Notes: generated by a model from the letters alone, not told the origin. Positions 1 to 64,000 are shown, numbered from the stretch's first letter. The stretch: DNA of 64,000 nucleotides from Candidatus Latescibacterota bacterium (GCA_965248355.1 OZ252098.1:160001-224000); one strand, 5' to 3'. Translations and numbers: made by a program.

Positions 1-861
1 TCCATCGAGCCTGTGGAGGCCCTGGACCTGAGCCTGGGGCGCTACCATGTCCGCGAGATGTGGGGACCGGGCGAGAACCGCGTCAACTACGCGCGCCTGA
101 ACTATCGGCGTACCCTCTTCCCCTATGCCTCGATCGACTTCTCCGACTTCCTCAAGCGGGTCCACGACGACATCGCCGACGATTCGCCCCAGTTCGGCTT
201 CTTCACGCCCCACGGGCTGCCGGTCGATCCCACCTCGATCGCGAGCGTCCGCGGTGTGACGGAGGTCGAAGACCCGCTGCTGATGAGGAACAGCGTCGTC
301 AACACGGCCCACCTCGACGCCACCTTCATCCGGGTGAAGGGCCTGGAGATCAACAGCCGCCTCAAGCACACGGTCAATCTCCAGCGTGCTTCCGTCCTTC
401 AGCCCGCCGACACGATCCAGGAATGGGCGTGGGTACTGCGCAGCGGCTACACCTGGAAGCGGGACCGGTGGACGGTCACGCCCAGGGCCAAGTACATGGC
501 CTACCGGCGCCGCGGCGGCGACGTGCAGGTCCATCCCGTTTCCGAACGCTACTTCTACCCCATGGTGGTGGCCACGGTGGCCCTGTCGCCCCAGACCAGC
601 CTGAGCGCGGGGGCCCAGGGTTTCCCGTTTCTGTCCAGCACCTACAGGAACCTGATCAACGACAAGGTCGACTACGGCAGCAGGGACTACATCGTCTCGA
701 TCACCAACCGCACCACGTACGAGGGCTACTACCTGACCCTGAACGCCGGATACCTCGCCAAGACGCTTCGATTCGAGGACAGGAGCCGGAAGCCGCTCGA
801 TATCGAGCGCTCGCTGCTCTATGTCCGGCTGCTGCTGGGACTGGAGCCCTTCGAAGGATGA
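1..861 (+). CDS. 5'-truncated putative outer-membrane beta-barrel protein (paralog of 858..3668 and 60771..63509)
   Basis: Frame is open from base 1. Amphipathic aromatic-rich strands. The C-terminal block (IVSITNRTTYEGYYLTLNAG...LYVRLLLGL) aligns with VVQLTNRSPYFGYNIATNLG...FLRVILGY of the next gene. Confidence 0.75.
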   Translation, partial: SIEPVEALDLSLGRYHVREMWGPGENRVNYARLNYRRTLFPYASIDFSDFLKRVHDDIADDSPQFGFFTPHGLPVDPTSIASVRGVTEVEDPLLMRNSVVNTAHLDATFIRVKGLEINSRLKHTVNLQRASVLQPADTIQEWAWVLRSGYTWKRDRWTVTPRAKYMAYRRRGGDVQVHPVSERYFYPMVVATVALSPQTSLSAGAQGFPFLSSTYRNLINDKVDYGSRDYIVSITNRTTYEGYYLTLNAGYLAKTLRFEDRSRKPLDIERSLLYVRLLLGLEPFEG

Positions 862-3668
862 GACGGGTGAGGCTTGCGGTCTGGACGCTGGTCTTCATGC
901 TGACCTGGGGGGACCCGGGTCGGGTGGGGGCCGAGGAGCCGCATCTGGGGTTCGCGCAGGACGTCTCCGGCCGCTCCTTCCTCTACCGGTCGGATCCCTC
1001 CTACCTGAACTACGGTTTCGAGGACTACGCGCTGCCGGAGTTCACGCGGTTCTCGCGGCGCAACTACTACGGTCCCCTGGGCAACTTCCTGATCCAGGGC
1101 TACGACGTGTACGAGTGGCGGGAGACGCGGTCGTCGGCGACGTCGGCATTGCCCAAGTCCTTCCGCACGATCCCCCGTTTCTCGCGCTTCGAGCGCAACC
1201 TGGTGGCCCGGGAGTCGCACGCGCGGTGGGCGGCGAGCCTGATCTACGGGGAGGAGATCCGCACGATGTTCACGCCGCTGACGCTGGCCTTGGCGGGGTA
1301 CGACGGCATCCGCCTGGACAGCCAGGTGGGCAACACGCGGGTGGCGGTCATCGGCCAGCGCTACACCGGGCCCTTCGCCGACAGCCGCTACGGCGGCGGT
1401 CCCACCTGGCACCACTGGGACTCCGCCGAAGAGATCCGCAGCTCGGCGATGCTTCTGGGGGCCCACGGCGATGTCGAGCTGGGGGCGCTGACCCTGGGGG
1501 CGACGGGGGTGAACTTCCACATCTTCGACGCGGAGCAGGAGCGCTTCGTTCTGCGCGGGGGGCTGCAGGCCGAGCAGGTGCTGCCGGTGGCCTACCTGGT
1601 GCGGTTCTCCGACGATACGCCGGAGGACCTGCAGGCCGGCGCCGTGGTCTCCGAGGTCCGTCTGAAGGTCAACGGGGAGGATCGGCCGGACCTGCGGCCG
1701 TTCCTGGCCCGGATCAACGGCCAGAACCCCACGGCGGTGGGCTCCACCAACCGGCTCACGGGTCAGTTCCGGCGCGTGGTCTACCTGGATCGGGGCACGC
1801 GCTTCGCGGACGTGCTCTACCTGCGCGATCACCTGCAGGGGGAGGACGTGTCGGAGAAGGTCAACCTGGAGGAGCTGCTGCGCTGGGTGGAGGCCCTGCC
1901 GGACGTTCCGGGGCTGCGGGCCGACGGCCACGAGCAGATCATCGCCGTCTTCGACGTGAGCCAGGAGCCCTTCATCCGCCAGGTGCAGGTGGAGGCGCTG
2001 GTGGGCAACGACTACCGGGTCGAGGTGCTGCCCCTCTTCGTCTCGGCCCCGGCGGTGGAGAACTACGAGTTCTACTACCGCGTCGGCGGCAATACCCTGG
2101 TGTCCACGAGCGGCTACCTGGAGAGAAAGGAGACGCCGGGCATCACCGCCGTCCGCCGGTCCCGGGGCAACGTGCAGGACATGTCGAACCTGGAGTGGGT
2201 GCGTCTGGATCTGGGGGAGTGGACGGGCCGGGCCCTGTGGGGTCTCGACGGGGCCTGGGAGTGGGGCGACGCCGAGGTGCGCTGGGAATACGCCCGCAAC
2301 GTGGAGTATCGGGAGTTTCCCGACGGCCGGCCGGGGCACCGCCAGGACCGGGAGGTCCGGGGGATCCGCCGCTGGAACGGGGCGCGCAGCAGCACGGGGG
2401 CGGGGGCCTGGTACGTGAACGGGCAGTGGCGCCGGGGCCGGATGGAGGTGGGCGGCGAGCTGTTCTCCATCGCCGAGGAGTACGACAGCGGCTTCGTGCA
2501 GGACAACGACGACGACGACCGCTATCCCGACATCGGCCACGGCCATCGGCCGAGTCCCCACTACACCACGATCCCCTACGACCCGGACGGGGTGTTTCCG
2601 GGCAACGACCGGGACAACGACCGGATTCCGGATACCAACCGCAACGGCAACCAGGTGCCCGACTACCTGGAAGCGTTCCTGCTGTACGACGTGGAGTCGG
2701 AGGCGTATGCCTATGGACGGGACGCCAACAACAACGGGATCCCCGACCACCGCGAGGACGACCTGGCTTCGGACTACCCCTACGAGCTGGACCAGCGCGG
2801 GCACCACCTCTTCGGGACGCTGCATCTGCCGGGCGGCTTCCGTCTCACGGCGGGCCGTCTGCAGGCCGGGGGGATCGTCGGCGGCGGCCGCAACGAGAGC
2901 ACCTACGGCGTGGCCAGCTTCCGCCGCCACAGCCCCCGGTGGGGCTCGGTCCGGGCGGAGACCCGCCTCCAGCGGCTCCATGATGACATCGTCGACAACT
3001 ACATCACCTACGGCGAGGTCCTGGGCGGGCACGAGTTCTGGCCCACCTACGCCCCCACCAGGGTGACGGATCAGTTGGAGTATCGCGACAGCCTGGACCG
3101 GCAGCACTACGTCGAGGCCGACCTCACCGCCGCCGGCGGTCTGCGCCTCGGCGGCAACCTGCGCTATGCGGTCAACGAGCAGCAGGAGGCGACCCTGGCC
3201 GGCGGCAGCGACCAGGCCGCCGACACCATCACCCGGCTGACGATGGTGGTCCGGGCCGAGTACGTGCGGGAGCTGTCGGACCGGTGGCAGCTGATCGCCC
3301 AGACCAAGGGGCTGGTGCTGCGCCGGACCCGGCAGAGCCTGGCCGTGGACCTGGCCAACGAGTGGACCTTCATACCGATCCTCAAGACGTCGTATCACAT
3401 CACGCCGCGTACCCACCTGTGGCTCGGCACCCAGGGGCTGCCGGGCCTGCCCCTGCGCAAGGAGGACCTGGCCGACGGCCGCGACAGCTACGAGGAGGTG
3501 GTGCGGGTGGTGCAGCTGACGAACCGGTCTCCCTACTTCGGGTACAACATCGCCACCAACCTGGGGGTGAAGTGGAACCGGCGCCACTTCGGCGATCCCG
3601 CCCGGCAGAGGAACGACCTCGAAATCACCTCCGCCTTCCTGCGCGTCATCCTGGGCTACGATGGGTGA
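858..3668 (+). CDS. Large secreted/outer-membrane protein (936 aa), unknown family, Asp-rich insert and beta-strand-rich C-terminus
   Basis: ATGA overlap with the upstream stop. Signal peptide MRRVRLAVWTLVFMLTWG. DNDDDDRYPD/DRDNDRIPD/DANNNGIPD repeats. The ORF-track start at 60 is a shadow extension. Confidence 0.8.
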   Translation: MRRVRLAVWTLVFMLTWGDPGRVGAEEPHLGFAQDVSGRSFLYRSDPSYLNYGFEDYALPEFTRFSRRNYYGPLGNFLIQGYDVYEWRETRSSATSALPKSFRTIPRFSRFERNLVARESHARWAASLIYGEEIRTMFTPLTLALAGYDGIRLDSQVGNTRVAVIGQRYTGPFADSRYGGGPTWHHWDSAEEIRSSAMLLGAHGDVELGALTLGATGVNFHIFDAEQERFVLRGGLQAEQVLPVAYLVRFSDDTPEDLQAGAVVSEVRLKVNGEDRPDLRPFLARINGQNPTAVGSTNRLTGQFRRVVYLDRGTRFADVLYLRDHLQGEDVSEKVNLEELLRWVEALPDVPGLRADGHEQIIAVFDVSQEPFIRQVQVEALVGNDYRVEVLPLFVSAPAVENYEFYYRVGGNTLVSTSGYLERKETPGITAVRRSRGNVQDMSNLEWVRLDLGEWTGRALWGLDGAWEWGDAEVRWEYARNVEYREFPDGRPGHRQDREVRGIRRWNGARSSTGAGAWYVNGQWRRGRMEVGGELFSIAEEYDSGFVQDNDDDDRYPDIGHGHRPSPHYTTIPYDPDGVFPGNDRDNDRIPDTNRNGNQVPDYLEAFLLYDVESEAYAYGRDANNNGIPDHREDDLASDYPYELDQRGHHLFGTLHLPGGFRLTAGRLQAGGIVGGGRNESTYGVASFRRHSPRWGSVRAETRLQRLHDDIVDNYITYGEVLGGHEFWPTYAPTRVTDQLEYRDSLDRQHYVEADLTAAGGLRLGGNLRYAVNEQQEATLAGGSDQAADTITRLTMVVRAEYVRELSDRWQLIAQTKGLVLRRTRQSLAVDLANEWTFIPILKTSYHITPRTHLWLGTQGLPGLPLRKEDLADGRDSYEEVVRVVQLTNRSPYFGYNIATNLGVKWNRRHFGDPARQRNDLEITSAFLRVILGYDG

Positions 3669-3747
3669 GATCTTCCTCCCGGTGGCGACAGGGCGGGCCG
3701 CAGCGGGGCGGCGCGTCTCAACCGCACGCAGTCCGAGGTAACAGCCC

Positions 3748-6700
3748 ATGGTTGCGTTGATCACCCTGGTAGGCCTGACGGCGATGATCGCCGTCACCCG
3801 GTCGGTGCCCACGGCTCCGGAGATGCAGGCGACCTTCGCCGACGCGCAGAAGTTCTACGCCTCGGGAGCCTACGACCAGGCGATCGAGGGCTATCGGCAC
3901 ATCATCCGGAGCGAGAGCCGTTTCCTGCAGATGAGGGACGTGGAGGTGACCGTCGGCGAGATCACGGCGCCGCTGCAGGAGGTGGCCCGGTACCAGACGG
4001 GCAATGCGTACTTCAAGTCCGCCGAAGAGGCCCTCGCCAGTGCGGCCAGGAGCCGCGACCCGGCACGGCGCTCCCGCTACCAGGACCGTGCCAGGTCGCT
4101 CTTCGGCGAGGCGGCCGCCGCCTTCGTGGAGACCGAGGACCTGTCGACCGTTCCCGTCCTGAAGGCCCTGGCACGCAGCCGCGCGGTGGCTTGCTGGTAC
4201 GCGATCCAGGACTACGGCCGCACCATCGAGGGGGCCAGCCTGCTCATCGAGCGCTATCCCTCCAGCGCCTATGTCGAGCAAGCCATGTACGATGTGGGCT
4301 GGGCCTACTATGACATGGAGGACTATGTCAACAGCATAACGTCCTTCGAGCGTCTCGTTGAGCGCTTTCCCGGCGGCTACCGCGGCAGCCGGGCCCTGTT
4401 CCAGATCGGCGAAGCCCACTTCGCGCTGGAGAACTTCGAAGAAGCCATCCCCTTCTACCAGCGGCTGGTCGACTCTCAGCGCATCGAGGAGATGTCGGAA
4501 CGCGAGATCCTGCTGATGAAGCGGCAGAAGATCGCCGGCCTCGTGGATGAGACGGCTCTCGACCTGGCGGCCAAGGCCCTCATCCGCGTCGGGGAGTGCC
4601 ACGAGAAGACGGGGCAGTATGCGCAGGCCGAGGAGGCCTTCCAGCTGGTGGCCTCCCGCTTTGCCGACGAGCAGCGGCTGGCCGAAGAGGCGTACTTGCG
4701 CCAGGCGGACATGCACTACCGGCGGGGGGATTTCGCTGCCGTGGTCGCCGTGTACGACCAGGCCATCGAGGCGACCGACGATGCGGTGCAGAAGGCGCGC
4801 ATGCAGCTCCTGCTGGCCAACCGCTACTTCGAGACCGAGCACTACGAGGAGGCGGTGCGTGCGTACGAGGTGTACCGGGCCAGCTACGAGGCCGCGGCCA
4901 CCCAGGCCGGCCTCCCGGTGGAGGGCGTGGCGCTGCAGATCGCCCGGGCCTGGTTCCGGGTGGCGGAGAAGCATCCGGAAGAGGAGCGTCTGGACTACTA
5001 TCGCCGGGCGGAGAGCGAGTTGCGCGCCACGCTGGCGGCGTATCCGGGATCACCCTACGACGTGGAGTTGCGGTTCAACCTGGGGCTGGCCCTTCAGTTG
5101 CAGGACCAGCAGGACAAGATGGACGAGGCCCTGGCCTTCCTGCGCAGCGTGGCCGAAGCCCCCAACGCCGAGGGGTACCGCCAGAGCGCCCTCTTCCAGA
5201 TCGCCCGGATCCACCATGGCCGCGGCGCCCACGCCAGGGCGGCCGAGACCTATCGCACGGTGATCGAAGAGCTGGAGGACAAGCCGGAACAGGATGTGGC
5301 CCGCTTCGAGCTGGGGATCGCGGAGAAGGACGCGGGAAACCGGGAGCGGGCCCTGACGGAGCTCCTGGCGGTCCGAAGGGAAGCGGCGCTGTTCGCCAGA
5401 TCACGCCTGGAGGCCGGGCAGCTCCTGGTGCAGCACGGAGAGCACCGCCGGGCGGCGGCGGTGCTGCAGGACGGCCTGGAGGCGAAGGACCCGCCGGAGA
5501 GGCAGGCTCTCCACTACCTGCTGGCCTCCGCCTCCATGCAGCTGGGAGAGAACGAGAACGCCCTGACGCACTTCGCCGCCGTCATCGACCAGGGCGAGCC
5601 CGACCTGCGGGAACGGGCGGCCTACAGCCGCGGCTCCCTGCTCTTCCGCCTGAAGCGATACGGTGAGGCCGTCGAGGATCTGGCCTGGGACTGGAGCGCC
5701 CCGGCGCTGGCCACTTCGGCCCGGCGCCTCCTGGCGGCAGCCTACGCCAACCTCGGCCAGTTCGACCGCGCCCAGGACATCTACCGGCAGATGGCGCACG
5801 CGGCGACCGGCCCCCTCGAACGCGCGGAGCACCTGCTGGCGGAGGCGGAGATCGCCAACCGGCAGGGCCGCTACGCCGAGGCCTTCGCCGCCTGCGAGGA
5901 GATCATCGGGCTGGATTGGAAGGAGGACTCCCTCCCGGAGGAACGGCCGTACCACCTGCGCGAGAAGGCCTGGTTCCTGCAGGCGGAGTCTGCGGTGCGA
6001 ACAGAGGACTTCACGCGGGCCTTCGACCGGGCCGACGCGGGTCTGCGGGCCTTCCCGACGGGCTTCTACGCCGCCGACCTCCTGTTCCTGCGCGGCCTGG
6101 CGGCCCTCCAGACCGACCGGGCCGACCTGGCCGTCCCCAGCCTCGGCCGGATGATCTCCGAACACCCCGACCATCCCAACGCCGGGTACGCGCACTACTA
6201 CCTGGCCTACGCGCACTTCAACAAGGCCCGCTTCAGCAAGGCCGTCCCCTTCTTCCAAAGGGTGGTGGACCAGTACCCGGATCTGGATGTGGCCGCCGAT
6301 GCCCTCTTCCGTCTGGCCGAGTGCCGCTACAACTCGGGGGCTTACGCCGAGGCCAGAGAGACCTACCGGCGGGTGATCCGGCGCTTCCCCGACACCGGGC
6401 TGGCCGAGGACGCCCTCTACAACATCGCCTGGTGCCTGCTCAACGAGGCGCCTGCGGAACCTTCGGCGGAGCACCAGGCCGCGGTGCGACAGGCCATGGA
6501 GGAATACCTGACCCGCTATCCCGGGGGACGCCGCGTTCCCACGGCCAGGTATACCTTGGCCGAGATGAGCTACAACGCCGGCGACTACGACCAGGCCTAC
6601 GGGTTGTTCCAGGGACTCCAGGCCGACTTCCCGGAATCCGAGGCGGCCCGGGAAGCCGAGGGGGTGATTCTGGACCTGCAGGAGGCCGTCGCCTTTCGGG

Positions 6701-6999
6701 AGTACAGCGGCGCCATGGAGGCCTTCAACCGGGCCCTGGCGGAAGACGACCTCGACTTGGTCCGTGAGGCCATCGGGCCCCTCGAAGCCGTGTGGCGGCA
6801 GTACCCGATGACCTCCAGCGGCCTGGCGGCGAAGATGAACGTGGGGGTTGGCTATCAGCAGCTGAGGGAATGGCGGAAGGCCGTGGATGCCTTCAGCGAT
6901 GTCATCGCCCAGGGAGAACAGGGCAACGTCCAGGTGACGATCCGGATGATGGAGTTCTGTCAAGGGCGTCGTCACACCATCGAGAGGAAGCACCTGTGA
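3748..6999 (+). CDS. Large tetratricopeptide-repeat protein (1083 aa) with BamD/YbgF-like TPRs and N-terminal signal/TM
   Basis: GAGG upstream of ATG. Repeated 'YP.S....ALF.IG..Y' TPR units (RFPGGYRGSRALFQIGEAHF, QYPDLDVAADALFRLAECRY). Confidence 0.9.
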   Translation: MVALITLVGLTAMIAVTRSVPTAPEMQATFADAQKFYASGAYDQAIEGYRHIIRSESRFLQMRDVEVTVGEITAPLQEVARYQTGNAYFKSAEEALASAARSRDPARRSRYQDRARSLFGEAAAAFVETEDLSTVPVLKALARSRAVACWYAIQDYGRTIEGASLLIERYPSSAYVEQAMYDVGWAYYDMEDYVNSITSFERLVERFPGGYRGSRALFQIGEAHFALENFEEAIPFYQRLVDSQRIEEMSEREILLMKRQKIAGLVDETALDLAAKALIRVGECHEKTGQYAQAEEAFQLVASRFADEQRLAEEAYLRQADMHYRRGDFAAVVAVYDQAIEATDDAVQKARMQLLLANRYFETEHYEEAVRAYEVYRASYEAAATQAGLPVEGVALQIARAWFRVAEKHPEEERLDYYRRAESELRATLAAYPGSPYDVELRFNLGLALQLQDQQDKMDEALAFLRSVAEAPNAEGYRQSALFQIARIHHGRGAHARAAETYRTVIEELEDKPEQDVARFELGIAEKDAGNRERALTELLAVRREAALFARSRLEAGQLLVQHGEHRRAAAVLQDGLEAKDPPERQALHYLLASASMQLGENENALTHFAAVIDQGEPDLRERAAYSRGSLLFRLKRYGEAVEDLAWDWSAPALATSARRLLAAAYANLGQFDRAQDIYRQMAHAATGPLERAEHLLAEAEIANRQGRYAEAFAACEEIIGLDWKEDSLPEERPYHLREKAWFLQAESAVRTEDFTRAFDRADAGLRAFPTGFYAADLLFLRGLAALQTDRADLAVPSLGRMISEHPDHPNAGYAHYYLAYAHFNKARFSKAVPFFQRVVDQYPDLDVAADALFRLAECRYNSGAYAEARETYRRVIRRFPDTGLAEDALYNIAWCLLNEAPAEPSAEHQAAVRQAMEEYLTRYPGGRRVPTARYTLAEMSYNAGDYDQAYGLFQGLQADFPESEAAREAEGVILDLQEAVAFREYSGAMEAFNRALAEDDLDLVREAIGPLEAVWRQYPMTSSGLAAKMNVGVGYQQLREWRKAVDAFSDVIAQGEQGNVQVTIRMMEFCQGRRHTIERKHL

Positions 7000-8228
7000 G
7001 CCCTCGGCAGAGCGGGTCCCTGACGGTCCTGTCGCGCAATCGGCGCCTCTTCCATGCCGGTCTGGCGGCCTCGGTGGCGCTCCACGCGCTGGCCCTCTCG
7101 CTCTACCTGTTGCCCCAGGTAGAGGAAGAGGAGGAGGTGGTGGCCCGCATCGAGTGGGACGAGGAGAAGACCCCCTTCTTCCTGCCAGAGCCGCAGCTGA
7201 CGCGCGAGTTCGCCTTCAGGAAGGAGGCCGTTCCCGAGGGCATCCCCGTCGTTCGCTCCAGCGGCGACCGCACGACAACCACGGTCAGGGGGCGGCGCAT
7301 GGTGGGCGGAGCGGGCATGCCGGTGGGCACGCGCATGTGGAGCAGGACGGGGGGAAGCGCGGAGTTCACGGTTGCCACGGGCACTGGCCTGGGCGACGCC
7401 GTGGTGGCCATGCCGCGGTTCGAGGCGGTCAGCATCGCCAGCATGAAGGAGCCCGAGAGACGGATCGACATGCAGGCGGAGTTCCTGGACCTGTCGGCCA
7501 TCAACACCGGCCGGTACAAGGGGATGGTGATCCAGGACCCAACGGACAAGACCAACGTCACCGGCTTCGTCTACCTGGCGCGCGCCTGGGGGACCATCCT
7601 CGAGCCGTCGCGGCCCCGGGCGCTGCTCCAGCTGGCCCGCTGGATCAACAACTGGACCCGGATCGAGGCCAAGGTGGACGAGCAGATGTACCTCGACTCC
7701 CAGGCCCTTTTCAAGGCGCCCTTCGTGTACATCACTACCGGGTCGGCCTTCGAGCTGACCAAGCACGAGGCGGCCAACCTGGGGAAGTACCTGCGCAACG
7801 GCGGCTTCGTGCTGGCGGACAACGACGCTCCGCGCCTGGAATACGGACCTGCCGAGGCCTCGATCAAGGCCATGTTCAAGCAGGCCCTGGGGCGGGATGC
7901 CCGCTTGGTACCGTTGCGAAACGACAACCCCATCTACCGCGTCTTCTTCGATTTCGACGGCGGCCCCCCCCTGGGCGGGGAGGTGCTCAACACGTCCAAC
8001 CAATACGCGGCTACCCGCCGACCTTCCTACTGGCTGGAGGGCATCTACCTCCGGGACCGGCTGGTGGCCGTCTACTCGGACAAGGGCTACGGAGCGCTCT
8101 GGGAACGGGAGACGGAGAATGAGCCCCAGCTGAAGCTCGGCGTCAACCTGGTGGTCTTCGCCCTCACCCAGAAGGGCTCCATCGCGCAGCAGCAGATCGA
8201 CTTCTACAACCAGGCCGGCCGCCAATGA
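6996..8228 (+). CDS. DUF4159-domain protein with N-terminal TonB-like TM anchor
   Basis: GTGA overlap at 6996-6999. TM AASVALHALALSLYLL. C-terminal PFVYITTGSAFELT...LGKYLRNGGFVLADN...LKLGVNLVVFALT is typical of DUF4159. Confidence 0.75.
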   Translation: MSPRQSGSLTVLSRNRRLFHAGLAASVALHALALSLYLLPQVEEEEEVVARIEWDEEKTPFFLPEPQLTREFAFRKEAVPEGIPVVRSSGDRTTTTVRGRRMVGGAGMPVGTRMWSRTGGSAEFTVATGTGLGDAVVAMPRFEAVSIASMKEPERRIDMQAEFLDLSAINTGRYKGMVIQDPTDKTNVTGFVYLARAWGTILEPSRPRALLQLARWINNWTRIEAKVDEQMYLDSQALFKAPFVYITTGSAFELTKHEAANLGKYLRNGGFVLADNDAPRLEYGPAEASIKAMFKQALGRDARLVPLRNDNPIYRVFFDFDGGPPLGGEVLNTSNQYAATRRPSYWLEGIYLRDRLVAVYSDKGYGALWERETENEPQLKLGVNLVVFALTQKGSIAQQQIDFYNQAGRQ

Positions 8229-8262
8229 CCCGGCCTCCTCGAAGGGGGGTGCTCCAACGACC

Positions 8263-9510
8263 ATGAGACACTTCTGCCGAAGCCTCCCGGCGCCACTTCT
8301 GGCCGTCCTCGTGCCGGCCCTTCTCAGTTGCAGCGTCATCTACCCGCCGATCTATCAGCGTACCTCCTCGCTCACTCCACGTGGGGACCAGGGAGACAGC
8401 TACTCGGTCGGAGAGGGGAGCACCGTCTCCTATGGGCTGGAGGGCCTGCGGATCGACGTCGAGCACATGACCGACAAGGAGTTGAACGACCTCTTCCCGG
8501 CCGAGTCCGGCCTGGGCGAGTACTCGACGAATCCCTACACCCATGGCGACTACATCGACCCGGCCGTCGGCTACGTGCGCAACCGGTTCACCGTCTTCCG
8601 GGTCACCGTGCACAACTACTCCTTCGCCAAGGTCGAGCTGCAGCCGCTGCGATCGTTCCTGACCACCGACCGGCCCGGAGAGCTCCTCGAGCCGTACGGT
8701 GTCCTGGCCGGTTCGTCGCCGAGGAACTTCGAGTCCTACTACCGGAGTCTGAGGGGACCCAGCGGCAACGAGTACTACCGATTCAACATGCGCATGGGTC
8801 TCGTGCGGACCAACAACTACGGCGTAGGGGAGCGGATCTTCCGGGGCGAGGAATACGGGGGATTCGTCGTCTTCGATCCACTGGACTCCGAGGTCGAGCG
8901 GGTCCGGTTCAACCTGAGGGACTTCGTCCTCAAGTTCAACACCTTCGGCAAGCCGCTGGAGACGATCGACATCGGTTTCGACTTCGACCGTCAGATCGAG
9001 GTGGCGGCCTACCAGGAGCAGCGGAGGGTCGCCTCCAGGGAGGTGTCGCGCGCCGACCTGAGGCCGGGCACCCGGGTGATCGGGAACGTCACGGGGGACA
9101 TCACGCGGGACGTGACCGCCGTCGAGGCCCACATCAAGTCCCGCCTGGACGAACTCAACCAGTGCTTTGCGCGGGAGTCCATTGCCGGCCGGGCCTCCGA
9201 AGGGGAGGTCTCGGTCAGGTTCGTCATCCTGCCTCCCGGGGGGGTCGAGGAGGCGAAGGTGCTCTCCTCGACGGTGGTCAGCGGGGCCGTGGGCGAGTGC
9301 ATCGCGGCCCGGATCGGCGGTTGGCGCTTCCGCCCCTCGGGCGGCCCCATGAGGGGAGAGGGCGCTGCGGCAGACACGGCGGAGGCGGGCCAGCCCGGTG
9401 GCCGGCCGGCGCCGGGTCTGGTCTCGCAGGTCATGCAGGGGCTGTCCGCGCGAGTGACGGTGGACTGCACCCTCGAATTCATCGACACACGCTCCGAGAC
9501 CGCGTTCTGA
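8263..9510 (+). CDS. Lipoprotein with C-terminal TonB-C/AgmX-PglI-like domain
   Basis: Lipobox ALLSC. C-terminal ELNQCF...EGEVSVRFVILPPGGVEEAKVLSS...VGECIAARIGGWRF. Confidence 0.7.
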   Translation: MRHFCRSLPAPLLAVLVPALLSCSVIYPPIYQRTSSLTPRGDQGDSYSVGEGSTVSYGLEGLRIDVEHMTDKELNDLFPAESGLGEYSTNPYTHGDYIDPAVGYVRNRFTVFRVTVHNYSFAKVELQPLRSFLTTDRPGELLEPYGVLAGSSPRNFESYYRSLRGPSGNEYYRFNMRMGLVRTNNYGVGERIFRGEEYGGFVVFDPLDSEVERVRFNLRDFVLKFNTFGKPLETIDIGFDFDRQIEVAAYQEQRRVASREVSRADLRPGTRVIGNVTGDITRDVTAVEAHIKSRLDELNQCFARESIAGRASEGEVSVRFVILPPGGVEEAKVLSSTVVSGAVGECIAARIGGWRFRPSGGPMRGEGAAADTAEAGQPGGRPAPGLVSQVMQGLSARVTVDCTLEFIDTRSETAF

Positions 9511-9512
9511 CC

Positions 9513-10355
9513 ATGCCTTCGGTGGCAAGCAGGATGGGAATGCTGGTCTTGGGGACCCTCGGACTGGGCTGCGGCGCGCAAGAGGGGGGCGTGGGGGACG
9601 CGGGCGGCCGCCCCCTTCTGGTGGCGGAGCTGCCGGGCGGCGTGGAGATGGAGTTCGTGCGGATCGACTCCGGCGCTTTCCTCAGGGGCTCCCCCGTTAC
9701 GGAGCCGGGGAGGGACGCGGACGAGAGCCCTCTCAGGGAAGTGAGGATTTCCGGACCCTTCCATCTGGGGCGCACCGAGATCACCCAGGCCCAGTGGGAG
9801 GCCGTCATGGGCAGCCGGCCGTGGGCAGGCCTGGACTTCGTGCAGGAGGGGCCGGAGTACCCGGCCGTGAACGTCTCCTGGCACGAGGTGCAGGGGTTCG
9901 CGGCCAGGATGAACACCTTGGCCGGTGCGGACCTCTACCGTCTCCCTACCGAGGCGGAGTGGGAGTACGCCTGCCGGGCCGGGACCACGACACGCTGGTC
10001 CTTCGGCGACGACCCGTCGATGCTGGGCGACTACGCCTGGCACACGGGCAACACCTGGGACGCGGGAGAGCGCTACGCCCACGCTGTGGCTACCCGGAGT
10101 CCCAATCCGTGGGGGCTCCACGACATGCATGGAAATGTGAGCGAGTGGGCACAGGACTGGTACGTCGCCGACTACTATGGCCATGCCTCTCCCACGGATC
10201 CCCAGGGCCCGGTCACCGGTGAGCAGCGGGTCTATCGTGGCGGGTACTTCCACCACAACGGGGTTCGGCGTCTGCGTTCGGCCAACCGCTTCTTTGCGTG
10301 GCCGCAGGCTCGTGCCGCCTCTGTCGGGGCCCGCCTGTTCCGGAGCAGTCCCTGA
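9513..10355 (+). CDS. FGE-sulfatase (SUMF1-like) domain lipoprotein
   Basis: LGLGC lipobox. RLPTEAEWEYACRAG, PNPWGLHDMHGNVSEW and RVYRGG motifs. Confidence 0.9.
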   Translation: MPSVASRMGMLVLGTLGLGCGAQEGGVGDAGGRPLLVAELPGGVEMEFVRIDSGAFLRGSPVTEPGRDADESPLREVRISGPFHLGRTEITQAQWEAVMGSRPWAGLDFVQEGPEYPAVNVSWHEVQGFAARMNTLAGADLYRLPTEAEWEYACRAGTTTRWSFGDDPSMLGDYAWHTGNTWDAGERYAHAVATRSPNPWGLHDMHGNVSEWAQDWYVADYYGHASPTDPQGPVTGEQRVYRGGYFHHNGVRRLRSANRFFAWPQARAASVGARLFRSSP

Positions 10356-10362
10356 TTCCGCC

Positions 10363-13300
10363 ATGGCGTCGCAGATGCGGTCGTGGACGTCGAAGCTGGC
10401 GGCCGTCGCTCTGGGCTTCGGCATCCTGGCGGCTGCAGAGGCAGGGCTGCGGCTCACGAACGCCGGAGGGCCGCCGTCGTTCCTGGTGACCTTGTCCGAG
10501 CACGGGGGGCAGCGGTTGCGCAGCGTCAACCCGTCGTACCCGAAGCGATACTTCCTCGATCGCCACCAGGGCCAACTCATCGCCAGGGGGCGCATGGATG
10601 CCCACCCCTTCCTTGAACCCGCGTCCCCCGGCTGCTTCCGGGTCGCCTTCGTGGGCGCTTCCACGGTAAGGGGCTTTCCCCATCCCCGCTCCCTGTCGGC
10701 CGCCGCTTTCGTGGAAGCCATGCTGGCGGACGCCTGGCCCGGACGAGATGTGCAAGTCTTCAATCTGGGCATCCCTGCCCTGGCCAGCTTCGCGGTGGCC
10801 CAGGTGCTGGAGGACGCCATGGGGCTGGAGCCCGACCTGGTGGTGGTCTACGCGGGGCACAACGAGTACTACGGCATCGACGGCGCGGTCGACCAGTGGG
10901 GTCCCCTGCGCAATCGCCTCCGCCACGCCCTGGTGGAGGGCCGCATCCCCTGGATGATGTACGCTCTGCGTGATCGCGTCCTCGGCACGGAGGTCACCGG
11001 TGCCGACCTGATCCAGGTGCTGGGTGAGCGCGGCTCGCTATCGCCTGGAGACCATCGCCGGCAGTCGGCTCCGGCCTACCTTGGTGACAATCTCTCCCGC
11101 ATGGCCGGGATCTGCCGGAGTGCACAGGTTCCCGTGATCCTGTGCACCCTGGCTGCCAACGATGCCGGCTTCGCCCCCGCCGGCTCCGAGAGCCCGGGGC
11201 TGCCCGCCGAGGAGCTCTCCCTCTGGCAGGGAGGGCTCGTATTGGCCGCCGAGGCGCTGCTCCAGGATGCGGTCAGCCCCGAGGCGGCCGCCGAGGCCCT
11301 GGCCCGGATCGAGGGCGCCGAAGCCCTGGAGGTCCGCAGCGCGTGGCTGCAGTACCTGAAAGGGCGGGCCCTTCTGGAGCTCGGCGACGCAGGCAAGGCG
11401 CGCTCCGCCTTCGCCATGGCCCGCGAGTTGGACACCATGCCCTGGCGCGCCCCCGAAAGCCACAACCGGGCCATTCGCGCGGCGGCCGGGGAGAGCGGCG
11501 CGGTGCTGGCCGATGTGGCCCACGCCTTCGCGGAGGTTGCGCCGCCGGAGGGCGTGGGCTGGGGACTGATGGTCGACCACGTACATCCCTCCATCGCCGG
11601 GCAGCTCCTGATGGCCCGCACCATCGCGGCCGCCATATCCCAGGTCCCGGCTGCCACCGTGCCCCCCGTGGACGCCCGACGTCTCCGGGGGGATGAGGAG
11701 TACCGGCGGCTCCTGGGCGACGTTCCGGTGCTGCGGTGGCAGGTGGACCACAACATGGCCGAGCTCCTGGCGAGCCCTCCCCTGGACCGCTACAACGCCC
11801 ATAACGCCATCCGTTTCCAGCGTTTGGCCGCACAGGGCTGGCGGCAGCTGACCAGGGCAGAGCAGCAGGGGGTCATCGGGCCCACGCGGCATCCGGTAGA
11901 CGTTCCGCTGGTCCTGAAGGTGGCGGACCGGCTCTTCGCCGCCGAGGACATGTCCCGGGCCCGGATCTACTACGCCGCATCCCGGCGCCAGGCCCCCTTT
12001 GCGGCAGTGGGAGACCTGTGGGCGGCCGCGCGGTGGGCTCAAGCCATACGGCGGTCGGGGCGCGACCTGACGCCGGTGGAGCAGGCGCGCCTGGAGGAGT
12101 GCCTGGCGCGTCTGCCCTTTGTCGTTCCGGCGCCGGAGCTCGACTCGTCTTTCATGGCAAGGGTCGAGAGGCAGCTGAAGGACCTGTTGGGACGCCCCCA
12201 ACAGGCGCCGCAAGGGCTTGGGTACCAGCCCGCCGTGGGCGACCGTGTTTCCCTACGGTCGCCACAGAGTCGCGGCGAGGTAGCGCTCGCTCTCGGGCCG
12301 GTCGCAGAAATAGTAGACCGTCACCACGGTGCCGTCCGGCCGCTGCACGGTACGGGGGTAGCCGATATCGTGGCATCCGGCGCGGTCGCGCAGCACGATG
12401 GGCTCTCCCCACGTGGTCCCTTCGTCCTCGCTCAACCGGGCGTGAATCTGGTGGGGTGCATCGCGGTATCCGCAGATCAGGCACAGGCGGCCGTCGTGGA
12501 GCCGGTTGAGGGTGGGGGGATTGCCTCCTGTTCCCGTGTTCTCCACGGGGCGGTTCATCAGGGCCCAGGTGAGTCCCTCGTCATTGGAAGCGTAGAGGTC
12601 GATCCAGTTGCGGTCCGGGCCCGCATCCTCGGGGCCGCGGCAGCGCACGGCGACCAGCAGGCGAGATGGCGAGATCCGCAGACTTGCGGGCATGATGCTG
12701 AAGCCCTCGGGCTCGCGGCCGATCCACGCCCGCAGAGGAAAGGTGCGCCCGCCGTCGTCGGTGCGCGCACAGAACACGCGTCCCTCCCTTCCGTCGGCCT
12801 TGGTGGCCGTCAGGAAGAGGGTGCAGGTGAGCCCATTGTCGACGAGGTAGTCCGTGCGTGCTTCCACGCCCGTGGGGCTGTACATGGGGAGACGGAAGGG
12901 TCCCTGCCACGAGGCACACCGATCGGTGGAGGTGTAGAAGAACGAGACGGTGCCTGCGTCCAGTCCCGTCTTGGCGCACATGAGGGCGAAGTCGGGATGG
13001 GAGAAGTCGATGCCGCCGGGAGACTCGGCCAGCAGGTTCTGTGCGCCGAGGGCTTCGCCCACGCGCAGGCCTGCGGTCATATGCTCGTCGGCGGACAGGC
13101 CGCGGCCTCCGGGCGTTCGGCACGGGGTCGGCTCCGCGGTCCACGTGACGCCGCCGTCGCGGCTGCGGGCCTGCATGCTGACGAAGGGCCGCGAGCGATC
13201 CCGCGCGTGAAAGCCGCCATCGGTGTCGTGGTAGCCGAGGGTGAAGCCGACGACGATCTCGTCGCCCCACGACCAGATGCCGTAGTTGGCGGGCCAGCCG

Positions 13301-13365
13301 GCGTAGCGCCCGGGCTCGCGGTAGATGACGACGTGCTTCATTTGCGCCAAGCCAGATGCTCGTGA
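10363..13365 (+). CDS. SGNH/GDSL hydrolase-like membrane-anchored protein with TPR; recognisable part ends near 12200 and the ORF continues antisense to the sialidase-like gene
   Basis: VAFVGASTVRG (Ser block), YAGHNE and DHVHP (DxxH). No stop until 13363-13365. Confidence 0.7.
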   Translation: MASQMRSWTSKLAAVALGFGILAAAEAGLRLTNAGGPPSFLVTLSEHGGQRLRSVNPSYPKRYFLDRHQGQLIARGRMDAHPFLEPASPGCFRVAFVGASTVRGFPHPRSLSAAAFVEAMLADAWPGRDVQVFNLGIPALASFAVAQVLEDAMGLEPDLVVVYAGHNEYYGIDGAVDQWGPLRNRLRHALVEGRIPWMMYALRDRVLGTEVTGADLIQVLGERGSLSPGDHRRQSAPAYLGDNLSRMAGICRSAQVPVILCTLAANDAGFAPAGSESPGLPAEELSLWQGGLVLAAEALLQDAVSPEAAAEALARIEGAEALEVRSAWLQYLKGRALLELGDAGKARSAFAMARELDTMPWRAPESHNRAIRAAAGESGAVLADVAHAFAEVAPPEGVGWGLMVDHVHPSIAGQLLMARTIAAAISQVPAATVPPVDARRLRGDEEYRRLLGDVPVLRWQVDHNMAELLASPPLDRYNAHNAIRFQRLAAQGWRQLTRAEQQGVIGPTRHPVDVPLVLKVADRLFAAEDMSRARIYYAASRRQAPFAAVGDLWAAARWAQAIRRSGRDLTPVEQARLEECLARLPFVVPAPELDSSFMARVERQLKDLLGRPQQAPQGLGYQPAVGDRVSLRSPQSRGEVALALGPVAEIVDRHHGAVRPLHGTGVADIVASGAVAQHDGLSPRGPFVLAQPGVNLVGCIAVSADQAQAAVVEPVEGGGIASCSRVLHGAVHQGPGESLVIGSVEVDPVAVRARILGAAAAHGDQQARWRDPQTCGHDAEALGLAADPRPQRKGAPAVVGARTEHASLPSVGLGGRQEEGAGEPIVDEVVRACFHARGAVHGETEGSLPRGTPIGGGVEERDGACVQSRLGAHEGEVGMGEVDAAGRLGQQVLCAEGFAHAQACGHMLVGGQAAASGRSARGRLRGPRDAAVAAAGLHADEGPRAIPRVKAAIGVVVAEGEADDDLVAPRPDAVVGGPAGVAPGLAVDDDVLHLRQARCS
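12183..12205. terminator. Possible hairpin between convergent SGNH and sialidase-like coding regions
   Basis: CCTGTTGGG-acgcc-CCCAACAGG is a perfect 9-bp inverted repeat. No U-tract. Confidence 0.3.
12253..13341 (-). CDS. BNR/Asp-box repeat sialidase-family (exo-alpha-sialidase-like) protein, no signal peptide
   Basis: Asp-boxes SRDGGVTW, STDRCASW, TDDGGRTF, SNDEGLTW, SEDEGTTW; DIGYP near the C-terminus. Confidence 0.85.
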   Translation of the reverse strand: MKHVVIYREPGRYAGWPANYGIWSWGDEIVVGFTLGYHDTDGGFHARDRSRPFVSMQARSRDGGVTWTAEPTPCRTPGGRGLSADEHMTAGLRVGEALGAQNLLAESPGGIDFSHPDFALMCAKTGLDAGTVSFFYTSTDRCASWQGPFRLPMYSPTGVEARTDYLVDNGLTCTLFLTATKADGREGRVFCARTDDGGRTFPLRAWIGREPEGFSIMPASLRISPSRLLVAVRCRGPEDAGPDRNWIDLYASNDEGLTWALMNRPVENTGTGGNPPTLNRLHDGRLCLICGYRDAPHQIHARLSEDEGTTWGEPIVLRDRAGCHDIGYPRTVQRPDGTVVTVYYFCDRPESERYLAATLWRP

Positions 13366-14768
13366 GCTGTCCATGGTGCAGTGAATGGGTCCTGTGGCTG
13401 CTGGCCGCCGTGGCCGGAGGCACGGCCTGGCTGGTGGGACGGAGCGGGGCTGAGGGCATCGCCCGGCCCATGGGCTGGGGGTCCTTCGTCCTGTTCACCA
13501 TGGGGGCCGGCTTCTGGATGTTCAGCGATACGTACGCCTACTACTACGCCGAGAAGGAGTCGGCCCTGCGCTTTGCCTACTGGGGCTCCTATCGCGAGCA
13601 CCAGATGTGGGGAGAGATCATCCAGGCCTTCAGGCAGCGCTACCCGGAGATCGGCGTCAAGCGGGAGTACATCACGGACCGCTACAGCGAGAAGATCCAG
13701 CAGCTGTTGCTGGCCGACGAGGCGCCGGACGTCATGATGTTCCAGGACGAGCCCTTCCCGCGCTTTGTCTCCAGCGGCAAGTTCGAGGCCCTCGATGCGT
13801 ACTGCCGGCAACCGGACCGGCCGCTGGACCTGGAGAACCACTTCTTCAAGACCTCGGTGCCCCACTTCCAGGTGGATGGCCGGACCTATGGGATCCCGGT
13901 GTTCGGCGGCAACTGCCTGATTCTCTACAACCGCGATGCCTTCCGGGAGGCCGGGTTGCCGGAGCCGCCGGATCGCTGGACCATGGATGAGTTCCTTGCC
14001 ACCTGCCAACGCATCACCGCGGACACCAACGCCGATGGCAGGATGGACCGGTACGCTTTCCTGGTTCCCTCCTGGGTCTACTGGATGCCCTTCCACTTCG
14101 CCTACGGCGGCCGGTACCTCGACCGGACGCGGCGCCACTGGCGCCTGTGGGGCCCCGAGGCCGAGACCTCCTTCGCCTTCTGGCAGGATCTGCGTCATCG
14201 TCACCACGTGGCGCCCCACCGGGACGAACTGGGGGAGACCGGCGGGGTGGCCTTCATGACGGGTCGAGTGGCGATGCAGGTGAACGGGCCGTGGGCGATG
14301 CCGCCGCTCAACGCGGCCGGGGTGAGCTACGATGTGGCCCACACACCGTCCGGTCCGGGGGGGCGGGCCACCCGGGTGACGTGGGACGCGCTGGTGATGT
14401 TCGGCGGATCCCGGAAGAAGGACCAGGCCTGGAAGTTCATCCACTTCGCCCTCGGTCTCGAGGCCCAGGAGATCGTGGCCCGGTACCAGCGCTCGATTCC
14501 CGCCCTCAAGGCGGCCGGACAGGCCTTCATCGACGCCAACCCGGAGGTTCGTGCCGGACGGTTCATCGAGGCCCTCGAGTACTCGCGCTTCCAGCCGATC
14601 ACGGCGAACTGGGCCCTCATGTCCCGGGAGGTGTCCAGCGAGACCGACCTGATGCTCGATGACCGGCAGACGCCGCGCCAGACCCTGCTGGACCTGGTGC
14701 GCAACGTGCACCTGTCCGAGCGATTCATCATGCCCCAGGCGGGATCGGCCGGGGAGACCGGCCGGTAA
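13356..14768 (+). CDS. Sugar ABC transporter substrate-binding protein (CUT1 type), start uncertain
   Basis: APDVMMF, YGIP...LYNRDAFREAG, FMTGRVAMQVNGPW. Directly precedes two permeases. Confidence 0.88.
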   Translation: MLVSCPWCSEWVLWLLAAVAGGTAWLVGRSGAEGIARPMGWGSFVLFTMGAGFWMFSDTYAYYYAEKESALRFAYWGSYREHQMWGEIIQAFRQRYPEIGVKREYITDRYSEKIQQLLLADEAPDVMMFQDEPFPRFVSSGKFEALDAYCRQPDRPLDLENHFFKTSVPHFQVDGRTYGIPVFGGNCLILYNRDAFREAGLPEPPDRWTMDEFLATCQRITADTNADGRMDRYAFLVPSWVYWMPFHFAYGGRYLDRTRRHWRLWGPEAETSFAFWQDLRHRHHVAPHRDELGETGGVAFMTGRVAMQVNGPWAMPPLNAAGVSYDVAHTPSGPGGRATRVTWDALVMFGGSRKKDQAWKFIHFALGLEAQEIVARYQRSIPALKAAGQAFIDANPEVRAGRFIEALEYSRFQPITANWALMSREVSSETDLMLDDRQTPRQTLLDLVRNVHLSERFIMPQAGSAGETGR

Positions 14769-14777
14769 GAGGGCGCC

Positions 14778-15713
14778 ATGAGTCTGCGGACCCGGACCCG
14801 CGAGAGCCTGACGGGCTACCTCTTCGCCATGCCCTGGCTCGTCGGCTTCTTCGGCCTGGCCCTGGGCCCCATGATCGCCTCCTTCCTGCTGGCCTTCATT
14901 CGCTGGGACGGGATCAGCGCGGAGACCATCGGCTGGGTGGGACTGGGCAACTACGCTCGGGCCGCCGCTGATCCCGACGTGGCCATCGCCCTTTGGAACA
15001 CCGCCTACTACAGCTTCATCAGCGTCCCCATGGGTCTGGCCGTGGCCCTGTTTCTGGCCCTCCTCCTGAACCAGCCACTGCGCGGCATCTCCTTCTTCCG
15101 CACCATTTTCTACATGCCGGCCCTGGTAGGGGGGGTGGCGACCATCATGATGTGGCTCTGGGTCTTCAACCCGGAGTACGGGCTGCTCAACTCGATGCTC
15201 CTGCGGGCCGGTCATCTGCTCGCGGCCCTGGGCCTGGAACAGGCGGCCGGGTGGCCCCTTCCCAAGTGGATCTTCAGCGACCTGTGGGCCAAGCCGGCCC
15301 TCATCCTGATGAGCCTGTGGGGCACCGGCTCCTCGATGTTGATCTTCCTGGCGGCCCTGCAGAATGTGCCTGAGTCTCTGTACGAAGCCGCCGAGCTGGA
15401 CGGTGCCGGAAGCTGGAGGAAGTTCGTCTTCATCACCTTGCCCCAGATCTCTCCGGCCCTCTTCTTCAACCTCGTCATGGGCATCATCGGCTCCTTCCAG
15501 GTCTTCACACAAGCCTTCCTGATGACCCAGGGCGGGCCCAACAAGGCTACCCTGTTCTACGTGCTGTATCTGTACAACAAGGCCTTCGGCGACTTCGAGA
15601 TCGGCTACGCGAGCGCCCTGTCGTGGATCCTCTTCGTCATCATCATGGCCTTCACCGCCCTCGTCTTCCGATCGAGCAAGTTCTGGGTCTACTACGAAGG
15701 AGAGGGGCGTTGA
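14778..15713 (+). CDS. Carbohydrate ABC transporter permease
   Basis: EAA loop LYEAAELDGAG, six TM segments, WVGLGNY. Confidence 0.95.
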   Translation: MSLRTRTRESLTGYLFAMPWLVGFFGLALGPMIASFLLAFIRWDGISAETIGWVGLGNYARAAADPDVAIALWNTAYYSFISVPMGLAVALFLALLLNQPLRGISFFRTIFYMPALVGGVATIMMWLWVFNPEYGLLNSMLLRAGHLLAALGLEQAAGWPLPKWIFSDLWAKPALILMSLWGTGSSMLIFLAALQNVPESLYEAAELDGAGSWRKFVFITLPQISPALFFNLVMGIIGSFQVFTQAFLMTQGGPNKATLFYVLYLYNKAFGDFEIGYASALSWILFVIIMAFTALVFRSSKFWVYYEGEGR

Positions 15714-16588
15714 CTGCCGTGAGCCGGCACCGCATGAGGTCGAGCAGGTACTACCGCCTGCAGCGCGGGCTGCTGCGGGGTGCCCTGTACTCCGTGGCCA
15801 TCGGCCTGTCGATCGTGTTCCTCTTTCCCCTGTTGTGGGCCGTGGGGGCGTCCTTCAAGCCCCTCATCGAGGTCTACCGCTTTCCCCCCACTTTCTTCCA
15901 CTGGCCGCCGCAACTGGGCAACTACTCCGAGGCCCTCTCCAAGCTGCCCTTCCTGCGTTTTCTCGGCAACACCCTGGTGATCACCTTGGCCGTCACCGTC
16001 GGCCAGTTGTTGTCCGGTTCCCTCGTGGGCTATGCCTTTGCCCGCCTGCGGTGGCCAGGCCGCGACCTGTGGTTCGCATGCCTCCTGGGCACCCTGATGC
16101 TCCCGGGGCAGGTCCTGCTGATCCCTCACTACCTGATCTTCAAGAACTTCGGGTGGATCAACACCTACAAGCCCCTCATCGTCCCGGCGTGGCTGGGGGG
16201 CAGCGCCTTCTTCATCTTCCTCTTCCGCCAGTTCTTCAAGGGAGTCCCCGGCGATCTGATCGATGCGGCGAGGATCGACGGCGCCAGCGAGTTGCGCATC
16301 TACGCGAACCTCTTCGTGCCCCTGGCCAAGCCCGTGATGATCACGGTCGGCGTGTTGTGCTTCATACAACAATGGCAGGAGTTCATGATGCCTCTCATCT
16401 ACCTGTCCGACTACGAGCGCTATCCTATTTCACTGGGACTGCGCATGTATCAGCAGGTAGAGGGCGGCGCATTCGTGCATTACCTGATGGCGGCCAGCGC
16501 CGTGGCCCTGGCGCCGCTGCTGGTCCTCTTCTTCCTGGCCCAGCGATTCATCGTCAGGAACCTGCTCTTCACCGGATCGAGAACCTAA
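15710..16588 (+). CDS. Carbohydrate ABC transporter permease
   Basis: TTGA overlap. LIDAARIDGAS EAA loop, FLFRQFF. Confidence 0.93.
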   Translation: MTAVSRHRMRSSRYYRLQRGLLRGALYSVAIGLSIVFLFPLLWAVGASFKPLIEVYRFPPTFFHWPPQLGNYSEALSKLPFLRFLGNTLVITLAVTVGQLLSGSLVGYAFARLRWPGRDLWFACLLGTLMLPGQVLLIPHYLIFKNFGWINTYKPLIVPAWLGGSAFFIFLFRQFFKGVPGDLIDAARIDGASELRIYANLFVPLAKPVMITVGVLCFIQQWQEFMMPLIYLSDYERYPISLGLRMYQQVEGGAFVHYLMAASAVALAPLLVLFFLAQRFIVRNLLFTGSRT

Positions 16589-16605
16589 CCAGAGAGGGTG
16601 GTCTC

Positions 16606-17298
16606 ATGGAACTGATCAGCGAGCTGTGGAACGCGATGGCCTTCACCGGCAAGACGGTGGTGGTCGTGCTGGCCGTGCTCTCCATCTACTCCTACGCCGT
16701 GATGATCGACCGGGCCCTGGCCCTGCGCTGGGCGCGCGAGAGGTCGGAGGCGCTGGCTGCGGAGTTCGAGGCTGTCATCGACCACAGTGTCGATGTGGGA
16801 GAGCTGAGCAACCATGTGCAGCAGGCCGTGGAGGCGGGTCACAATCCGCTGGGCACGGTGCTGCAGGGGGCCCTGAAGGAGTACGTCATGCTCACAGGTG
16901 AAGAGGAGTCCCACGAGTTGGTGACGGAGGGGGTGGAAGTCGAGGTGGGCCGCGGACTGGACGTGGCCGTGGCCAACCTGCGAGTGCGCTTGCCCGGCAT
17001 GGCCACGATTGTGGGCGTGGCACCGTTCCTGGGGCTCTTCGGAACGGTCACGGGACTGATCTCGGCCTTCAGGGGGATCGCCACCGGCGGCGGCGGGGGA
17101 CTGGCGGCGGTCTCCGCCGGCATCTCGGAGGCGCTGGTGACCACCGTCATCGGCCTCTTCGTAGCCATGCCGGCCCTGTGGGCCTACAACGTCTTCATGC
17201 ACCGGGTGGACAACCTGGCCATCGGGCTTCACAACTCCGCCTCCCGCCTCACGGGCCACTGTGTCCGTCGATTGCTCCGCGCCAGCCGGGCGGCCTGA
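16606..17298 (+). CDS. exbB: MotA/TolQ/ExbB proton-channel family protein
   Basis: APFLGLFGTVTGLISAF and GISEALVTTVIGLFVAMPA motifs. Confidence 0.93.
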   Translation: MELISELWNAMAFTGKTVVVVLAVLSIYSYAVMIDRALALRWARERSEALAAEFEAVIDHSVDVGELSNHVQQAVEAGHNPLGTVLQGALKEYVMLTGEEESHELVTEGVEVEVGRGLDVAVANLRVRLPGMATIVGVAPFLGLFGTVTGLISAFRGIATGGGGGLAAVSAGISEALVTTVIGLFVAMPALWAYNVFMHRVDNLAIGLHNSASRLTGHCVRRLLRASRAA

Positions 17299-17313
17299 AG
17301 GGAGGCCCGGGCG

Positions 17314-17754
17314 ATGGCCAAGAAGAGGGTCTTCCACAGCCTGACATTGCGGGCGAGACCGCGCAAGAGCCCCTTGCCCGACGTGACCCCCCTGGTGAAC
17401 GTGGCGCTGGTCCTGCTCATCGTGTTCATGGTGGTCATGCCCATCATCCAGGAGGGCATCCGCGTCGATACGCCGGAAGCCGTGAACCTGACCGAGATCA
17501 CCGAGCAGGGCCAGGAGCACGTCGTCATCTCCTGCAAGGAAGACGGGAGGCTGTACCTGAACATGCGCGAAGTGCCCCTCGAAGGCCTGCGGGAAGAGCT
17601 GGCCAGGGAGTACCGGGGCAAGGAGCACCTTCCCGTCGTCATCAAGGGTGCTCGCAACCGTCCCTACAGCGATATCCTCCAGCTGATCGAGATCTGCCAG
17701 AACGCGGGCGCCTCCGGCGTCGAGCTCATGGCCAGGAAGAAGGGGGGAGGCTGA
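17314..17754 (+). CDS. exbD: ExbD/TolR family protein; the conserved TM Asp is replaced by Asn
   Basis: DVTPLVNVALVLLIVFMV TM. Periplasmic VVIKG...PYSDI domain. Confidence 0.88.
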   Translation: MAKKRVFHSLTLRARPRKSPLPDVTPLVNVALVLLIVFMVVMPIIQEGIRVDTPEAVNLTEITEQGQEHVVISCKEDGRLYLNMREVPLEGLREELAREYRGKEHLPVVIKGARNRPYSDILQLIEICQNAGASGVELMARKKGGG

Positions 17755-17755
17755 C

Positions 17756-18148
17756 ATGTACACGACGAAGAGCACCCAGTCCGAGTCGACGATCAACGTC
17801 ACCCCTCTGGCGGATGTATCACTCTCCCTCCTGCTCGGGTTCATGGTCATCACGCCGATCATCTTCCAGACGCTCTCGGCAACCCTCCCCCAGGGGGCGG
17901 GCACGGCTTCGGGCCAGGTCAAGCCGGACCCGATCGTGGAGTATACGGCGGACAAGCGCATCCTCCTGGATACGAAGGAGGTCACCATGGAGGAGCTCCT
18001 GCGCAAGATCGACGAACTCTACCCACCTGGATCCAAGGCCAGCCGCAAGGTGATGTTCACGGGCTCCGGCGAGCTTCCGTACGACGAGATCATCACCTTC
18101 CTGGACCAACTTCGGGACCACGGGGTCGAGACCATCGGCATACGATGA
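17756..18148 (+). CDS. exbD: ExbD/TolR family protein (canonical Asp)
   Basis: INVTPLADVSLSLLLGFMV; ELPYDEIITFLDQLRDHGVETIG. Confidence 0.9.
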   Translation: MYTTKSTQSESTINVTPLADVSLSLLLGFMVITPIIFQTLSATLPQGAGTASGQVKPDPIVEYTADKRILLDTKEVTMEELLRKIDELYPPGSKASRKVMFTGSGELPYDEIITFLDQLRDHGVETIGIR

Positions 18149-18549
18149 GAGATCATGGGCCGCCCATGGAAGTCCCTTGCCACCGCCTTCGGGGATGGCT
18201 CTCCGAGGGAGACCCCAAGCCGGCCCGTGCCCCGCGGGACGGAGAGAAGGCCTCCACCTCGGCACGGGCTTTGCGGGGCTGCCGGGCGACGAGGCGCCAT
18301 GGCCGCCCTTCCATGGCCAGGACTCCCCCGGCCGGCCCGGAGACGACGCGACCCGCGACCGGTTCGCCGCCCGCCATGGCAGCCTGTGCGACGGTGGCGG
18401 CCCCCCTTAGCGCGACGCGTCGACCACCAGGACCGGCGGCGCGACCGCTCCAAGGCTCCCACCCTTCCTTGTTGCCTCTCCCCGGGTTGCCCCCTGCAGG
18501 ATCGAAAGTGCCTTAGATTCTCTGTCTCCACTCTTCGACGGAGTCGCGC

Positions 18550-19374
18550 ATGAGGCAGCTCCACTGGGCGGTTGCGTTGCTGGCCGGCGTCTGTGCGGCC
18601 CAGGCCGACGTGTACTACGAGGAGGAGGTCGTCCACCCCGGCGTCGGTCCCGCCAAGCGCGGCGCCCGGCGCACGCTCTACAAGGTCTACATCCAGGGAT
18701 CCAGGCAGCGGGTCAGCGCCGATATCGAGACCTCGGAGCAGATGGCCAAGGTGCTGCTGAACCAGGGCAAGAGCCTGCGGACGACGACGATCCTGCACCT
18801 CGATCAGGGCCGGCTCTACGACATCGACCGCACCGCCCTGACTTGGCGTCAGGCGGCTCTGCCGGCCCCGAAGCCGGCGGCCGCCGCCCCCCCGGAAGAC
18901 CCCGAGCGCGAGATCGCCTTCCGAACGCGCGCCCTGCCCGACACCAGGAAGATCGCCGGGATCCTCTGCCGACGGGTGGCGGCGGAGATGACCGCCCGCC
19001 ACTTCCGGACCGGTACCCGGGAGGTGGCGCGCACCAACCGCTACCTCTACCAGGCTTGGATGGCCGAGGGCTTCCCCGGCTACGACGAGATCCAGGCCTT
19101 CCTCCAGATGCAGAAGGCGCGCACCTCGCTGCCGCCCCTCGCCCTCGGCGGCAGCGGTCTGGGCGATACCCTGGAGAGTCCCGAGCGCCTCGAGGACGAG
19201 CTGGAATCCCTCGAGGGATTCCCCATGAGCTCCCGACTGGAGGTCTTCACCGCCACCGGCTCCAGCGCCGAGAAGCAGATCCTGCGCCTCTCGCGCCGGA
19301 TCCTTCAGCTCGCGCACGAACCCCTTCCCGACTCGCTCTTCCAGCCCTCGGCTCAGCTGAAGAGGCTGCGCTGA
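18550..19374 (+). CDS. Secreted hypothetical protein (possibly DUF4412-like)
   Basis: GGAG RBS. Signal peptide ending AAQA-D. TRKIAGILCRR and GFPMSS motifs resemble DUF4412-type proteins. Confidence 0.6.
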   Translation: MRQLHWAVALLAGVCAAQADVYYEEEVVHPGVGPAKRGARRTLYKVYIQGSRQRVSADIETSEQMAKVLLNQGKSLRTTTILHLDQGRLYDIDRTALTWRQAALPAPKPAAAAPPEDPEREIAFRTRALPDTRKIAGILCRRVAAEMTARHFRTGTREVARTNRYLYQAWMAEGFPGYDEIQAFLQMQKARTSLPPLALGGSGLGDTLESPERLEDELESLEGFPMSSRLEVFTATGSSAEKQILRLSRRILQLAHEPLPDSLFQPSAQLKRLR

Positions 19375-19393
19375 GCCGCGGCTGACCCCTCCG

Positions 19394-22300
19394 TTGGCTC
19401 CCCGTCTCCTGGCCGTACTCGGTGCGCTGGCCGCGGCGGCGGTCCTGCTGCTGGCGACCCCGGCCGGCGTGTGGCTCGCGGCCCGCGCGGCCGAGTGGGC
19501 GGCCGGCTCCCGAGGTTACTCCCTGCTCATCGGCGAGACCGGCGGCGCGCTCGTCGCGTCGCCGCGGTTCGGCGATCTGCAGGTGGGGATCTCCGAGGGG
19601 CTCGAGGCCCGGGTGGAGGAGCTGGTCCTGCACCCGTGGGACCGGCGCCTGTCGCTGCGGTCGCCCACGGTCCGCTGGCGCCCGGAGGCCGGAGCGGCCG
19701 GCGCCGACACGGCCGGAGCTCCCGCCCCCGGCGCGGCGCCGCTCCTGCCGCTGGCCGGCCTGCCGGAGATCGACATCTCCGGGGGAGTCCTGGAGCTCAA
19801 GTCCGGCGACGGCCCGTCCCTGGAGCTCCGGGGCATCGAGGCCCACCTCGGGGCCGCGGGACCGTCGGAAGCCGGGCTCGACCTCTCGGCCGAGTCCTGG
19901 TCGATGGTCTCCGGCTCGATCTCGGCCGAAGGCCGCTTGCGCTCGCGCTGGCGGCTGGGGGAGAGACAGGTGCAACTGGACGAGGCGCGGGTCGACTGGG
20001 CGGCCGCCGGCGTGGGCGAGGGCACGGTGCGAGGCCGCGGGAGAGTCGATCTCGGTCCCGGCATGGACGTGGACGCCCACCTGACGCTGGAGGGCCGGGT
20101 TGGATCGCTGCAGGTGGGTCGGCTCGAGGTGAGCGCCCGGGGACCGGCGTCCCCGGCGCGGCTCCAGGTGCGCGCCCTCGGAGAGGGGAGCGAAGCGGCT
20201 CTCGGGGAGATCGGCCTGGTCCTGGCGGGTCTCGTGGACACCTCGGGAATCCGGGCCGACTCGCTCCGGCTGCAGGTCGCCGGCGGCACCCTCCTGGGCC
20301 GCGGCGGCTACCGGCCTGGGCCCGCGAGCCTGGGAGTGGAGGTGGAGCTCCGGGACATCGATCTGGGGCGCCTGCCCATGGAAGGCTGCGCCGGCATCGT
20401 GAACGGCCTGGTGACCGTGGACGGGACCGTCGCCGACCCGCGGGTCTCCGTGGCGCTGAGGTCTGCGGGGCTGGAGGGGGTCGCCCCCGAGCCCGTCGAT
20501 CTGACCCTCGGCGGATCGCTCGAGGGCGGAGAGCTGAGGCTGACGGCGCGCAGCCGCCGTCTCGGTGAGCTGACCGCCTCGGGGGACCTGTCGCCGCAGA
20601 CCGGGCGCTACGACCTGCAGCTGTCCGGCGATCTGGACCTCGGCCCCTGGCTCGGTTCGGCCCTGCCCGCGTCGGTGCGCGGTCGCTGGCGGCCGGAAAC
20701 CCTGGACGTGCGGCTGCAGTCGGAGCGGCTGCCCTTCGGGCTCGGCCTGCCCGGCCCCCTGGTGGCAGACGCGACCCTGCGCGATTTCCGCCACCTCGAC
20801 CTCACGCTGAGCCTCGGTACGGGCCAGTTGAGCGCCCGTCTGGGCACCGACCTGAGCTCTCCGCAACTCGACACCCTCTCCGCCGCGGCCCTGGGTGTGG
20901 ACCTGTCCCAACTGGCCGCGATGGTCGAGGGAGAGGCGTCGGGAAGCGCCGCTGTCGACGGTCTGCTCGGGGAGGACGGCCGGGGCGGCCTGCAGCTGCA
21001 GGTGGACGATCTGCGCCTGGCCGGATGGAGCCTGGGCCCAACGAGCCTGGCCGCCGACTACGTTCGGGGCGCCATCGAGCTGTCGGCCGAGGCTCCGGGC
21101 GTCGATATGCAGGCCCGGGTCGACACGGCGGGGCAGACCCGGGTGCAGGCCTCCCTGCAGGACGCGGTCCTGCGGCGGGTCGGCGCCTCGGATTCCGTGC
21201 GGGTCCGCGGCCGGGCGTCCGCCGCCGGCAACCTGCACGACCCGCTGGCCGGTTCCCTCGATGTGCGCATCGACGAGGCGGCGGCTTCCGTCGGCGGCTG
21301 GCCTCTGGCGCTGAGCCCCTCCGTCCTCGAGTACGCGGACGGCCGGGGCCTCCTGCATCCCAGCCTCCTGCGCACGCCCCTGGGCGAGGTTCGCCTGTGG
21401 GGAGAGGTCGACGACGGCCATCTCGACCTGACGGCGGCCCTGGACTCCGTCGAGTCCACGGGCCTCGCGGACCTCACGGCCCGGGGGCGCGCCACCCTGC
21501 GGCTGGAGGGCGCTCCCCTGGCGCCGGACCTCGCCCTGCGGGCGGACCTCGAGGACCTCGCTCTTCACGGACGCCCGATCGGCGCCCTGAGCGCGGCCCT
21601 GGACCTGCGCGACAGCCTGCGCGCCTCCCTCGAGCTGCGGCAGGACACCTCCCGAGCCGTTCAGCTGGACCTTCGTCTGGAGTCCCCGGCGACGGCTGTC
21701 CGCGGAGGGCCTGCCGGGGGCGGCGACAGTCTGAGGATGCGGCTGCGGGCCGAGGGGCTCGACGCATCCTGGCTGGCGACCCACGTCCTCGAGGACTCCA
21801 CCGGTCTCAGGGTGAGCGCCGAGGCGGATCTCTCCCTGCCGGCGGGACAGGTGCTCGAGGGGTTCAACTGGGTCGATCTGGCGGGGAGCCTCCGTCTGAG
21901 CGAGCTGACCATGGACCGGGAGCGCCTGCGCCTGCGTCTCCCCGAACCGGCCGCCGCGCACCTGGCGCGCGGCGAGGCCCGAATCGATGGGCTCGAGCTC
22001 CCCGTCCTGCTCTTCCGGCGGGACCCCGGCCGCTTCGAGAAGGCCGGCGCCCTGAGTCTGGAGGCTGGACCCGGGGAGGGTGGAGAAGGGGTCCGGCTTC
22101 GCCTGACGGACCTGGATCTGGAGGCGGTGTCCATGGCGATTCCGGGCCGGCCCGACCTGCCGGCGGGCCGGATCGACGGGAGCCTGGAGCTGATCCTCCT
22201 CGACGCAGGGGCCTCCGTGGGCGCTCAGGCCTGCGCCGACCTGGAGGGCCTGGGCTACCTGGAGGCGCGTCTGTGGTCCGGCGCCGGGCGCTGGACCGCC

Positions 22301-23698
22301 CGCGGCGCCTGGGTGACTCCGGTGGAGGACAGCCTGGTGGTGACGGCCGCCGTCCCCCTCGCCGAGGGCCAACCCTCGTGGGAGGGCCTGTCCCTGGCGG
22401 CGCGTTCCGACGGCATCGATCTGCTGATCCTGCTCGACCAGGTACCCCTCGAGAGCCTGTCGGGCCGGGTCCGGCTCGATCTGAAAGCCGATTCTCTCCA
22501 TGCCCGGCCGAGGATCGCCGGCCAGGTGGAGGTCGAGGACCTGGGGTTCTCCCTGATCGACATCCGCCCGGGGTACCGCTTCCCCCGGGGCCGTCTCGTC
22601 CTGGAGCCGAAGGCCGGGGGCGGGACCCGGGGCGATCTGGTCGGCCTCCAGGGCGGCCCCACCCGGGGGCCCGGGCGCCTGCAGCTGCAGGGATGGATCG
22701 ACGTGGCCACCCTGGAGGATATCGACTACGAGCTGCGCCTGGGGGTGGACGACCTGACCAGCAGTTACAGCGATATCTTCGAGGCCCAGAAGGTCGATCT
22801 CGACCTGGCGCTGACGGGCGAGCCGCAGGGCTCCCTGCTGAAGGGAAGCATCGGGCTCCACCGGGCCGTGGCGGAGGTCCAGCTCGTGGACCTGACCGAC
22901 CCGGTGCCCCCGCCGCCGGCCGTGCGGAACCCGCTCCTCGGGGGGGTCGGGATGGACGTCTACGTCGACATCGTGGAACTGAAGTCGCGGTCCGAGCTCT
23001 CCGACATCGACGTGGATGGGCGGGTGCGGGTCTACGGGACGTTCTACAAGCCCCGGTTCCAGGGAGAGCTGGAGGTCACCGAAGGCACGGTGATCCTCCT
23101 CAGCCGTCCCTTCACCTTCACCCGGGGGCGCGTCGTCCTCGACCGCCTGGTGCCGACCCATTCGATCCTCGACCTGGTCTACGACCCCGTCCTCCTCGAT
23201 CCAGAGCTCGACCTGGAGGCGGTCACTCGCGTGCAGGTCGCCGGCGAGGACGAGGAGCGGGTGGTGACCCTGAATCTCCAGGGGACGGTGCTGGCCCCTG
23301 CTCCGGAGCTGACCTCTGACCGTCTCGCGCAACCGCAGATCATCGGGCTCCTCGCCTTCGGCACCATCAACCAGAACCAGTACAACTACTCGGGAGCCCT
23401 GTACACGGCGGCCGGGCAGTTGCTGCTCGGCCGGGTGCAGAAGGCCGGTCTCGACGAGTTCCTGCTGCTGCCCTCGGGGACCGCCCAGGGCACCATCGGG
23501 GAGACCACCATCCGCATCGGCAAGCGTCTGACCTGGCCCCTGCCCATGTGGGTCCGCTACGAGGCGATCACCAAGGACCCCTCCCTCGGCCAGTTCGAGG
23601 TCGAGTACGGCATCACTTCCTGGCTCCAGCTCGAGGCCACCGCCCACTCCCAGTACGAGCTCTACGGCATGGGTCTGGGGGTGAGCAAGGACTTCTGA
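19394..23698 (+). CDS. tamB: TamB/AsmA-like translocation and assembly module protein (1434 aa)
   Basis: N-terminal TM, long Gly/Leu beta-taco-like repeats, C-terminal DUF490-like region (DPELDLEA...IRIGKRLT...GLGVSKDF). Adjacent to an Omp85 gene. Confidence 0.8.
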   Translation: MAPRLLAVLGALAAAAVLLLATPAGVWLAARAAEWAAGSRGYSLLIGETGGALVASPRFGDLQVGISEGLEARVEELVLHPWDRRLSLRSPTVRWRPEAGAAGADTAGAPAPGAAPLLPLAGLPEIDISGGVLELKSGDGPSLELRGIEAHLGAAGPSEAGLDLSAESWSMVSGSISAEGRLRSRWRLGERQVQLDEARVDWAAAGVGEGTVRGRGRVDLGPGMDVDAHLTLEGRVGSLQVGRLEVSARGPASPARLQVRALGEGSEAALGEIGLVLAGLVDTSGIRADSLRLQVAGGTLLGRGGYRPGPASLGVEVELRDIDLGRLPMEGCAGIVNGLVTVDGTVADPRVSVALRSAGLEGVAPEPVDLTLGGSLEGGELRLTARSRRLGELTASGDLSPQTGRYDLQLSGDLDLGPWLGSALPASVRGRWRPETLDVRLQSERLPFGLGLPGPLVADATLRDFRHLDLTLSLGTGQLSARLGTDLSSPQLDTLSAAALGVDLSQLAAMVEGEASGSAAVDGLLGEDGRGGLQLQVDDLRLAGWSLGPTSLAADYVRGAIELSAEAPGVDMQARVDTAGQTRVQASLQDAVLRRVGASDSVRVRGRASAAGNLHDPLAGSLDVRIDEAAASVGGWPLALSPSVLEYADGRGLLHPSLLRTPLGEVRLWGEVDDGHLDLTAALDSVESTGLADLTARGRATLRLEGAPLAPDLALRADLEDLALHGRPIGALSAALDLRDSLRASLELRQDTSRAVQLDLRLESPATAVRGGPAGGGDSLRMRLRAEGLDASWLATHVLEDSTGLRVSAEADLSLPAGQVLEGFNWVDLAGSLRLSELTMDRERLRLRLPEPAAAHLARGEARIDGLELPVLLFRRDPGRFEKAGALSLEAGPGEGGEGVRLRLTDLDLEAVSMAIPGRPDLPAGRIDGSLELILLDAGASVGAQACADLEGLGYLEARLWSGAGRWTARGAWVTPVEDSLVVTAAVPLAEGQPSWEGLSLAARSDGIDLLILLDQVPLESLSGRVRLDLKADSLHARPRIAGQVEVEDLGFSLIDIRPGYRFPRGRLVLEPKAGGGTRGDLVGLQGGPTRGPGRLQLQGWIDVATLEDIDYELRLGVDDLTSSYSDIFEAQKVDLDLALTGEPQGSLLKGSIGLHRAVAEVQLVDLTDPVPPPPAVRNPLLGGVGMDVYVDIVELKSRSELSDIDVDGRVRVYGTFYKPRFQGELEVTEGTVILLSRPFTFTRGRVVLDRLVPTHSILDLVYDPVLLDPELDLEAVTRVQVAGEDEERVVTLNLQGTVLAPAPELTSDRLAQPQIIGLLAFGTINQNQYNYSGALYTAAGQLLLGRVQKAGLDEFLLLPSGTAQGTIGETTIRIGKRLTWPLPMWVRYEAITKDPSLGQFEVEYGITSWLQLEATAHSQYELYGMGLGVSKDF

Positions 23699-23699
23699 G

Positions 23700-25766
23700 G
23701 TGAGGCGCGGCGCCCTCCTTCTGTGTCTGGTCCTGTGGGGGCGGGCCGAGGCCCAGGGCTCCCTGCGGGCGGTACAGCTGCGCGATCTCGGCGAGCCGGT
23801 GGTGGAGCGCATCCACTTCGAGCATCTGCAGGTCAAGCCGATCACCAACCACGAGTTGCGGGCGGCGATGACGACGCGGGAAGGGGAACGCTTCCAGGCC
23901 CGGTTCTACCGCGCCGACCTGTCGGAGATCGAGAACCTCTACCGCAGCCGCGGGTTCATGGACGTGGACATCGTCCGGCGCCGGTACTACCTCGACGACA
24001 AGGGCCGCCTGCAGCTGCACCTGTGGATCGACAGCGGCCGGCAATGGCGGCTCTCCGCGGTCGATATCGAGGTGGCCCCGGGGAAGGCGGCGCTGCCCGA
24101 CCTGGAGTCGCGGGTGGGCCTGCGAGCCGGGGACGTGCTGCGCTACGGCGACGTGCTGCGCGACGAGCGCGCCCTGCTGGGGCTGCTCAACGCGGAGGGA
24201 TTCCCCCATGCCGCGGTGCGCAACCGGCTGGACTTCGACGCCCGGCGGCACCTGGGCTCGGTCACCTTCGAGGTGACTCCGGGGCCGAGGATGTACTTCG
24301 GCCCCATCCGCTTGACGGGGGAGGATCTCCAGACCCGCCGGTCGCTGATCGAAAGCAGAATCACCTTCCGCGAGGGAGCCCTCTACGACCCGGAGGCCGT
24401 GCGCGCATCGAGGAACAACCTGGCCCGCACCGGCCTGTTCCGCTCGGTGACCCTGGAGACGCCGGAGCAGGCCGCCGGGGACAGTGTGCAGCCCGTGGTC
24501 CTGCAGCTGCAGGAGCGCCCCTTCCGGCACCTGGGGGCCCGGGCCTTCATCAACAACAACGAGCCCGGCCTGTCGGCAAAGGTGCTGCACTCGAACTTCC
24601 TCGGCCGGGGCAACCCCATCGGCACGGAGGCCAATCTGGGCCGACCCCGGCAGGGCCTGACCCTGTTCCTGACGGAGAACGGCCTGCTGGGATCCGACCT
24701 CGATCTGACCTTTACGGCGGGGATGACCGACGACTGGGGCCGCACCCGTGTGGAAGCCGATCCCGGCGACTCGGTGCAGTTCGAGCTCCTGGCGGCCAAT
24801 CACTCCAACGTCAACGAGTTGAACCTGAGTCCGTTCGCCGGCCCGCTGGAGGCGGCCGCCTTCGTATCCCTTCTGGAGTACCGCTACCCCTCGGTGAAGC
24901 GGCTCTGGCAGGCGAAAGCGAGCCTGGCGCGCCGCCGCCATGCCGAAGGGGTGAGGGTCTACCAGGCGTCGTTGACCGCGGACTGGACGCGCTTTCGCGT
25001 TCAGCCCCTCGCCGGAAGGCGGATCGACCTGGACGTGGGCGAGGTGGAGGAGGTCGAGGACGACGGCTTCGACGATGGCTTGGGCGACGATCCCTTCGGC
25101 GACTTCTCCGGGCGCCGCGCCCAGGGCGGGAGCGCCTTCCCCTACGACGACGGCTGGATCCCCATCGACGCCACGTGGCAGCGGCTGCTGACGGACCGCG
25201 CCAACACCCTGAACTTCGGGATCGACCTGCTGCGCGACACCCGCGACAACCAGATCGCACCGACGCGGGGCGACTTCGTGCGCCTGGCGGGCCTCTTCGC
25301 CTGGGAGTTCAGCAGGGACAGGACCCGGGTCCTGGCGGGCGAGGTCGAGGCCCGCAACTACCTGCGCATCCGTCCCTGGCTGGTGTGGGCCCACGCGCTG
25401 CGGGGGCGGGTGACCGGATCCCTGCGCCGCGACCGGGAGTTGCCCCAGCCGTACTGGATCGAGTTCGGGGGCGAGGGCTCGGTGCGCGGCGTCAACCGGG
25501 GCACGATCGCGGCCGTGGGCGGCGGCCGGGCCGGGATCAACCTGCGCAACGAGCTGCGCCTGCACCGGGGACAGTTCGGGCTCGTCGCCTTCTGGGACCG
25601 CGCCGGCGTCTGGCGCCGTCCCCGGGAGGCCGGCTGGGCCGGCATGGTCGACGGCTACGGCGGGGGCCTGCGCTGGGACCCGGGCCTGCCCATGCGGCTG
25701 GACGTGGGCTGGGGGAAGCGGTTCTCCAAGCCGTCGCCGTACCTCTCGGTGGGACACGCCTTCTAG
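23700..25766 (+). CDS. Omp85 family (TamA/BamA-like) outer-membrane protein with POTRA domains
   Basis: POTRA motifs (LYRSRGFMDV, LARTGLFRSV), DTRDNQIAPTRG, GGEGSVRG lid-lock, C-terminal SVGHAF. Confidence 0.9.
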   Translation: MRRGALLLCLVLWGRAEAQGSLRAVQLRDLGEPVVERIHFEHLQVKPITNHELRAAMTTREGERFQARFYRADLSEIENLYRSRGFMDVDIVRRRYYLDDKGRLQLHLWIDSGRQWRLSAVDIEVAPGKAALPDLESRVGLRAGDVLRYGDVLRDERALLGLLNAEGFPHAAVRNRLDFDARRHLGSVTFEVTPGPRMYFGPIRLTGEDLQTRRSLIESRITFREGALYDPEAVRASRNNLARTGLFRSVTLETPEQAAGDSVQPVVLQLQERPFRHLGARAFINNNEPGLSAKVLHSNFLGRGNPIGTEANLGRPRQGLTLFLTENGLLGSDLDLTFTAGMTDDWGRTRVEADPGDSVQFELLAANHSNVNELNLSPFAGPLEAAAFVSLLEYRYPSVKRLWQAKASLARRRHAEGVRVYQASLTADWTRFRVQPLAGRRIDLDVGEVEEVEDDGFDDGLGDDPFGDFSGRRAQGGSAFPYDDGWIPIDATWQRLLTDRANTLNFGIDLLRDTRDNQIAPTRGDFVRLAGLFAWEFSRDRTRVLAGEVEARNYLRIRPWLVWAHALRGRVTGSLRRDRELPQPYWIEFGGEGSVRGVNRGTIAAVGGGRAGINLRNELRLHRGQFGLVAFWDRAGVWRRPREAGWAGMVDGYGGGLRWDPGLPMRLDVGWGKRFSKPSPYLSVGHAF

Positions 25767-25768
25767 CG

Positions 25769-26782
25769 ATGACGAGCCGGGGTCCGACGGATACTCACGA
25801 GACTGGCCAGGGAATCCTGGCCTGGTACCTGGGCGGTCTGGGCGTCAGGATGAGCGAGAACCACCTCTTCCTGTTCGCCGGCGGCCTGGCCTTCGCCACC
25901 CTCCTGAGCCTCGTCCCCCTGGTCTTCCTCATCTTCTTCGTCCTCGGCGCGGTCCTGGAGACGGCCTCCCTGGCCTGGCTGGTGAACCGCACGGTGGAGG
26001 TCTTCATCCCCTATGAAGAAGAGTCCGCCTTCCTGAAGGACGCCCTCTCTACCCGCATCCCGGACGTGGTCGAGTTCAAGAAGGCTTACGGGTTCTCGGG
26101 AATCTCGATCCTCATGCTGAGCGTCAGCGGCTTGTTCACCAGCATGAGGACCATCCTCGACACGGTCTTCCAGGCGTCCGGACACGAGCCGGGCGTGGTG
26201 GCCAGAGCGTTCCGCCAGTGGCCCGCCGCGTTGGACCGGCTGAGGGAGATGGGTACCTCGGAGAAACTCGTGGGCTTCCTTCGCGCCGCCCTGCCGGCCG
26301 CGGTGGGCAAGCTGAAGGATCTCGCCCTGGTGCTGGTGGTGCTGTCCACCTTCCTGCTCTCCGTCCTGTCCCTGCCCATCCTGGCCGCGGTCCTGGAGGC
26401 CGTCCTCACCCCCATCCATTCCCACCTGACCCATTTCTACGACCTCGCCTCCATGGCCCTGATCCTGGCCGTGTTCCTCGGCCTGTACTGGCTCGTTCCC
26501 GCCCGGAGGCCGCGGATGAAGGCGCTGGCCACCGGCGCTTTCTGGGCCGCCCTGTTGTGGAAGCTCGCCGAATGGCTCTTCGGCTACTACCTGGGACACT
26601 TCGCCTCCATCTGGTACCTCTACGGGGCCTACGTCCTGTCCGTGGTCCTGGCCCTGTGGCTCTACTTTGCGGCCATCGTCTTCATCGTGGGCGCCGAGAT
26701 CGCCCAGCTCTGCCACGAGAGGGGCCCGGCCGCTCCCCGGGCTGGGCCAGGGCCACCTCCTGGAGGGGCAGCACGGCCGTGA
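25769..26782 (+). CDS. YihY/BrkB family inner-membrane protein
   Basis: AGGLAFATLLSLVP...YGAY...LWLYFAAIVFIVGAEI. Confidence 0.9.
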   Translation: MTSRGPTDTHETGQGILAWYLGGLGVRMSENHLFLFAGGLAFATLLSLVPLVFLIFFVLGAVLETASLAWLVNRTVEVFIPYEEESAFLKDALSTRIPDVVEFKKAYGFSGISILMLSVSGLFTSMRTILDTVFQASGHEPGVVARAFRQWPAALDRLREMGTSEKLVGFLRAALPAAVGKLKDLALVLVVLSTFLLSVLSLPILAAVLEAVLTPIHSHLTHFYDLASMALILAVFLGLYWLVPARRPRMKALATGAFWAALLWKLAEWLFGYYLGHFASIWYLYGAYVLSVVLALWLYFAAIVFIVGAEIAQLCHERGPAAPRAGPGPPPGGAARP

Positions 26783-27099
26783 GTTGCCCGCCGCCGTCGA
26801 CCACGCACAGGTCGTGGATGCGCCGTTGCGGAAAGGACCGGATGCGGTCCAGGGCCTCGCCGGCGGTCTCGTCGGCGCGGAAGACGGTCACCGCCGTGTC
26901 CATGAGCCGGCCCGCCGATCCGGCCGGGTAGCGCATCAGCTCCTCCATCTCGGCGGCCAGCTCCCGGGGCAGGGCGGCCAGGCGGGAGGGCCGGGCCTCG
27001 GGGTCCAGCCGGGCCAGGAGGGCGGCGCCGACGCCCGGGTCCACCAGAGCCGCCGGAAGAGGTCCTCCGGGCCTGGGAGGCCCCGGCGTTGTCGGTCAT
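26700..27099 (-). pseudogene. mgtE: MgtE magnesium transporter remnant (N-domain plus first CBS only)
   Basis: ELMRYPAGSAGRLMD...VVDGGGQLTAVLPLQEV is typical of MgtE. The ATG at 27099 is out of frame with this segment. No TM domain; the end overlaps the yihY 3' end. Confidence 0.7.
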
Positions 27100-29519
27100 G
27101 GGGTGTCCACCTCTTCTCTGTCGTTCCCGTGCTCCCTCAGAACCAGGGCCAGGGCTCCGGCCAGGCAGACCCCGGCGAGCAGGAGGAGCCCCTTCCGCAG
27201 GGGCGATAGCCGCGCCCGGATCGCGATGTCGTGCTCGCCGGCCTCCAGCGGTATGGCCATGAAGCGGCCGGCCGTCTCCATGGGCTCGACCGGACTCCCG
27301 TCGACGGTGACCTGGAGATACGGGAAGTAGCCGTAGGCCAGCCGCGCGTGGCACCTGGCGGAGACCGCCACCCGCATCTCCACCTGCTGGTGGTCGACCC
27401 GGTGGGCCAGGACCCGCGCCGTGGGCGTGGTCCCCAGATCGAGTTCGCCCTCGAGGCCCCGGATGAGGATGCGCTCGCAGGAAAGGCCGCGGCCCGGGTG
27501 CAGGCCGGTCCGGAGGATGATTCCCAGCACCTTGACCGCGGGCCCGTCCAGCTCCCCGCCGAAGCGCGCGTTGATGCCGTCGAGGTCGGCTCTCCCTTCG
27601 TCGTAGCCCGCCAGGCGTCCGGAGACGACGATGGGGCTGTTCTCCAGGGAAAAGGCGAAGCCGGATCCGCGTTGGTTCGAGGTGGCGATCACGTAGCGCG
27701 TGTCGAGGAGCTGGAAACCGGCCAGGAGCGCGTCGAGGCGGGCGGCCTCGAGCCCTTCGAGCGAGTCGATCCGCGGCAACAACCCCTGCGCCCAATCGGT
27801 GAAGGGCTTCGTGAAGGCGTTGAGGGTCCGCAGCTCCCCGGGGTGAAAGGCCTCCGCAATCGGCGTCTTCCCCATGTAGAGCATCCGGGCCCGCCGCTTG
27901 TACGCGTACACGCCTTCGCCGATCCAGTGGGCCCGGTAGTTGGGCAGCTCGCCCCGCTCCTGGAAGGGCGCCGCCGCCTCCGCGGCTTCGGCGAACGTCT
28001 CCGGCCGCCAACCCGTGGGCAGGTAGTTCCCACCGGGGTAGTAGGGCTGAAGGAAGGTGGTGGGAAAGAGATCGATACCGAGGGCCAGCAGCAGCAGCGT
28101 GCACCGGCGGCTCCGCCCGGGCCCGCCGGGAACCCGCTGCAGGAGCAGATGGGCGCCGATGCCCGCGGCCAGGGCCAGGAAGAAGGCCAGGAAGAGCAGG
28201 TAGCGGGAGGCGTTGAAGGCATGGATGAGCGGCAGGGTGCTGATGGGCGGCAGCCGGTAGCCGACGACGACCAGCAGGGTGAGGACCAGGCAGACCCAGC
28301 AGGCGGCGAAGCGGCCTTCCCGCCGCCGCAGCGCGGCCGCTCCCCCGGCCAGAGCCATGACGCACAGCGAGATCCCCAGGTACCCCCCGTGCCAGTGATA
28401 GGGCTCCGGGGGGATCAGCCAGAAGCGGAAGTTCGACCAGCCCAGCAGGTGCCGCCAGGTGGGGTCGGGGACGCTCGACAGGTCCATGGCGAAGTCGTGC
28501 AGGCCCGTGTACCCGCGCTCGAAGTACATCCCCACGTTCATGTAGGAACCGAAGACGGTCCCCAGGACGAAGAGCAGGACGCCGGCGCGCAGGACTGGCC
28601 CCGTATCCGGGCGGCCCCGGCAGGACCACAGGCGCACGAGGCCGTAGCAGCCCGCCAGGGCCATGGCGAAGGCTCCGTACCCGGGGTGGGTGAAACCGAG
28701 CAGGGCGAGGCTCACCCCGCCCAGCAGGGCCGCCCGCATCCGGCGCCGGGAATCGACGACCTGCTCGATCCAGTAGAACGCCCACGGCAGGAGCGCGTAG
28801 AACAGGGACAGGGGCAGGCGGCCCATGATGAGCACGTGCTGGGCATGCCAGAAGCAGAGGGCGTAGCCCAGCCCGGCGATGAACCCGGCGGGGCGCGAGC
28901 GGCACAGGGTGGACGCCAGGTGGTACATGCCGAGGCCCGAGACCAGGTGGCCGGCGGCCATGACCAGCTTCAAGGACAGGAAGATGTCGCCGAAGACCAG
29001 GTCGGCGAGCCCCACGAGGTAGAAGAAGGCGAAGCCGTAGGTCTGGAAGACGGGCGATCCGGTGCCGATGAAGAACGTCCAGACCGGCACCTGGCCGTCG
29101 GCGATGGCTTGGGCGGCCAGCCACGAGTGGGCGATGTGGTGGGAGGCGTCGGCGGACCAGCTCAGCTCGCCGCGGGACAGGTAGTAGCGGAGGCTGACCA
29201 GCAGGCAGCCGGCGAGCAGCCACAAGGTCCTGAGCGGGCTGTCGAAGCAGTCCTGCAGGAAGCCGGTGAGGGCCCGGTGGCGCGCCTCTCCATACAGGAG
29301 CAGGGCGGCGGCCAGGAGGAACAGGGCGGCGAGCAGGCCATCGAGAAGGCCGAAGGAGATCTCCTGCTCGACGGCGCGCAGGAAACCGGTGAGGCGGACA
29401 TGGCTGGAGCCCGGCGCGAAGACCGAGAACTTCACCACCGTCACGTGCTGGATGCAGACGGACAGGGCGCCCAGGAAGACCAGCAGCCAGACCGTGGGGA
29501 AGGGACGTCCGGCGCTCAC
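27096..29519 (-). CDS. Multi-pass membrane protein, GT-C/YfhO/PTPS-related glycosyltransferase-like (807 aa)
   Basis: D..HH loop, VPVWTFFIGTGSPVFQTYG, many TMs, YfhO-like C-terminus YFPYLQVTVDG...FMAIPLEAGEHDI. Confidence 0.75.
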   Translation of the reverse strand: MSAGRPFPTVWLLVFLGALSVCIQHVTVVKFSVFAPGSSHVRLTGFLRAVEQEISFGLLDGLLAALFLLAAALLLYGEARHRALTGFLQDCFDSPLRTLWLLAGCLLVSLRYYLSRGELSWSADASHHIAHSWLAAQAIADGQVPVWTFFIGTGSPVFQTYGFAFFYLVGLADLVFGDIFLSLKLVMAAGHLVSGLGMYHLASTLCRSRPAGFIAGLGYALCFWHAQHVLIMGRLPLSLFYALLPWAFYWIEQVVDSRRRMRAALLGGVSLALLGFTHPGYGAFAMALAGCYGLVRLWSCRGRPDTGPVLRAGVLLFVLGTVFGSYMNVGMYFERGYTGLHDFAMDLSSVPDPTWRHLLGWSNFRFWLIPPEPYHWHGGYLGISLCVMALAGGAAALRRREGRFAACWVCLVLTLLVVVGYRLPPISTLPLIHAFNASRYLLFLAFFLALAAGIGAHLLLQRVPGGPGRSRRCTLLLLALGIDLFPTTFLQPYYPGGNYLPTGWRPETFAEAAEAAAPFQERGELPNYRAHWIGEGVYAYKRRARMLYMGKTPIAEAFHPGELRTLNAFTKPFTDWAQGLLPRIDSLEGLEAARLDALLAGFQLLDTRYVIATSNQRGSGFAFSLENSPIVVSGRLAGYDEGRADLDGINARFGGELDGPAVKVLGIILRTGLHPGRGLSCERILIRGLEGELDLGTTPTARVLAHRVDHQQVEMRVAVSARCHARLAYGYFPYLQVTVDGSPVEPMETAGRFMAIPLEAGEHDIAIRARLSPLRKGLLLLAGVCLAGALALVLREHGNDREEVDTP

Positions 29520-29538
29520 CGGCGATCCTCCATGCTTC

Positions 29539-30298
29539 CTAGGGTCGATCCGTACCCGCCGGGGAGGAACCGCGGCGCTCGGTCTCGAGGGCGCTCCTGA
29601 CCAGGGCCGTCAGACCGATGCGGTACAGCTCGCCGAGGGCCGTGTCCACCTGAGCGGGGCGGGCCCGGTCCGGCCCGCCGGCCTGCCGGCGAAGGGTCTT
29701 GTGGCGCAGGGCGCCGGCGAACAGCCCCTGTTCGTCGAGCACGGGCAGGACGTGGAAGTCCAGCCATCCGGGATGGACCCGCACCGAGGCCAGGGAATCG
29801 TCCATGCGCAGGCAGACCACGTCCCGGCGCATGAGGGCGGAGACCGGGGCCTGGGCCCGTCCGGCCATCAGCTCTCTCAGGCTGAGGACCCCGGCCAGGC
29901 TCTGGTCGCGTTCGACCACGAAGGTGTAGTGCAGGGCGTGCTCCGCCTGGGCGCGCACCCGGGCGAGGGCCTCGGCGGCGGTCACCTCGGGCGGCAGGGT
30001 GAGCACCCGGGGATCCATCAGCGCCCCGGCCGTATCCTCGCGGCAACTCAGCAGGAGGTCGAGGTCCTGGCCGGGGCCCGGGGGCAGCAGCGGCTGGATG
30101 GCCTGGCGCGCCTCCGGGAGCAGACGGCGCAGGAGCAGGGCGGCGCGTTCCAGGGGGACCCCTGCCAGGGCCTCGGCGGCCCGGCCCGCCTCCATGCGCT
30201 CCAGGCAGCTCGTCGAGCGAGCAGTTCTCCAGTACGCGGGCGGCCTCGCGGGGGTGGCCGCGGATGAAGCGGTCGATCAGGACCGGGACTTCCTCCAC
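29539..30298 (-). pseudogene. MgtE-N/CBS-pair protein, frameshifted near 30205
   Basis: GTG start (VEEVPVLIDRFIRGHPREAARVLE) is in a different frame from the downstream MEAGRAA...TAGALMDPRV CBS pair. Confidence 0.7.
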
Positions 30299-30302
30299 CG
30301 GC

Positions 30303-30890
30303 TCACCTCCTCTCCCCCAGCAGGACCGAGGTCTCCTCGCCGAAGACCGAGGCCGGCACCGATACCCTGCCTTCCTCGGCCTCCAGCACCACCGTGGTGG
30401 CCGTGATCTCGACGATCTCGCCCTGGAACCCGCCGACGCGCACTCGGTGGCCCAGCTTGTACGTCTTCTGCAGGTAGTGGCAGGCCAGGATATTGGCCAC
30501 CGTCGTCCGCGCTCCGAGGGCAAAGGTCAGGACCCCGCCCAGCACCGCTTCCGAGGAACCCCGCCTGGTCCACGGCGACGAGCACACTCACCACGAAGAT
30601 CGCCATCTGACCCAGTCGGGCCAGGGCGGTCCCGTACGCGACCCCGCGGAGGCGGCCGCCGAGAGGACGAGGTCCCTGAGGAAGTGGCCGCCCAGCACAC
30701 CCGCGAACAGGATGAGGACGGCGGCGAGAAACCGGGGCAGGTAGGTGACGAGACCGCTGAGCCAGAACAGCAGGACCATCCAGAAGAGGACCCGGCCGGC
30801 CCCGTGCCGAAAATCGGCTCCCCGTCCGAGGCGGGGCCCCAGGCCTGGGGCGAGGCGGTCCAGCTCGCCCATCAGCTGCTCGTATGACAT
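30303..30890 (-). pseudogene. Small-conductance mechanosensitive channel (TM-helix/MscS-like) remnant
   Basis: Fragments in three frames: YLPRFLAAVLIL; AIFVVSVLVAVDQAG; FALGARTTVANILA...YKLGHRVRVGGFQGEIVEIT. Confidence 0.7.
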
Positions 30891-30927
30891 GGGGTCTCTC
30901 TCCCGCCGGGTGGCGGCGGTGTCGAAT

Positions 30928-32031
30928 CTAGGCTTCGGGCACCCCCGGCGGTCCCTGGTAGCCGATGCTCCCCCAGCCGGCCACGTCGCCGCCGTACATG
31001 CGGTACGGGTGGGGGAACAGCCGCAGGGAGCGGTCCTCCAGGGGCAGGTGGACGCGCTCGTGATCCCGGCTCGCCGACAGGGTCAGGGCCAGGGCGACCT
31101 CGAGCACGTGCAGGTAGTCCCGGCCGCTGCACGCCACCTCGCCGCCTTCCCGGGCCGCCCGCAGCAGGCGCTCGATGACCAGGGTGAAGGCGCCGGCCCG
31201 GGGACCGCCGTCCAGGAAGTCGGGGAGGACCGGCGATTCCCGGGCGCCGGTCCCCTGCAGAAGCACCGGCCGCGGCCCCCCGAGGAAGACCCGGCCCCGC
31301 TCGCCGGTGGCGGAGACGGTGCAGGCCACGGGCCGGTCCGGGACCGGCTCGGCGATCTCGCAGACGATGCCCCCCGACAGCCCCAGCCGGCCGTACGCCG
31401 GGCAGTCGACCTCGTGGTCGGCGGCCGCCTCGGGCGAGGCGTAGGGGCCCACCGGAGGCAGGGTCCAACCCTCGGCCCATTCCACCTCCATCCCCGTCAG
31501 GTGCCCCATGACGATCAGGGTGGCGCAGCCGCCGCCGGAGACCTCCGTGGGCAGGCCGGCGGGGATGGCGGCGCCGGTGAGGGCCCCGATGTGGCCCCGG
31601 CGCACCCAGTCGACGACCTCCCCCTGGTACGGCAGCTGCCAGTGACTCGTGCCGCAGCCCAGGGCCGTGCCGCGCTCGCGGCAGACGCGGATCATCTCGT
31701 CCGCCTTGGACAACTGCGCGGCGATCGGTTTCTCGATCGACACCACCCGCACCCCGGCCTCGGCGCAGGCCAGCACGGCGGGATGGGACTGGGCCACCGG
31801 CAGGATGGCCGACACCACGTCCGGCACCTCGCGGCGCAGGAGTTCCTCCACGTCGTCGAAGGTGGCGGGCACACCGTAGCGCTCGGCGAAGGCCTGGCGG
31901 CGGCCTCTGGCGCGGTCGACGAGGGCGATCACCTCGCAGTCGGGGTGGTCGGCGTAGGCGCGCAGGTAGAAGCGCCCCCAGGTGCCGGCGCCGCCCACGA
32001 CGGCCACGCGCACGGGTCTGTCTGCGTTCAC
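30928..32031 (-). CDS. Gfo/Idh/MocA family oxidoreductase
   Basis: GAGGAG RBS before GTG. VAVVGGAGTWG Rossmann motif and IEKPIA. Confidence 0.92.
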   Translation of the reverse strand: MNADRPVRVAVVGGAGTWGRFYLRAYADHPDCEVIALVDRARGRRQAFAERYGVPATFDDVEELLRREVPDVVSAILPVAQSHPAVLACAEAGVRVVSIEKPIAAQLSKADEMIRVCRERGTALGCGTSHWQLPYQGEVVDWVRRGHIGALTGAAIPAGLPTEVSGGGCATLIVMGHLTGMEVEWAEGWTLPPVGPYASPEAAADHEVDCPAYGRLGLSGGIVCEIAEPVPDRPVACTVSATGERGRVFLGGPRPVLLQGTGARESPVLPDFLDGGPRAGAFTLVIERLLRAAREGGEVACSGRDYLHVLEVALALTLSASRDHERVHLPLEDRSLRLFPHPYRMYGGDVAGWGSIGYQGPPGVPEA

Positions 32032-32116
32032 GGCGGGCTCCTCGGTGTCTTGGTGGTGCGTTGACTCAAACCGTATGGCTCCGTCCGGTGGTTTCACAAA
32101 CAGCCGGCAACCGGGA

Positions 32117-33055
32117 TCAGGCCGGCGGCGGGCGGTCGTCCTGGGCGCCCAGGACGCTGAGCATCGAGCCGATGACGACCACGGCCGCCCCGCCCAGGCT
32201 GGTGGCCCCGAGGCGCTCCGGCTCGAGCAGGTCCGGTCTCACTCTCGACAGCAGCTGCACGTTGGCCAGGACGAACAGCGGCGTGAGGGCGATGATCATG
32301 CCGATCCGGGAGGCTTCGACGCGGGCCAGGGCGGCGGCGAAGCCGAGGTAGGACAGGACGGCCATCACCCCGGTGCTGACCAGCAGCGCGAGCATGGGCC
32401 CTTCGAGGGCCAGGACCGCCGAGGGCGTGGCCATGGGGGTCAGCAGGACGGCGCCGGTCAGGTAGACGCACAGCAGCACGGCGTCGGAGCGCAGGTAGAG
32501 GAGCAGCTGCTTCTGCCCCAGCATGTAGAACCCCCACAGCAGGGCGGCCGCGGCGATGAGCAGCACCCCCGTGCCCTGGTCGTCCACGTCGGCCATGAGC
32601 GGGCCCAGACGGGGACTGAAGAACAGGCCGAGGCCGGCCAGGAGGATGGCGACGCCGAGCCACTGCAGCCGCTGGAAGCGCTCGCCGAAGCACACCATGC
32701 CGCCGAGGAGCATGAACACCGGCGACAGCTGGATGACGATCTGCGCGGTTCCCGGCGAGATGAACTCCAACCCCTTCTGGAAGGTGAGGTGGTTTCCGGT
32801 GAGGCCCGCCACCGTCAGGATCAGCAGGACCAGGGGCAGGCCGCGCAGCCGGGCGGCGTCTCTCAGGACCCCGGGCAGGGCCAGGGGCATCAGCAGGAGA
32901 CCCGCGGTGAGGAACCGGAACCAGGTCAGGGTGACCACGTCCACGTGGCGCAGGAGGATCTTCAGCGCTACCGGGAGGGTGCCCCAGATCCAGGCGGTGA
33001 ACAGGCCCAGGGCCAGTCCCAGGACGACGCTTCCGGAGGGGCGGTGCAGCTCCAT
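32117..33055 (-). CDS. DMT/EamA family transporter
   Basis: Ten TMs, two EamA repeats, IWGTLPVALK...WFRF. Confidence 0.92.
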   Translation of the reverse strand: MELHRPSGSVVLGLALGLFTAWIWGTLPVALKILLRHVDVVTLTWFRFLTAGLLLMPLALPGVLRDAARLRGLPLVLLILTVAGLTGNHLTFQKGLEFISPGTAQIVIQLSPVFMLLGGMVCFGERFQRLQWLGVAILLAGLGLFFSPRLGPLMADVDDQGTGVLLIAAAALLWGFYMLGQKQLLLYLRSDAVLLCVYLTGAVLLTPMATPSAVLALEGPMLALLVSTGVMAVLSYLGFAAALARVEASRIGMIIALTPLFVLANVQLLSRVRPDLLEPERLGATSLGGAAVVVIGSMLSVLGAQDDRPPPA

Positions 33056-33277
33056 GTCGGTGATGGCTTCCTGTCGGGTGACCGCCGGCGGACCCCGCCG
33101 GTCGCCTCGGGCCGCGCGCGGTTCTTGCCCCTTGCCGGGGCATCATCGAGATTGCGCCGCTCTCGTCGACCAAATGGTAGGCGCCTCCGGCCTGGCGGGC
33201 ACCCGTTGCCGCGCGGTCGAGCCGCCGGGTGACGGGAAGGCGGACGGAAAGCGCAACCAAGGGAGGAGGGGGAGCGC

Positions 33278-34207
33278 ATGGAACTGGAGCGATTCGAGGG
33301 GCTCTTTCCGGCGGCGATCACGCCGATGGACAAGGAGGGAGACCTCGACGAGGCCGCCCTGGAGAAGGTGCTGGAGTTCAACATGCAGGCGGGCGTGCAG
33401 GGGTTCTGGCTGGCCGGCGGCACCGGCGAGAGCGTGCTGCTCGACGACGAGGAGAACATGCGCGTCGCCTCCCTCGCCGTGGACCGGACGGCGGGGAGGG
33501 CGGCGACCATCATGCACGTGGGCACGCCCACCACGCGCCGCTCCGTGCGCCTGGCCGAGCACGCGGCCGGGGCCGGCGCCGACGCCATCTGCTGCGTGCC
33601 CCCGTTCTACTACTCCCGTTCCGACGACGAGATCGTCGAGCACTACAGGGCGGTGGCCGACGCCGCGGGCCTGCCTCTCTTCCTCTACAACCTGCCGGGC
33701 ATGACGGGCGTGGAGATCACCCTCGACCTGGTGCGCCGGATCCGGGACGGGGTGCCGCAGCTGGCCGGCCTCAAGCATTCCTCGTCCAATCAGCCCGTGG
33801 TGCACGACTTCGCGCAGATGGGCCTGCGCTGCTTCATCGGCAACAGTATGTCCATGTTGCCGGCCATGGCCATCGGCGCCGTGGGCTGCGTCGACGGCCC
33901 GCCGCTGATCGACCCGGCGACGTGGCTGGAGATCCGGGACGCCTACCGCCACCGAGACCTCCCCCGGGCCGAGGCCGCTCAGCGCCGCGCCCGGGAGGTG
34001 GTGCGGGCGGTCTTCGACCTGGGAGGTGAGCGCTACATCGCCTCGATCAAGGCGGTCATGTCCCACCGTCTGGGGGTTGAGTGCGGGGACCCGAGGCCGC
34101 CGGCTCGGCCCTTGACCGATGAGGAGCGCCGCCGTGTGGTGGAGACCGCCGAGTCCCTGGGCCTGGGTCGGGTGCGGCTCCAGGCGGGCGGCGTCTCGCA
34201 GGACTGA
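33278..34207 (+). CDS. Dihydrodipicolinate synthase / N-acetylneuraminate lyase family aldolase
   Basis: GGTGES, LYNLP (Tyr) and GLKHS (Schiff-base Lys). Confidence 0.92.
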   Translation: MELERFEGLFPAAITPMDKEGDLDEAALEKVLEFNMQAGVQGFWLAGGTGESVLLDDEENMRVASLAVDRTAGRAATIMHVGTPTTRRSVRLAEHAAGAGADAICCVPPFYYSRSDDEIVEHYRAVADAAGLPLFLYNLPGMTGVEITLDLVRRIRDGVPQLAGLKHSSSNQPVVHDFAQMGLRCFIGNSMSMLPAMAIGAVGCVDGPPLIDPATWLEIRDAYRHRDLPRAEAAQRRAREVVRAVFDLGGERYIASIKAVMSHRLGVECGDPRPPARPLTDEERRRVVETAESLGLGRVRLQAGGVSQD

Positions 34208-34252
34208 GCCGTCCGGCGAGGGTTGGACGCGTCCGCCGCCGCGGGCCAGGCG

Positions 34253-35650
34253 CTACTGGAAGAGGAGGAACCCGAACTCGTCGGGGGCGTGGCCGCTTCC
34301 GGCGAAGGTGCGGACCCACTGGCTGTACTCGGCGCCGCGGTGGGTCCGCACGAAGTTCGCTCCCCAGGCGTCTCCAGACCGGGGACGCGGCAGCCAGGGC
34401 TCGCCGAACCGCAGGACGACCTCCACCGACCACGCGTCGTCACTCACGAAGGCCCCGACCTCGGCGTCGGCGTCCCAGGTCTTGTCCTTGCTCGGCAAGC
34501 CGTCCGAATGCCAGGCGTCGGAGCGCACGCCGAGGCTGTTGATGCCCATGTGGACGTAGCTGCGGTGGTCGAGGGTGGCGTCGAGGAAGATCTCGAGAAC
34601 GTCCTCCCACCAGATCTCCCCGTCTTCCTCGTGGGTCCTCACCACGAGGCTGTCGGGGCTCGAGTCGTATCCGACGAACCCCATGAAGAGGGCTTCGTCG
34701 CTCCAGGCGAGGAGGATCTCCGACGCTACCGGCGAGGGGAACGCCGCCCGGTGGGCGAAGACGAAGACGTAGAAGTGGCTGGCGGAGGCCGCCGCCGACC
34801 ACAGGGGCTCGTCGAGGCGTCCATCGGCGACCGGGGTTCCCGATACGCGGGGCACGTCGAGGAGCATGCCGTTGCGGCGCAGCATCCGCAGGCCCCGGTC
34901 GCGGCGGCCGGCGTCGAAGTGCATCCGGGAGAGGCGATAGGCTGCGTAGCGGCTGTCGGGCACCAGCTCGAGGGCGGCCGTGTACAGGGACTCGGCGGCG
35001 GCCGGCTGGGCCTGGATCTCCAGGGCCCGCCCCTCGTCGACGAGGTCGGCGGCGCGGTTCTCCAGAAGGATGCGGGCCTCGAGCGCCACCTCCTCGTGGG
35101 GATGGCCGCTGAGCTCCACCACCTTCCCGAACCGCTGTTCCACCTGTTCCGGACTCATGCGGCCCTCGAGGGCCGCCAGTGCGATCAGGGATTGGAGCAC
35201 GACCTCCCCGGAGTCGTCCGTCAGCCCGGATTCGAGGAGAGGATCGAGAAAGGCGGGCCGGCGGTGAAGACCGGCCGACCGGGCGATGCGCGCCCTCACC
35301 TCCGGGTCGGGGTCGCTGGCGAGGTGCTCCCTGAGAGCCTCCTCGATGCGCGGGTCGTCGACGCGCAGATTCAGGCTGGCCAGCACGTCGACCACGTCGA
35401 GGCGGACGGCGGACCTCCCGGGGTCTTCGAGAGCGCTGAGCAGGGGCTCCACGGAGCGGTCCTTGGCCAGCAGCAACTCCTGGCGGGCCTCTTCGTGCCG
35501 GGAAGGATCGCCGAGGTCGTCCACCGCCCGGTCGGTGGCCGAGTCGCAGGCCGCGAGAAGCAGCGGCAGGAGGAGGACGGCCGCAGACCGCGGGAAGGCC
35601 CCTCGGCGAGGCCCCGTAGAGGAAGCGGTGCGTCGAAGGAGAGCAGGCAT
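34253..35650 (-). CDS. Lipoprotein: HEAT repeats + TPR + CBM9-like sugar-binding domain
   Basis: LLLAAC lipobox; DPDPEVRARIA HEAT; PVADGRLDEPLW...EDVLEIFLD...WSVEVVLRF...WGANFVR CBM9-like. Confidence 0.75.
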   Translation of the reverse strand: MPALLRRTASSTGPRRGAFPRSAAVLLLPLLLAACDSATDRAVDDLGDPSRHEEARQELLLAKDRSVEPLLSALEDPGRSAVRLDVVDVLASLNLRVDDPRIEEALREHLASDPDPEVRARIARSAGLHRRPAFLDPLLESGLTDDSGEVVLQSLIALAALEGRMSPEQVEQRFGKVVELSGHPHEEVALEARILLENRAADLVDEGRALEIQAQPAAAESLYTAALELVPDSRYAAYRLSRMHFDAGRRDRGLRMLRRNGMLLDVPRVSGTPVADGRLDEPLWSAAASASHFYVFVFAHRAAFPSPVASEILLAWSDEALFMGFVGYDSSPDSLVVRTHEEDGEIWWEDVLEIFLDATLDHRSYVHMGINSLGVRSDAWHSDGLPSKDKTWDADAEVGAFVSDDAWSVEVVLRFGEPWLPRPRSGDAWGANFVRTHRGAEYSQWVRTFAGSGHAPDEFGFLLFQ

Positions 35651-35728
35651 CCCGGCAATCTGTTGATCCGTTCGCGTTTCTGTGCTTCGATCGGTCAAGG
35701 AAGCGCTCCTCACCGGGCCCACCGGCGG

Positions 35729-35756
35729 ATTCTCGAGGCTGTGAAACGGCGGTCAA
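35729..35756 (-). promoter_or_regulatory. Candidate sigma70 promoter for the HEAT/CBM9 lipoprotein gene
   Basis: Minus strand TTGACC-N16-GAGAAT about 80 bp upstream of the ATG. Confidence 0.35.
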
Positions 35757-35864
35757 TGCTAACGTCTGGAGGAACCTGTTCCCGGGCAAGGGCCCGGGCG
35801 CAATCCTTCGCAGGACCTCCCGGCGGAGGCGCGATCGTCAGAGTCCGGCACCGCTCTTCGCGAT

Positions 35865-37019
35865 TCACCCGCCGCCAGCGGGACCTTTGCCCTCCTCCAC
35901 CTCCCGCCAACGCCTGCGGATCTGCGCCGGCGACGCCGTGCCGGTGGTGCCGACCTGCTGCACAGTGATCGAGGCTGCGAGGCTGGCCACCAGGGCCGCC
36001 TCCACCGGTGAGGCCCCGGCGGCCATGCACGACGCCAGGGCGGCGGTGCTGCTGTCGCCCGCGCCCACCGGGTCGACGGGGATTCCGGAGACGGGGAAGC
36101 CGCTCACGTGGTGAACCGGCCCCTCTGGAACGGCCACGACGAGGCCCCGCTCGGCCAGCGTGAGAAAGACCGGTCGCTTCCTCGCCGCCAGCCGCCGGGC
36201 CTGGGTCGCCGCCGCCCCGATCGAACGCGCCGGCGGCAGGCCGAGGGCGGCCGCGGCCTCGTGGTGATTCGGCTTGATCGGCAGACGTCCGAAGCGGTGG
36301 ATGCGCCGGCGGGAATCGGCCAGGACCACCATCTCCGGACGCCTCCGGGCCAGGTCCTCCAGGCAGGAGCGCAGTCTCGAGGTGATCACGCCGCAGCCCG
36401 CCTCCGGGACCTGATCGACGACGACGAGGGCGTCCCATTCGCCGGCGCCGCGCAGATATCCGATCAGCCGGTCCAGGACCGCCTTCGGGGTTCGCCGGCG
36501 GTTCCGGATGTCGAGGCGCTGCAGCTCCCCGCCGAGGACGAGCCGGCCTCCGTCCCGGCGCACGCAGCAGAGCTTGCCGTAGGTCGGCGTGCGCCGCCGG
36601 GCCACGGTGAGGAAGCCGGCCATCTCGAGGCCGAGGCCCTCCAGGGCGCGCCTCAGCTCCCAGCCCTCCCCATCCTCGCCACAGAAGCCGACGGCGTGCA
36701 CGCGGCCGGCGCCCAGGGCGGCGAGGTTGGCGGCGACGGCGCCGGCGGCGCCCGCCTGCCGGCGGGTGCGCACCACCTGGTAGCAGGTGGCGCCCGTCTC
36801 CAGAGAGGCTTCGTCGAGGTGCCGGTCGCAGTCGTAGTAGGCGTCGAGGAAGAAGTCGCCCACGACGGCGATCCGGAGGCCGCGGAGCCGTCGCAGCAAC
36901 TCGTCGAGCCGCCGGCGGGAGAGGGCGGTGCTCAGCCTGGCGCCGTGCCGGGGGACCCGGGGAGGGCGTGCGATGGCCGATGGCGGGGAACCGGGCCTGC
37001 CTCGGGCAGTCACTGCCAT
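35865..37019 (-). CDS. PfkB-family kinase, HldE/RfaE domain I-like (start uncertain)
   Basis: IAVVGDFFLDAY, GAAGAVAANLAALG, KPNHHEA, DPVGAGDS. Confidence 0.85.
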   Translation of the reverse strand: MAVTARGRPGSPPSAIARPPRVPRHGARLSTALSRRRLDELLRRLRGLRIAVVGDFFLDAYYDCDRHLDEASLETGATCYQVVRTRRQAGAAGAVAANLAALGAGRVHAVGFCGEDGEGWELRRALEGLGLEMAGFLTVARRRTPTYGKLCCVRRDGGRLVLGGELQRLDIRNRRRTPKAVLDRLIGYLRGAGEWDALVVVDQVPEAGCGVITSRLRSCLEDLARRRPEMVVLADSRRRIHRFGRLPIKPNHHEAAAALGLPPARSIGAAATQARRLAARKRPVFLTLAERGLVVAVPEGPVHHVSGFPVSGIPVDPVGAGDSSTAALASCMAAGASPVEAALVASLAASITVQQVGTTGTASPAQIRRRWREVEEGKGPAGGG

Positions 37020-37080
37020 GTCGGAGTCACGCGGCTTCGAGAGCCGTCCGGGGAGGGGCTGGAGCCGGCCTCGGGCGGCC

Positions 37081-37110
37081 TTGCTGCAATCATGAACCCC
37101 GGCCTAGATT
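37081..37110 (+). promoter_or_regulatory. Candidate sigma70 promoter for the galU operon
   Basis: TTGCTG-N18-TAGATT in the divergent intergenic region. Confidence 0.35.
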
Positions 37111-37142
37111 GCTGCAAGTCAGCCCCTTCCAAGAGGTCTCCG

Positions 37143-38015
37143 ATGGCGATCGACAAAGCCGTGCTGCCCGTGGCCGGCATGGGGACTCGCCTGCTGCCGG
37201 CGACCAAGTCCCAGCCGAAAGAGATGCTGCCCGTAGGCTACAAGCCGGTGGTCCAGTACGTGGTGGAGGAGATGATCGGGCAGGGCATCGGCAAGTTCCT
37301 GTTCGTCACGGGGCGCAAGAAGCGCTCCATCGAGGATCACTTCGACGACGATCCGGAGCTCGAAGCGCGCCTCGGGGCCAGGGAAGAGATCGGCCAGGTC
37401 GACTACGACCGGGAGCAGGTGGAGTTCTTCTACGTCCGCCAGCGCCGCCCGCTGGGCAATGCCGATGCCGTGCGGCTGGCGGCCGAGTTCGTCGGTGACG
37501 AGTCCTTCGTCGTCGGCTTCGGCGACACGATCCTCACCTCCGCGGGCCGACCCGGGGTCGTCCGCCGCCTGGTGGACGAGCACGAGCGGTCCGGGGCCAG
37601 CGCCACCATCGCCGTCTGGGAGGTCCCCCTGGAGGAGACCTCCAAGTACGGCGTCGTGAGGCCGGCGGAGGCCCCCGCCGAGGGTGCCTTCCCGATCGAC
37701 GACATCGTGGAGAAGCCGCCCCCGGGACAGTCCCCGAGCCGTCTGGCCGTGGCCGCGCGCTACGTCTTCACCCCCCGTATCTTCGAGGCCATCGCCGCCA
37801 CCGATCCCGGCGTGAAGGGGGAGCTCTGGCTCACCGACGCGATCCACCGGCTCCTCGAATGGGGAGATGACGTTCGCTGCGTTCAGCTCGGCCCGGGCGA
37901 GCGGCGGTACGACATCGGCACGCCCCTGACCTACTACCGGGCCTTCGCCGACTTCGCTCTCGCCGACCCCGACAACGGGGCCGCCTTCGCCGAGTACCTG
38001 CGCTCCCGCCTCTGA
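37143..38015 (+). CDS. galU: UTP--glucose-1-phosphate uridylyltransferase
   Basis: KAVLPVAGMGTRLLPATKSQPKEMLP, IEDHFD, IVEKP, GELWLTDAI. Confidence 0.93.
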   Translation: MAIDKAVLPVAGMGTRLLPATKSQPKEMLPVGYKPVVQYVVEEMIGQGIGKFLFVTGRKKRSIEDHFDDDPELEARLGAREEIGQVDYDREQVEFFYVRQRRPLGNADAVRLAAEFVGDESFVVGFGDTILTSAGRPGVVRRLVDEHERSGASATIAVWEVPLEETSKYGVVRPAEAPAEGAFPIDDIVEKPPPGQSPSRLAVAARYVFTPRIFEAIAATDPGVKGELWLTDAIHRLLEWGDDVRCVQLGPGERRYDIGTPLTYYRAFADFALADPDNGAAFAEYLRSRL

Positions 38016-38029
38016 GAAAGGAGAGTCGG

Positions 38030-40363
38030 ATGCCATCCACGCGCCGCCTGCGGCTCGACTACGGCGAGCACGGGATCGACGTCCAGGTTCCGGCCGAAGC
38101 CCGGATCCTGGACATGGCCGATGTGCCCGCCCTGGAGGATGTCGACGCCCAGCTGGGAGAGGCCCTGAAGAACCCCATGGGAACCCCCGCCCTCGCCCGG
38201 CTGGCCCGCGGGCGCGGCAGCGCCTGCGTGGTCATCTCCGACATCACCCGGCCCGTGCCCAACGCCGTCATCCTGCCGCCGCTGCTGCGCACCCTGGAGG
38301 AGGCCGGCATCGAGCGCCGGAACATCACCATCCTCGTCGGCACCGGCCTGCACCGGCCCAACGAAGGGGAAGAGCTCGTGCGGCTCGTGGGGCCGCAGGT
38401 GGCCGCCGATTACCGGATCGAGAACCACCGGGCCCGCGACCGGGAGAGCCTCGTCCACCTCGGCCGGACTTCGGCCGGGGCGCCGATCTGGATCGACCGG
38501 CTGTACGTCGAGGCCGACCTCAAGATCGCCACCTCCCTGATCGAGCCGCACCTGATGGCGGGCTATTCCGGGGGCCGCAAGGCGGTGTGCCCCGGGATCG
38601 TGGGCGTCGACACGATGCGCGTGCTCCACGGTCCCGAGCTGATGGGGCACCCCAGGTCGGCCGAAGGCGTCATCGAAGGCAATCCCTTCCACCGTCAGGC
38701 CCTCGAGGTCGCCCTGCGGGCCGGCGTGGACTTCACCCTCAACGTGGCCATGAACCACCGCCGGGAGGTGACGGGGATCTTCGCTGGCGACCTCGAGAAG
38801 GCCCACGCCGAGGGGGTGGCCTTCGTCGAGGCCGGGGCCTCGGCATGGGTCGAGGAGCCGGTCCCCATCGTGGTCACCACGAGTGCCGGCTATCCCCTGG
38901 ACCTGACGTTCTACCAGGCGGTCAAGGGACTGACCGCGGTCCTGCCCGTGGTCGCCGAAGGGGGTACGATCGTGCTGGCGGCGCGCTGTGCCGAGGGCCT
39001 GGGGAGCCCCGAGTTCGTCGAGCTCCTCGAGGAAACGGAGAGCGCCGAGGCCTTCGAGGAGAGGCTGGGGGACCCCGGATTCTTCCGCATCGATCAATGG
39101 CAGCTCCAGGAGCTGTGCAAGGTTCTGGCCCGCGCCCGGGTGCTGCTCTGCAGCGAGGGGGTCGACGCCCGCGGCCCCCATCTGCGAGGTCTGGTGGAGG
39201 CGGCCGATTCGGTCGAGGCCGGCATCGAGAGCGCCAGGGTCCGGCACGGGTCGGAGGCGTCCGTGGCGGTCGTCCCCCGCGGGCCGTACGTCCTGGCGCG
39301 CAGCCGCAGGCCCCGCCCCGCCGCGAGGCGCAGGGCCCCCCTGGCCGCGGCCCTCTCCCTGTGCGGCCTCTACTGGAGCGCGTGCGCCAGCATGCCCGGC
39401 ATCGAGTCCGTGGTGATGATGAACGAGGACGAGGAGTCCGTCGCCGAACCGGCCGCCACGGCGCCGGCTCCGCCGCCGCCCCCGATTCCCCGGGGCAGCC
39501 CGGACTTCCTGGGACAGAAGATCCTGCTGCTGCCCTTTCTCGACAGTTCCGGATACGAGGGCGCCTGGGACATTTCCAGGGGCCTGGCCAGGACCCTCGG
39601 CGACAGCCTCACCCACAACAGCTTCTACCACATCGTCCCCGTCGACTCGGCTCTCGCCTACCTCGAGCCCGACGAGCTCCGCGGAGAGATCGGAGTCTCT
39701 CGTGCGGCGGCGGTCGGCTCCCTGCTGGGCGCGGACTGGGTGATCCTCGGCGACATCGAGGAGCTGACCATGAAGCGATTCCAGGCCACCGTGCCCCTCG
39801 GGGGATACCGCAGCTACGAGGGGATCGCCATGGTCGACCTGACCCTCGTGAACGCCATCGACGGGCGCCGGGGAGGGGAGCTGTCCACCGAGGGCGCGAT
39901 GGACAGCAAGCGCACGGGGATCACCAACCCGGCCGCCTTCATCCCTCTCGACAAGCAGTACTTTTTCCTCGACGATCTCGCCTGGAATTCGGATTCCTTC
40001 CGCGAGTCGCTCGTGGGCAAGGCCCTTGCCGCCTGGGCGAAGAACGCGGCCACCGCCATCGGCGAGCAGATCCATCCACCGCCCTCCCTCGAGGTGATGG
40101 GGCAGATCATAGTAATCGACGGCGCCGTCGCTTATATTAACCTCGGCTTGGCCGACGGCATCCGGAACGGCGACAAGTTCGCCGTCTGGGACCAGGGCCA
40201 GGAGTTGAAGGACCCCGAGACCGGCGCGGTGCTGGGCAGGAGCCTCCCGAGCCGCATCGGAATCGTTCAAGTCGAGCAGATTCTGAACGACCAACTGTCG
40301 AAGACCCGGGTTCTGGAAGGCGTCGACCGCATCCGTCCGAAGGACATGCTGCGCGCGGAATGA
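38030..40363 (+). CDS. larA: Nickel-pincer lactate racemase-family protein (LarA, about aa 1-425) fused in frame to a CsgG/FlgT-like lipoprotein
   Basis: SDITRP, GTGLHRP, EPHLMAGYSGGRK, YQAVKG. Then RRRAPLAAALSLCGLYWSAC, KILLLPF, LGADWVILGDI, YINLG..DGIRNGDKFAV. Confidence 0.8.
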   Translation: MPSTRRLRLDYGEHGIDVQVPAEARILDMADVPALEDVDAQLGEALKNPMGTPALARLARGRGSACVVISDITRPVPNAVILPPLLRTLEEAGIERRNITILVGTGLHRPNEGEELVRLVGPQVAADYRIENHRARDRESLVHLGRTSAGAPIWIDRLYVEADLKIATSLIEPHLMAGYSGGRKAVCPGIVGVDTMRVLHGPELMGHPRSAEGVIEGNPFHRQALEVALRAGVDFTLNVAMNHRREVTGIFAGDLEKAHAEGVAFVEAGASAWVEEPVPIVVTTSAGYPLDLTFYQAVKGLTAVLPVVAEGGTIVLAARCAEGLGSPEFVELLEETESAEAFEERLGDPGFFRIDQWQLQELCKVLARARVLLCSEGVDARGPHLRGLVEAADSVEAGIESARVRHGSEASVAVVPRGPYVLARSRRPRPAARRRAPLAAALSLCGLYWSACASMPGIESVVMMNEDEESVAEPAATAPAPPPPPIPRGSPDFLGQKILLLPFLDSSGYEGAWDISRGLARTLGDSLTHNSFYHIVPVDSALAYLEPDELRGEIGVSRAAAVGSLLGADWVILGDIEELTMKRFQATVPLGGYRSYEGIAMVDLTLVNAIDGRRGGELSTEGAMDSKRTGITNPAAFIPLDKQYFFLDDLAWNSDSFRESLVGKALAAWAKNAATAIGEQIHPPPSLEVMGQIIVIDGAVAYINLGLADGIRNGDKFAVWDQGQELKDPETGAVLGRSLPSRIGIVQVEQILNDQLSKTRVLEGVDRIRPKDMLRAE

Positions 40364-40380
40364 CGGTCCGCCGCGACACC

Positions 40381-40854
40381 ATGCACATCCACTTGCGGCC
40401 GCTGGCCCTGGCGTTGGCTCTGATTCCGGTGGCCGGGTCGGGCGCCCCCGGCCCGGAGGCGCCCAGCCACCGGATCTACTGGTACTTCGATCCTGCGGTG
40501 GAGAGCCAGGTCGAACGTGCAACCACCATCCACCGCCTGACCCGGGATCTGCCAGAGGTGGAGTGGATCGCCGTCACGCCGCTTTCCGCGCGGGTGCCGG
40601 AGCTGCCGACCGCGGCCCTCCCGGATCTGCTCGCCGACCCGTCCAGGCCTAGGGCCGTCCTCCGTTGGCTGCGGGACCTTCCGGCCGCCGGCTCCGATCA
40701 CCTCCTGGTCGAGCGTGGGGGGGCCGCGACCTCCAGCGGACCGGGAACGACAGCCCTGCAGGTCATGGCCGAGGCGGGGTTGAGCACGGGGCCCGGACCT
40801 TCGACCGACGTCAGCATCAGCACCTGGGGCAAGGTCAAGGACCTGTTCCAGTAG
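40381..40854 (+). CDS. Small secreted protein with C-terminal STWGKVKDLF motif
   Basis: Signal peptide LRPLALALALIPVAG. Ends STDVSISTWGKVKDLFQ. Confidence 0.7.
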   Translation: MHIHLRPLALALALIPVAGSGAPGPEAPSHRIYWYFDPAVESQVERATTIHRLTRDLPEVEWIAVTPLSARVPELPTAALPDLLADPSRPRAVLRWLRDLPAAGSDHLLVERGGAATSSGPGTTALQVMAEAGLSTGPGPSTDVSISTWGKVKDLFQ

Positions 40855-40938
40855 GGGGCACCGCCCCTGCAAGGAGCCGCGGCTTCGCCGGGGCGCCCTA
40901 CCATTCCGGATCGAGTTCGGCATACAGGAGATGGAGAC

Positions 40939-42141
40939 GTGAGGCTCGCAGCACCCTTGATCGCCGCCTGCATCGCGTTGGCCGCATGCGGGAGCAACGA
41001 GGTCGTCATCGAGATCGAGGGTGGCGACGGGCAGTTGCTGCGGCTCGACGCCAAGGACCTGAAGATGCACCACAACCGGCTGGCCCGGTCCGGAACCTCA
41101 ACCTATGCCGATCTCAAGAGCGGCGCCTACAGCGTATCCGTCGTCGCGGGCGAGTATGTGGAGACCCGCCATCTGACGATCGACACGCCGCCGATGAGCG
41201 GCGTCGCCCGGCAGGTGGTGGAGTTCTCGATCCCCCCAGAGGCGAACCGTCCCTTCGAGCGCACCGGCACCATCCTCTACGCGTCCACGCCGATCCGGGT
41301 CAGCAACTGGGACCTGTTCACCGTCGACGTGGCCACGGGCGAAGTCCTCCAGCTCACGGACACCCGTGAATCCGAGCGCCAACCGCGGTGGTCTCCCGAC
41401 GGCCGGCAGATCGTGCTCACCATGGGCACGGTGATGACGAACATCGACGTCTGGGTGATGAATGCCGACGGCAGCGACCGCCGCCGGCTCACGGAGCACG
41501 CCGAGCGCGACCAGGGGGCGTGCTGGTCTCCCGATGGGACGCAGATCGCCTTCGTCAGCCAGCGGGAGGGCGACGTGGCCATCTACCTGATGGATGCGGA
41601 CGGCGGCAACAAGCGCAGGCTCGTCGAGGGCCGGGAGCCCGCCTGGAGCCCCGACGGCCAACGGATCGCCTTCACCTCGAGCGCCTTCGAGGGCAACGAC
41701 GAGGTCTACCTGATCAACGCCGACGGGACCGGAATGCGCCGGCTCACGGAGCACAAGAAGATCGACCAGCACCCGGCCTGGTCGCCCGACGGCCTGCGCC
41801 TTGTGATGGCCTCCGAACGCTTCGGCGGCCAGGAGTTGCTGGTGGCCGGCGGCGACCTGACCGACCAGGTCCGGGTCACAGTGGCGGAGAACACCTTCGA
41901 ACTGCGCCCGGAGTGGTCACCCGACGGCCGCGGCCTGGCCTACGCGGGAAAGATGAAGATCGGTCCCGACGGCGAGTTCGTCACCGACAAGCGGGGCCGG
42001 TCCCGCGGCACCTTCGACATCTACCTGTTGCCGGCCTCCGGTTTCGACTGGGACGACGCTCCCGAGAGACCGGTGATGCCCTCAAACCTGACCCAGACCG
42101 ACGACCGGGACGAGCGTTCGCCGAGTTGGCGAGCCTTCTGA
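40939..42141 (+). CDS. TolB-like PD40 beta-propeller lipoprotein
   Basis: LAAC lipobox and repeated P.WSPDG..I.F.S units. Confidence 0.88.
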   Translation: MRLAAPLIAACIALAACGSNEVVIEIEGGDGQLLRLDAKDLKMHHNRLARSGTSTYADLKSGAYSVSVVAGEYVETRHLTIDTPPMSGVARQVVEFSIPPEANRPFERTGTILYASTPIRVSNWDLFTVDVATGEVLQLTDTRESERQPRWSPDGRQIVLTMGTVMTNIDVWVMNADGSDRRRLTEHAERDQGACWSPDGTQIAFVSQREGDVAIYLMDADGGNKRRLVEGREPAWSPDGQRIAFTSSAFEGNDEVYLINADGTGMRRLTEHKKIDQHPAWSPDGLRLVMASERFGGQELLVAGGDLTDQVRVTVAENTFELRPEWSPDGRGLAYAGKMKIGPDGEFVTDKRGRSRGTFDIYLLPASGFDWDDAPERPVMPSNLTQTDDRDERSPSWRAF

Positions 42142-43808
42142 GCAGCTCTCCGGCGGCTGCCCCACGACCCGACCGCCCGCTGTCCGACCGCTGGCTTCTC
42201 CTGCTTCTCGCAGCCGGGCTCGGCCTCCGCCTCGTGGAGGTGTCGGCGCCCCTGATCGACTACCAGGCCTGGCGCCAGACGGACACGGCGGCCATCGCCC
42301 GCAACTTCCACGAAGAGGGCATGACCCTCTTCCACCCCCGCGTGGACTGGCGCGGCAACACGCCCGGGTACGTGGAGATGAACCTGCCCCTGTTCCCGTT
42401 CCTGGTGGCCTGCTTCTACTCCCTGGCGGGAGGCGTCCACGAGTGGATGGGACGGCTGCTGGCCGCCGCTTTTTCCACGGCCGCTGCGGTCCCCCTCTAC
42501 GCTCTCGCCCGCTCATGGCTCGGGAGCGCCGCGGGGGCCCGCCTGGCCGTGGCCATCTACCTGATGCTGCCCCTCAGTCTGTTCTTCGGCCGCGCCTTCA
42601 TGCCCGAGGCGCTGATGCTCCTGCTGAGCGCCGCCACCCTCACCGCCTTTCGCCGCGGCTGCCAGGCGGGGACGGGCCGGCTGCTGGCCGCCGCCGGAGT
42701 CGCGGCCCTGTGTTTCGCTGTCAAGATCCCCACCCTGTACCTGGGCTTTCCCCTCGTGGCCCTGGCCCTCGACCGCTGGGGGCCCTCCTTCCCGGGGCGC
42801 GGGTCCCTGTGGCTCTACCTGCTCGTTGCGATCCTCCCGCCGGCGGTCTGGCACCTCCACGCCGCGGGGCTGTTCGAGCAGACCGGGCTCACCTTCGGCA
42901 TCTGGGGCCCCCGGGGCTACGACAAGTGGAACCACGACCTGCTCCTGCAGGCCGGCTTCTACCGTCTGATGGCCGGCCGGTTCCTCGAGTCCGTGTTCAC
43001 ACCCATGGGCGCCGTCCTGCTGGCCGCCGGGCTCTTCGGCCTGTGGCCTCGCGGCGAAGCGGAACGGAGGCGGGAGGTGTGGCCGCTCTACGCGTGGTTC
43101 GGCGGTCTGCTGCTGTACGTGTTCCTGATCCCGGAGGGCAATCGCCGCCTGCACTACTACCAGCTGCCCTTTGCGCTTCCGGTGGCGATCTTCGCCGCCG
43201 CCCCGCTGGCCGCCCTGTGGGAGCCGGGCGGCGCCTCCCTGTCGGGCTCCGTGGGGCGGCAACTGCGGCGGCTCGGCCCCGGCTCCCGTGGGGCTCGTGT
43301 GCTGGTGGCCGTGTCCCTGGCCGCCGTGGGCGCCGGCAGCCTCTGGAAGGTGGGGGACTACTACCGGCCGGGGAACAACATCCACAACTACTACCGGAGC
43401 TGCGAGCTTGCCGGCCGCATCCTCGACCAGCGCATGCCCTCCGACGCCCGGCTCGTGACCGGCGACATCGACGAGGACCGGGATGGGCCGTTCCGCACCC
43501 AGAGCCCAACCCTCCTCTACTACTGCCACCGCAAGGGCTGGCAGATCACGCCCGACCTCTTCGACACCTCCAGGCTCGACTCGCTGGCCGCGGAAGGGGC
43601 CGACTACTTCGTGGTGGCGGCCGGGTTCGTGGAGCACGTGGAGCCGCTCTGGAGCGAGCTGTTGGCGCGCGGCATCACCACGGCCGCCGCCTTTCCCGAC
43701 TTTCGCATCGGTGAACGGTCCTTCCGGCGCCAGGCCAAGGCCGTGGAGGGGCCCGGGAAGCACATCCTCGTCGTCCGCCTGGTTGACATTCCCCCGGCGG
43801 GGAACTAG
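42138..43808 (+). CDS. ArnT/PMT-like (GT39/GT83) membrane glycosyltransferase; probable CTG start
   Basis: WRQTDTAAIARNF...YVEMNLPLFP...FGRAFMPE and many TMs. CTGA overlap with the upstream stop. Confidence 0.8.
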   Translation: MSSSPAAAPRPDRPLSDRWLLLLLAAGLGLRLVEVSAPLIDYQAWRQTDTAAIARNFHEEGMTLFHPRVDWRGNTPGYVEMNLPLFPFLVACFYSLAGGVHEWMGRLLAAAFSTAAAVPLYALARSWLGSAAGARLAVAIYLMLPLSLFFGRAFMPEALMLLLSAATLTAFRRGCQAGTGRLLAAAGVAALCFAVKIPTLYLGFPLVALALDRWGPSFPGRGSLWLYLLVAILPPAVWHLHAAGLFEQTGLTFGIWGPRGYDKWNHDLLLQAGFYRLMAGRFLESVFTPMGAVLLAAGLFGLWPRGEAERRREVWPLYAWFGGLLLYVFLIPEGNRRLHYYQLPFALPVAIFAAAPLAALWEPGGASLSGSVGRQLRRLGPGSRGARVLVAVSLAAVGAGSLWKVGDYYRPGNNIHNYYRSCELAGRILDQRMPSDARLVTGDIDEDRDGPFRTQSPTLLYYCHRKGWQITPDLFDTSRLDSLAAEGADYFVVAAGFVEHVEPLWSELLARGITTAAAFPDFRIGERSFRRQAKAVEGPGKHILVVRLVDIPPAGN

Positions 43809-43851
43809 GTACTCATCAGACCCGTTCTTCCTCTGAGGAAAGGAGGAGCTT

Positions 43852-44544
43852 GTGACCTCCCGCAATCGATCGAGACGGTGGCTGCTCACCGCCCCCCTGG
43901 CGGCCTGTCTGCTTCTCGCCTGCGCCAGCACCCAGGGCGGCGGCGGGGCGGCGTACGGCCCGCCCCCCATCCCAGAGGGCAAGGGCCGGCTCTTCCTGGA
44001 AGCCGGCGGCATCCAGGAGCTGAACTTCTTCGTCGAGGACGCCGAGACCGGAGAGATCGTCTACGAGGACATGCCGAGGGCCTCCGCCTTCTCCCCCTCC
44101 GCCTTCGAGCGGTCCTGGACCGAGAACCGGCTCGTCGCCGACCTCGACCCGGGCACCTACGACATCACGGTCAACACCGACATTTCCGACAGCATCGTCG
44201 AACGCGGCGTCCAGATCCAGATGGGACAGGAGTCCCACATCGTCGTTCGCGTGGGCAGGATTCAGGTTCTGATCACCGGGGGACAGGGGTTCTCCCAGAT
44301 CCCCTTCCTGTTCATGGACTACACGATGCGCACCGTCCTCGGAAGGGGCATGACCTCGGGTGAGCTGCGATACTTCATCCTGCCCGTGGGAAGCTACAAG
44401 ATCCGTCTCGAGAACAGCCCCTCGGGGCTCGACGAGATCCGGTCCTTCGAGGTGGCCTTCGGGCGTCCCACGCCGGTGCCCATCGACCTTGGCACCGACA
44501 CCCCGGAGGGGTCTGAGACGCAGCAACCCGATCAGCAGCCCTGA
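43852..44544 (+). CDS. Hypothetical lipoprotein (two small beta-sandwich-like domains)
   Basis: AGGAGG RBS, LLLAC lipobox, DLDPGTYDITV / ILPVGSYKIRL repeats. Confidence 0.75.
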   Translation: MTSRNRSRRWLLTAPLAACLLLACASTQGGGGAAYGPPPIPEGKGRLFLEAGGIQELNFFVEDAETGEIVYEDMPRASAFSPSAFERSWTENRLVADLDPGTYDITVNTDISDSIVERGVQIQMGQESHIVVRVGRIQVLITGGQGFSQIPFLFMDYTMRTVLGRGMTSGELRYFILPVGSYKIRLENSPSGLDEIRSFEVAFGRPTPVPIDLGTDTPEGSETQQPDQQP

Positions 44545-45401
44545 TGGCCGCCCGAATCGTCCTCCTGGTCTCCTGCTTCCTCGCCCTCGGGTCCGCCGTG
44601 TCGGCGGCCGATCTGGCGGCCACCCTCGTCGACCGTCAGGGCAACCGCTTCGAGTTGACGAAGTTCAAGGTCCGGGGGCAGACCTCCTTGGCGTACTACC
44701 TCGACGGGGCCCGCCGCGAGGTGCCCCTGCGCGAGGTCGATCGCTTCCGTTTCGCCGGCGCTTCCCGCGAAGAGCAGCAGGATCTCGTGGTCCACCTGCG
44801 CACCGGCAAGGTGGAGAGGGGGACCTACGTCATCGCAACCGTGGCGAACGTGGAGGCCCTCGGCGGCGGCATCCCGCCGGAGAGCGCGTCCGGCTCGACC
44901 CGGCTGGGACCGTTCACCATCCTGCTGCGCGACGTGTCCGAGGTCGTGCTCCATCATCCGGACGCCGGCCGGCCGGTGGCGCCAAAGCCGCCTCTGCGGG
45001 CGAGCCTGGTGAACGAGAAGGGGCAGCGCTTCGAAGTCCAGAACCTGCGGTTCCGGGGCCGGCGGGAGTTCGCCTTCCAGCAGGGCAAGCGGCGCCGCAG
45101 CCTCGACATGGGCAAGATCAGGAGGATCGAGTTCAGAGAGGCCGGCATCGAAGTCCGTCCGGTCGTCATCTCCCTCAGGTCCGGGAAGACGCTCTTCGCC
45201 ACCGTCGAAGCCAGCACCGTGCGCCTGGCAGGGGAGCGCGACTACCACTACTCCACCCGGGTCGACTCCGCCTTCACCGGGTACGCCGGCTCCTCCCGGT
45301 TCGCCATCGGCCTGCAGGACATGCGCCTTCTGGTGCTTCACGGCCAGGAGTCGGCGGCCGATTCGACGGCGGCTCCCGCCACCGAAACCCCAGGTCGCTG
45401 A
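44544..45401 (+). CDS. Secreted hypothetical protein with an internal tandem domain duplication
   Basis: Signal peptide ending VSA-AD. Two homologous halves of about 125 aa. Confidence 0.75.
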   Translation: MAARIVLLVSCFLALGSAVSAADLAATLVDRQGNRFELTKFKVRGQTSLAYYLDGARREVPLREVDRFRFAGASREEQQDLVVHLRTGKVERGTYVIATVANVEALGGGIPPESASGSTRLGPFTILLRDVSEVVLHHPDAGRPVAPKPPLRASLVNEKGQRFEVQNLRFRGRREFAFQQGKRRRSLDMGKIRRIEFREAGIEVRPVVISLRSGKTLFATVEASTVRLAGERDYHYSTRVDSAFTGYAGSSRFAIGLQDMRLLVLHGQESAADSTAAPATETPGR

Positions 45402-45441
45402 GGGCCCTTTTCTCCCCGTTGCGCCGCCCGGCCTCCGGGGA

Positions 45442-45666
45442 TCAGAAGAGGGTGTAGATGAACGGCGCCGCGGCGGTCCCGCTGAGCATGACCAGCAGCC
45501 CGAGGCCGGCGACCGTGAGCAGGATGGGCGCCAGCCACCACTTCTTGTTGTCCCTCAAAAAGGCGAGGAACTCCGCGGCCAGCCCGCTCCGCTTCTGACG
45601 GGCCTGGGCGGCGAGATCGTCCGGCTCGGCCGGGTTCGGCAACTCCCTCTCTGAATCGTCCGTCAC
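45442..45666 (-). CDS. DUF5989 family small membrane protein
   Basis: FLRDNKKWWLAPI...AAPFIYTLF signature. Confidence 0.9.
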   Translation of the reverse strand: MTDDSERELPNPAEPDDLAAQARQKRSGLAAEFLAFLRDNKKWWLAPILLTVAGLGLLVMLSGTAAAPFIYTLF

Positions 45667-45687
45667 GTCCAGTCTCCGTGGCTGTGT

Positions 45688-46134
45688 TCAGAACTGCCGG
45701 AAGTAGCGCTCGCGGGGTGGCCGCGGCCCCAGGGGAATCCAGTAGGACCCGGCCTCCCGATCGAACCGCCGATGCAGTGGATCGCGCCCGATCATCTTGA
45801 AGAACAGCCCCACGGGCGTGATCAGCAGATAGAACAGGATACCCATCAGCAGGTAGGAGACCACGTAGCCGACCGGCCACGCCAGCAGGGTCAGACCGAC
45901 GTAGAGAGGCCGGTTGGCCCTGGGGCAGACCAGCGAGAGAAGGGCCGACAGCAGGCCCAGCCCCGCCAGGACCCCGGCCACGGGGAGGCGCGCTTCACCA
46001 AGCCCGAAGGCGAAGACGAGCCGCTCGAACCACGCCATCATCCCCAGTCCACCGAAGCCGGCGAGAGCGATGAAGCCGAACGCCCGCAGCCTCCTGTCGT
46101 CGGGACGGAGATCAATGTCGAGCATTCCGCTCAC
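45688..46134 (-). CDS. SxtJ family membrane protein
   Basis: LRAFG...GILFYLLITPVGL...GRDPL...SYW...YFRQF. Confidence 0.88.
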   Translation of the reverse strand: MSGMLDIDLRPDDRRLRAFGFIALAGFGGLGMMAWFERLVFAFGLGEARLPVAGVLAGLGLLSALLSLVCPRANRPLYVGLTLLAWPVGYVVSYLLMGILFYLLITPVGLFFKMIGRDPLHRRFDREAGSYWIPLGPRPPRERYFRQF

Positions 46135-46137
46135 AGG

Positions 46138-47964
46138 TCAATCCAGGGCGAACTCGGCGAGGTAGGCCGAGGCGTCGAAGGCCCGGGCCTCGGGCTGGTC
46201 TTCCTTCAGAAGAAGGAAGCTCTCCAGGACCAGGGCGTCCATGCCGGTGGCCATGAAGCAGCGATAGGCGTCGGCGGGCGAGTTCACCATCGGCTCCCCG
46301 CGGACGTTGAAGCTGGTGTTGATCAGGACCGGCGTCCCCGTCCGCTCCTTGAAGCGCTCGACGATCCTGTGAAAGCGGGGGTGGTGATCGCTGTCGACGG
46401 TCTGCACGCGCGCCGAGTAGTCCACGTGAGTGATCGCCGGGACCGTGGACCGGCGCTGGCTGCGCCGCTCCAGCCCTTGCTGGGCGGGGCCGGGGGGCCG
46501 TCGCTGCTCCTCTCTGACCGGAGCGACGACGAGCATGTAGGGACTGTCGTAACCACGCCGCATCTCGAAGAACTCCTGCACGTCACGGCGCAGCACGGCG
46601 GGAGCGAAGGGCCGGAAGGACTCGCGGAACTTGATCTTGAGGTTCATCACCGACTGCATCTCGGCTGAGCGCGCGTCGCCGAGGATGGAGCGGCTGCCGA
46701 GGGCCCGGGGACCGAACTCCGCCCGCCCGGCAAAGTGCCCCACCACCTTCTCCTGCTCCACCAGCTCCGCGATCCGGTCGATGAGCAGGGCCTCGTCCTC
46801 GCAGCGCTGGTACACGGCCCCGGCCGCGTCCAGGGCCCGGCGGATCTCCGCGTCGCCGAAGCAGGGGCCCAGGAGGGAGCCGCCCTGGCTGTCCCGGGCG
46901 GCGGCGCGCCGGGGCTTGCCCAGGAGCTGGTGCCACGTGAACAGGGCCGCGCCCAGGGCTCCGCCGGCGTCCCCGGCAGCCGGCTGTACCCAGATGTCCT
47001 CGAAGGGCCCCTCGCGCAGCAGGCGCCCGTTGGCGACGCAGTTGAGGGCCACTCCGCCGGCCATCACCAGGTGGCGGGCGCCCGTCAGCTCGTGGGCGTG
47101 GCGCGCGATCTTCAGCACGATCTCCTCGGTCACCGCCTGAATCGAGGCGGCCAGGTCCATCTCGCGCTGGGTGATCTCGGTCTCGGCCTGCCGCGGCGGC
47201 CCTCCGAAGAGCTTCTCCATCCTGGGCGTGGTCATGACCGCCGTATGGCAGAAGCCGAAGTAGGACATGTCCATGCGGAAGGAGCCGTCCTCCTTGATGT
47301 CGAGCATCTCCTCGACGATCCGGTCGCGGTACACGGGCTCGCCATAGGGCGCCAGCCCCATGAGCTTGTACTCGCCGCTGTTGACCCGGAAGCCGGTGAA
47401 ATAGGTGAAGGCCGAGTAGAGCAGGCCGAGGGAGTGGGGGAAGCGCATCTCCCGAAGCATCTCGATCTCGTGGTCCCGGCCCACGGCGATCGTGCCCGTC
47501 GCCCATTCGCCGACCCCGTCCAGGGTGACGATGGCGGCCTCCTGGAAAGGGGATGGGTAGAAGGCGCTGGCCGCGTGCGACTCGTGGTGGGCGGGGAAGA
47601 GGTAGCGCCCCTCGTAGGCGCCGCGCAGCCCGCGGTCGAGCTCCCGGGGGGTGTGGAGCTTCTGCTTCAACCACAGGGGCATGCCCATGAGAAAGAGCTT
47701 GAAGCCTCTCGGAGCGAAGCCGATGTAGGTCTCCAGGAGGCGGTCGAACTTCAGCAGCGGTTTGTCGTAGAAGGCGACCAGATCGAGGTTCCCCGGCTCG
47801 AGGCCGCCGTACCCGAGGCAGAAGTCGACGGCGTTCTGCGGGAACCCGTGATCGTGCTTCTTGCGTGTGAAGCGCTCCTCCTGGGCCGCGGCCACGATCT
47901 CGCCGTCCCGAACGAGGCAGGCGGCGCTGTCGTGGTAGTAGGCCGAGATGCCCAGGATGTTCAT
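46138..47964 (-). CDS. O-carbamoyltransferase (NodU/CmcH/SxtI family)
   Basis: ILGISAYYHDSAA, EERFTRKKH, HHESHAASAF, EFGPRALGSRS, KFRESFRPFAP, NTSFNVRGEP. Confidence 0.95.
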   Translation of the reverse strand: MNILGISAYYHDSAACLVRDGEIVAAAQEERFTRKKHDHGFPQNAVDFCLGYGGLEPGNLDLVAFYDKPLLKFDRLLETYIGFAPRGFKLFLMGMPLWLKQKLHTPRELDRGLRGAYEGRYLFPAHHESHAASAFYPSPFQEAAIVTLDGVGEWATGTIAVGRDHEIEMLREMRFPHSLGLLYSAFTYFTGFRVNSGEYKLMGLAPYGEPVYRDRIVEEMLDIKEDGSFRMDMSYFGFCHTAVMTTPRMEKLFGGPPRQAETEITQREMDLAASIQAVTEEIVLKIARHAHELTGARHLVMAGGVALNCVANGRLLREGPFEDIWVQPAAGDAGGALGAALFTWHQLLGKPRRAAARDSQGGSLLGPCFGDAEIRRALDAAGAVYQRCEDEALLIDRIAELVEQEKVVGHFAGRAEFGPRALGSRSILGDARSAEMQSVMNLKIKFRESFRPFAPAVLRRDVQEFFEMRRGYDSPYMLVVAPVREEQRRPPGPAQQGLERRSQRRSTVPAITHVDYSARVQTVDSDHHPRFHRIVERFKERTGTPVLINTSFNVRGEPMVNSPADAYRCFMATGMDALVLESFLLLKEDQPEARAFDASAYLAEFALD

Positions 47965-48188
47965 CGACGAGCCTCGCGGCCGGCCGAGGGGCCGCCTGCC
48001 GGCCACGCCCGAGCGGCCCGGGCGCAACCCGGGAAGGCGAGGCGAAGCGGCCGTTGGGGCCGTATCGGCAAGCGGTCCTTTCCGTCGTTCTCTGTCGCCG
48101 GAGCGGGGTGATTCAAGGTGGGCTGCTGACTGCGGATCCGTTCAACGCTCGAAGAGAACAAGTCTAGTTGCGTCGGAGGGTTTCATCA

Positions 48189-50273
48189 ATGCCAGCATTC
48201 AGGCAGCATCCACAGACATCCTTTCCCATCGGGGTGGAGTACTACCGCGCCCCCATCCCGAGGCCTCGTACATGGGACGGGGATTTCGCCCGGATCCGCC
48301 AGGCCGGCTTCCGGATCGTGCGCAGCTTCAGCTACTGGAACTGGATGGAGCCGCGTCCGGGCGACTATGAGATGGAGGACTTCGACCGGTTCTTCGATCT
48401 GGCGGAGACGCACGGACTCTCGGTGTGGCTGGACATCACCCTCGCCACCCACGGGGCCTGTCCCGAGTGGCTGATCCGCGAGCATCCCGACATGCGGACC
48501 GTCAACCACCAGGGCCAGCCGAGTCTGGGCCACTCCAGCCCCGCCACTCCCCAGGGCGCCATGATCCACTGCTGCGACCATCCAGCGTGGCGCGAGCGCG
48601 GCGGCGCCCTGCTGCGCCATGTCGTGGACCGCTACCGGGACCGCTCCAACCTGCTCGTATGGGGCCTCTGGGACGGCGTGAGCCCGTCGTGGCCCCGTCA
48701 CGGCGACGGCCTTCCCTGTTACTGCGCCCATACCCGGTCGCGTTACAAGGCGTGGCTGCGCGAGCGCTACACCCTCGAGGAGTTCAACGCCCGCGTCCTG
48801 CGCCGTTTCCGGGACTGGGAGGACGTGGAGCCGCCCCGGTCGAATCACAACGTGGTGGAGATGCTCCTCTACCTGCGCTTCCACCGCCGGAACCTCGTCG
48901 ATCACCTCAGATGGATGGTCGCCGAGGCCAGGAGGATCGATCCCCACCACGAGATCCGCGCCCACGCCGCCTCGACGCCGCGGCCCTGGGACGACCAGTG
49001 CGCCCGAGAGGTCGACAGCTGGGGCATGTCCATGTCCTCCAACAACCTGCTCACCTCCCAGGACCCCTACCGGATCGCCGACCGCGCCTTCAGCTTCGAT
49101 CTGTCTCGCAGCCAGGGCGTCAACGGCCGCTGGTGGAACGAGGAGATCTACGCAGGCATGTCCCCCGGCGGGGTGACCTGGAAGAAGCAGTCCGACCCGC
49201 GCGAGCTCACCAGCCTGCTGTGGATGACCCTCGCCGGCGGCGCCGCGGGATGCATGTTCTGGCAGTACCGCCCCGAGTACCTCAGCTTCGAATCCCCCGG
49301 GTACAACCTCGCCGCCCTCGATGGAAAGCCCACGGCGCGCCTGCGGGCGGTCGCCGCCGCCGTGGCCCGCGTCGAGGGGATGAAGGACCACCTGCCCCTG
49401 GAGTGCCCGCAGGCCGAGGTGGGCATCGTCTACGACCCGGCATCGCAGGAGCTCTTCGGCCTCAGCGGCGAGACCGAGCGCTTCAACGCCGATCTGCGCG
49501 GCGTCTACCGGACCCTGTGGCGCAACGGCATTCCCGCCGACATCCTGTCGCCGCGCATGGACTGGTCGGGGTACCGCCTTCTCTTTCTGCCCAACCTCGC
49601 CCTCATGAGCGAGGAAGCGAGGGACCGCATCCACCGGACCCTGCAGGAGAGTCCGGGGACGCGCCTGGTCGCGGAGGGCAGCTTCGGCCTCTACCAGGAG
49701 AATGGCCTGTCGAGCGAGGCCCCGCCCGAGGGATTCGCTCAGCGCTTCGGCGTGCGCATCGAGGACTTCTCCGCGGTGACGGCGTACGACATCCGCCGGG
49801 GAGAGAACCGCCTGGAGACCCCTTACGGTCCGGTGAGCGTCACCTCGCCGTGCGGGTATGCCGTCCTCGAGCCTGTGGGGGACTCGACGGCGATCGCCCG
49901 GCTCGGCGACCAGGTGGTGGCCATGCGCAGCGGCGACGGACGCTTCACTTGGTACGGCCTGACCCTGTCGGCCGGGTTCGAGGATGCCGGCCATCCGTCG
50001 CTGGTCCTCGGCCTCGTGAGGGAAGCCGGCATCGAGCCGCCCGTGGCCCTGTCCGGCGACCCCCTGGTCACCACCGTCCGGAGATCCCGCCAGGGGGGAT
50101 GGCTGATCTTCGTCTTCAACCTCGAGCGGACCGCGGCGCAGGCGACGTTGCGTCCGCCATGGAGGAGCGGGAGCGCCAGGGACCTGCTGAGCGGCCGGGA
50201 AGCCGGGCTCGAGGATGGCGCCTTCAGGGTCCGGATCGAGCCCTGGGACGTGGGCGTGCTCTACTGCGAATGA
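48189..50273 (+). CDS. Beta-galactosidase-like glycoside hydrolase (GH42 architecture)
   Basis: GVEYY...WNWMEPRPGDY...CPEWL...PCYC; C-terminal trimerisation-like domain. Confidence 0.82.
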   Translation: MPAFRQHPQTSFPIGVEYYRAPIPRPRTWDGDFARIRQAGFRIVRSFSYWNWMEPRPGDYEMEDFDRFFDLAETHGLSVWLDITLATHGACPEWLIREHPDMRTVNHQGQPSLGHSSPATPQGAMIHCCDHPAWRERGGALLRHVVDRYRDRSNLLVWGLWDGVSPSWPRHGDGLPCYCAHTRSRYKAWLRERYTLEEFNARVLRRFRDWEDVEPPRSNHNVVEMLLYLRFHRRNLVDHLRWMVAEARRIDPHHEIRAHAASTPRPWDDQCAREVDSWGMSMSSNNLLTSQDPYRIADRAFSFDLSRSQGVNGRWWNEEIYAGMSPGGVTWKKQSDPRELTSLLWMTLAGGAAGCMFWQYRPEYLSFESPGYNLAALDGKPTARLRAVAAAVARVEGMKDHLPLECPQAEVGIVYDPASQELFGLSGETERFNADLRGVYRTLWRNGIPADILSPRMDWSGYRLLFLPNLALMSEEARDRIHRTLQESPGTRLVAEGSFGLYQENGLSSEAPPEGFAQRFGVRIEDFSAVTAYDIRRGENRLETPYGPVSVTSPCGYAVLEPVGDSTAIARLGDQVVAMRSGDGRFTWYGLTLSAGFEDAGHPSLVLGLVREAGIEPPVALSGDPLVTTVRRSRQGGWLIFVFNLERTAAQATLRPPWRSGSARDLLSGREAGLEDGAFRVRIEPWDVGVLYCE

Positions 50274-50349
50274 TGCTTGACTAAGTCCACATATGTCTCT
50301 AACCCCTTATGGATACGGAGTTCGTAACCAATCGAGGACGACGACGAAG

Positions 50350-51882
50350 ATGCCCGGCCCGATATTGATGCTGGCCGCCCTGGCGCTGGCCGGCTGCGGC
50401 TCGGATGGGCCCCAGCGGCCCGGACCCCGATCCCGGGGGCCCGACCGGCGGAGTCACCATCACCCTGGTCTTCGCGGATTCGGCCCTGCAGTCGGCGGTG
50501 GAGGAAGCGGCAGCTGCGGCCGAGACCGGCGACGCGGCCGGGCTGGTCTCGCTGACGGCCAAGGACCGGGGGATCGCCGATCTGGGCGGTATCGAACAGC
50601 TGACGCGGCTGGAGGTCCTGGACCTGTACGGCAACCGGATCCAGGACCTGTCGCCGCTGGCGGGGCTGCGGCGGCTGCGCTACCTCGACCTGGGGAGCAA
50701 CCGGGTCGAGGAGGTGGCGGCCCTGTCGTCGCTGAAGAGCCTGCAGGTGCTGCTGCTGGCCGACAACGCGGTCAGGGACGTGTCGGTGCTGGCGGGTCTG
50801 GACAGCCTGCAGAGCGTGGATCTGACCGGCAATCCCCTGAGCGAGGCGGTGATCGAGTCCCAGGTGGCGGCGCTGCGGGAGCGCGGCGTGACCGTGGACT
50901 TCGTGGCGCCGGAGGGTCCGGGGGACGGGGCCGGTGGGGTCACCCTGGGGGACCTGCCCATCGTGTTCGTCTCGAGCCGGAGGACCGGGGAGGCCTGGGA
51001 TCTCGAGGTGCATTCCCTGGACCCGAAAACCGGCGTGGTGGTGAACCTGTCCGAAGGCCTGGCCACGGCGCCTTTCTCCGATGGCTCGAAACCGGATTCC
51101 ACGTCGGACTGGAGGTTCCTCCCGACCGGCCAGATCGTCCTGGTGAGGCGCGGCGAGGAGCCGGCCCAGTCGCCCGACGGGACGAGGATCGCCTTCAGCT
51201 CGAGCCGGGATGTCAACTGGGAGGTCTACGTGATGGACGCCGACGGCGGGGCTCCGCAGAACCTCACCTTCCACGAGGCCTGGGACGAGAGTCCCGCCTG
51301 GTCGCCCGACGGGGAGCGGATCGCCTTCGTGTCGGACCGCAACGGCGACATCGAGGAGTATGGGGGCCTGCGCTCAACACCGACATCTTCGTCATGAACG
51401 CCGACGGCAGCGGCGTGGAGCAGGTGACCTCCGATCCCCTCAGCCGGAGCGCCGATGCCCCTGCCTGGTCGCCGGACGGCTCGTCCATCGCCTTCAGGAG
51501 GTCGGACGGCGAGGGCTTTTCCGGAATCTTCGTTCTGGAGCTGTCCAGCGGCGAGGCTCGGCTCCTCACGGACGACGGGTGGGATCCTTCCTGGTCTCCC
51601 GACGGCCGCTGGATCGCCTACATGAGGACCGTGGAATACGAGGAGAGCCACGTGTGGAAGATCGCCGCCGGGGGCGGAGAGGCCACCCAGATGACTCTGG
51701 ACCGGTTCTTTCGAAGGAGCCCCACCTGGTCTCCCGACGGGGCCCGCATCGTCTTCGCGCGGGAGGACCGGGTGGAAGGGATCGCCTACGACCTCTACGC
51801 GATCCCGGCGGAGGGGGGGGCCGGCGAACAGATCACCGACGATCCGGGCGTCGACAGGGACCCGTGCTGGGCGCCCTTCTGA
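50350..51882 (+). pseudogene. LRR + PD40 lipoprotein copy 1 with two compensating single-base frameshifts (about 50410 and 51365)
   Basis: Signal/LAGC and the last propeller blades are in one frame; the LRR and first blades (ORF 50405..51397) are in another. Shifts lie in the C4 run (gggcccc) and G5 run (tatggggg). Confidence 0.75.
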
Positions 51883-53405
51883 TGAGGTCCATGACCGGCG
51901 CATCCAGGCGAGCGCTGGCCCTGGCCGCCCTGGCCCTGGCCGGCTGCGGCTCGGAGCCGGACCGCCCCGTCGGCCCCGACCCCGGCCCCGGCGGCGCCAA
52001 TGGCGTCGCCCTGGTCTTCGCGGACTCGGTGCTGCAGGCGGCGGTGGAGGCCGCGGCCGGGACCGGTGAGGCGGCCGGGCTGGTCTCCCTGACCGCCAAG
52101 GACCGGGGGATCGCCGATCTGGACGGCATCGAGCAGCTGACGCGACTGGAGGTCCTGGACCTGTACGGCAACCAGATCCGGGAGCTGTCGCCGCTTGCGG
52201 GGCTGCGGCGGCTGCGCTACCTGGACCTGGGCAGCAACCAGGTCGAGGAGGTGACGGCCCTGTCGTCGCTGAAGAGCCTGCAGGTGCTGCTGCTGGCCGA
52301 CAACGCGGTGACGGAGGTGTCGGCGCTGGCGGGTCTGGACAGCCTCCAGAGCGTGGACCTGACCGGCAACCCGCTGAGCGAGGCGGCTCAGGCCCAGGCC
52401 GCCGCCTTCCGGGAGCGCGGCGTGACCGTGGAGCTGACCGCGCCGGAGCCGGAGGACAGCCTGGAGGTGGTCCCGCCGGAGGGGCAGGTCCCGCCCGAGG
52501 GTCTGAGCTCTCCCCTCGGTGACCAGCAGCTCCTGTTCTCCTCCAATCGACGCCTGAAGGGCCCCTACCTGGCCTTTCTCGAGGTGCATTCCCTGGACCT
52601 GGAGACCGGCGAGGTGGTCAACCTGTCCTCCGCCCTGGCCGTTCTCCCCCTGTCCGACGGCACGGTGCCCGACTCCCTGTCCTACCCGCCGCGCAGCAGC
52701 TTTGAGCCGGCCCGGTCGCCGGACGGTACCAGGGTGGCCTTTACCTCGCGCCGGGACAGGGACCTGGAGATCTACGTCCTGGACGCCGCGGGCGGCGACC
52801 CGGTGAACCTGACGCGGCACCCGGCGAATGACCAGTCTCCCGCCTGGTCGCCCGACGGACGGCGCATCGCCTTCGTGTCGAACCGCAACGGCGGGGGACA
52901 CCTGGGCCATCTATTCGTCATGGACGCTGACGGCGGCGAGTTGGAGCAGCTCACCTACGAGCCCCAGGCCTCGTGGGCCTTCTTGCCCGCCTGGTCCCCC
53001 GATGGCTCGTCGATCACCTTTCTCTCCTCCCAGGGAGGCGTGGAAGGGATCCACGTAGTGGACGTGGCCAGCGGCGGCATGCGCCTTCTCTCCCCGGAGG
53101 GCGGGGAGTCGTCGTGGTCGCCGGACGGCGCCCGGATCGCCTATACCGTCCTGGACACGACCGGGGACTTCAGCCATATCTGGGTCATGGCCGCCGACGG
53201 CAGCGGCGCCCGGCAGCTGACCTCTGCCGAGGCGTGGGACCGGAGCCCCACCTGGTCCCCCGACGGCACCCGCATCGCCTTCGCGCGGCAGTCGGAGCAG
53301 GAGCCGCGCTACGACATCTACATCGTCACCGTCGAGGGCGGCGCCGAGGAGCGGGTGACCGACGATCCGCACGATGACATGCACCCCAACTGGACGTCGT
53401 TCTGA
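51882..53405 (+). CDS. Internalin-like LRR + TolB-like PD40 propeller lipoprotein, copy 2
   Basis: LAGC lipobox, LTRLEVLDLYGNQIRELSPLAGL LRRs, WSPDG repeats. Confidence 0.9.
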   Translation: MRSMTGASRRALALAALALAGCGSEPDRPVGPDPGPGGANGVALVFADSVLQAAVEAAAGTGEAAGLVSLTAKDRGIADLDGIEQLTRLEVLDLYGNQIRELSPLAGLRRLRYLDLGSNQVEEVTALSSLKSLQVLLLADNAVTEVSALAGLDSLQSVDLTGNPLSEAAQAQAAAFRERGVTVELTAPEPEDSLEVVPPEGQVPPEGLSSPLGDQQLLFSSNRRLKGPYLAFLEVHSLDLETGEVVNLSSALAVLPLSDGTVPDSLSYPPRSSFEPARSPDGTRVAFTSRRDRDLEIYVLDAAGGDPVNLTRHPANDQSPAWSPDGRRIAFVSNRNGGGHLGHLFVMDADGGELEQLTYEPQASWAFLPAWSPDGSSITFLSSQGGVEGIHVVDVASGGMRLLSPEGGESSWSPDGARIAYTVLDTTGDFSHIWVMAADGSGARQLTSAEAWDRSPTWSPDGTRIAFARQSEQEPRYDIYIVTVEGGAEERVTDDPHDDMHPNWTSF

Positions 53406-53406
53406 G

Positions 53407-54936
53407 ATGTCCGGAGCGCACGCGGTGATGACCTGGAAGCTCACGGCCTTGGCGGCCGTTCTGGCCCTGGCCGGGTGCGGCACGGAGCCGGACGGCCCCA
53501 CCGGCCCGGAGCCGGACCCCGGCGCCCCCGACGGTGCCGCGCTGGTCTTCGCGGACTCGGCGCTGCAGTCAGCGGTGGACGAAGCCGCGGCCGCCGTGAC
53601 CGGTGACGCGTCCGGGCTGGTCTCGCTGAGCGCCAAGGACCGGGGGATCGCCGACCTGGACGGCATCGAGCAGCTGACGCGGCTGGAGGTCCTGGACCTC
53701 TACGGCAACGAGATCCGGAACCTGTCGCCGCTGGCGGGGTTGACGAGGCTGCGCTATCTCGACCTGGGGAGCAACCGGGTCGAGGAGGTCTCGGCCCTGG
53801 CGTCGCTGAAGAGCCTGCAGGTGCTGCTGTTAGGCGACAACGGGGTGACGCAGATCTCGGTGCTGGCGGGTCTGGACAGCCTGCAGAGCGTGGATCTGAC
53901 CGGCAACCCGCTCGATGCGGCGGCAGAGGATCAGATCGCCGTCCTGCGGGAGCGCGGCGTGACCGTGGAACTGACCGCGCCGGAGCCGGAGGACAGCGTG
54001 GAGGTGGTCCCGCCGGAGGGTCCGGTCCCTCCCGTGGGCGACTCGCAGCTCCTGTTCTCCTCGAACCGACGGCTCAAGGGCTCCTACCTGTCCAGCCGCG
54101 AGGTGCACTCCCTGGACCTGGAGACCGGCGAGGTGGTGAACCTGTGCTCGGTCCTGGCCGCCGTCCCCTTTTCCGACGGCTCGGTGCCCGACTCCCTGGA
54201 GCGCCACTACGTCTCGCGGACCAGCGTGGAGCCGGCCCGGTCGCCGGACGGGACGAAGGTGGCCTTCGGCTCGTTCCGGGACGGCAACAGGGAGATCTAT
54301 GTCATGGACGCCGACGGCGGCGATCCCGTGAACCTGACGCGCCACGACGCGTACGATTCGAATCCCGCCTGGTCGCCCGACGGACGGCGCATCGCCTTCC
54401 AGTCGGAACGCGACGGCGGTGTGCCCCACATCTTCGTCATGAACGCCGACGGCAGCGGCCTGGAGCAGCTCACCCAGGAACCCCAGGCCCCCTGGGCTGG
54501 CTCGCCGGCTTGGTCGCCGGACGGCTCGTCCATCGCCTGCGTCTCCGATCAGGGTACCGACTCCTGGGGAATTTACGTCGTCGAACTCGGCAGCAGGACC
54601 CTGCATCTCATCTCGCAGGCAGGCCTGAGGGGGACGCGACCGTCGTGGTCGCCGGACGGCGCCCGGATCGCCTACACCGTGGCGGACACGGCCCACGACT
54701 TCAGCCACGTGTGGGTCATGGCCGCCGACGGCAGCGGCGCCCGGCAGCTGACCTTCGCCGAGACCTGGGACAGCGACCCCACCTGGTCCCCCGACGGCAC
54801 CCGCATCGCCTTCGCGCGGCTGGTGGACGTGCAGACGCGTTACGACCTCTACATCGTCCCCGTCGAGGGCGGCGCCGAGGAGCGCGTGACCGACGATCCG
54901 CACGATGACATGGACCCGAACTGGACGCCGTTCTGA
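53407..54936 (+). CDS. LRR + PD40 lipoprotein, copy 3
   Basis: Same architecture; LAGC. Confidence 0.9.
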   Translation: MSGAHAVMTWKLTALAAVLALAGCGTEPDGPTGPEPDPGAPDGAALVFADSALQSAVDEAAAAVTGDASGLVSLSAKDRGIADLDGIEQLTRLEVLDLYGNEIRNLSPLAGLTRLRYLDLGSNRVEEVSALASLKSLQVLLLGDNGVTQISVLAGLDSLQSVDLTGNPLDAAAEDQIAVLRERGVTVELTAPEPEDSVEVVPPEGPVPPVGDSQLLFSSNRRLKGSYLSSREVHSLDLETGEVVNLCSVLAAVPFSDGSVPDSLERHYVSRTSVEPARSPDGTKVAFGSFRDGNREIYVMDADGGDPVNLTRHDAYDSNPAWSPDGRRIAFQSERDGGVPHIFVMNADGSGLEQLTQEPQAPWAGSPAWSPDGSSIACVSDQGTDSWGIYVVELGSRTLHLISQAGLRGTRPSWSPDGARIAYTVADTAHDFSHVWVMAADGSGARQLTFAETWDSDPTWSPDGTRIAFARLVDVQTRYDLYIVPVEGGAEERVTDDPHDDMDPNWTPF

Positions 54937-54937
54937 G

Positions 54938-56455
54938 ATGAGGCCAGCCATGTTCCTGGGGATTCCTCGAGTGCTGATCCCCGCCCTCCTGGCCCTGGCC
55001 GGCTGCGGCTCGGAGCCGGACGGCCCCACCGGCCCGGACCCGGACCCGGACCCCGGCCCCGACGGTGCCGCGCTGGTCTTTGCGGACTCGGCGCTGCAGT
55101 CAGCGGTGGACGAAGCCGCGGCCGCCGGGAGCGGTGACGCGGCCGGGCTGGTCTCGCTGACCGCCAAGGACCGGGGGATCGCCGACCTGGAAGGCATCGA
55201 GCAGCTCACCCGACTGGAGGTGCTGGACCTGTTCGGCAACGAGATCCGCGACCTGTCGCCGCTGGCGGGGTTGAGGAGGCTGCGCTATCTCGATCTGGGG
55301 AGCAACCGGGTCGAGGAGGTCTCGGCCCTGGCGTCCCTGAAGAGTCTGCAGGTGCTGCTGTTAGGCGACAACGGGGTGACGGAGATCTCGGTGCTGTCGG
55401 GTCTGGACAGCCTGCAGAGCGTGGATCTGACCGGCAACCCGCTGGGTGAGGCGGCGGAGGCCCAGATCGCTGCCCTCGGGGAGCGCGGCGTGACCGTGGA
55501 CTTCACCGCGCCGGAGCCGGAGGACAGCGTGGAGGTGGTCCCGCCCGAGGGTCCGGTCCTCGCAGACCATCAGCTCCTGTTCTCCTCGAACCGTCGTCTC
55601 ATGAGCTCCAGCCAGTCCGCTTTCGAGGTACACTCCCTGGACCTGGAGACCGGAGAGGTGGTGAACCTGTCCTCCGCCCTGACCGCCATGCCCTTCTCCG
55701 ACGGCTCGGTGCCCGACTCCCTGGAGCGTCACTACCGTACGCGCTCCAGCCTTGAGCCGGCCCGGTCGCCCGACGGGACGAGGGTGGCCTTCGTATCGTT
55801 CCGCGACGGCAACCAGGAGATCTACGTCATGGACGCGGCGGGCGGCGGTCCGGTGAACCTGACGCGCCACGAGGCCCACGACATGCGTCCCGCCTGGTCG
55901 CCCGACGGACGGCGCATCGCCTTCGTGTCGTGGCGCGGCGGCCGGGAGCCCCACATCTTCGTCATGGATGCCGACGGCAGCGGCCTGGAGCAGCTCACCG
56001 ACAACGCCATGGCCCCCGGATCGGGAGCTTCCTCGCCGGCGTGGTCTCCCGACGGCTCGGCCATCGCCTGCGTCTCCGCTCAGGGCGCCGTCCACGGGAT
56101 CTTCGCCCTGGATCCGGCCGGCGGTGGCCTTCGGCTGCTGGAGGGATGGGGGGGCGAACCTTCGTGGTCGCCCGACGGAGCCCGGATCGCGTACACCGTG
56201 GCGGACTGGGAAAACGACTTCAGCCACGTATGGGTCATGGCCGCCGACGGCAGCGGCGCCCGGCAGCTGACCTTCGCCGAGGCCTGGGACCGGAGCCCGA
56301 CCTGGTCCCCCGACGGCACCCGCATCGCCTTCGCCCGGCTGGTGGACGTGCAGACGCGTTACGACCTCTACATCGTCCCCGTCGAGGGCGGCGCCGAGGA
56401 GCGGGTGACCGACGATCCGTACGATGACATGGATCCCAGCTGGACGCCGTTCTGA
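54938..56455 (+). CDS. LRR + PD40 lipoprotein, copy 4
   Basis: Same architecture; LAGC. Confidence 0.9.
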   Translation: MRPAMFLGIPRVLIPALLALAGCGSEPDGPTGPDPDPDPGPDGAALVFADSALQSAVDEAAAAGSGDAAGLVSLTAKDRGIADLEGIEQLTRLEVLDLFGNEIRDLSPLAGLRRLRYLDLGSNRVEEVSALASLKSLQVLLLGDNGVTEISVLSGLDSLQSVDLTGNPLGEAAEAQIAALGERGVTVDFTAPEPEDSVEVVPPEGPVLADHQLLFSSNRRLMSSSQSAFEVHSLDLETGEVVNLSSALTAMPFSDGSVPDSLERHYRTRSSLEPARSPDGTRVAFVSFRDGNQEIYVMDAAGGGPVNLTRHEAHDMRPAWSPDGRRIAFVSWRGGREPHIFVMDADGSGLEQLTDNAMAPGSGASSPAWSPDGSAIACVSAQGAVHGIFALDPAGGGLRLLEGWGGEPSWSPDGARIAYTVADWENDFSHVWVMAADGSGARQLTFAEAWDRSPTWSPDGTRIAFARLVDVQTRYDLYIVPVEGGAEERVTDDPYDDMDPSWTPF

Positions 56456-56456
56456 G

Positions 56457-58268
56457 ATGTCGGGCGCGCACCCATCGGTGACGAGAAACCTGGCGGCGGT
56501 CCTCGCCCTCCTGGCTCTCGGCCGGCCGTCGGCGGGAGACGTCCAGTACGTCTCCGTAGGCCCCGACCTCTCATGGCGCGCCGCCGAGTCCTCCTCCCGG
56601 TACGTCGCCGTCAGCCAGGACGGCATCTGGATGTGGGAGGTGGCGCCCAACGCGGACCTGGCCGCCACCCTCGGCGAGCGCGGCGGCCGGGTGCTGTACG
56701 CGGACCCGGAGAGGGGCCTCACCCCGCTGCCCGGCGCCGGGGCGCTCTTCGACGGCGACCCGACCACCTTCTACGACCCCGACCTGCACGAGGGGACGAT
56801 GCGGTCCTCGACCCTCTGGATCGACCTGGGCGCCACCTTCCGGATCAACCGGGTCCGGTTCTTCCCGCGCCTCGACTTCCGCAACCGCAACCGCTTCCTG
56901 CAGGAGTTCACCCTGTCGGCGGGCGAGAGCCTCGACTCCACCGCCGTCTCCCGCCGCCTGATGTTCTTCAAGGCCCCGAACGAGAACACGTCGCCCGTGG
57001 TGGACAAGCGCTTCAACAGCGCCGAGGCTCGCGTACTGGCCCTTCAGCCGCAGGTCGACCGCGCCTGGGAGATCGCCGAGCTGGAGGTCTACTCGGACGG
57101 CACCGTGCCCATCGGCGAGTACGAGTCCCAGCCGCTGCGGGCGCTCCGCCCCGAGCCCGTCTGGGGGCGCGTGCTCTACGAGGGCGGTGACATCTCCCGG
57201 GCCCCGGTGATCGTGCGCACCCGGACCGGCCGGGACCGGAGCCCCCTGCTCTACTACCTGATCCAGGGCAGCGACCTGGTCCAGTACAGCAAAGTCGGCT
57301 GGGAGAACGCTCCCGAGGACAGGAAGGGCCCGGTCGAGCCCAACCCGGCCTGGAGCACGTGGGAGACGGTCACCGACGGAATCGTGCGCTCGCCGTCGCT
57401 GAACCGCTACCTGCAGTTTCAGGTCATCCTTCCGCGTCCCGGCGCCGGCCTCCGGGAGCTGCGGTTCGAGTACGTCTACCCTCCGGTCGCCCGCGACCTG
57501 GCGGCCGAGATCTCGCCCCTGGAAGTGCGGGCGGGAGTGCAAACCCTCTTCACCCTCTCCCTCGAGGTGCACCTGGACCGCACCAAACCGCCGGCGAGCC
57601 GGGACACCGGATTCCGGCAGCTGCAGGTGAGAACGGCGGCGGAGATCGGCGAGGTGATGCGCGTCCGCGTCGACGACCTGGAGGTCCTGCCTTTCACCGA
57701 GGTCGAGCCGGGTTCCGGCTTCACCGTGAACCTGCCGCGCCGGGTGGTGCAGGACGGCAGCTTCCTGCAGGTCGAGTTCACGGCCACGGTCCTTCACGAG
57801 CGCACGAGATTCGAGGTCCAGGCCCTGGACCGGCGCACCGAGGAGGGGGAATCGAGGGTGGCCTACCAGATAGCCCGCGCCGCCGACGTCGACGGCGGGC
57901 CGGGAGGCGGTCTGGTCGTGCGCCACGGGCAGGACGCCGGGACCCTGTCGCTGATCTCCAACCTCCGGGTCGCCAACGCTCTGATGACGCCCAACGCCGA
58001 CGGCGTCAACGACCGCCTCGAGCTGACCTTCACGCTCCTGAAGCTCCTGGAACCGGCGAGGCTGACCCTGGAGATCTTCGCTCTCGATGGCCGCCTCGTC
58101 GCCCGGGCCTGGGAGGCGGAGCACGGCGCCGGGACCCTCCGCGCCGCCTGGGACGGTCTCGACAGCCGAGGACTCTCCGTACCGCCCGGCCTCTACCTCT
58201 ACGACCTGCGGGTGGACTCCGACGACGGTGCCGAGCGGCGCCGGGGCGTCGTCGGTCTGGCCTACTGA
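56457..58268 (+). CDS. Secreted protein: discoidin/F5-8-like domain + C-terminal FlgD-Ig/CHU_C-like domain (603 aa)
   Basis: LFDGDPTTF...WIDLGATFRINRVRFFPR...WEIAELEVY; TPNADGVND...AWDGLDSRG..VPPGLY...GLAY. Confidence 0.8.
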   Translation: MSGAHPSVTRNLAAVLALLALGRPSAGDVQYVSVGPDLSWRAAESSSRYVAVSQDGIWMWEVAPNADLAATLGERGGRVLYADPERGLTPLPGAGALFDGDPTTFYDPDLHEGTMRSSTLWIDLGATFRINRVRFFPRLDFRNRNRFLQEFTLSAGESLDSTAVSRRLMFFKAPNENTSPVVDKRFNSAEARVLALQPQVDRAWEIAELEVYSDGTVPIGEYESQPLRALRPEPVWGRVLYEGGDISRAPVIVRTRTGRDRSPLLYYLIQGSDLVQYSKVGWENAPEDRKGPVEPNPAWSTWETVTDGIVRSPSLNRYLQFQVILPRPGAGLRELRFEYVYPPVARDLAAEISPLEVRAGVQTLFTLSLEVHLDRTKPPASRDTGFRQLQVRTAAEIGEVMRVRVDDLEVLPFTEVEPGSGFTVNLPRRVVQDGSFLQVEFTATVLHERTRFEVQALDRRTEEGESRVAYQIARAADVDGGPGGGLVVRHGQDAGTLSLISNLRVANALMTPNADGVNDRLELTFTLLKLLEPARLTLEIFALDGRLVARAWEAEHGAGTLRAAWDGLDSRGLSVPPGLYLYDLRVDSDDGAERRRGVVGLAY

Positions 58269-58269
58269 C

Positions 58270-60771
58270 ATGGACAACCCTCGCCTGGCGCGCTGGGCCG
58301 GTATCGCTTCGGTGCTCCTGGGGACGGCCGCCGCCCCGCAGGAGGGGTACCGGCTGGCGACGACGGAGGTCGTCGTGGACCGGGCCGGGCACTGGTCGGC
58401 GTGGCAGTTGCCTGAAGGCGCCCTGGACCTGGGGCCCGACGGCACCGTGACCCCCCGGGGATTGCTGCGGCGGTCCAACGCGGCCCTGAACGCCCAGGAG
58501 TACACGGCCATCCTCGCCGGGGCCGACACGGTCACGGGCGGCGTCTACGCCATCGGCAGCGGCGCGGCCACGGGCCCCCTGGTGCACGACGGGGATCCCT
58601 TTACCTGGTGGGAGCCGGACCCGGCCGACGACGTGGAGGACTGGTTCGTCGAGATCGACCTCGGCCGCGCCGTGGTCGCCGAGCAGGTCGTGGTGCGGTT
58701 CGCACCCGAGGGCGAGGGCGACCCCTTCCTGAAGTTCCGGGTGCGCCTCTCCAACGGGCTCGGCCGCACCTACGACGACCTCGACTACTTCCGCGCCGGC
58801 CAGGTGGTCCTGCCCAACAAGGACGAGCGGCTCTTCGTCTTCGACATCAAGCCCCAGCGGCCGCTGCCCCCGGGGGTGACCGGCCAGGTCGTGCAGTTCG
58901 TGCGCCTGGAGGCTCTCGGCTCGGACGGGGACCGGGCCCGGGAGGTCTCCCCGGAGGAGTTCGCGGCCCTGGGGCCGGAGGACCGGGGCGCGGTCGAGTA
59001 CCACCGGAGGACGGTGGCCGGCCGGGAGATCCGCGTGGAGGAGGTGACCTGGAACGCCCTGCCCGAGGCCGAACGGGGGCCGGTGCGCCACTTCCGCCGC
59101 GAGCGGCCCCGGGTGGCGGAGCTGGAGGTGATCACCCCCGGGGAGAACGTGGTGCTCAACACCCAGCGGATCATCAACCTCCAGACCCGGGCCATCAGCG
59201 ACCTGGTGCGCGTCTACATGACGGACGGATTCTTCTACACGTACTACCCCATCAAGCCCTACGACCGGGTGCGCCGGCGAAACCAGCTGGAGGTGGACCT
59301 GGGCGCCAAGTACTGGCTCGACCGCGTGCGCCTGGTCACCCCCGAGCAGCCCTTGCGGGCCTTCCAGGTGCTGCTCTCGGACGGCTCCATCGACCCCAAC
59401 GGGGAACGCGTCTGGAACGAGCTGAGCGAGCGACTCAACCGCGATCGCTTCCACCAGCTGGAGGAGCGCTTTCCCCTGCAGGAGGTGCGCCACGTGCAGC
59501 TGCGGGCCCTGTCCCTGCTCGGCACCGAGCAGGAGAGCGGCCAGCTCGCCGAGCTGCTGGCCTTCGGCGAGGGCTTCGTCTCGGAGGTGGTCCTCACCTC
59601 GCCCCTGATCACGCTGCCGGGATCGCGCATGTTCAGCTCCCTGTCGTGGGAGGGGGAGGCGCCGCAGGAGACCCGCATCGAGGTCCGCACCCGGTCCGGC
59701 GACGACCTGCGCCAGGAGTTTGCGTACTTCGACGCCGCCGGTTTCCCCATGACCCGGGAGAACTGGGAACGCGCCCGGGAATCGAACCGGGGGCCCGTCG
59801 ACACGCTCCATGTGCCCGGGCCGGGATGGAGCCACTGGAGCGAGGTCTACCGCGAGTCGCCCGAGCCCTTCCGCTCCCCCAGCCCGAGGCGTTACGCCAT
59901 GGCGGAGGTGCGCCTGCTGACCGTGAACCCCCTGCGGCGCGCCGCCATCCGCAGCCTGCGGATCGGCCTGGCCGAGCCCCTGGTGGACCAGGTGTGGGCC
60001 GAGATCTGGCCCACCAGCGGGGTCCCCCCGGGGGTCGACCAGGAGTTCACCATCTACATGCAGCCCCGGTTCCGGAGCGGCGATCCGGGCTTCGACCGCT
60101 TGGGGATCCGCTCCTCCTCGAGCGCGCCCATGGAGCTGCTCTCCGTGGTTGCCGGCACCGAGGCCCGGCTGCGCACCGGGACCGCCGCCGACCTGCTGGC
60201 CACGGCTTCGTCCCGCCCGGTAGAGGGCGGGGTCGACGTCGTCTTCCCGGAGCCGCTCACCTCGGGCCGTGCGGTCTACGCGGCGCGCATCCGCACCCAG
60301 GTCTATCTCAGCGGCACGACCTTCCGGATCGAGCTCTCCCTCTCCTCGCGGCCCGGGACCCTGCAGATCGCCAGCGAGGGAGATGCCACGAACCTGGCCC
60401 GGAGCCAGTCCCTGGTGGTCATCTCCGACCTGGAGGCGGGGCGCCTGCTGGCGCCGCTGGAGGTGACCCCCCCGGTGCTGACTCCGAACGGCGACGGCGT
60501 CAACGACGAGGCCGCCATCTCCTTCCAGGTCTTCCAGGTGCGGGGGCCGCCGCGGCTCACGGTGCGCATCCACGACCTGTCCGGCCGGCTCGTGCGCGAC
60601 CTGACCCGGGTGCCGCCCCAGGCCAGCGGACGCCACGAGTTCCTCTGGGACGGCCGCGGCGATTCCGGCGCCCTGGTGGCCCCCGGGGTCTATGCCGCGC
60701 GCGTCGAAGTGAAGGTGCACGCCGGGGGCCGGCGCACCAGCCGGGTCCGCCTCGTGCACGTGGCCTACTGA
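58270..60771 (+). CDS. Secreted protein: two discoidin-like domains + C-terminal FlgD-Ig/CHU_C-like domain (833 aa)
   Basis: HDGDPFTWW...VEIDLGRAV; LEVDLGAKYWLDRVRL; TPNGDGVND...WDGRGDSG..VAPGVY...HVAY. Confidence 0.8.
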   Translation: MDNPRLARWAGIASVLLGTAAAPQEGYRLATTEVVVDRAGHWSAWQLPEGALDLGPDGTVTPRGLLRRSNAALNAQEYTAILAGADTVTGGVYAIGSGAATGPLVHDGDPFTWWEPDPADDVEDWFVEIDLGRAVVAEQVVVRFAPEGEGDPFLKFRVRLSNGLGRTYDDLDYFRAGQVVLPNKDERLFVFDIKPQRPLPPGVTGQVVQFVRLEALGSDGDRAREVSPEEFAALGPEDRGAVEYHRRTVAGREIRVEEVTWNALPEAERGPVRHFRRERPRVAELEVITPGENVVLNTQRIINLQTRAISDLVRVYMTDGFFYTYYPIKPYDRVRRRNQLEVDLGAKYWLDRVRLVTPEQPLRAFQVLLSDGSIDPNGERVWNELSERLNRDRFHQLEERFPLQEVRHVQLRALSLLGTEQESGQLAELLAFGEGFVSEVVLTSPLITLPGSRMFSSLSWEGEAPQETRIEVRTRSGDDLRQEFAYFDAAGFPMTRENWERARESNRGPVDTLHVPGPGWSHWSEVYRESPEPFRSPSPRRYAMAEVRLLTVNPLRRAAIRSLRIGLAEPLVDQVWAEIWPTSGVPPGVDQEFTIYMQPRFRSGDPGFDRLGIRSSSSAPMELLSVVAGTEARLRTGTAADLLATASSRPVEGGVDVVFPEPLTSGRAVYAARIRTQVYLSGTTFRIELSLSSRPGTLQIASEGDATNLARSQSLVVISDLEAGRLLAPLEVTPPVLTPNGDGVNDEAAISFQVFQVRGPPRLTVRIHDLSGRLVRDLTRVPPQASGRHEFLWDGRGDSGALVAPGVYAARVEVKVHAGGRRTSRVRLVHVAY

Positions 60772-63509
60772 TGCCCTCTCTCGCGGCAGGTCCCGGACCG
60801 CGCCCGGCCCTGTGGACGGCGGCCGTCCTGATCCTGTCCGGAGCCTTCCCGCCGGAGGGGGAGGCCCAGCAGTACGGGACCCGGGCGGAGGCGCCGCGGG
60901 CCCTGGCGGACCTGTCGCCGCGGTTCGAGGTGGCGTACACGACCCCGGCCCTGCACAAGTGGTACGCCTCCCGCAGCCTGGCCGGGACCTACGCCGATTA
61001 CTGGTACGACACCGGCGCCAACTACGCGCGCGGCCGTTACCTGCGCTACCTGCGGCCGGAGCTGGCGGGAGAGGAGTGGTACGACTCCTTCGGGCAGCAT
61101 GTGGGCCGGGGCTGGCTGGTCTACTCGTGGCAGCAGCTCCAGCCGGCGCGGGAGGGCTCCGACATCACCTGGACCCCCTTCTCGAGCGCCTTCGGGGGGC
61201 TGGTGATCGCCTCCGACCGGCGGGGAGGGGAGACGTACCGGCTGATGGCGGGCGGGCGCCTGGACGCGCACCTCACGCCCCTGACCCTTCGCAAGCCCGG
61301 CTTTGATGGCGTGCGCCTCGACTACGCCAGGGACCGCATCGAGAGCACCCTGCTGTTCTCCCGGCCGAGTCAGCCCTCCGGCCCCCGCGCCAACGTGACC
61401 CACCTGACGGGCGGCCACCTGCAGTACACCCTCTTCGACGCCGCCGGCCTGGGGCTGACCTACGTGAACCTGCGCAACTCGACCACCCGGGAGGAGTGGC
61501 GGGCCGGCAACCCGCTGGGCGGCGTGCTCACCTCCAACCAGAACCGGATCCCGGAGAAGCTGTGGGTCCAGGTGCGGGACGACTCGCCCGCCGACGGCAC
61601 CGGCGGCGCCCGGGTCTTCCGTCACGACATCGTCTTCACCGACACCAGCGGGGTGCGCATCCGCGGCCGGGACCTCGGCCTGGAGCCGCAGATCTCGGGC
61701 GGGCGCCTGCGCGACGGCGCCCTGGTCGTGGATGGGTCGGAGCGCCTGCTGCTGGAGTACGACCTCGGGGCCCTGGCCGAGCTCGGCGTCGACAGCGGGG
61801 CCCTGACGGGCGCCGCCGTGGAGCTGGCCGTGGCCAACGACTACCGGATCGAGCTGGCCTCAAATCTTCAAACCGACGGCGAGCGCAGGCCCGAGACCGT
61901 GTTCCTCCCCTACGCGCGGGCGGCCGGCAACGTGCAGGACGAGAGCAACGGCCGCGTCCTGCGCCTCGACTACGGCCTGCCAACGGCCAACGAGCTGATC
62001 GGCCTCGACTGGGACCTGGTGGACTGGCACGGTCTCTCGGTGCAGGGGGAGACGGTCCTCAACCGGAAGCACCGGAAGTATCCCAATCCCCGGCGGACCC
62101 GGCATCACGAGATGGTGCGCAGCGCCTGGGCCGCCTACGGCATCGCCGCCTACAACCGATACCCGTGGGGCCTGCTCCTGGAGACGTTCTCCATGGACGA
62201 CGCCTACAGCACCAACCACTGGCTGACCCTGGGCAACGGCCAGATCCAGTACGATGCGCCGGTGCCCATGCTCTACGAGCTGATCGACGACGACGACGAC
62301 CACGACGCCATTCCCGAGTGGCCCCGGGTGTGGCAGGGCAGTTCGGGGGGCATCGCCTTCCCCGGCGTCGACTTCAACCGCGACTTCATCTACGACTACA
62401 ACCAGAACAACGACCCCCGTCCGGGTGCCGGCTTCTCCAAGCCGGGCCAGCCCGCGGCCGTGGGCCTCAACCGGAACCGCAACCTGATCCCCGACTACGA
62501 GGAGCCCTTCCTGCGCTTCCGGTCGGACCGGCCCGAGTTCCTCTTCGGCGTCGACATGAACCACAACGGCACCGCCGACCCCTTCGAGAACGACCTGGTC
62601 GCCGACTACCCCTACCGCCGCGACCACCGCGGCTTCAACCTGCACGCCAAGGTCTTCGTCACCCCCGACGCTCGCCTGATGGCCGGCCGCCAGCGCATGG
62701 CGCTGATCTCCGGGGACGGCCGGACGGAGGCGTGGTACGCCCTGCTCGCCTGGACGCGGCGCCTGGGCCGCTCTCGTCTCCGCGTCTTCGACTTCGGCGC
62801 CTCGGTGCGCGACGACATCCCCGACCACCTGCAGAAGTGGGTGCAGCCCAGCGGCTCGGCCGGGCGCATGGAGGACGCCCGGGACCTGCTGCCCTCGAGG
62901 GACACCTGGCGCAACACCCTGTACGCCGACCTCGATCAGCGGCTGGGCCAGGGGGTGCGCCTCTTCCACCGCTTCAAGTGGGAGACCTTCCGGCAGCGCC
63001 GGGACGAGGAGGAGGTGCGGCTGGAAGAGAGGCGCGTGCGCTCGGGGTTCCTCGGCCTGATCAACCGGGCCGAGTGGTCGATCCCGGCCGGCCGGGGACT
63101 GCTGGAGCCTCGCTGGAAGAGCGAGTACCGCGCCGACCGGCCCTACGACGCCCGGCGGCCCCGGGCCCGAAGTATCGAGGAGTCCCTCTTCCTCCTGTGG
63201 AGACAGCCGCTGCTCTCCGAGCTCACCAGCGTGAACTACTACGCCCGCTACGGCAAGCAGCTCTTCGACACGGAACTGCAGTTCGGGCTGGAGTGGACCC
63301 GGGGCTGGCTGCTGCAGGGAGCGCGCCCCGGGCTCGACGGCGACTTCACGGCCCGGACCCTGGTGCTCCAGGTGATCAACCGGGTCGGCTACCAGGGGTA
63401 CCAGCTGGTCACGCGGGGCGGCGTGCAGGTCTCGGACCGCGACCCGGAGTCCGGACCCGCCGAGCGTGCCTCGATGCTGTTCATGAGCATGAACGCGGGG
63501 CTGCGGTGA
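60771..63509 (+). CDS. Large secreted/outer-membrane protein (912 aa), paralog of 858..3668
   Basis: TGATG overlap and signal peptide. Shared motifs TPLTL...FDGVRLD, DDSPAD, VANDYRIE, GNVQDESN and the Asp-rich insert. Confidence 0.8.
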   Translation: MPSLAAGPGPRPALWTAAVLILSGAFPPEGEAQQYGTRAEAPRALADLSPRFEVAYTTPALHKWYASRSLAGTYADYWYDTGANYARGRYLRYLRPELAGEEWYDSFGQHVGRGWLVYSWQQLQPAREGSDITWTPFSSAFGGLVIASDRRGGETYRLMAGGRLDAHLTPLTLRKPGFDGVRLDYARDRIESTLLFSRPSQPSGPRANVTHLTGGHLQYTLFDAAGLGLTYVNLRNSTTREEWRAGNPLGGVLTSNQNRIPEKLWVQVRDDSPADGTGGARVFRHDIVFTDTSGVRIRGRDLGLEPQISGGRLRDGALVVDGSERLLLEYDLGALAELGVDSGALTGAAVELAVANDYRIELASNLQTDGERRPETVFLPYARAAGNVQDESNGRVLRLDYGLPTANELIGLDWDLVDWHGLSVQGETVLNRKHRKYPNPRRTRHHEMVRSAWAAYGIAAYNRYPWGLLLETFSMDDAYSTNHWLTLGNGQIQYDAPVPMLYELIDDDDDHDAIPEWPRVWQGSSGGIAFPGVDFNRDFIYDYNQNNDPRPGAGFSKPGQPAAVGLNRNRNLIPDYEEPFLRFRSDRPEFLFGVDMNHNGTADPFENDLVADYPYRRDHRGFNLHAKVFVTPDARLMAGRQRMALISGDGRTEAWYALLAWTRRLGRSRLRVFDFGASVRDDIPDHLQKWVQPSGSAGRMEDARDLLPSRDTWRNTLYADLDQRLGQGVRLFHRFKWETFRQRRDEEEVRLEERRVRSGFLGLINRAEWSIPAGRGLLEPRWKSEYRADRPYDARRPRARSIEESLFLLWRQPLLSELTSVNYYARYGKQLFDTELQFGLEWTRGWLLQGARPGLDGDFTARTLVLQVINRVGYQGYQLVTRGGVQVSDRDPESGPAERASMLFMSMNAGLR

Positions 63510-64000
63510 GGGGCCGCGGAGCGGCTCGTGTGGGGGCCCTGGCCCTGGCGGTGACGCTGGGGTGGGCCGCCGGCGCCGGCGCCCAGCGGGGCGTGTACAC
63601 CCTCGGCGACGGCGACAACCCCTGGGCCGAAGGGGGGGGCCGGGGGGACCCCGTCCACCTGGTGAAAGGCGGGATCCGGGCCGTCCTCGACACGGGGAAT
63701 GTGCCGCACGCCGACATCGAGTTCGAGCATCGCCCGGGCTGGATCAGCCCCAGGTTCCTGGACGGCGAGACCAACATCGCCGGCCTCGTGCTGGAGGCCC
63801 CGGGCCGCATCCGGGCGCCGAACTCGATCGGGCGGCCCTCGGCCCTGGTCCGGAGGCAGCTGCAGGGGCTGGTGAACGGCGACCACTCCGTGGCCTTCGA
63901 GCGCAAGCCGACCCTCCTCGAGCCGGCCCTGACCAGCTTCGGGATCTGGGTCTACCTCGACTTCGGGCGCCAGGTGGGGGTCGAGCGCATCCGGTTCTAC
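63506..64000 (+). CDS. 3'-truncated secreted discoidin-like protein, paralog of 56457..58268 (not in ORF track)
   Basis: GTGA overlap. MRGRGAARVGALALAVTLGWAAGAGAQ signal; GLVNGDHSVAF...WVYLDFGRQVGVERIRFY matches WIDLGATFRINRVRFF. Confidence 0.75.
   Translation, partial: MRGRGAARVGALALAVTLGWAAGAGAQRGVYTLGDGDNPWAEGGGRGDPVHLVKGGIRAVLDTGNVPHADIEFEHRPGWISPRFLDGETNIAGLVLEAPGRIRAPNSIGRPSALVRRQLQGLVNGDHSVAFERKPTLLEPALTSFGIWVYLDFGRQVGVERIRFY

Follow-up and report, generated by a model that had tools for sequence, protein, structure and literature searches.

The first 10,355 nucleotides of the window, a 64,000-nucleotide stretch of a Candidatus Latescibacterota genome, belong to a modular gene cassette that is specific to this uncultured phylum; they cover the 3′ two-thirds of one copy, K1, whose 5′ end lies upstream of the window. 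We infer that the cassette encodes a trans-envelope apparatus that is Ton-like, driven by protons and probably used to acquire glycans, and put the probability of this reading at roughly 0.5. Its coupling to a motor is likely, while glycan uptake as its job is a tentative assignment that we hold at somewhat less than even odds. To our knowledge, energy-dependent outer-membrane processes are known from few systems: Ton, Tol-Pal, Agl-Glt, T9SS and gliding. To these, the cassette would add a new family of outer-membrane partners and a connector whose head domain, DUF4159, is new. Since it occurs in many copies among glycan-related genes, it may explain polysaccharide uptake by a widespread uncultured phylum.

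Gene calls based on third-codon-position GC (GC3), which set the frame, and on translations, together with domain scans, revealed six co-directional plus-strand genes in positions 1–10,355, as the first-pass annotation had described. The first (1..861; GC3 frame and translation) encodes the C-terminal 286 aa of barrel paralogue B and is cut by the window start; the full gene in the genome encodes 903 aa, with its 5′ part upstream of the window. The second (858..3668; GC3 frame) encodes barrel paralogue C, of 936 aa with a signal peptide, and the two are paralogous as claimed (28% identity over 279 aa, E 3e-29). Next are genes for a 1083-aa TPR protein with an N-terminal hydrophobic helix (3748..6999; Pfam TPR families, YfiO), a 410-aa DUF4159 protein with a GTG start (6996..8228; PF13709, E 1.5e-27), a 415-aa TonB-C-tailed lipoprotein with lipobox LLSC (8263..9510; NF033768), and a 280-aa FGE/SUMF1-fold lipoprotein with lipobox GLGC (9513..10355; PF03781, E 1.7e-41). 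As also reported at first pass, an ExbB/TolQ-type motor subunit of 230 aa (16606..17298; PF01618, E 4.4e-27) and two ExbD/TolR-type subunits (17314..17754, PF02472, E 1.9e-21; 17756..18148, PF02472, E 6.7e-15) are encoded 6 kb downstream on the same strand.

The order of the complete cassette is two genes for secreted surface proteins that end in T9SS-type sorting domains (family F1), three for barrels (family F0), and then the TPR, DUF4159 and lipoprotein genes. This order repeats at least seven times in the genome and was also found at no fewer than 7 of 73 loci in other Latescibacterota genomes, which supports the view that the genes belong together. The parts also co-occur across the phylum. 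The barrel family was present in 106 of 168 Latescibacterota genomes, comprising all of family f1 (75/75) and families f5–f13, with none in f2, f3, f4 or f14. Strong full-length DUF4159-type matches came from the same families as the barrel; in f2, f3, f4 and f14, such matches were only weak and single (about 1e-16 to 1e-24). Around 20 hand-picked DUF4159 loci in other genomes, we found the lipoprotein at 18, the giant TPR protein at 17, the barrel at 16, and ExbB/ExbD, counted within 8 kb, at 6.

Parts of the original picture changed. The FGE lipoprotein, which had been taken for a core part and likened to GldK, is an accessory gene of the K1 copy: none of the six further cassettes in the genome has it, and it scored 73.9 bits against the GldK model (cut-off 350) and 33 bits against GldJ (cut-off 458). 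Among a few related loci elsewhere, an FGE gene lies 3′ of the lipoprotein gene in L020 and L021, and 62% homologs are present in L036 and L039. In addition, the 50–64 kb cluster had been viewed as a supplier of barrels and cargo. What begins at position 56457 is a second, independent cassette (K7). Its genes in the window, all on the plus strand, encode an F1 surface protein with a T9SS-type C-terminal sorting region (56457..58268; CHU_C 28.7 bits, FlgD_ig, F5/8 type C), a second F1 surface protein (58312..60771; FlgD_ig E 5e-10, F5/8 type C) and a barrel-family member (60771..63509). Beyond the window end, K7 continues with another barrel, a lipoprotein, a PorV/PorQ-like protein, and its own TPR, ExbB, ExbD and DUF4159 genes.

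The AlphaFold2 model of barrel C (mean pLDDT 84.5, pTM 0.84) contains about 26 long strands, with an inserted mixed domain at residues ∼245–445 and an Asp-rich loop at ∼540–645. Foldseek returned 171 PDB matches to this model at E ≤ 0.001, and among the matches listed these were outer-membrane barrels throughout. The best were MtrB (2e-9) and SlpA (3.2e-9; TM-scores low, at 0.17–0.19). With VIA, the best match was the SlpA complex (7zgx_A; Z 16.4, rmsd 8.4, 418 aligned), and AlgE, OccK, FimD and MtrB scored within about 2–3 Z units of it. The VIA matches listed were membrane β-barrels only, nearly all from bacterial outer membranes but including mitochondrial Tom40 and VDAC. These results for the 936-aa protein uphold the view that the ∼900-aa proteins are barrel-like and not soluble enzymes; as modeled, barrel C is an outer-membrane β-barrel of an undescribed family.

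By sequence, the barrel matched no family in Pfam or NCBIfam, and PDB searches with the single sequence and with a profile returned nothing useful. The 936-aa protein did not match SlpA_C (PF21620), which was the sole recurrent weak Pfam match among barrel relatives (10/43; best 27.3 bits against a cut-off of 35). This likeness is confined to ∼100 residues and lies below threshold; in the same genome, SlpA_C gave one match, at 16.9 bits. Alignment of the barrel profile to 17 TonB-dependent receptors from the genome with hhalign gave a probability of 0.05, and scans of Pfam and NCBIfam found no plug, TonB-box or TonB-dependent transporter (TBDT) family match (PF07715, PF00593). TBDTs, which combine a plug with a 22-strand barrel, were among the structural matches of barrel C, but only alongside many other barrels. 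The barrel family, which comprises 841 clusters at 50% identity and to which a further search with the barrel alignment added almost nothing, is unnamed in Pfam, in NCBIfam and in the source records of the homologs listed.

Coupling analysis of 310–345 barrel sequences (effective number ∼200) gave 19 antiparallel versus 6 parallel stripe peaks in the second run, which was used after gap artefacts had dominated the first; it is superseded by the AlphaFold2 model. Counts of hydrophobic alternation failed to distinguish the barrel from a TPR control. The evidence for a C-terminal β-signal was suggestive only, with a conserved strand of the form h-x-h-x-h-G-aromatic in 94 of 313 sequences and an aromatic last residue in 63 of the 313. 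In-frame stops in family f10 were considered and rejected, as they are ordinary terminal stops.

In a tree of the paralogues in this genome, the A, B and C barrels formed three clades, with the product of 1..861 in the B clade and an identical cassette topology in each clade. Since the three clades share one topology, whole cassettes have been duplicated. A, B and C are a non-redundant set of three.

The 1083-aa protein, paralogues of which are present in the other cassettes, matched 18 TPR-type Pfam families as well as the YbgF/CpoB-type (TIGR02795, 182 bits) and BamD-type repeats of NCBIfam. The 415-aa lipoprotein carries the AgmX/PglI C-terminal domain NF033768 (53 bits versus a cut-off of 40, E 2.8e-14), and its lipobox Cys is invariant (33/33). 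AlphaFold2 modeled this lipoprotein (pLDDT 80) as an Ig-like β-sandwich N-domain followed by a TonB/TolA-type C-terminal domain. Structure matches included TonB C-terminal domains over their whole length (Z 6.7–7.2), YcdA/YjhA-type lipoproteins (Z 7.7–8.4) and, with Foldseek, 7zc8 (prob 1.0). As modeled, the tail of the lipoprotein adopts the fold of the TonB C-terminal domain.

The DUF4159 protein consists of a basic N-terminus, a single membrane helix with the motif S-x3-H, an acidic Pro-containing linker and the DUF4159 head. Among close homologs, the helix His was present in 50/50 and S-x3-H in 49/50, against an overall His frequency of 1.5%. More distant homologs retained the helix His in 33/63 and S-x3-H in 3/63, and the K3, K4 and K5 paralogues lack S-x3-H. 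From these sequence features, the protein appears to be a TonB-like connector with a TonB-type His in its anchor. In Pfam, the head matched DUF4159 only, with no vWA match; the DUF4159 profile also matched the uncharacterized PDB entry 4i66 (E 6e-13). Connectors with S-x3-H paired with the long form of the lipoprotein in 10 of 10 cases. We rejected an exclusive link between the two, since connectors lacking S-x3-H also pair with the long form (11 long, 6 short). Prediction of a complex between the DUF4159 head (150–410) and the lipoprotein N-domain (24–250) gave no verdict (score 0.00), which is evidence neither for nor against contact. A full-text literature search for "DUF4159" returned only the Pfam database paper.

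The window ExbB reached the cut-off of neither equivalog model (tolQ, 132 bits versus 221; exbB, 93 bits versus 206). It is 58% identical to a second copy that lies 13 kb from the sister cassette, and TolQ-like ExbB homologs were found 4–23 kb from K1/K2-type cassettes in 5/5 other genomes. In K3, K4, K5 and K7, ExbB and ExbD are embedded directly beside the DUF4159 gene, in support of the link between motor and cassette first suggested. Genome-wide, 5 of 7 ExbB loci and 7 of 10 DUF4159 loci fall inside cassettes, and ExbB types track cassette types. The run and the K1 motor share a strand, as noted earlier, but they are not a single unbroken operon: a convergent, minus-strand BNR-repeat gene (12253..13374) and an ABC transporter separate them, so they are not in the same transcription unit. 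ExbB-ExbD-ExbD at 16606–18148 is probably the motor of the K1 cassette.

The surface proteins and neighboring genes suggest a glycan context. The 615-aa F1 protein of K1, encoded upstream of the window, scored 26.3 bits for the type A sorting domain TIGR04183 (cut-off 23), and its K3 paralogue scored 37.1 bits; the second F1 protein scored 26.6 bits for CHU_C, against a cut-off of 27. One of the two surface proteins of the full cassette contains a discoidin-type carbohydrate-binding domain. Genes near cassettes encode CBM9, GlcNAc 2-epimerase, a DUF6785 membrane protein and FG-GAP/ASPIC proteins, and those in the window include the BNR protein, a GDSL-like hydrolase and a sugar ABC importer. 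Among 25 immediate upstream neighbors of solo barrel genes at other loci, 5 were glycoside-hydrolase or lyase-like, 10 had no family match, and several were unrelated to glycans.

In a model that accommodates these data, an ExbB5-ExbD2-type proton motor acts on the DUF4159 protein through the helix that carries the His; for K1, this motor would be the product of the ExbB-ExbD-ExbD genes located 6 kb downstream. Force or a conformational change would then be passed on across the periplasm, where the TPR protein and the lipoprotein would act as scaffold or adaptor, to barrels A, B and C in the outer membrane. The surface proteins would bind glycans, and the most likely function of the whole would be their energized capture and uptake, so that the cassette would work like a Sus/TonB-dependent utilization locus built from unrelated outer-membrane parts. 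That these proteins form one physical complex, and what its cargo is, we infer. A stronger form of the model, plausible but doubtful, is that Latescibacterota have a second PMF-driven outer-membrane transport system that is independent of TBDTs. In this system, fixed A/B/C sets of ∼26-strand SlpA-like barrels of an undescribed family would be gated by dedicated ExbB/ExbD motors, with a "split TonB" as connector, made up of the DUF4159-headed anchor with its TonB-type His and the TonB-C-fold lipoprotein, with T9SS-displayed carbohydrate binders as the capture arm. If so, the cassettes would be the Latescibacterota counterpart of the polysaccharide utilization loci (PULs) of Bacteroidota. The cell need not have a second uptake system, as its genome already encodes ∼20 TonB-dependent receptors of the canonical kind along with a canonical ExbB-ExbD-ExbD-TonB set. 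The paralogous sets of motor, connector and barrels provide a natural series for studying 5:2 motor-target matching.

The proposed apparatus resembles the Ton system in its ExbB/ExbD family motor, in its single-pass anchor with S-x3-H and a linker, and in the presence of a TonB C-terminal fold within the cassette. As in SusC-type PULs, large outer-membrane barrels are encoded beside carbohydrate-binding surface proteins and glycan-processing genes. It differs in that the anchored protein ends in DUF4159 while the TonB-C fold is on a separate lipoprotein, and in that the barrels lack a plug/TBDT family match and occur in fixed A/B/C triplets. Unlike Tol-Pal, the locus did not contain a TolA/TolB/Pal set, the tolQ model remained below its cut-off, and CpoB/YbgF-type repeats lie inside the 1083-aa protein. 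SlpA, part of the S-layer deinoxanthin-binding complex of Deinococcus radiodurans (7zgx, 8ae1, 8agd), is the best structural match of the 936-aa model; however, neither an SLH domain nor a coiled-coil stalk was detected in the 936-aa protein, and TM-scores were low.

Another precedent is the vWA-headed force transducers, in which a helix bearing SHLS-type Ser and His residues is joined through a disordered linker to a globular head other than that of TonB, and which are described as being syntenic with TPR, tolQ-like and two tolR-like genes, with function unknown (Williams-Jones et al., 2025; PMC12204202). The paper's main text places them in Proteobacteria, Planctomycetes, Verrucomicrobia, Bacteroidetes and Rhodothermaeota, with no Latescibacterota. 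Our connector shares the helix Ser and His, the linker and a head, and the synteny with TPR and motor genes is direct in K3, K4, K5 and K7 and at 6 kb in K1. Read from the sequence, the Leu and second Ser of the SHLS motif are out of register in the window protein. By Pfam, the head is DUF4159, a term absent from the main text of PMC12204202, although its supplements might list such proteins, and no outer-membrane barrel partner is described in that main text.

The parallel with the Agl-Glt machinery of Myxococcus xanthus drawn by the first-pass annotation survived at the level of architecture; at the level of sequence, only the TonB-C/AgmX-type tail is shared. In the account of PMC11761067, the barrels GltA, GltB and GltH hold an adhesin, GltD is a central periplasmic pillar, GltG and GltJ contain TonB-CTD-like domains, and the TolQ/TolR-type motor has two different TolR-like subunits. 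The cassette has a matching parts list: three non-redundant barrels with T9SS-tailed surface proteins, a giant periplasmic repeat protein, an AgmX/PglI-type tail with a TonB-CTD-like domain, and a motor with two different ExbDs. An Agl-Glt/Nfs-like machine, in which the motor moves or exposes two adhesins on a three-barrel platform for gliding, adhesion or surface-polymer transport without import, could therefore be envisaged, and one paralogous copy contains a gene of the DUF4340 family, which accompanies gliding-associated ABC transporter genes. We consider this unlikely. The GltG model scored 35.2 bits against a cut-off of 650, over the tail only; no Glt model was among the NCBIfam models listed for the barrel or the TPR protein; and the tail is on a lipoprotein, not a membrane-spanning protein. 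GltA, GltB and GltH are much smaller than the ∼900-aa, SlpA-like barrels, which are present in many copies per genome and in glycan-related neighborhoods. We saw no cytoplasmic platform genes in the cassettes, and the seven or more divergent copies, with solo barrels beside glycoside hydrolases, fit substrate-specific uptake better than one motility machine. A second alternative, which we regard as quite unlikely, is a T9SS-type secretion or anchoring module, with the barrels as cargo-specific partners of the two sorting-domain proteins and ExbB/ExbD plus DUF4159 supplying energy in a lineage where GldM was not found. PorP/SprF-type proteins serve type B cargo in this way. The cargo-then-barrel order is repeated, the sorting domain of the first F1 protein is above cut-off, the genome has SprA, a PorV/PorQ-like gene is present in K7 (77.6 bits versus a cut-off of 90), and the K1 FGE lipoprotein has the fold of GldK/GldJ. 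The genome also lacks a GldK over cut-off, its best GldK-like gene is without gldLMN neighbors, and it has no GldM (TIGR03517) match, but the GldM search was silent in every control genome as well. Further, the FGE protein is far below the GldK/GldJ cut-offs, the motor is of ExbB/ExbD type and not GldL/GldM, and the barrels fall outside the SprA/PorV families. Because ∼117 ORFs match the F1 profile, mostly via the sorting domain, while only ∼29 are barrel ORFs, most cargo would be without such a partner. A recognizable F1 gene lies directly upstream in 31 of 71 barrel arrays and is missing there in 40.

It is also conceivable, though very unlikely, that these are co-inherited envelope proteins that do not use ExbB/ExbD at all: DUF4159, TPR protein and lipoprotein would serve to assemble the barrels or tether the envelope, and the motor would serve canonical Ton or an unrelated process. 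The convergent gene that splits off the K1 motor, the absence of ExbB/ExbD within 8 kb of 14 of the 20 sampled DUF4159 loci, and the resemblance of the TPR repeats to BamD and CpoB are consistent with this idea. Motor coupling is favored by the position of ExbB/ExbD directly beside DUF4159 in four copies in this genome and at six sampled loci elsewhere, by ExbB lineages that parallel the cassette lineages, by the TonB-type His kept in the DUF4159 anchor, and by the separate ExbB-ExbD-ExbD set that canonical TonB has elsewhere in the genome.

We also scanned for transcription signals and examined the region beyond the motor. The promoter scan found 0 promoters, and the terminator scan found 9 terminator-like sites versus 5.4 expected, every one intragenic. 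The stretch at 18145..18550, listed as ORFs after ExbD, lacked a coding signal. Beyond this non-coding-looking stretch are genes for a 274-aa protein with no family assignment and for a TamB-like protein. Parts not overlaid by short contigs from RNA libraries X18, X19 and X20 carry no information; such contigs do overlie several of the genes, a weak hint.

Because the window has a GC content of ~70%, we called genes from third-codon-position GC (GC3) and translations. Positions 1-10355 are filled by six plus-strand genes, encoding the last 286 residues of a protein cut by the window start (1..861), a 936-aa protein with a signal peptide (858..3668), a 1083-aa protein matching TPR families (3748..6999), a 410-aa DUF4159 protein whose GTG start overlaps the preceding stop (6996..8228; E 1.5e-27), a 415-aa lipoprotein with the lipobox LLSC (8263..9510), and a 280-aa FGE-sulfatase lipoprotein with the lipobox GLGC (9513..10355; E 1.7e-41). 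The 415-aa lipoprotein carries an AgmX/PglI C-terminal domain (53 bits against a cut-off of 40) and gave weaker GltG-tail and TonB-C matches. Family scans returned no match for the first two genes, which are paralogues of each other (28% identity, E 3e-29). Genes for ExbB (16606..17298) and two ExbD proteins (17314..17754 and 17756..18148) follow on the plus strand 6 kb downstream, past a GDSL-like ORF, a BNR-repeat gene, and genes for a sugar-type ABC binding protein and two permeases. The first-pass annotation had proposed that the six genes and this motor form one Tol/Exb-energised envelope machine. The genes are as it described, but the BNR-repeat gene between run and motor (12253..13374, minus strand) is convergent, and the two do not share a transcription unit.

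The GDSL-like ORF (10177-13365, plus strand) has coding-type GC3 only to ~12200, although its frame stays open to 13365, antisense through the BNR-repeat gene where the latter has coding signal; its 3′ end could have been affected by a missing stop, by an indel in the assembly or by truncation of the gene, among other possibilities. The window motor is not followed by a TonB-like gene. The ~400 bases past the second ExbD (18145-18550) lack coding-type GC3 despite containing two ORFs of 123-132 aa; next comes a gene for a 274-aa secreted protein that matched no family, then one for a TamB-like protein of 1434 aa (19394-23698).

To characterize the ~900-aa protein, we used sequence and structure searches. 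Among 5.8 billion proteins, a word-indexed search returned 51 relatives, all unnamed or "hypothetical" and one of them from a Latescibacterota MAG, while an exhaustive profile search yielded 841 clusters at 50% identity. Of 45 distant representatives, none reached a Pfam threshold, and the only recurrent weak match, SlpA_C, was below cut-off in each of the 10 members (of 43) in which it occurred. An AlphaFold2 model of the 936-aa protein (93-row alignment; mean pLDDT 84.5, pTM 0.84) contains ~26 long strands in residues 77-224, 454-538 and 646-934, with an inserted mixed domain at ~245-445 and an Asp-rich coil at ~540-645. Foldseek matched this model to 171 PDB entries at E <= 0.001, with low TM-scores (0.13-0.25); MtrB (2e-9) and SlpA (3.2e-9) ranked highest, followed by OmpG, LptD, TonB-dependent transporters, SusC-type transporters and ushers. 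Structural re-alignment gave Z 16.4 for the SlpA complex (7zgx_A; rmsd 8.4, 418 aligned), 14.7 for AlgE, 14.4 for OccK, 13.7 for FimD and 13.2 for BtuB. Profile comparison detected no relation to the 17 TonB-dependent receptors of the genome (probability 0.05). On the modelled fold, the ~900-aa proteins are predicted outer-membrane barrels of an unnamed family. Distant homologues in a low-GC family of the phylum (f10, loci L121-L125; 40-50% GC) end exactly in ...L-G-W or ...L-G-Y, a classical outer-membrane beta-signal, and those of the window's group have 1-6 extra residues past the strand.

In the source genome, a single contig of 5.5 Mb on which the window spans G000:C1:160001-224000, the barrel profile matches 52 stretches, equivalent to ~29 ORFs, many in tandem triplets. 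Gene calls and all-against-all clustering revealed a cassette with the order F1 F1 F0 F0 F0 TPR DUF4159 lipoprotein, where F0 is the barrel family (positions A, B and C) and F1 a surface-protein family with a T9SS-type sorting region. This order is complete at five places (K1-K5) and rearranged or degraded at two (K6, K7). K1 contains the six-gene run and begins upstream of the window, where its first four and a half genes encode two F1 proteins, barrel A and the larger part of barrel B. The first F1 protein (615 aa) has a sorting domain of T9SS type A, scoring 26.3 bits on TIGR04183 (cut-off 23); the second (673 aa) combines an F5/8 type C (discoidin) domain with a CHU_C tail that is close to threshold. 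In a tree of 18 barrel paralogues from this genome, the A, B and C positions form three clades, each with the topology (K1,K2),(K3,(K4,K5)) at supports of 0.94-1.0. Since the clades share one cassette topology, the triplet is older than the cassette duplication, and cassettes were duplicated whole.

K7, which starts at 56457 and runs past the window end, has its own genes for a lipoprotein, a PorV/PorQ-like protein, TPR, ExbB, ExbD and DUF4159 proteins. It is directly preceded (53407-56455) by two tandem paralogous lipoprotein genes, each encoding leucine-rich repeats and PD40 (WD40-like) beta-propeller repeats. K6 (locus L018, G000:C1:2462001-2477000) looks degraded or rearranged, with a different gene order and with barrel-family ORFs of just 418 and 471 aa. 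Between the DUF4159 gene and the TPR gene, K3 has extra genes (L013:17270-18610, 13448-13987) for a DUF4340 protein, a second TPR protein (415 aa), a DUF5683-like small protein and a small lipoprotein, the last two of which also occur in K5; the cassette is thus modular.

Of 168 phylum genomes, 106 have the barrel family, including 75/75 in the window's own family and all sampled genomes of families f5-f13 except one (f12, 5/6). It was absent from f2 (0/3), f3 (0/22), f4 (0/31) and f14 (0/5). Matches to the DUF4159 protein, which we call the connector, are strong, full-length and multi-copy in families that have the barrel; f2, f3, f4 and f14 gave only single, weak matches (~1e-16 to 1e-24). 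Latescibacterota MAGs make up the titled records with the barrel family; some carry the label Gemmatimonadaceae, Gemmatimonadetes or only "uncultured bacterium". Within 8 kb of 20 connector loci, hand-picked on long contigs, we scored the lipoprotein at 18, the giant TPR protein at 17, a barrel at 16 and ExbB/D at 6. Of the 73 loci from a collection scan, at least 7 show the full cassette order. The cassette is real, conserved and multi-copy, and its outer-membrane family and connector head are undescribed. In a full-text search the Pfam database paper was the sole hit for "DUF4159", "Latescibacter" with "type IX secretion" had no literature match, and the main text of PMC12204202, on vWA-headed motor-driven force transducers, mentions neither DUF4159 nor Latescibacteria. 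In the available text of the 2015 Latescibacteria genome paper, the predictions are porins, ABC importers and canonical TonB uptake, with no such cassette described.

Several observations link the cassette to a motor. In K3, K4, K5 and K7, the DUF4159 gene has ExbB/ExbD genes as immediate neighbours, and cassettes hold 5 of the 7 ExbB loci and 7 of the 10 DUF4159 loci in the source genome. One of the two non-cassette ExbB sets adjoins the genome's single canonical TonB-C gene; the other, 58% identical to the window ExbB, is 13 kb from K2, the sister of K1. The ExbB lineages (K1 plus the copy near K2; K3, K4, K5; K7) mirror the cassette lineages, and the closest homologues of the window ExbB in five other genomes are separated from K1/K2-type cassettes by ~4, 4, 6, 6, 15 and 23 kb. 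The connector has basic residues, followed by one hydrophobic helix with S-x3-H and, after it, an acidic, Pro-containing linker. Among 113 full-length homologues, the helix His is present in 50/50 of the closest (S-x3-H in 49/50) and in 33 of the remaining 63, against an overall His frequency of 1.5%; S-x3-H is absent from the K3, K4 and K5 paralogues. Gene linkage and the anchor motif make coupling to a Ton/Tol-type motor well supported, with the interaction itself predicted. In a K3-type cassette of another genome, a 501-aa polytopic membrane protein (L111:9267-10769) occupies the place of ExbB-ExbD-ExbD.

The lipobox Cys of the cassette lipoprotein is invariant (33/33 sequences). In its AlphaFold2 model (pLDDT 80), the N-domain forms an Ig-like sandwich that is similar, at middling Z, to the Bacillus lipoproteins YcdA (Z 8.4) and YjhA (Z 7.7). 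Its C-domain aligns structurally over the full length of TonB and TolA C-terminal domains, including those of H. pylori TonB (Z 7.2, 89 aligned of a 92-residue chain), N. meningitidis (Z 7.1, all 83 residues aligned) and E. coli (Z 6.7); Foldseek retrieved 7zc8 at probability 1.0. As the S-x3-H helix is on the connector and the TonB-C fold on the lipoprotein, the two ends of TonB are divided between two neighbouring proteins in K1. K3, K5 and other loci have short forms of the lipoprotein that lack the TonB-type tail.

What might the cassette do? Its neighbourhoods are glycan-related. F1 proteins contain discoidin domains, several cassettes are flanked by genes for CBM9 proteins, a GlcNAc 2-epimerase family member, FG-GAP/ASPIC proteins and DUF6785/DUF6784 membrane proteins, DUF4838 is upstream of K1, and the window has the BNR and GDSL-like genes and the sugar ABC importer. 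An F1 gene is directly upstream of 31 of 71 barrel arrays. Scanning 25 genes just upstream of barrel genes that lack a recognisable F1 gene revealed five hydrolase- or lyase-like products (pectate lyase/GH-like, BNR, melibiase C-domain, GH116 and GH38); the rest were FG-GAP/ASPIC proteins (2), DUF6785 (1), gamma-glutamyltranspeptidases (2), regulators (2), other enzymes (3) and proteins of no family (10). These neighbourhoods, with the many divergent copies, favour substrate-specific capture and uptake, by analogy with polysaccharide utilisation loci.

In architecture, the Agl-Glt machine is an equally close parallel: as described in PMC11761067, it has an adhesin held by three barrels, a pillar, TonB-CTD-like domains, and a motor that includes two TolR-like subunits. 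The cassette may instead have a T9SS-linked anchoring role: the genome has SprA and no GldK above cut-off, and a GldM search found no match in it and was silent in control genomes as well. Capture and uptake is the role we favour.

RNA libraries gave a weak hint of expression, as such libraries can contain DNA and the contigs carry neither strand nor level. In X18 and X19, from one study, contigs of ~170-390 nt, 95-100% alike, cover parts of the barrel, TPR, lipoprotein, permease, ExbB and ExbD genes; X20, from another study, has only shorter pieces (43-126 nt), on a barrel gene and on the DUF4159, FGE, lipoprotein and ExbD genes. Just upstream of the window, on the opposite strand, a solo barrel gene (L011:2499-5294, minus strand; G000:C1:147499-150294) adjoins a DUF4838 gene; in the tree it pairs with the window's barrel C as a very recent duplicate, at branch lengths of 0.07-0.09.
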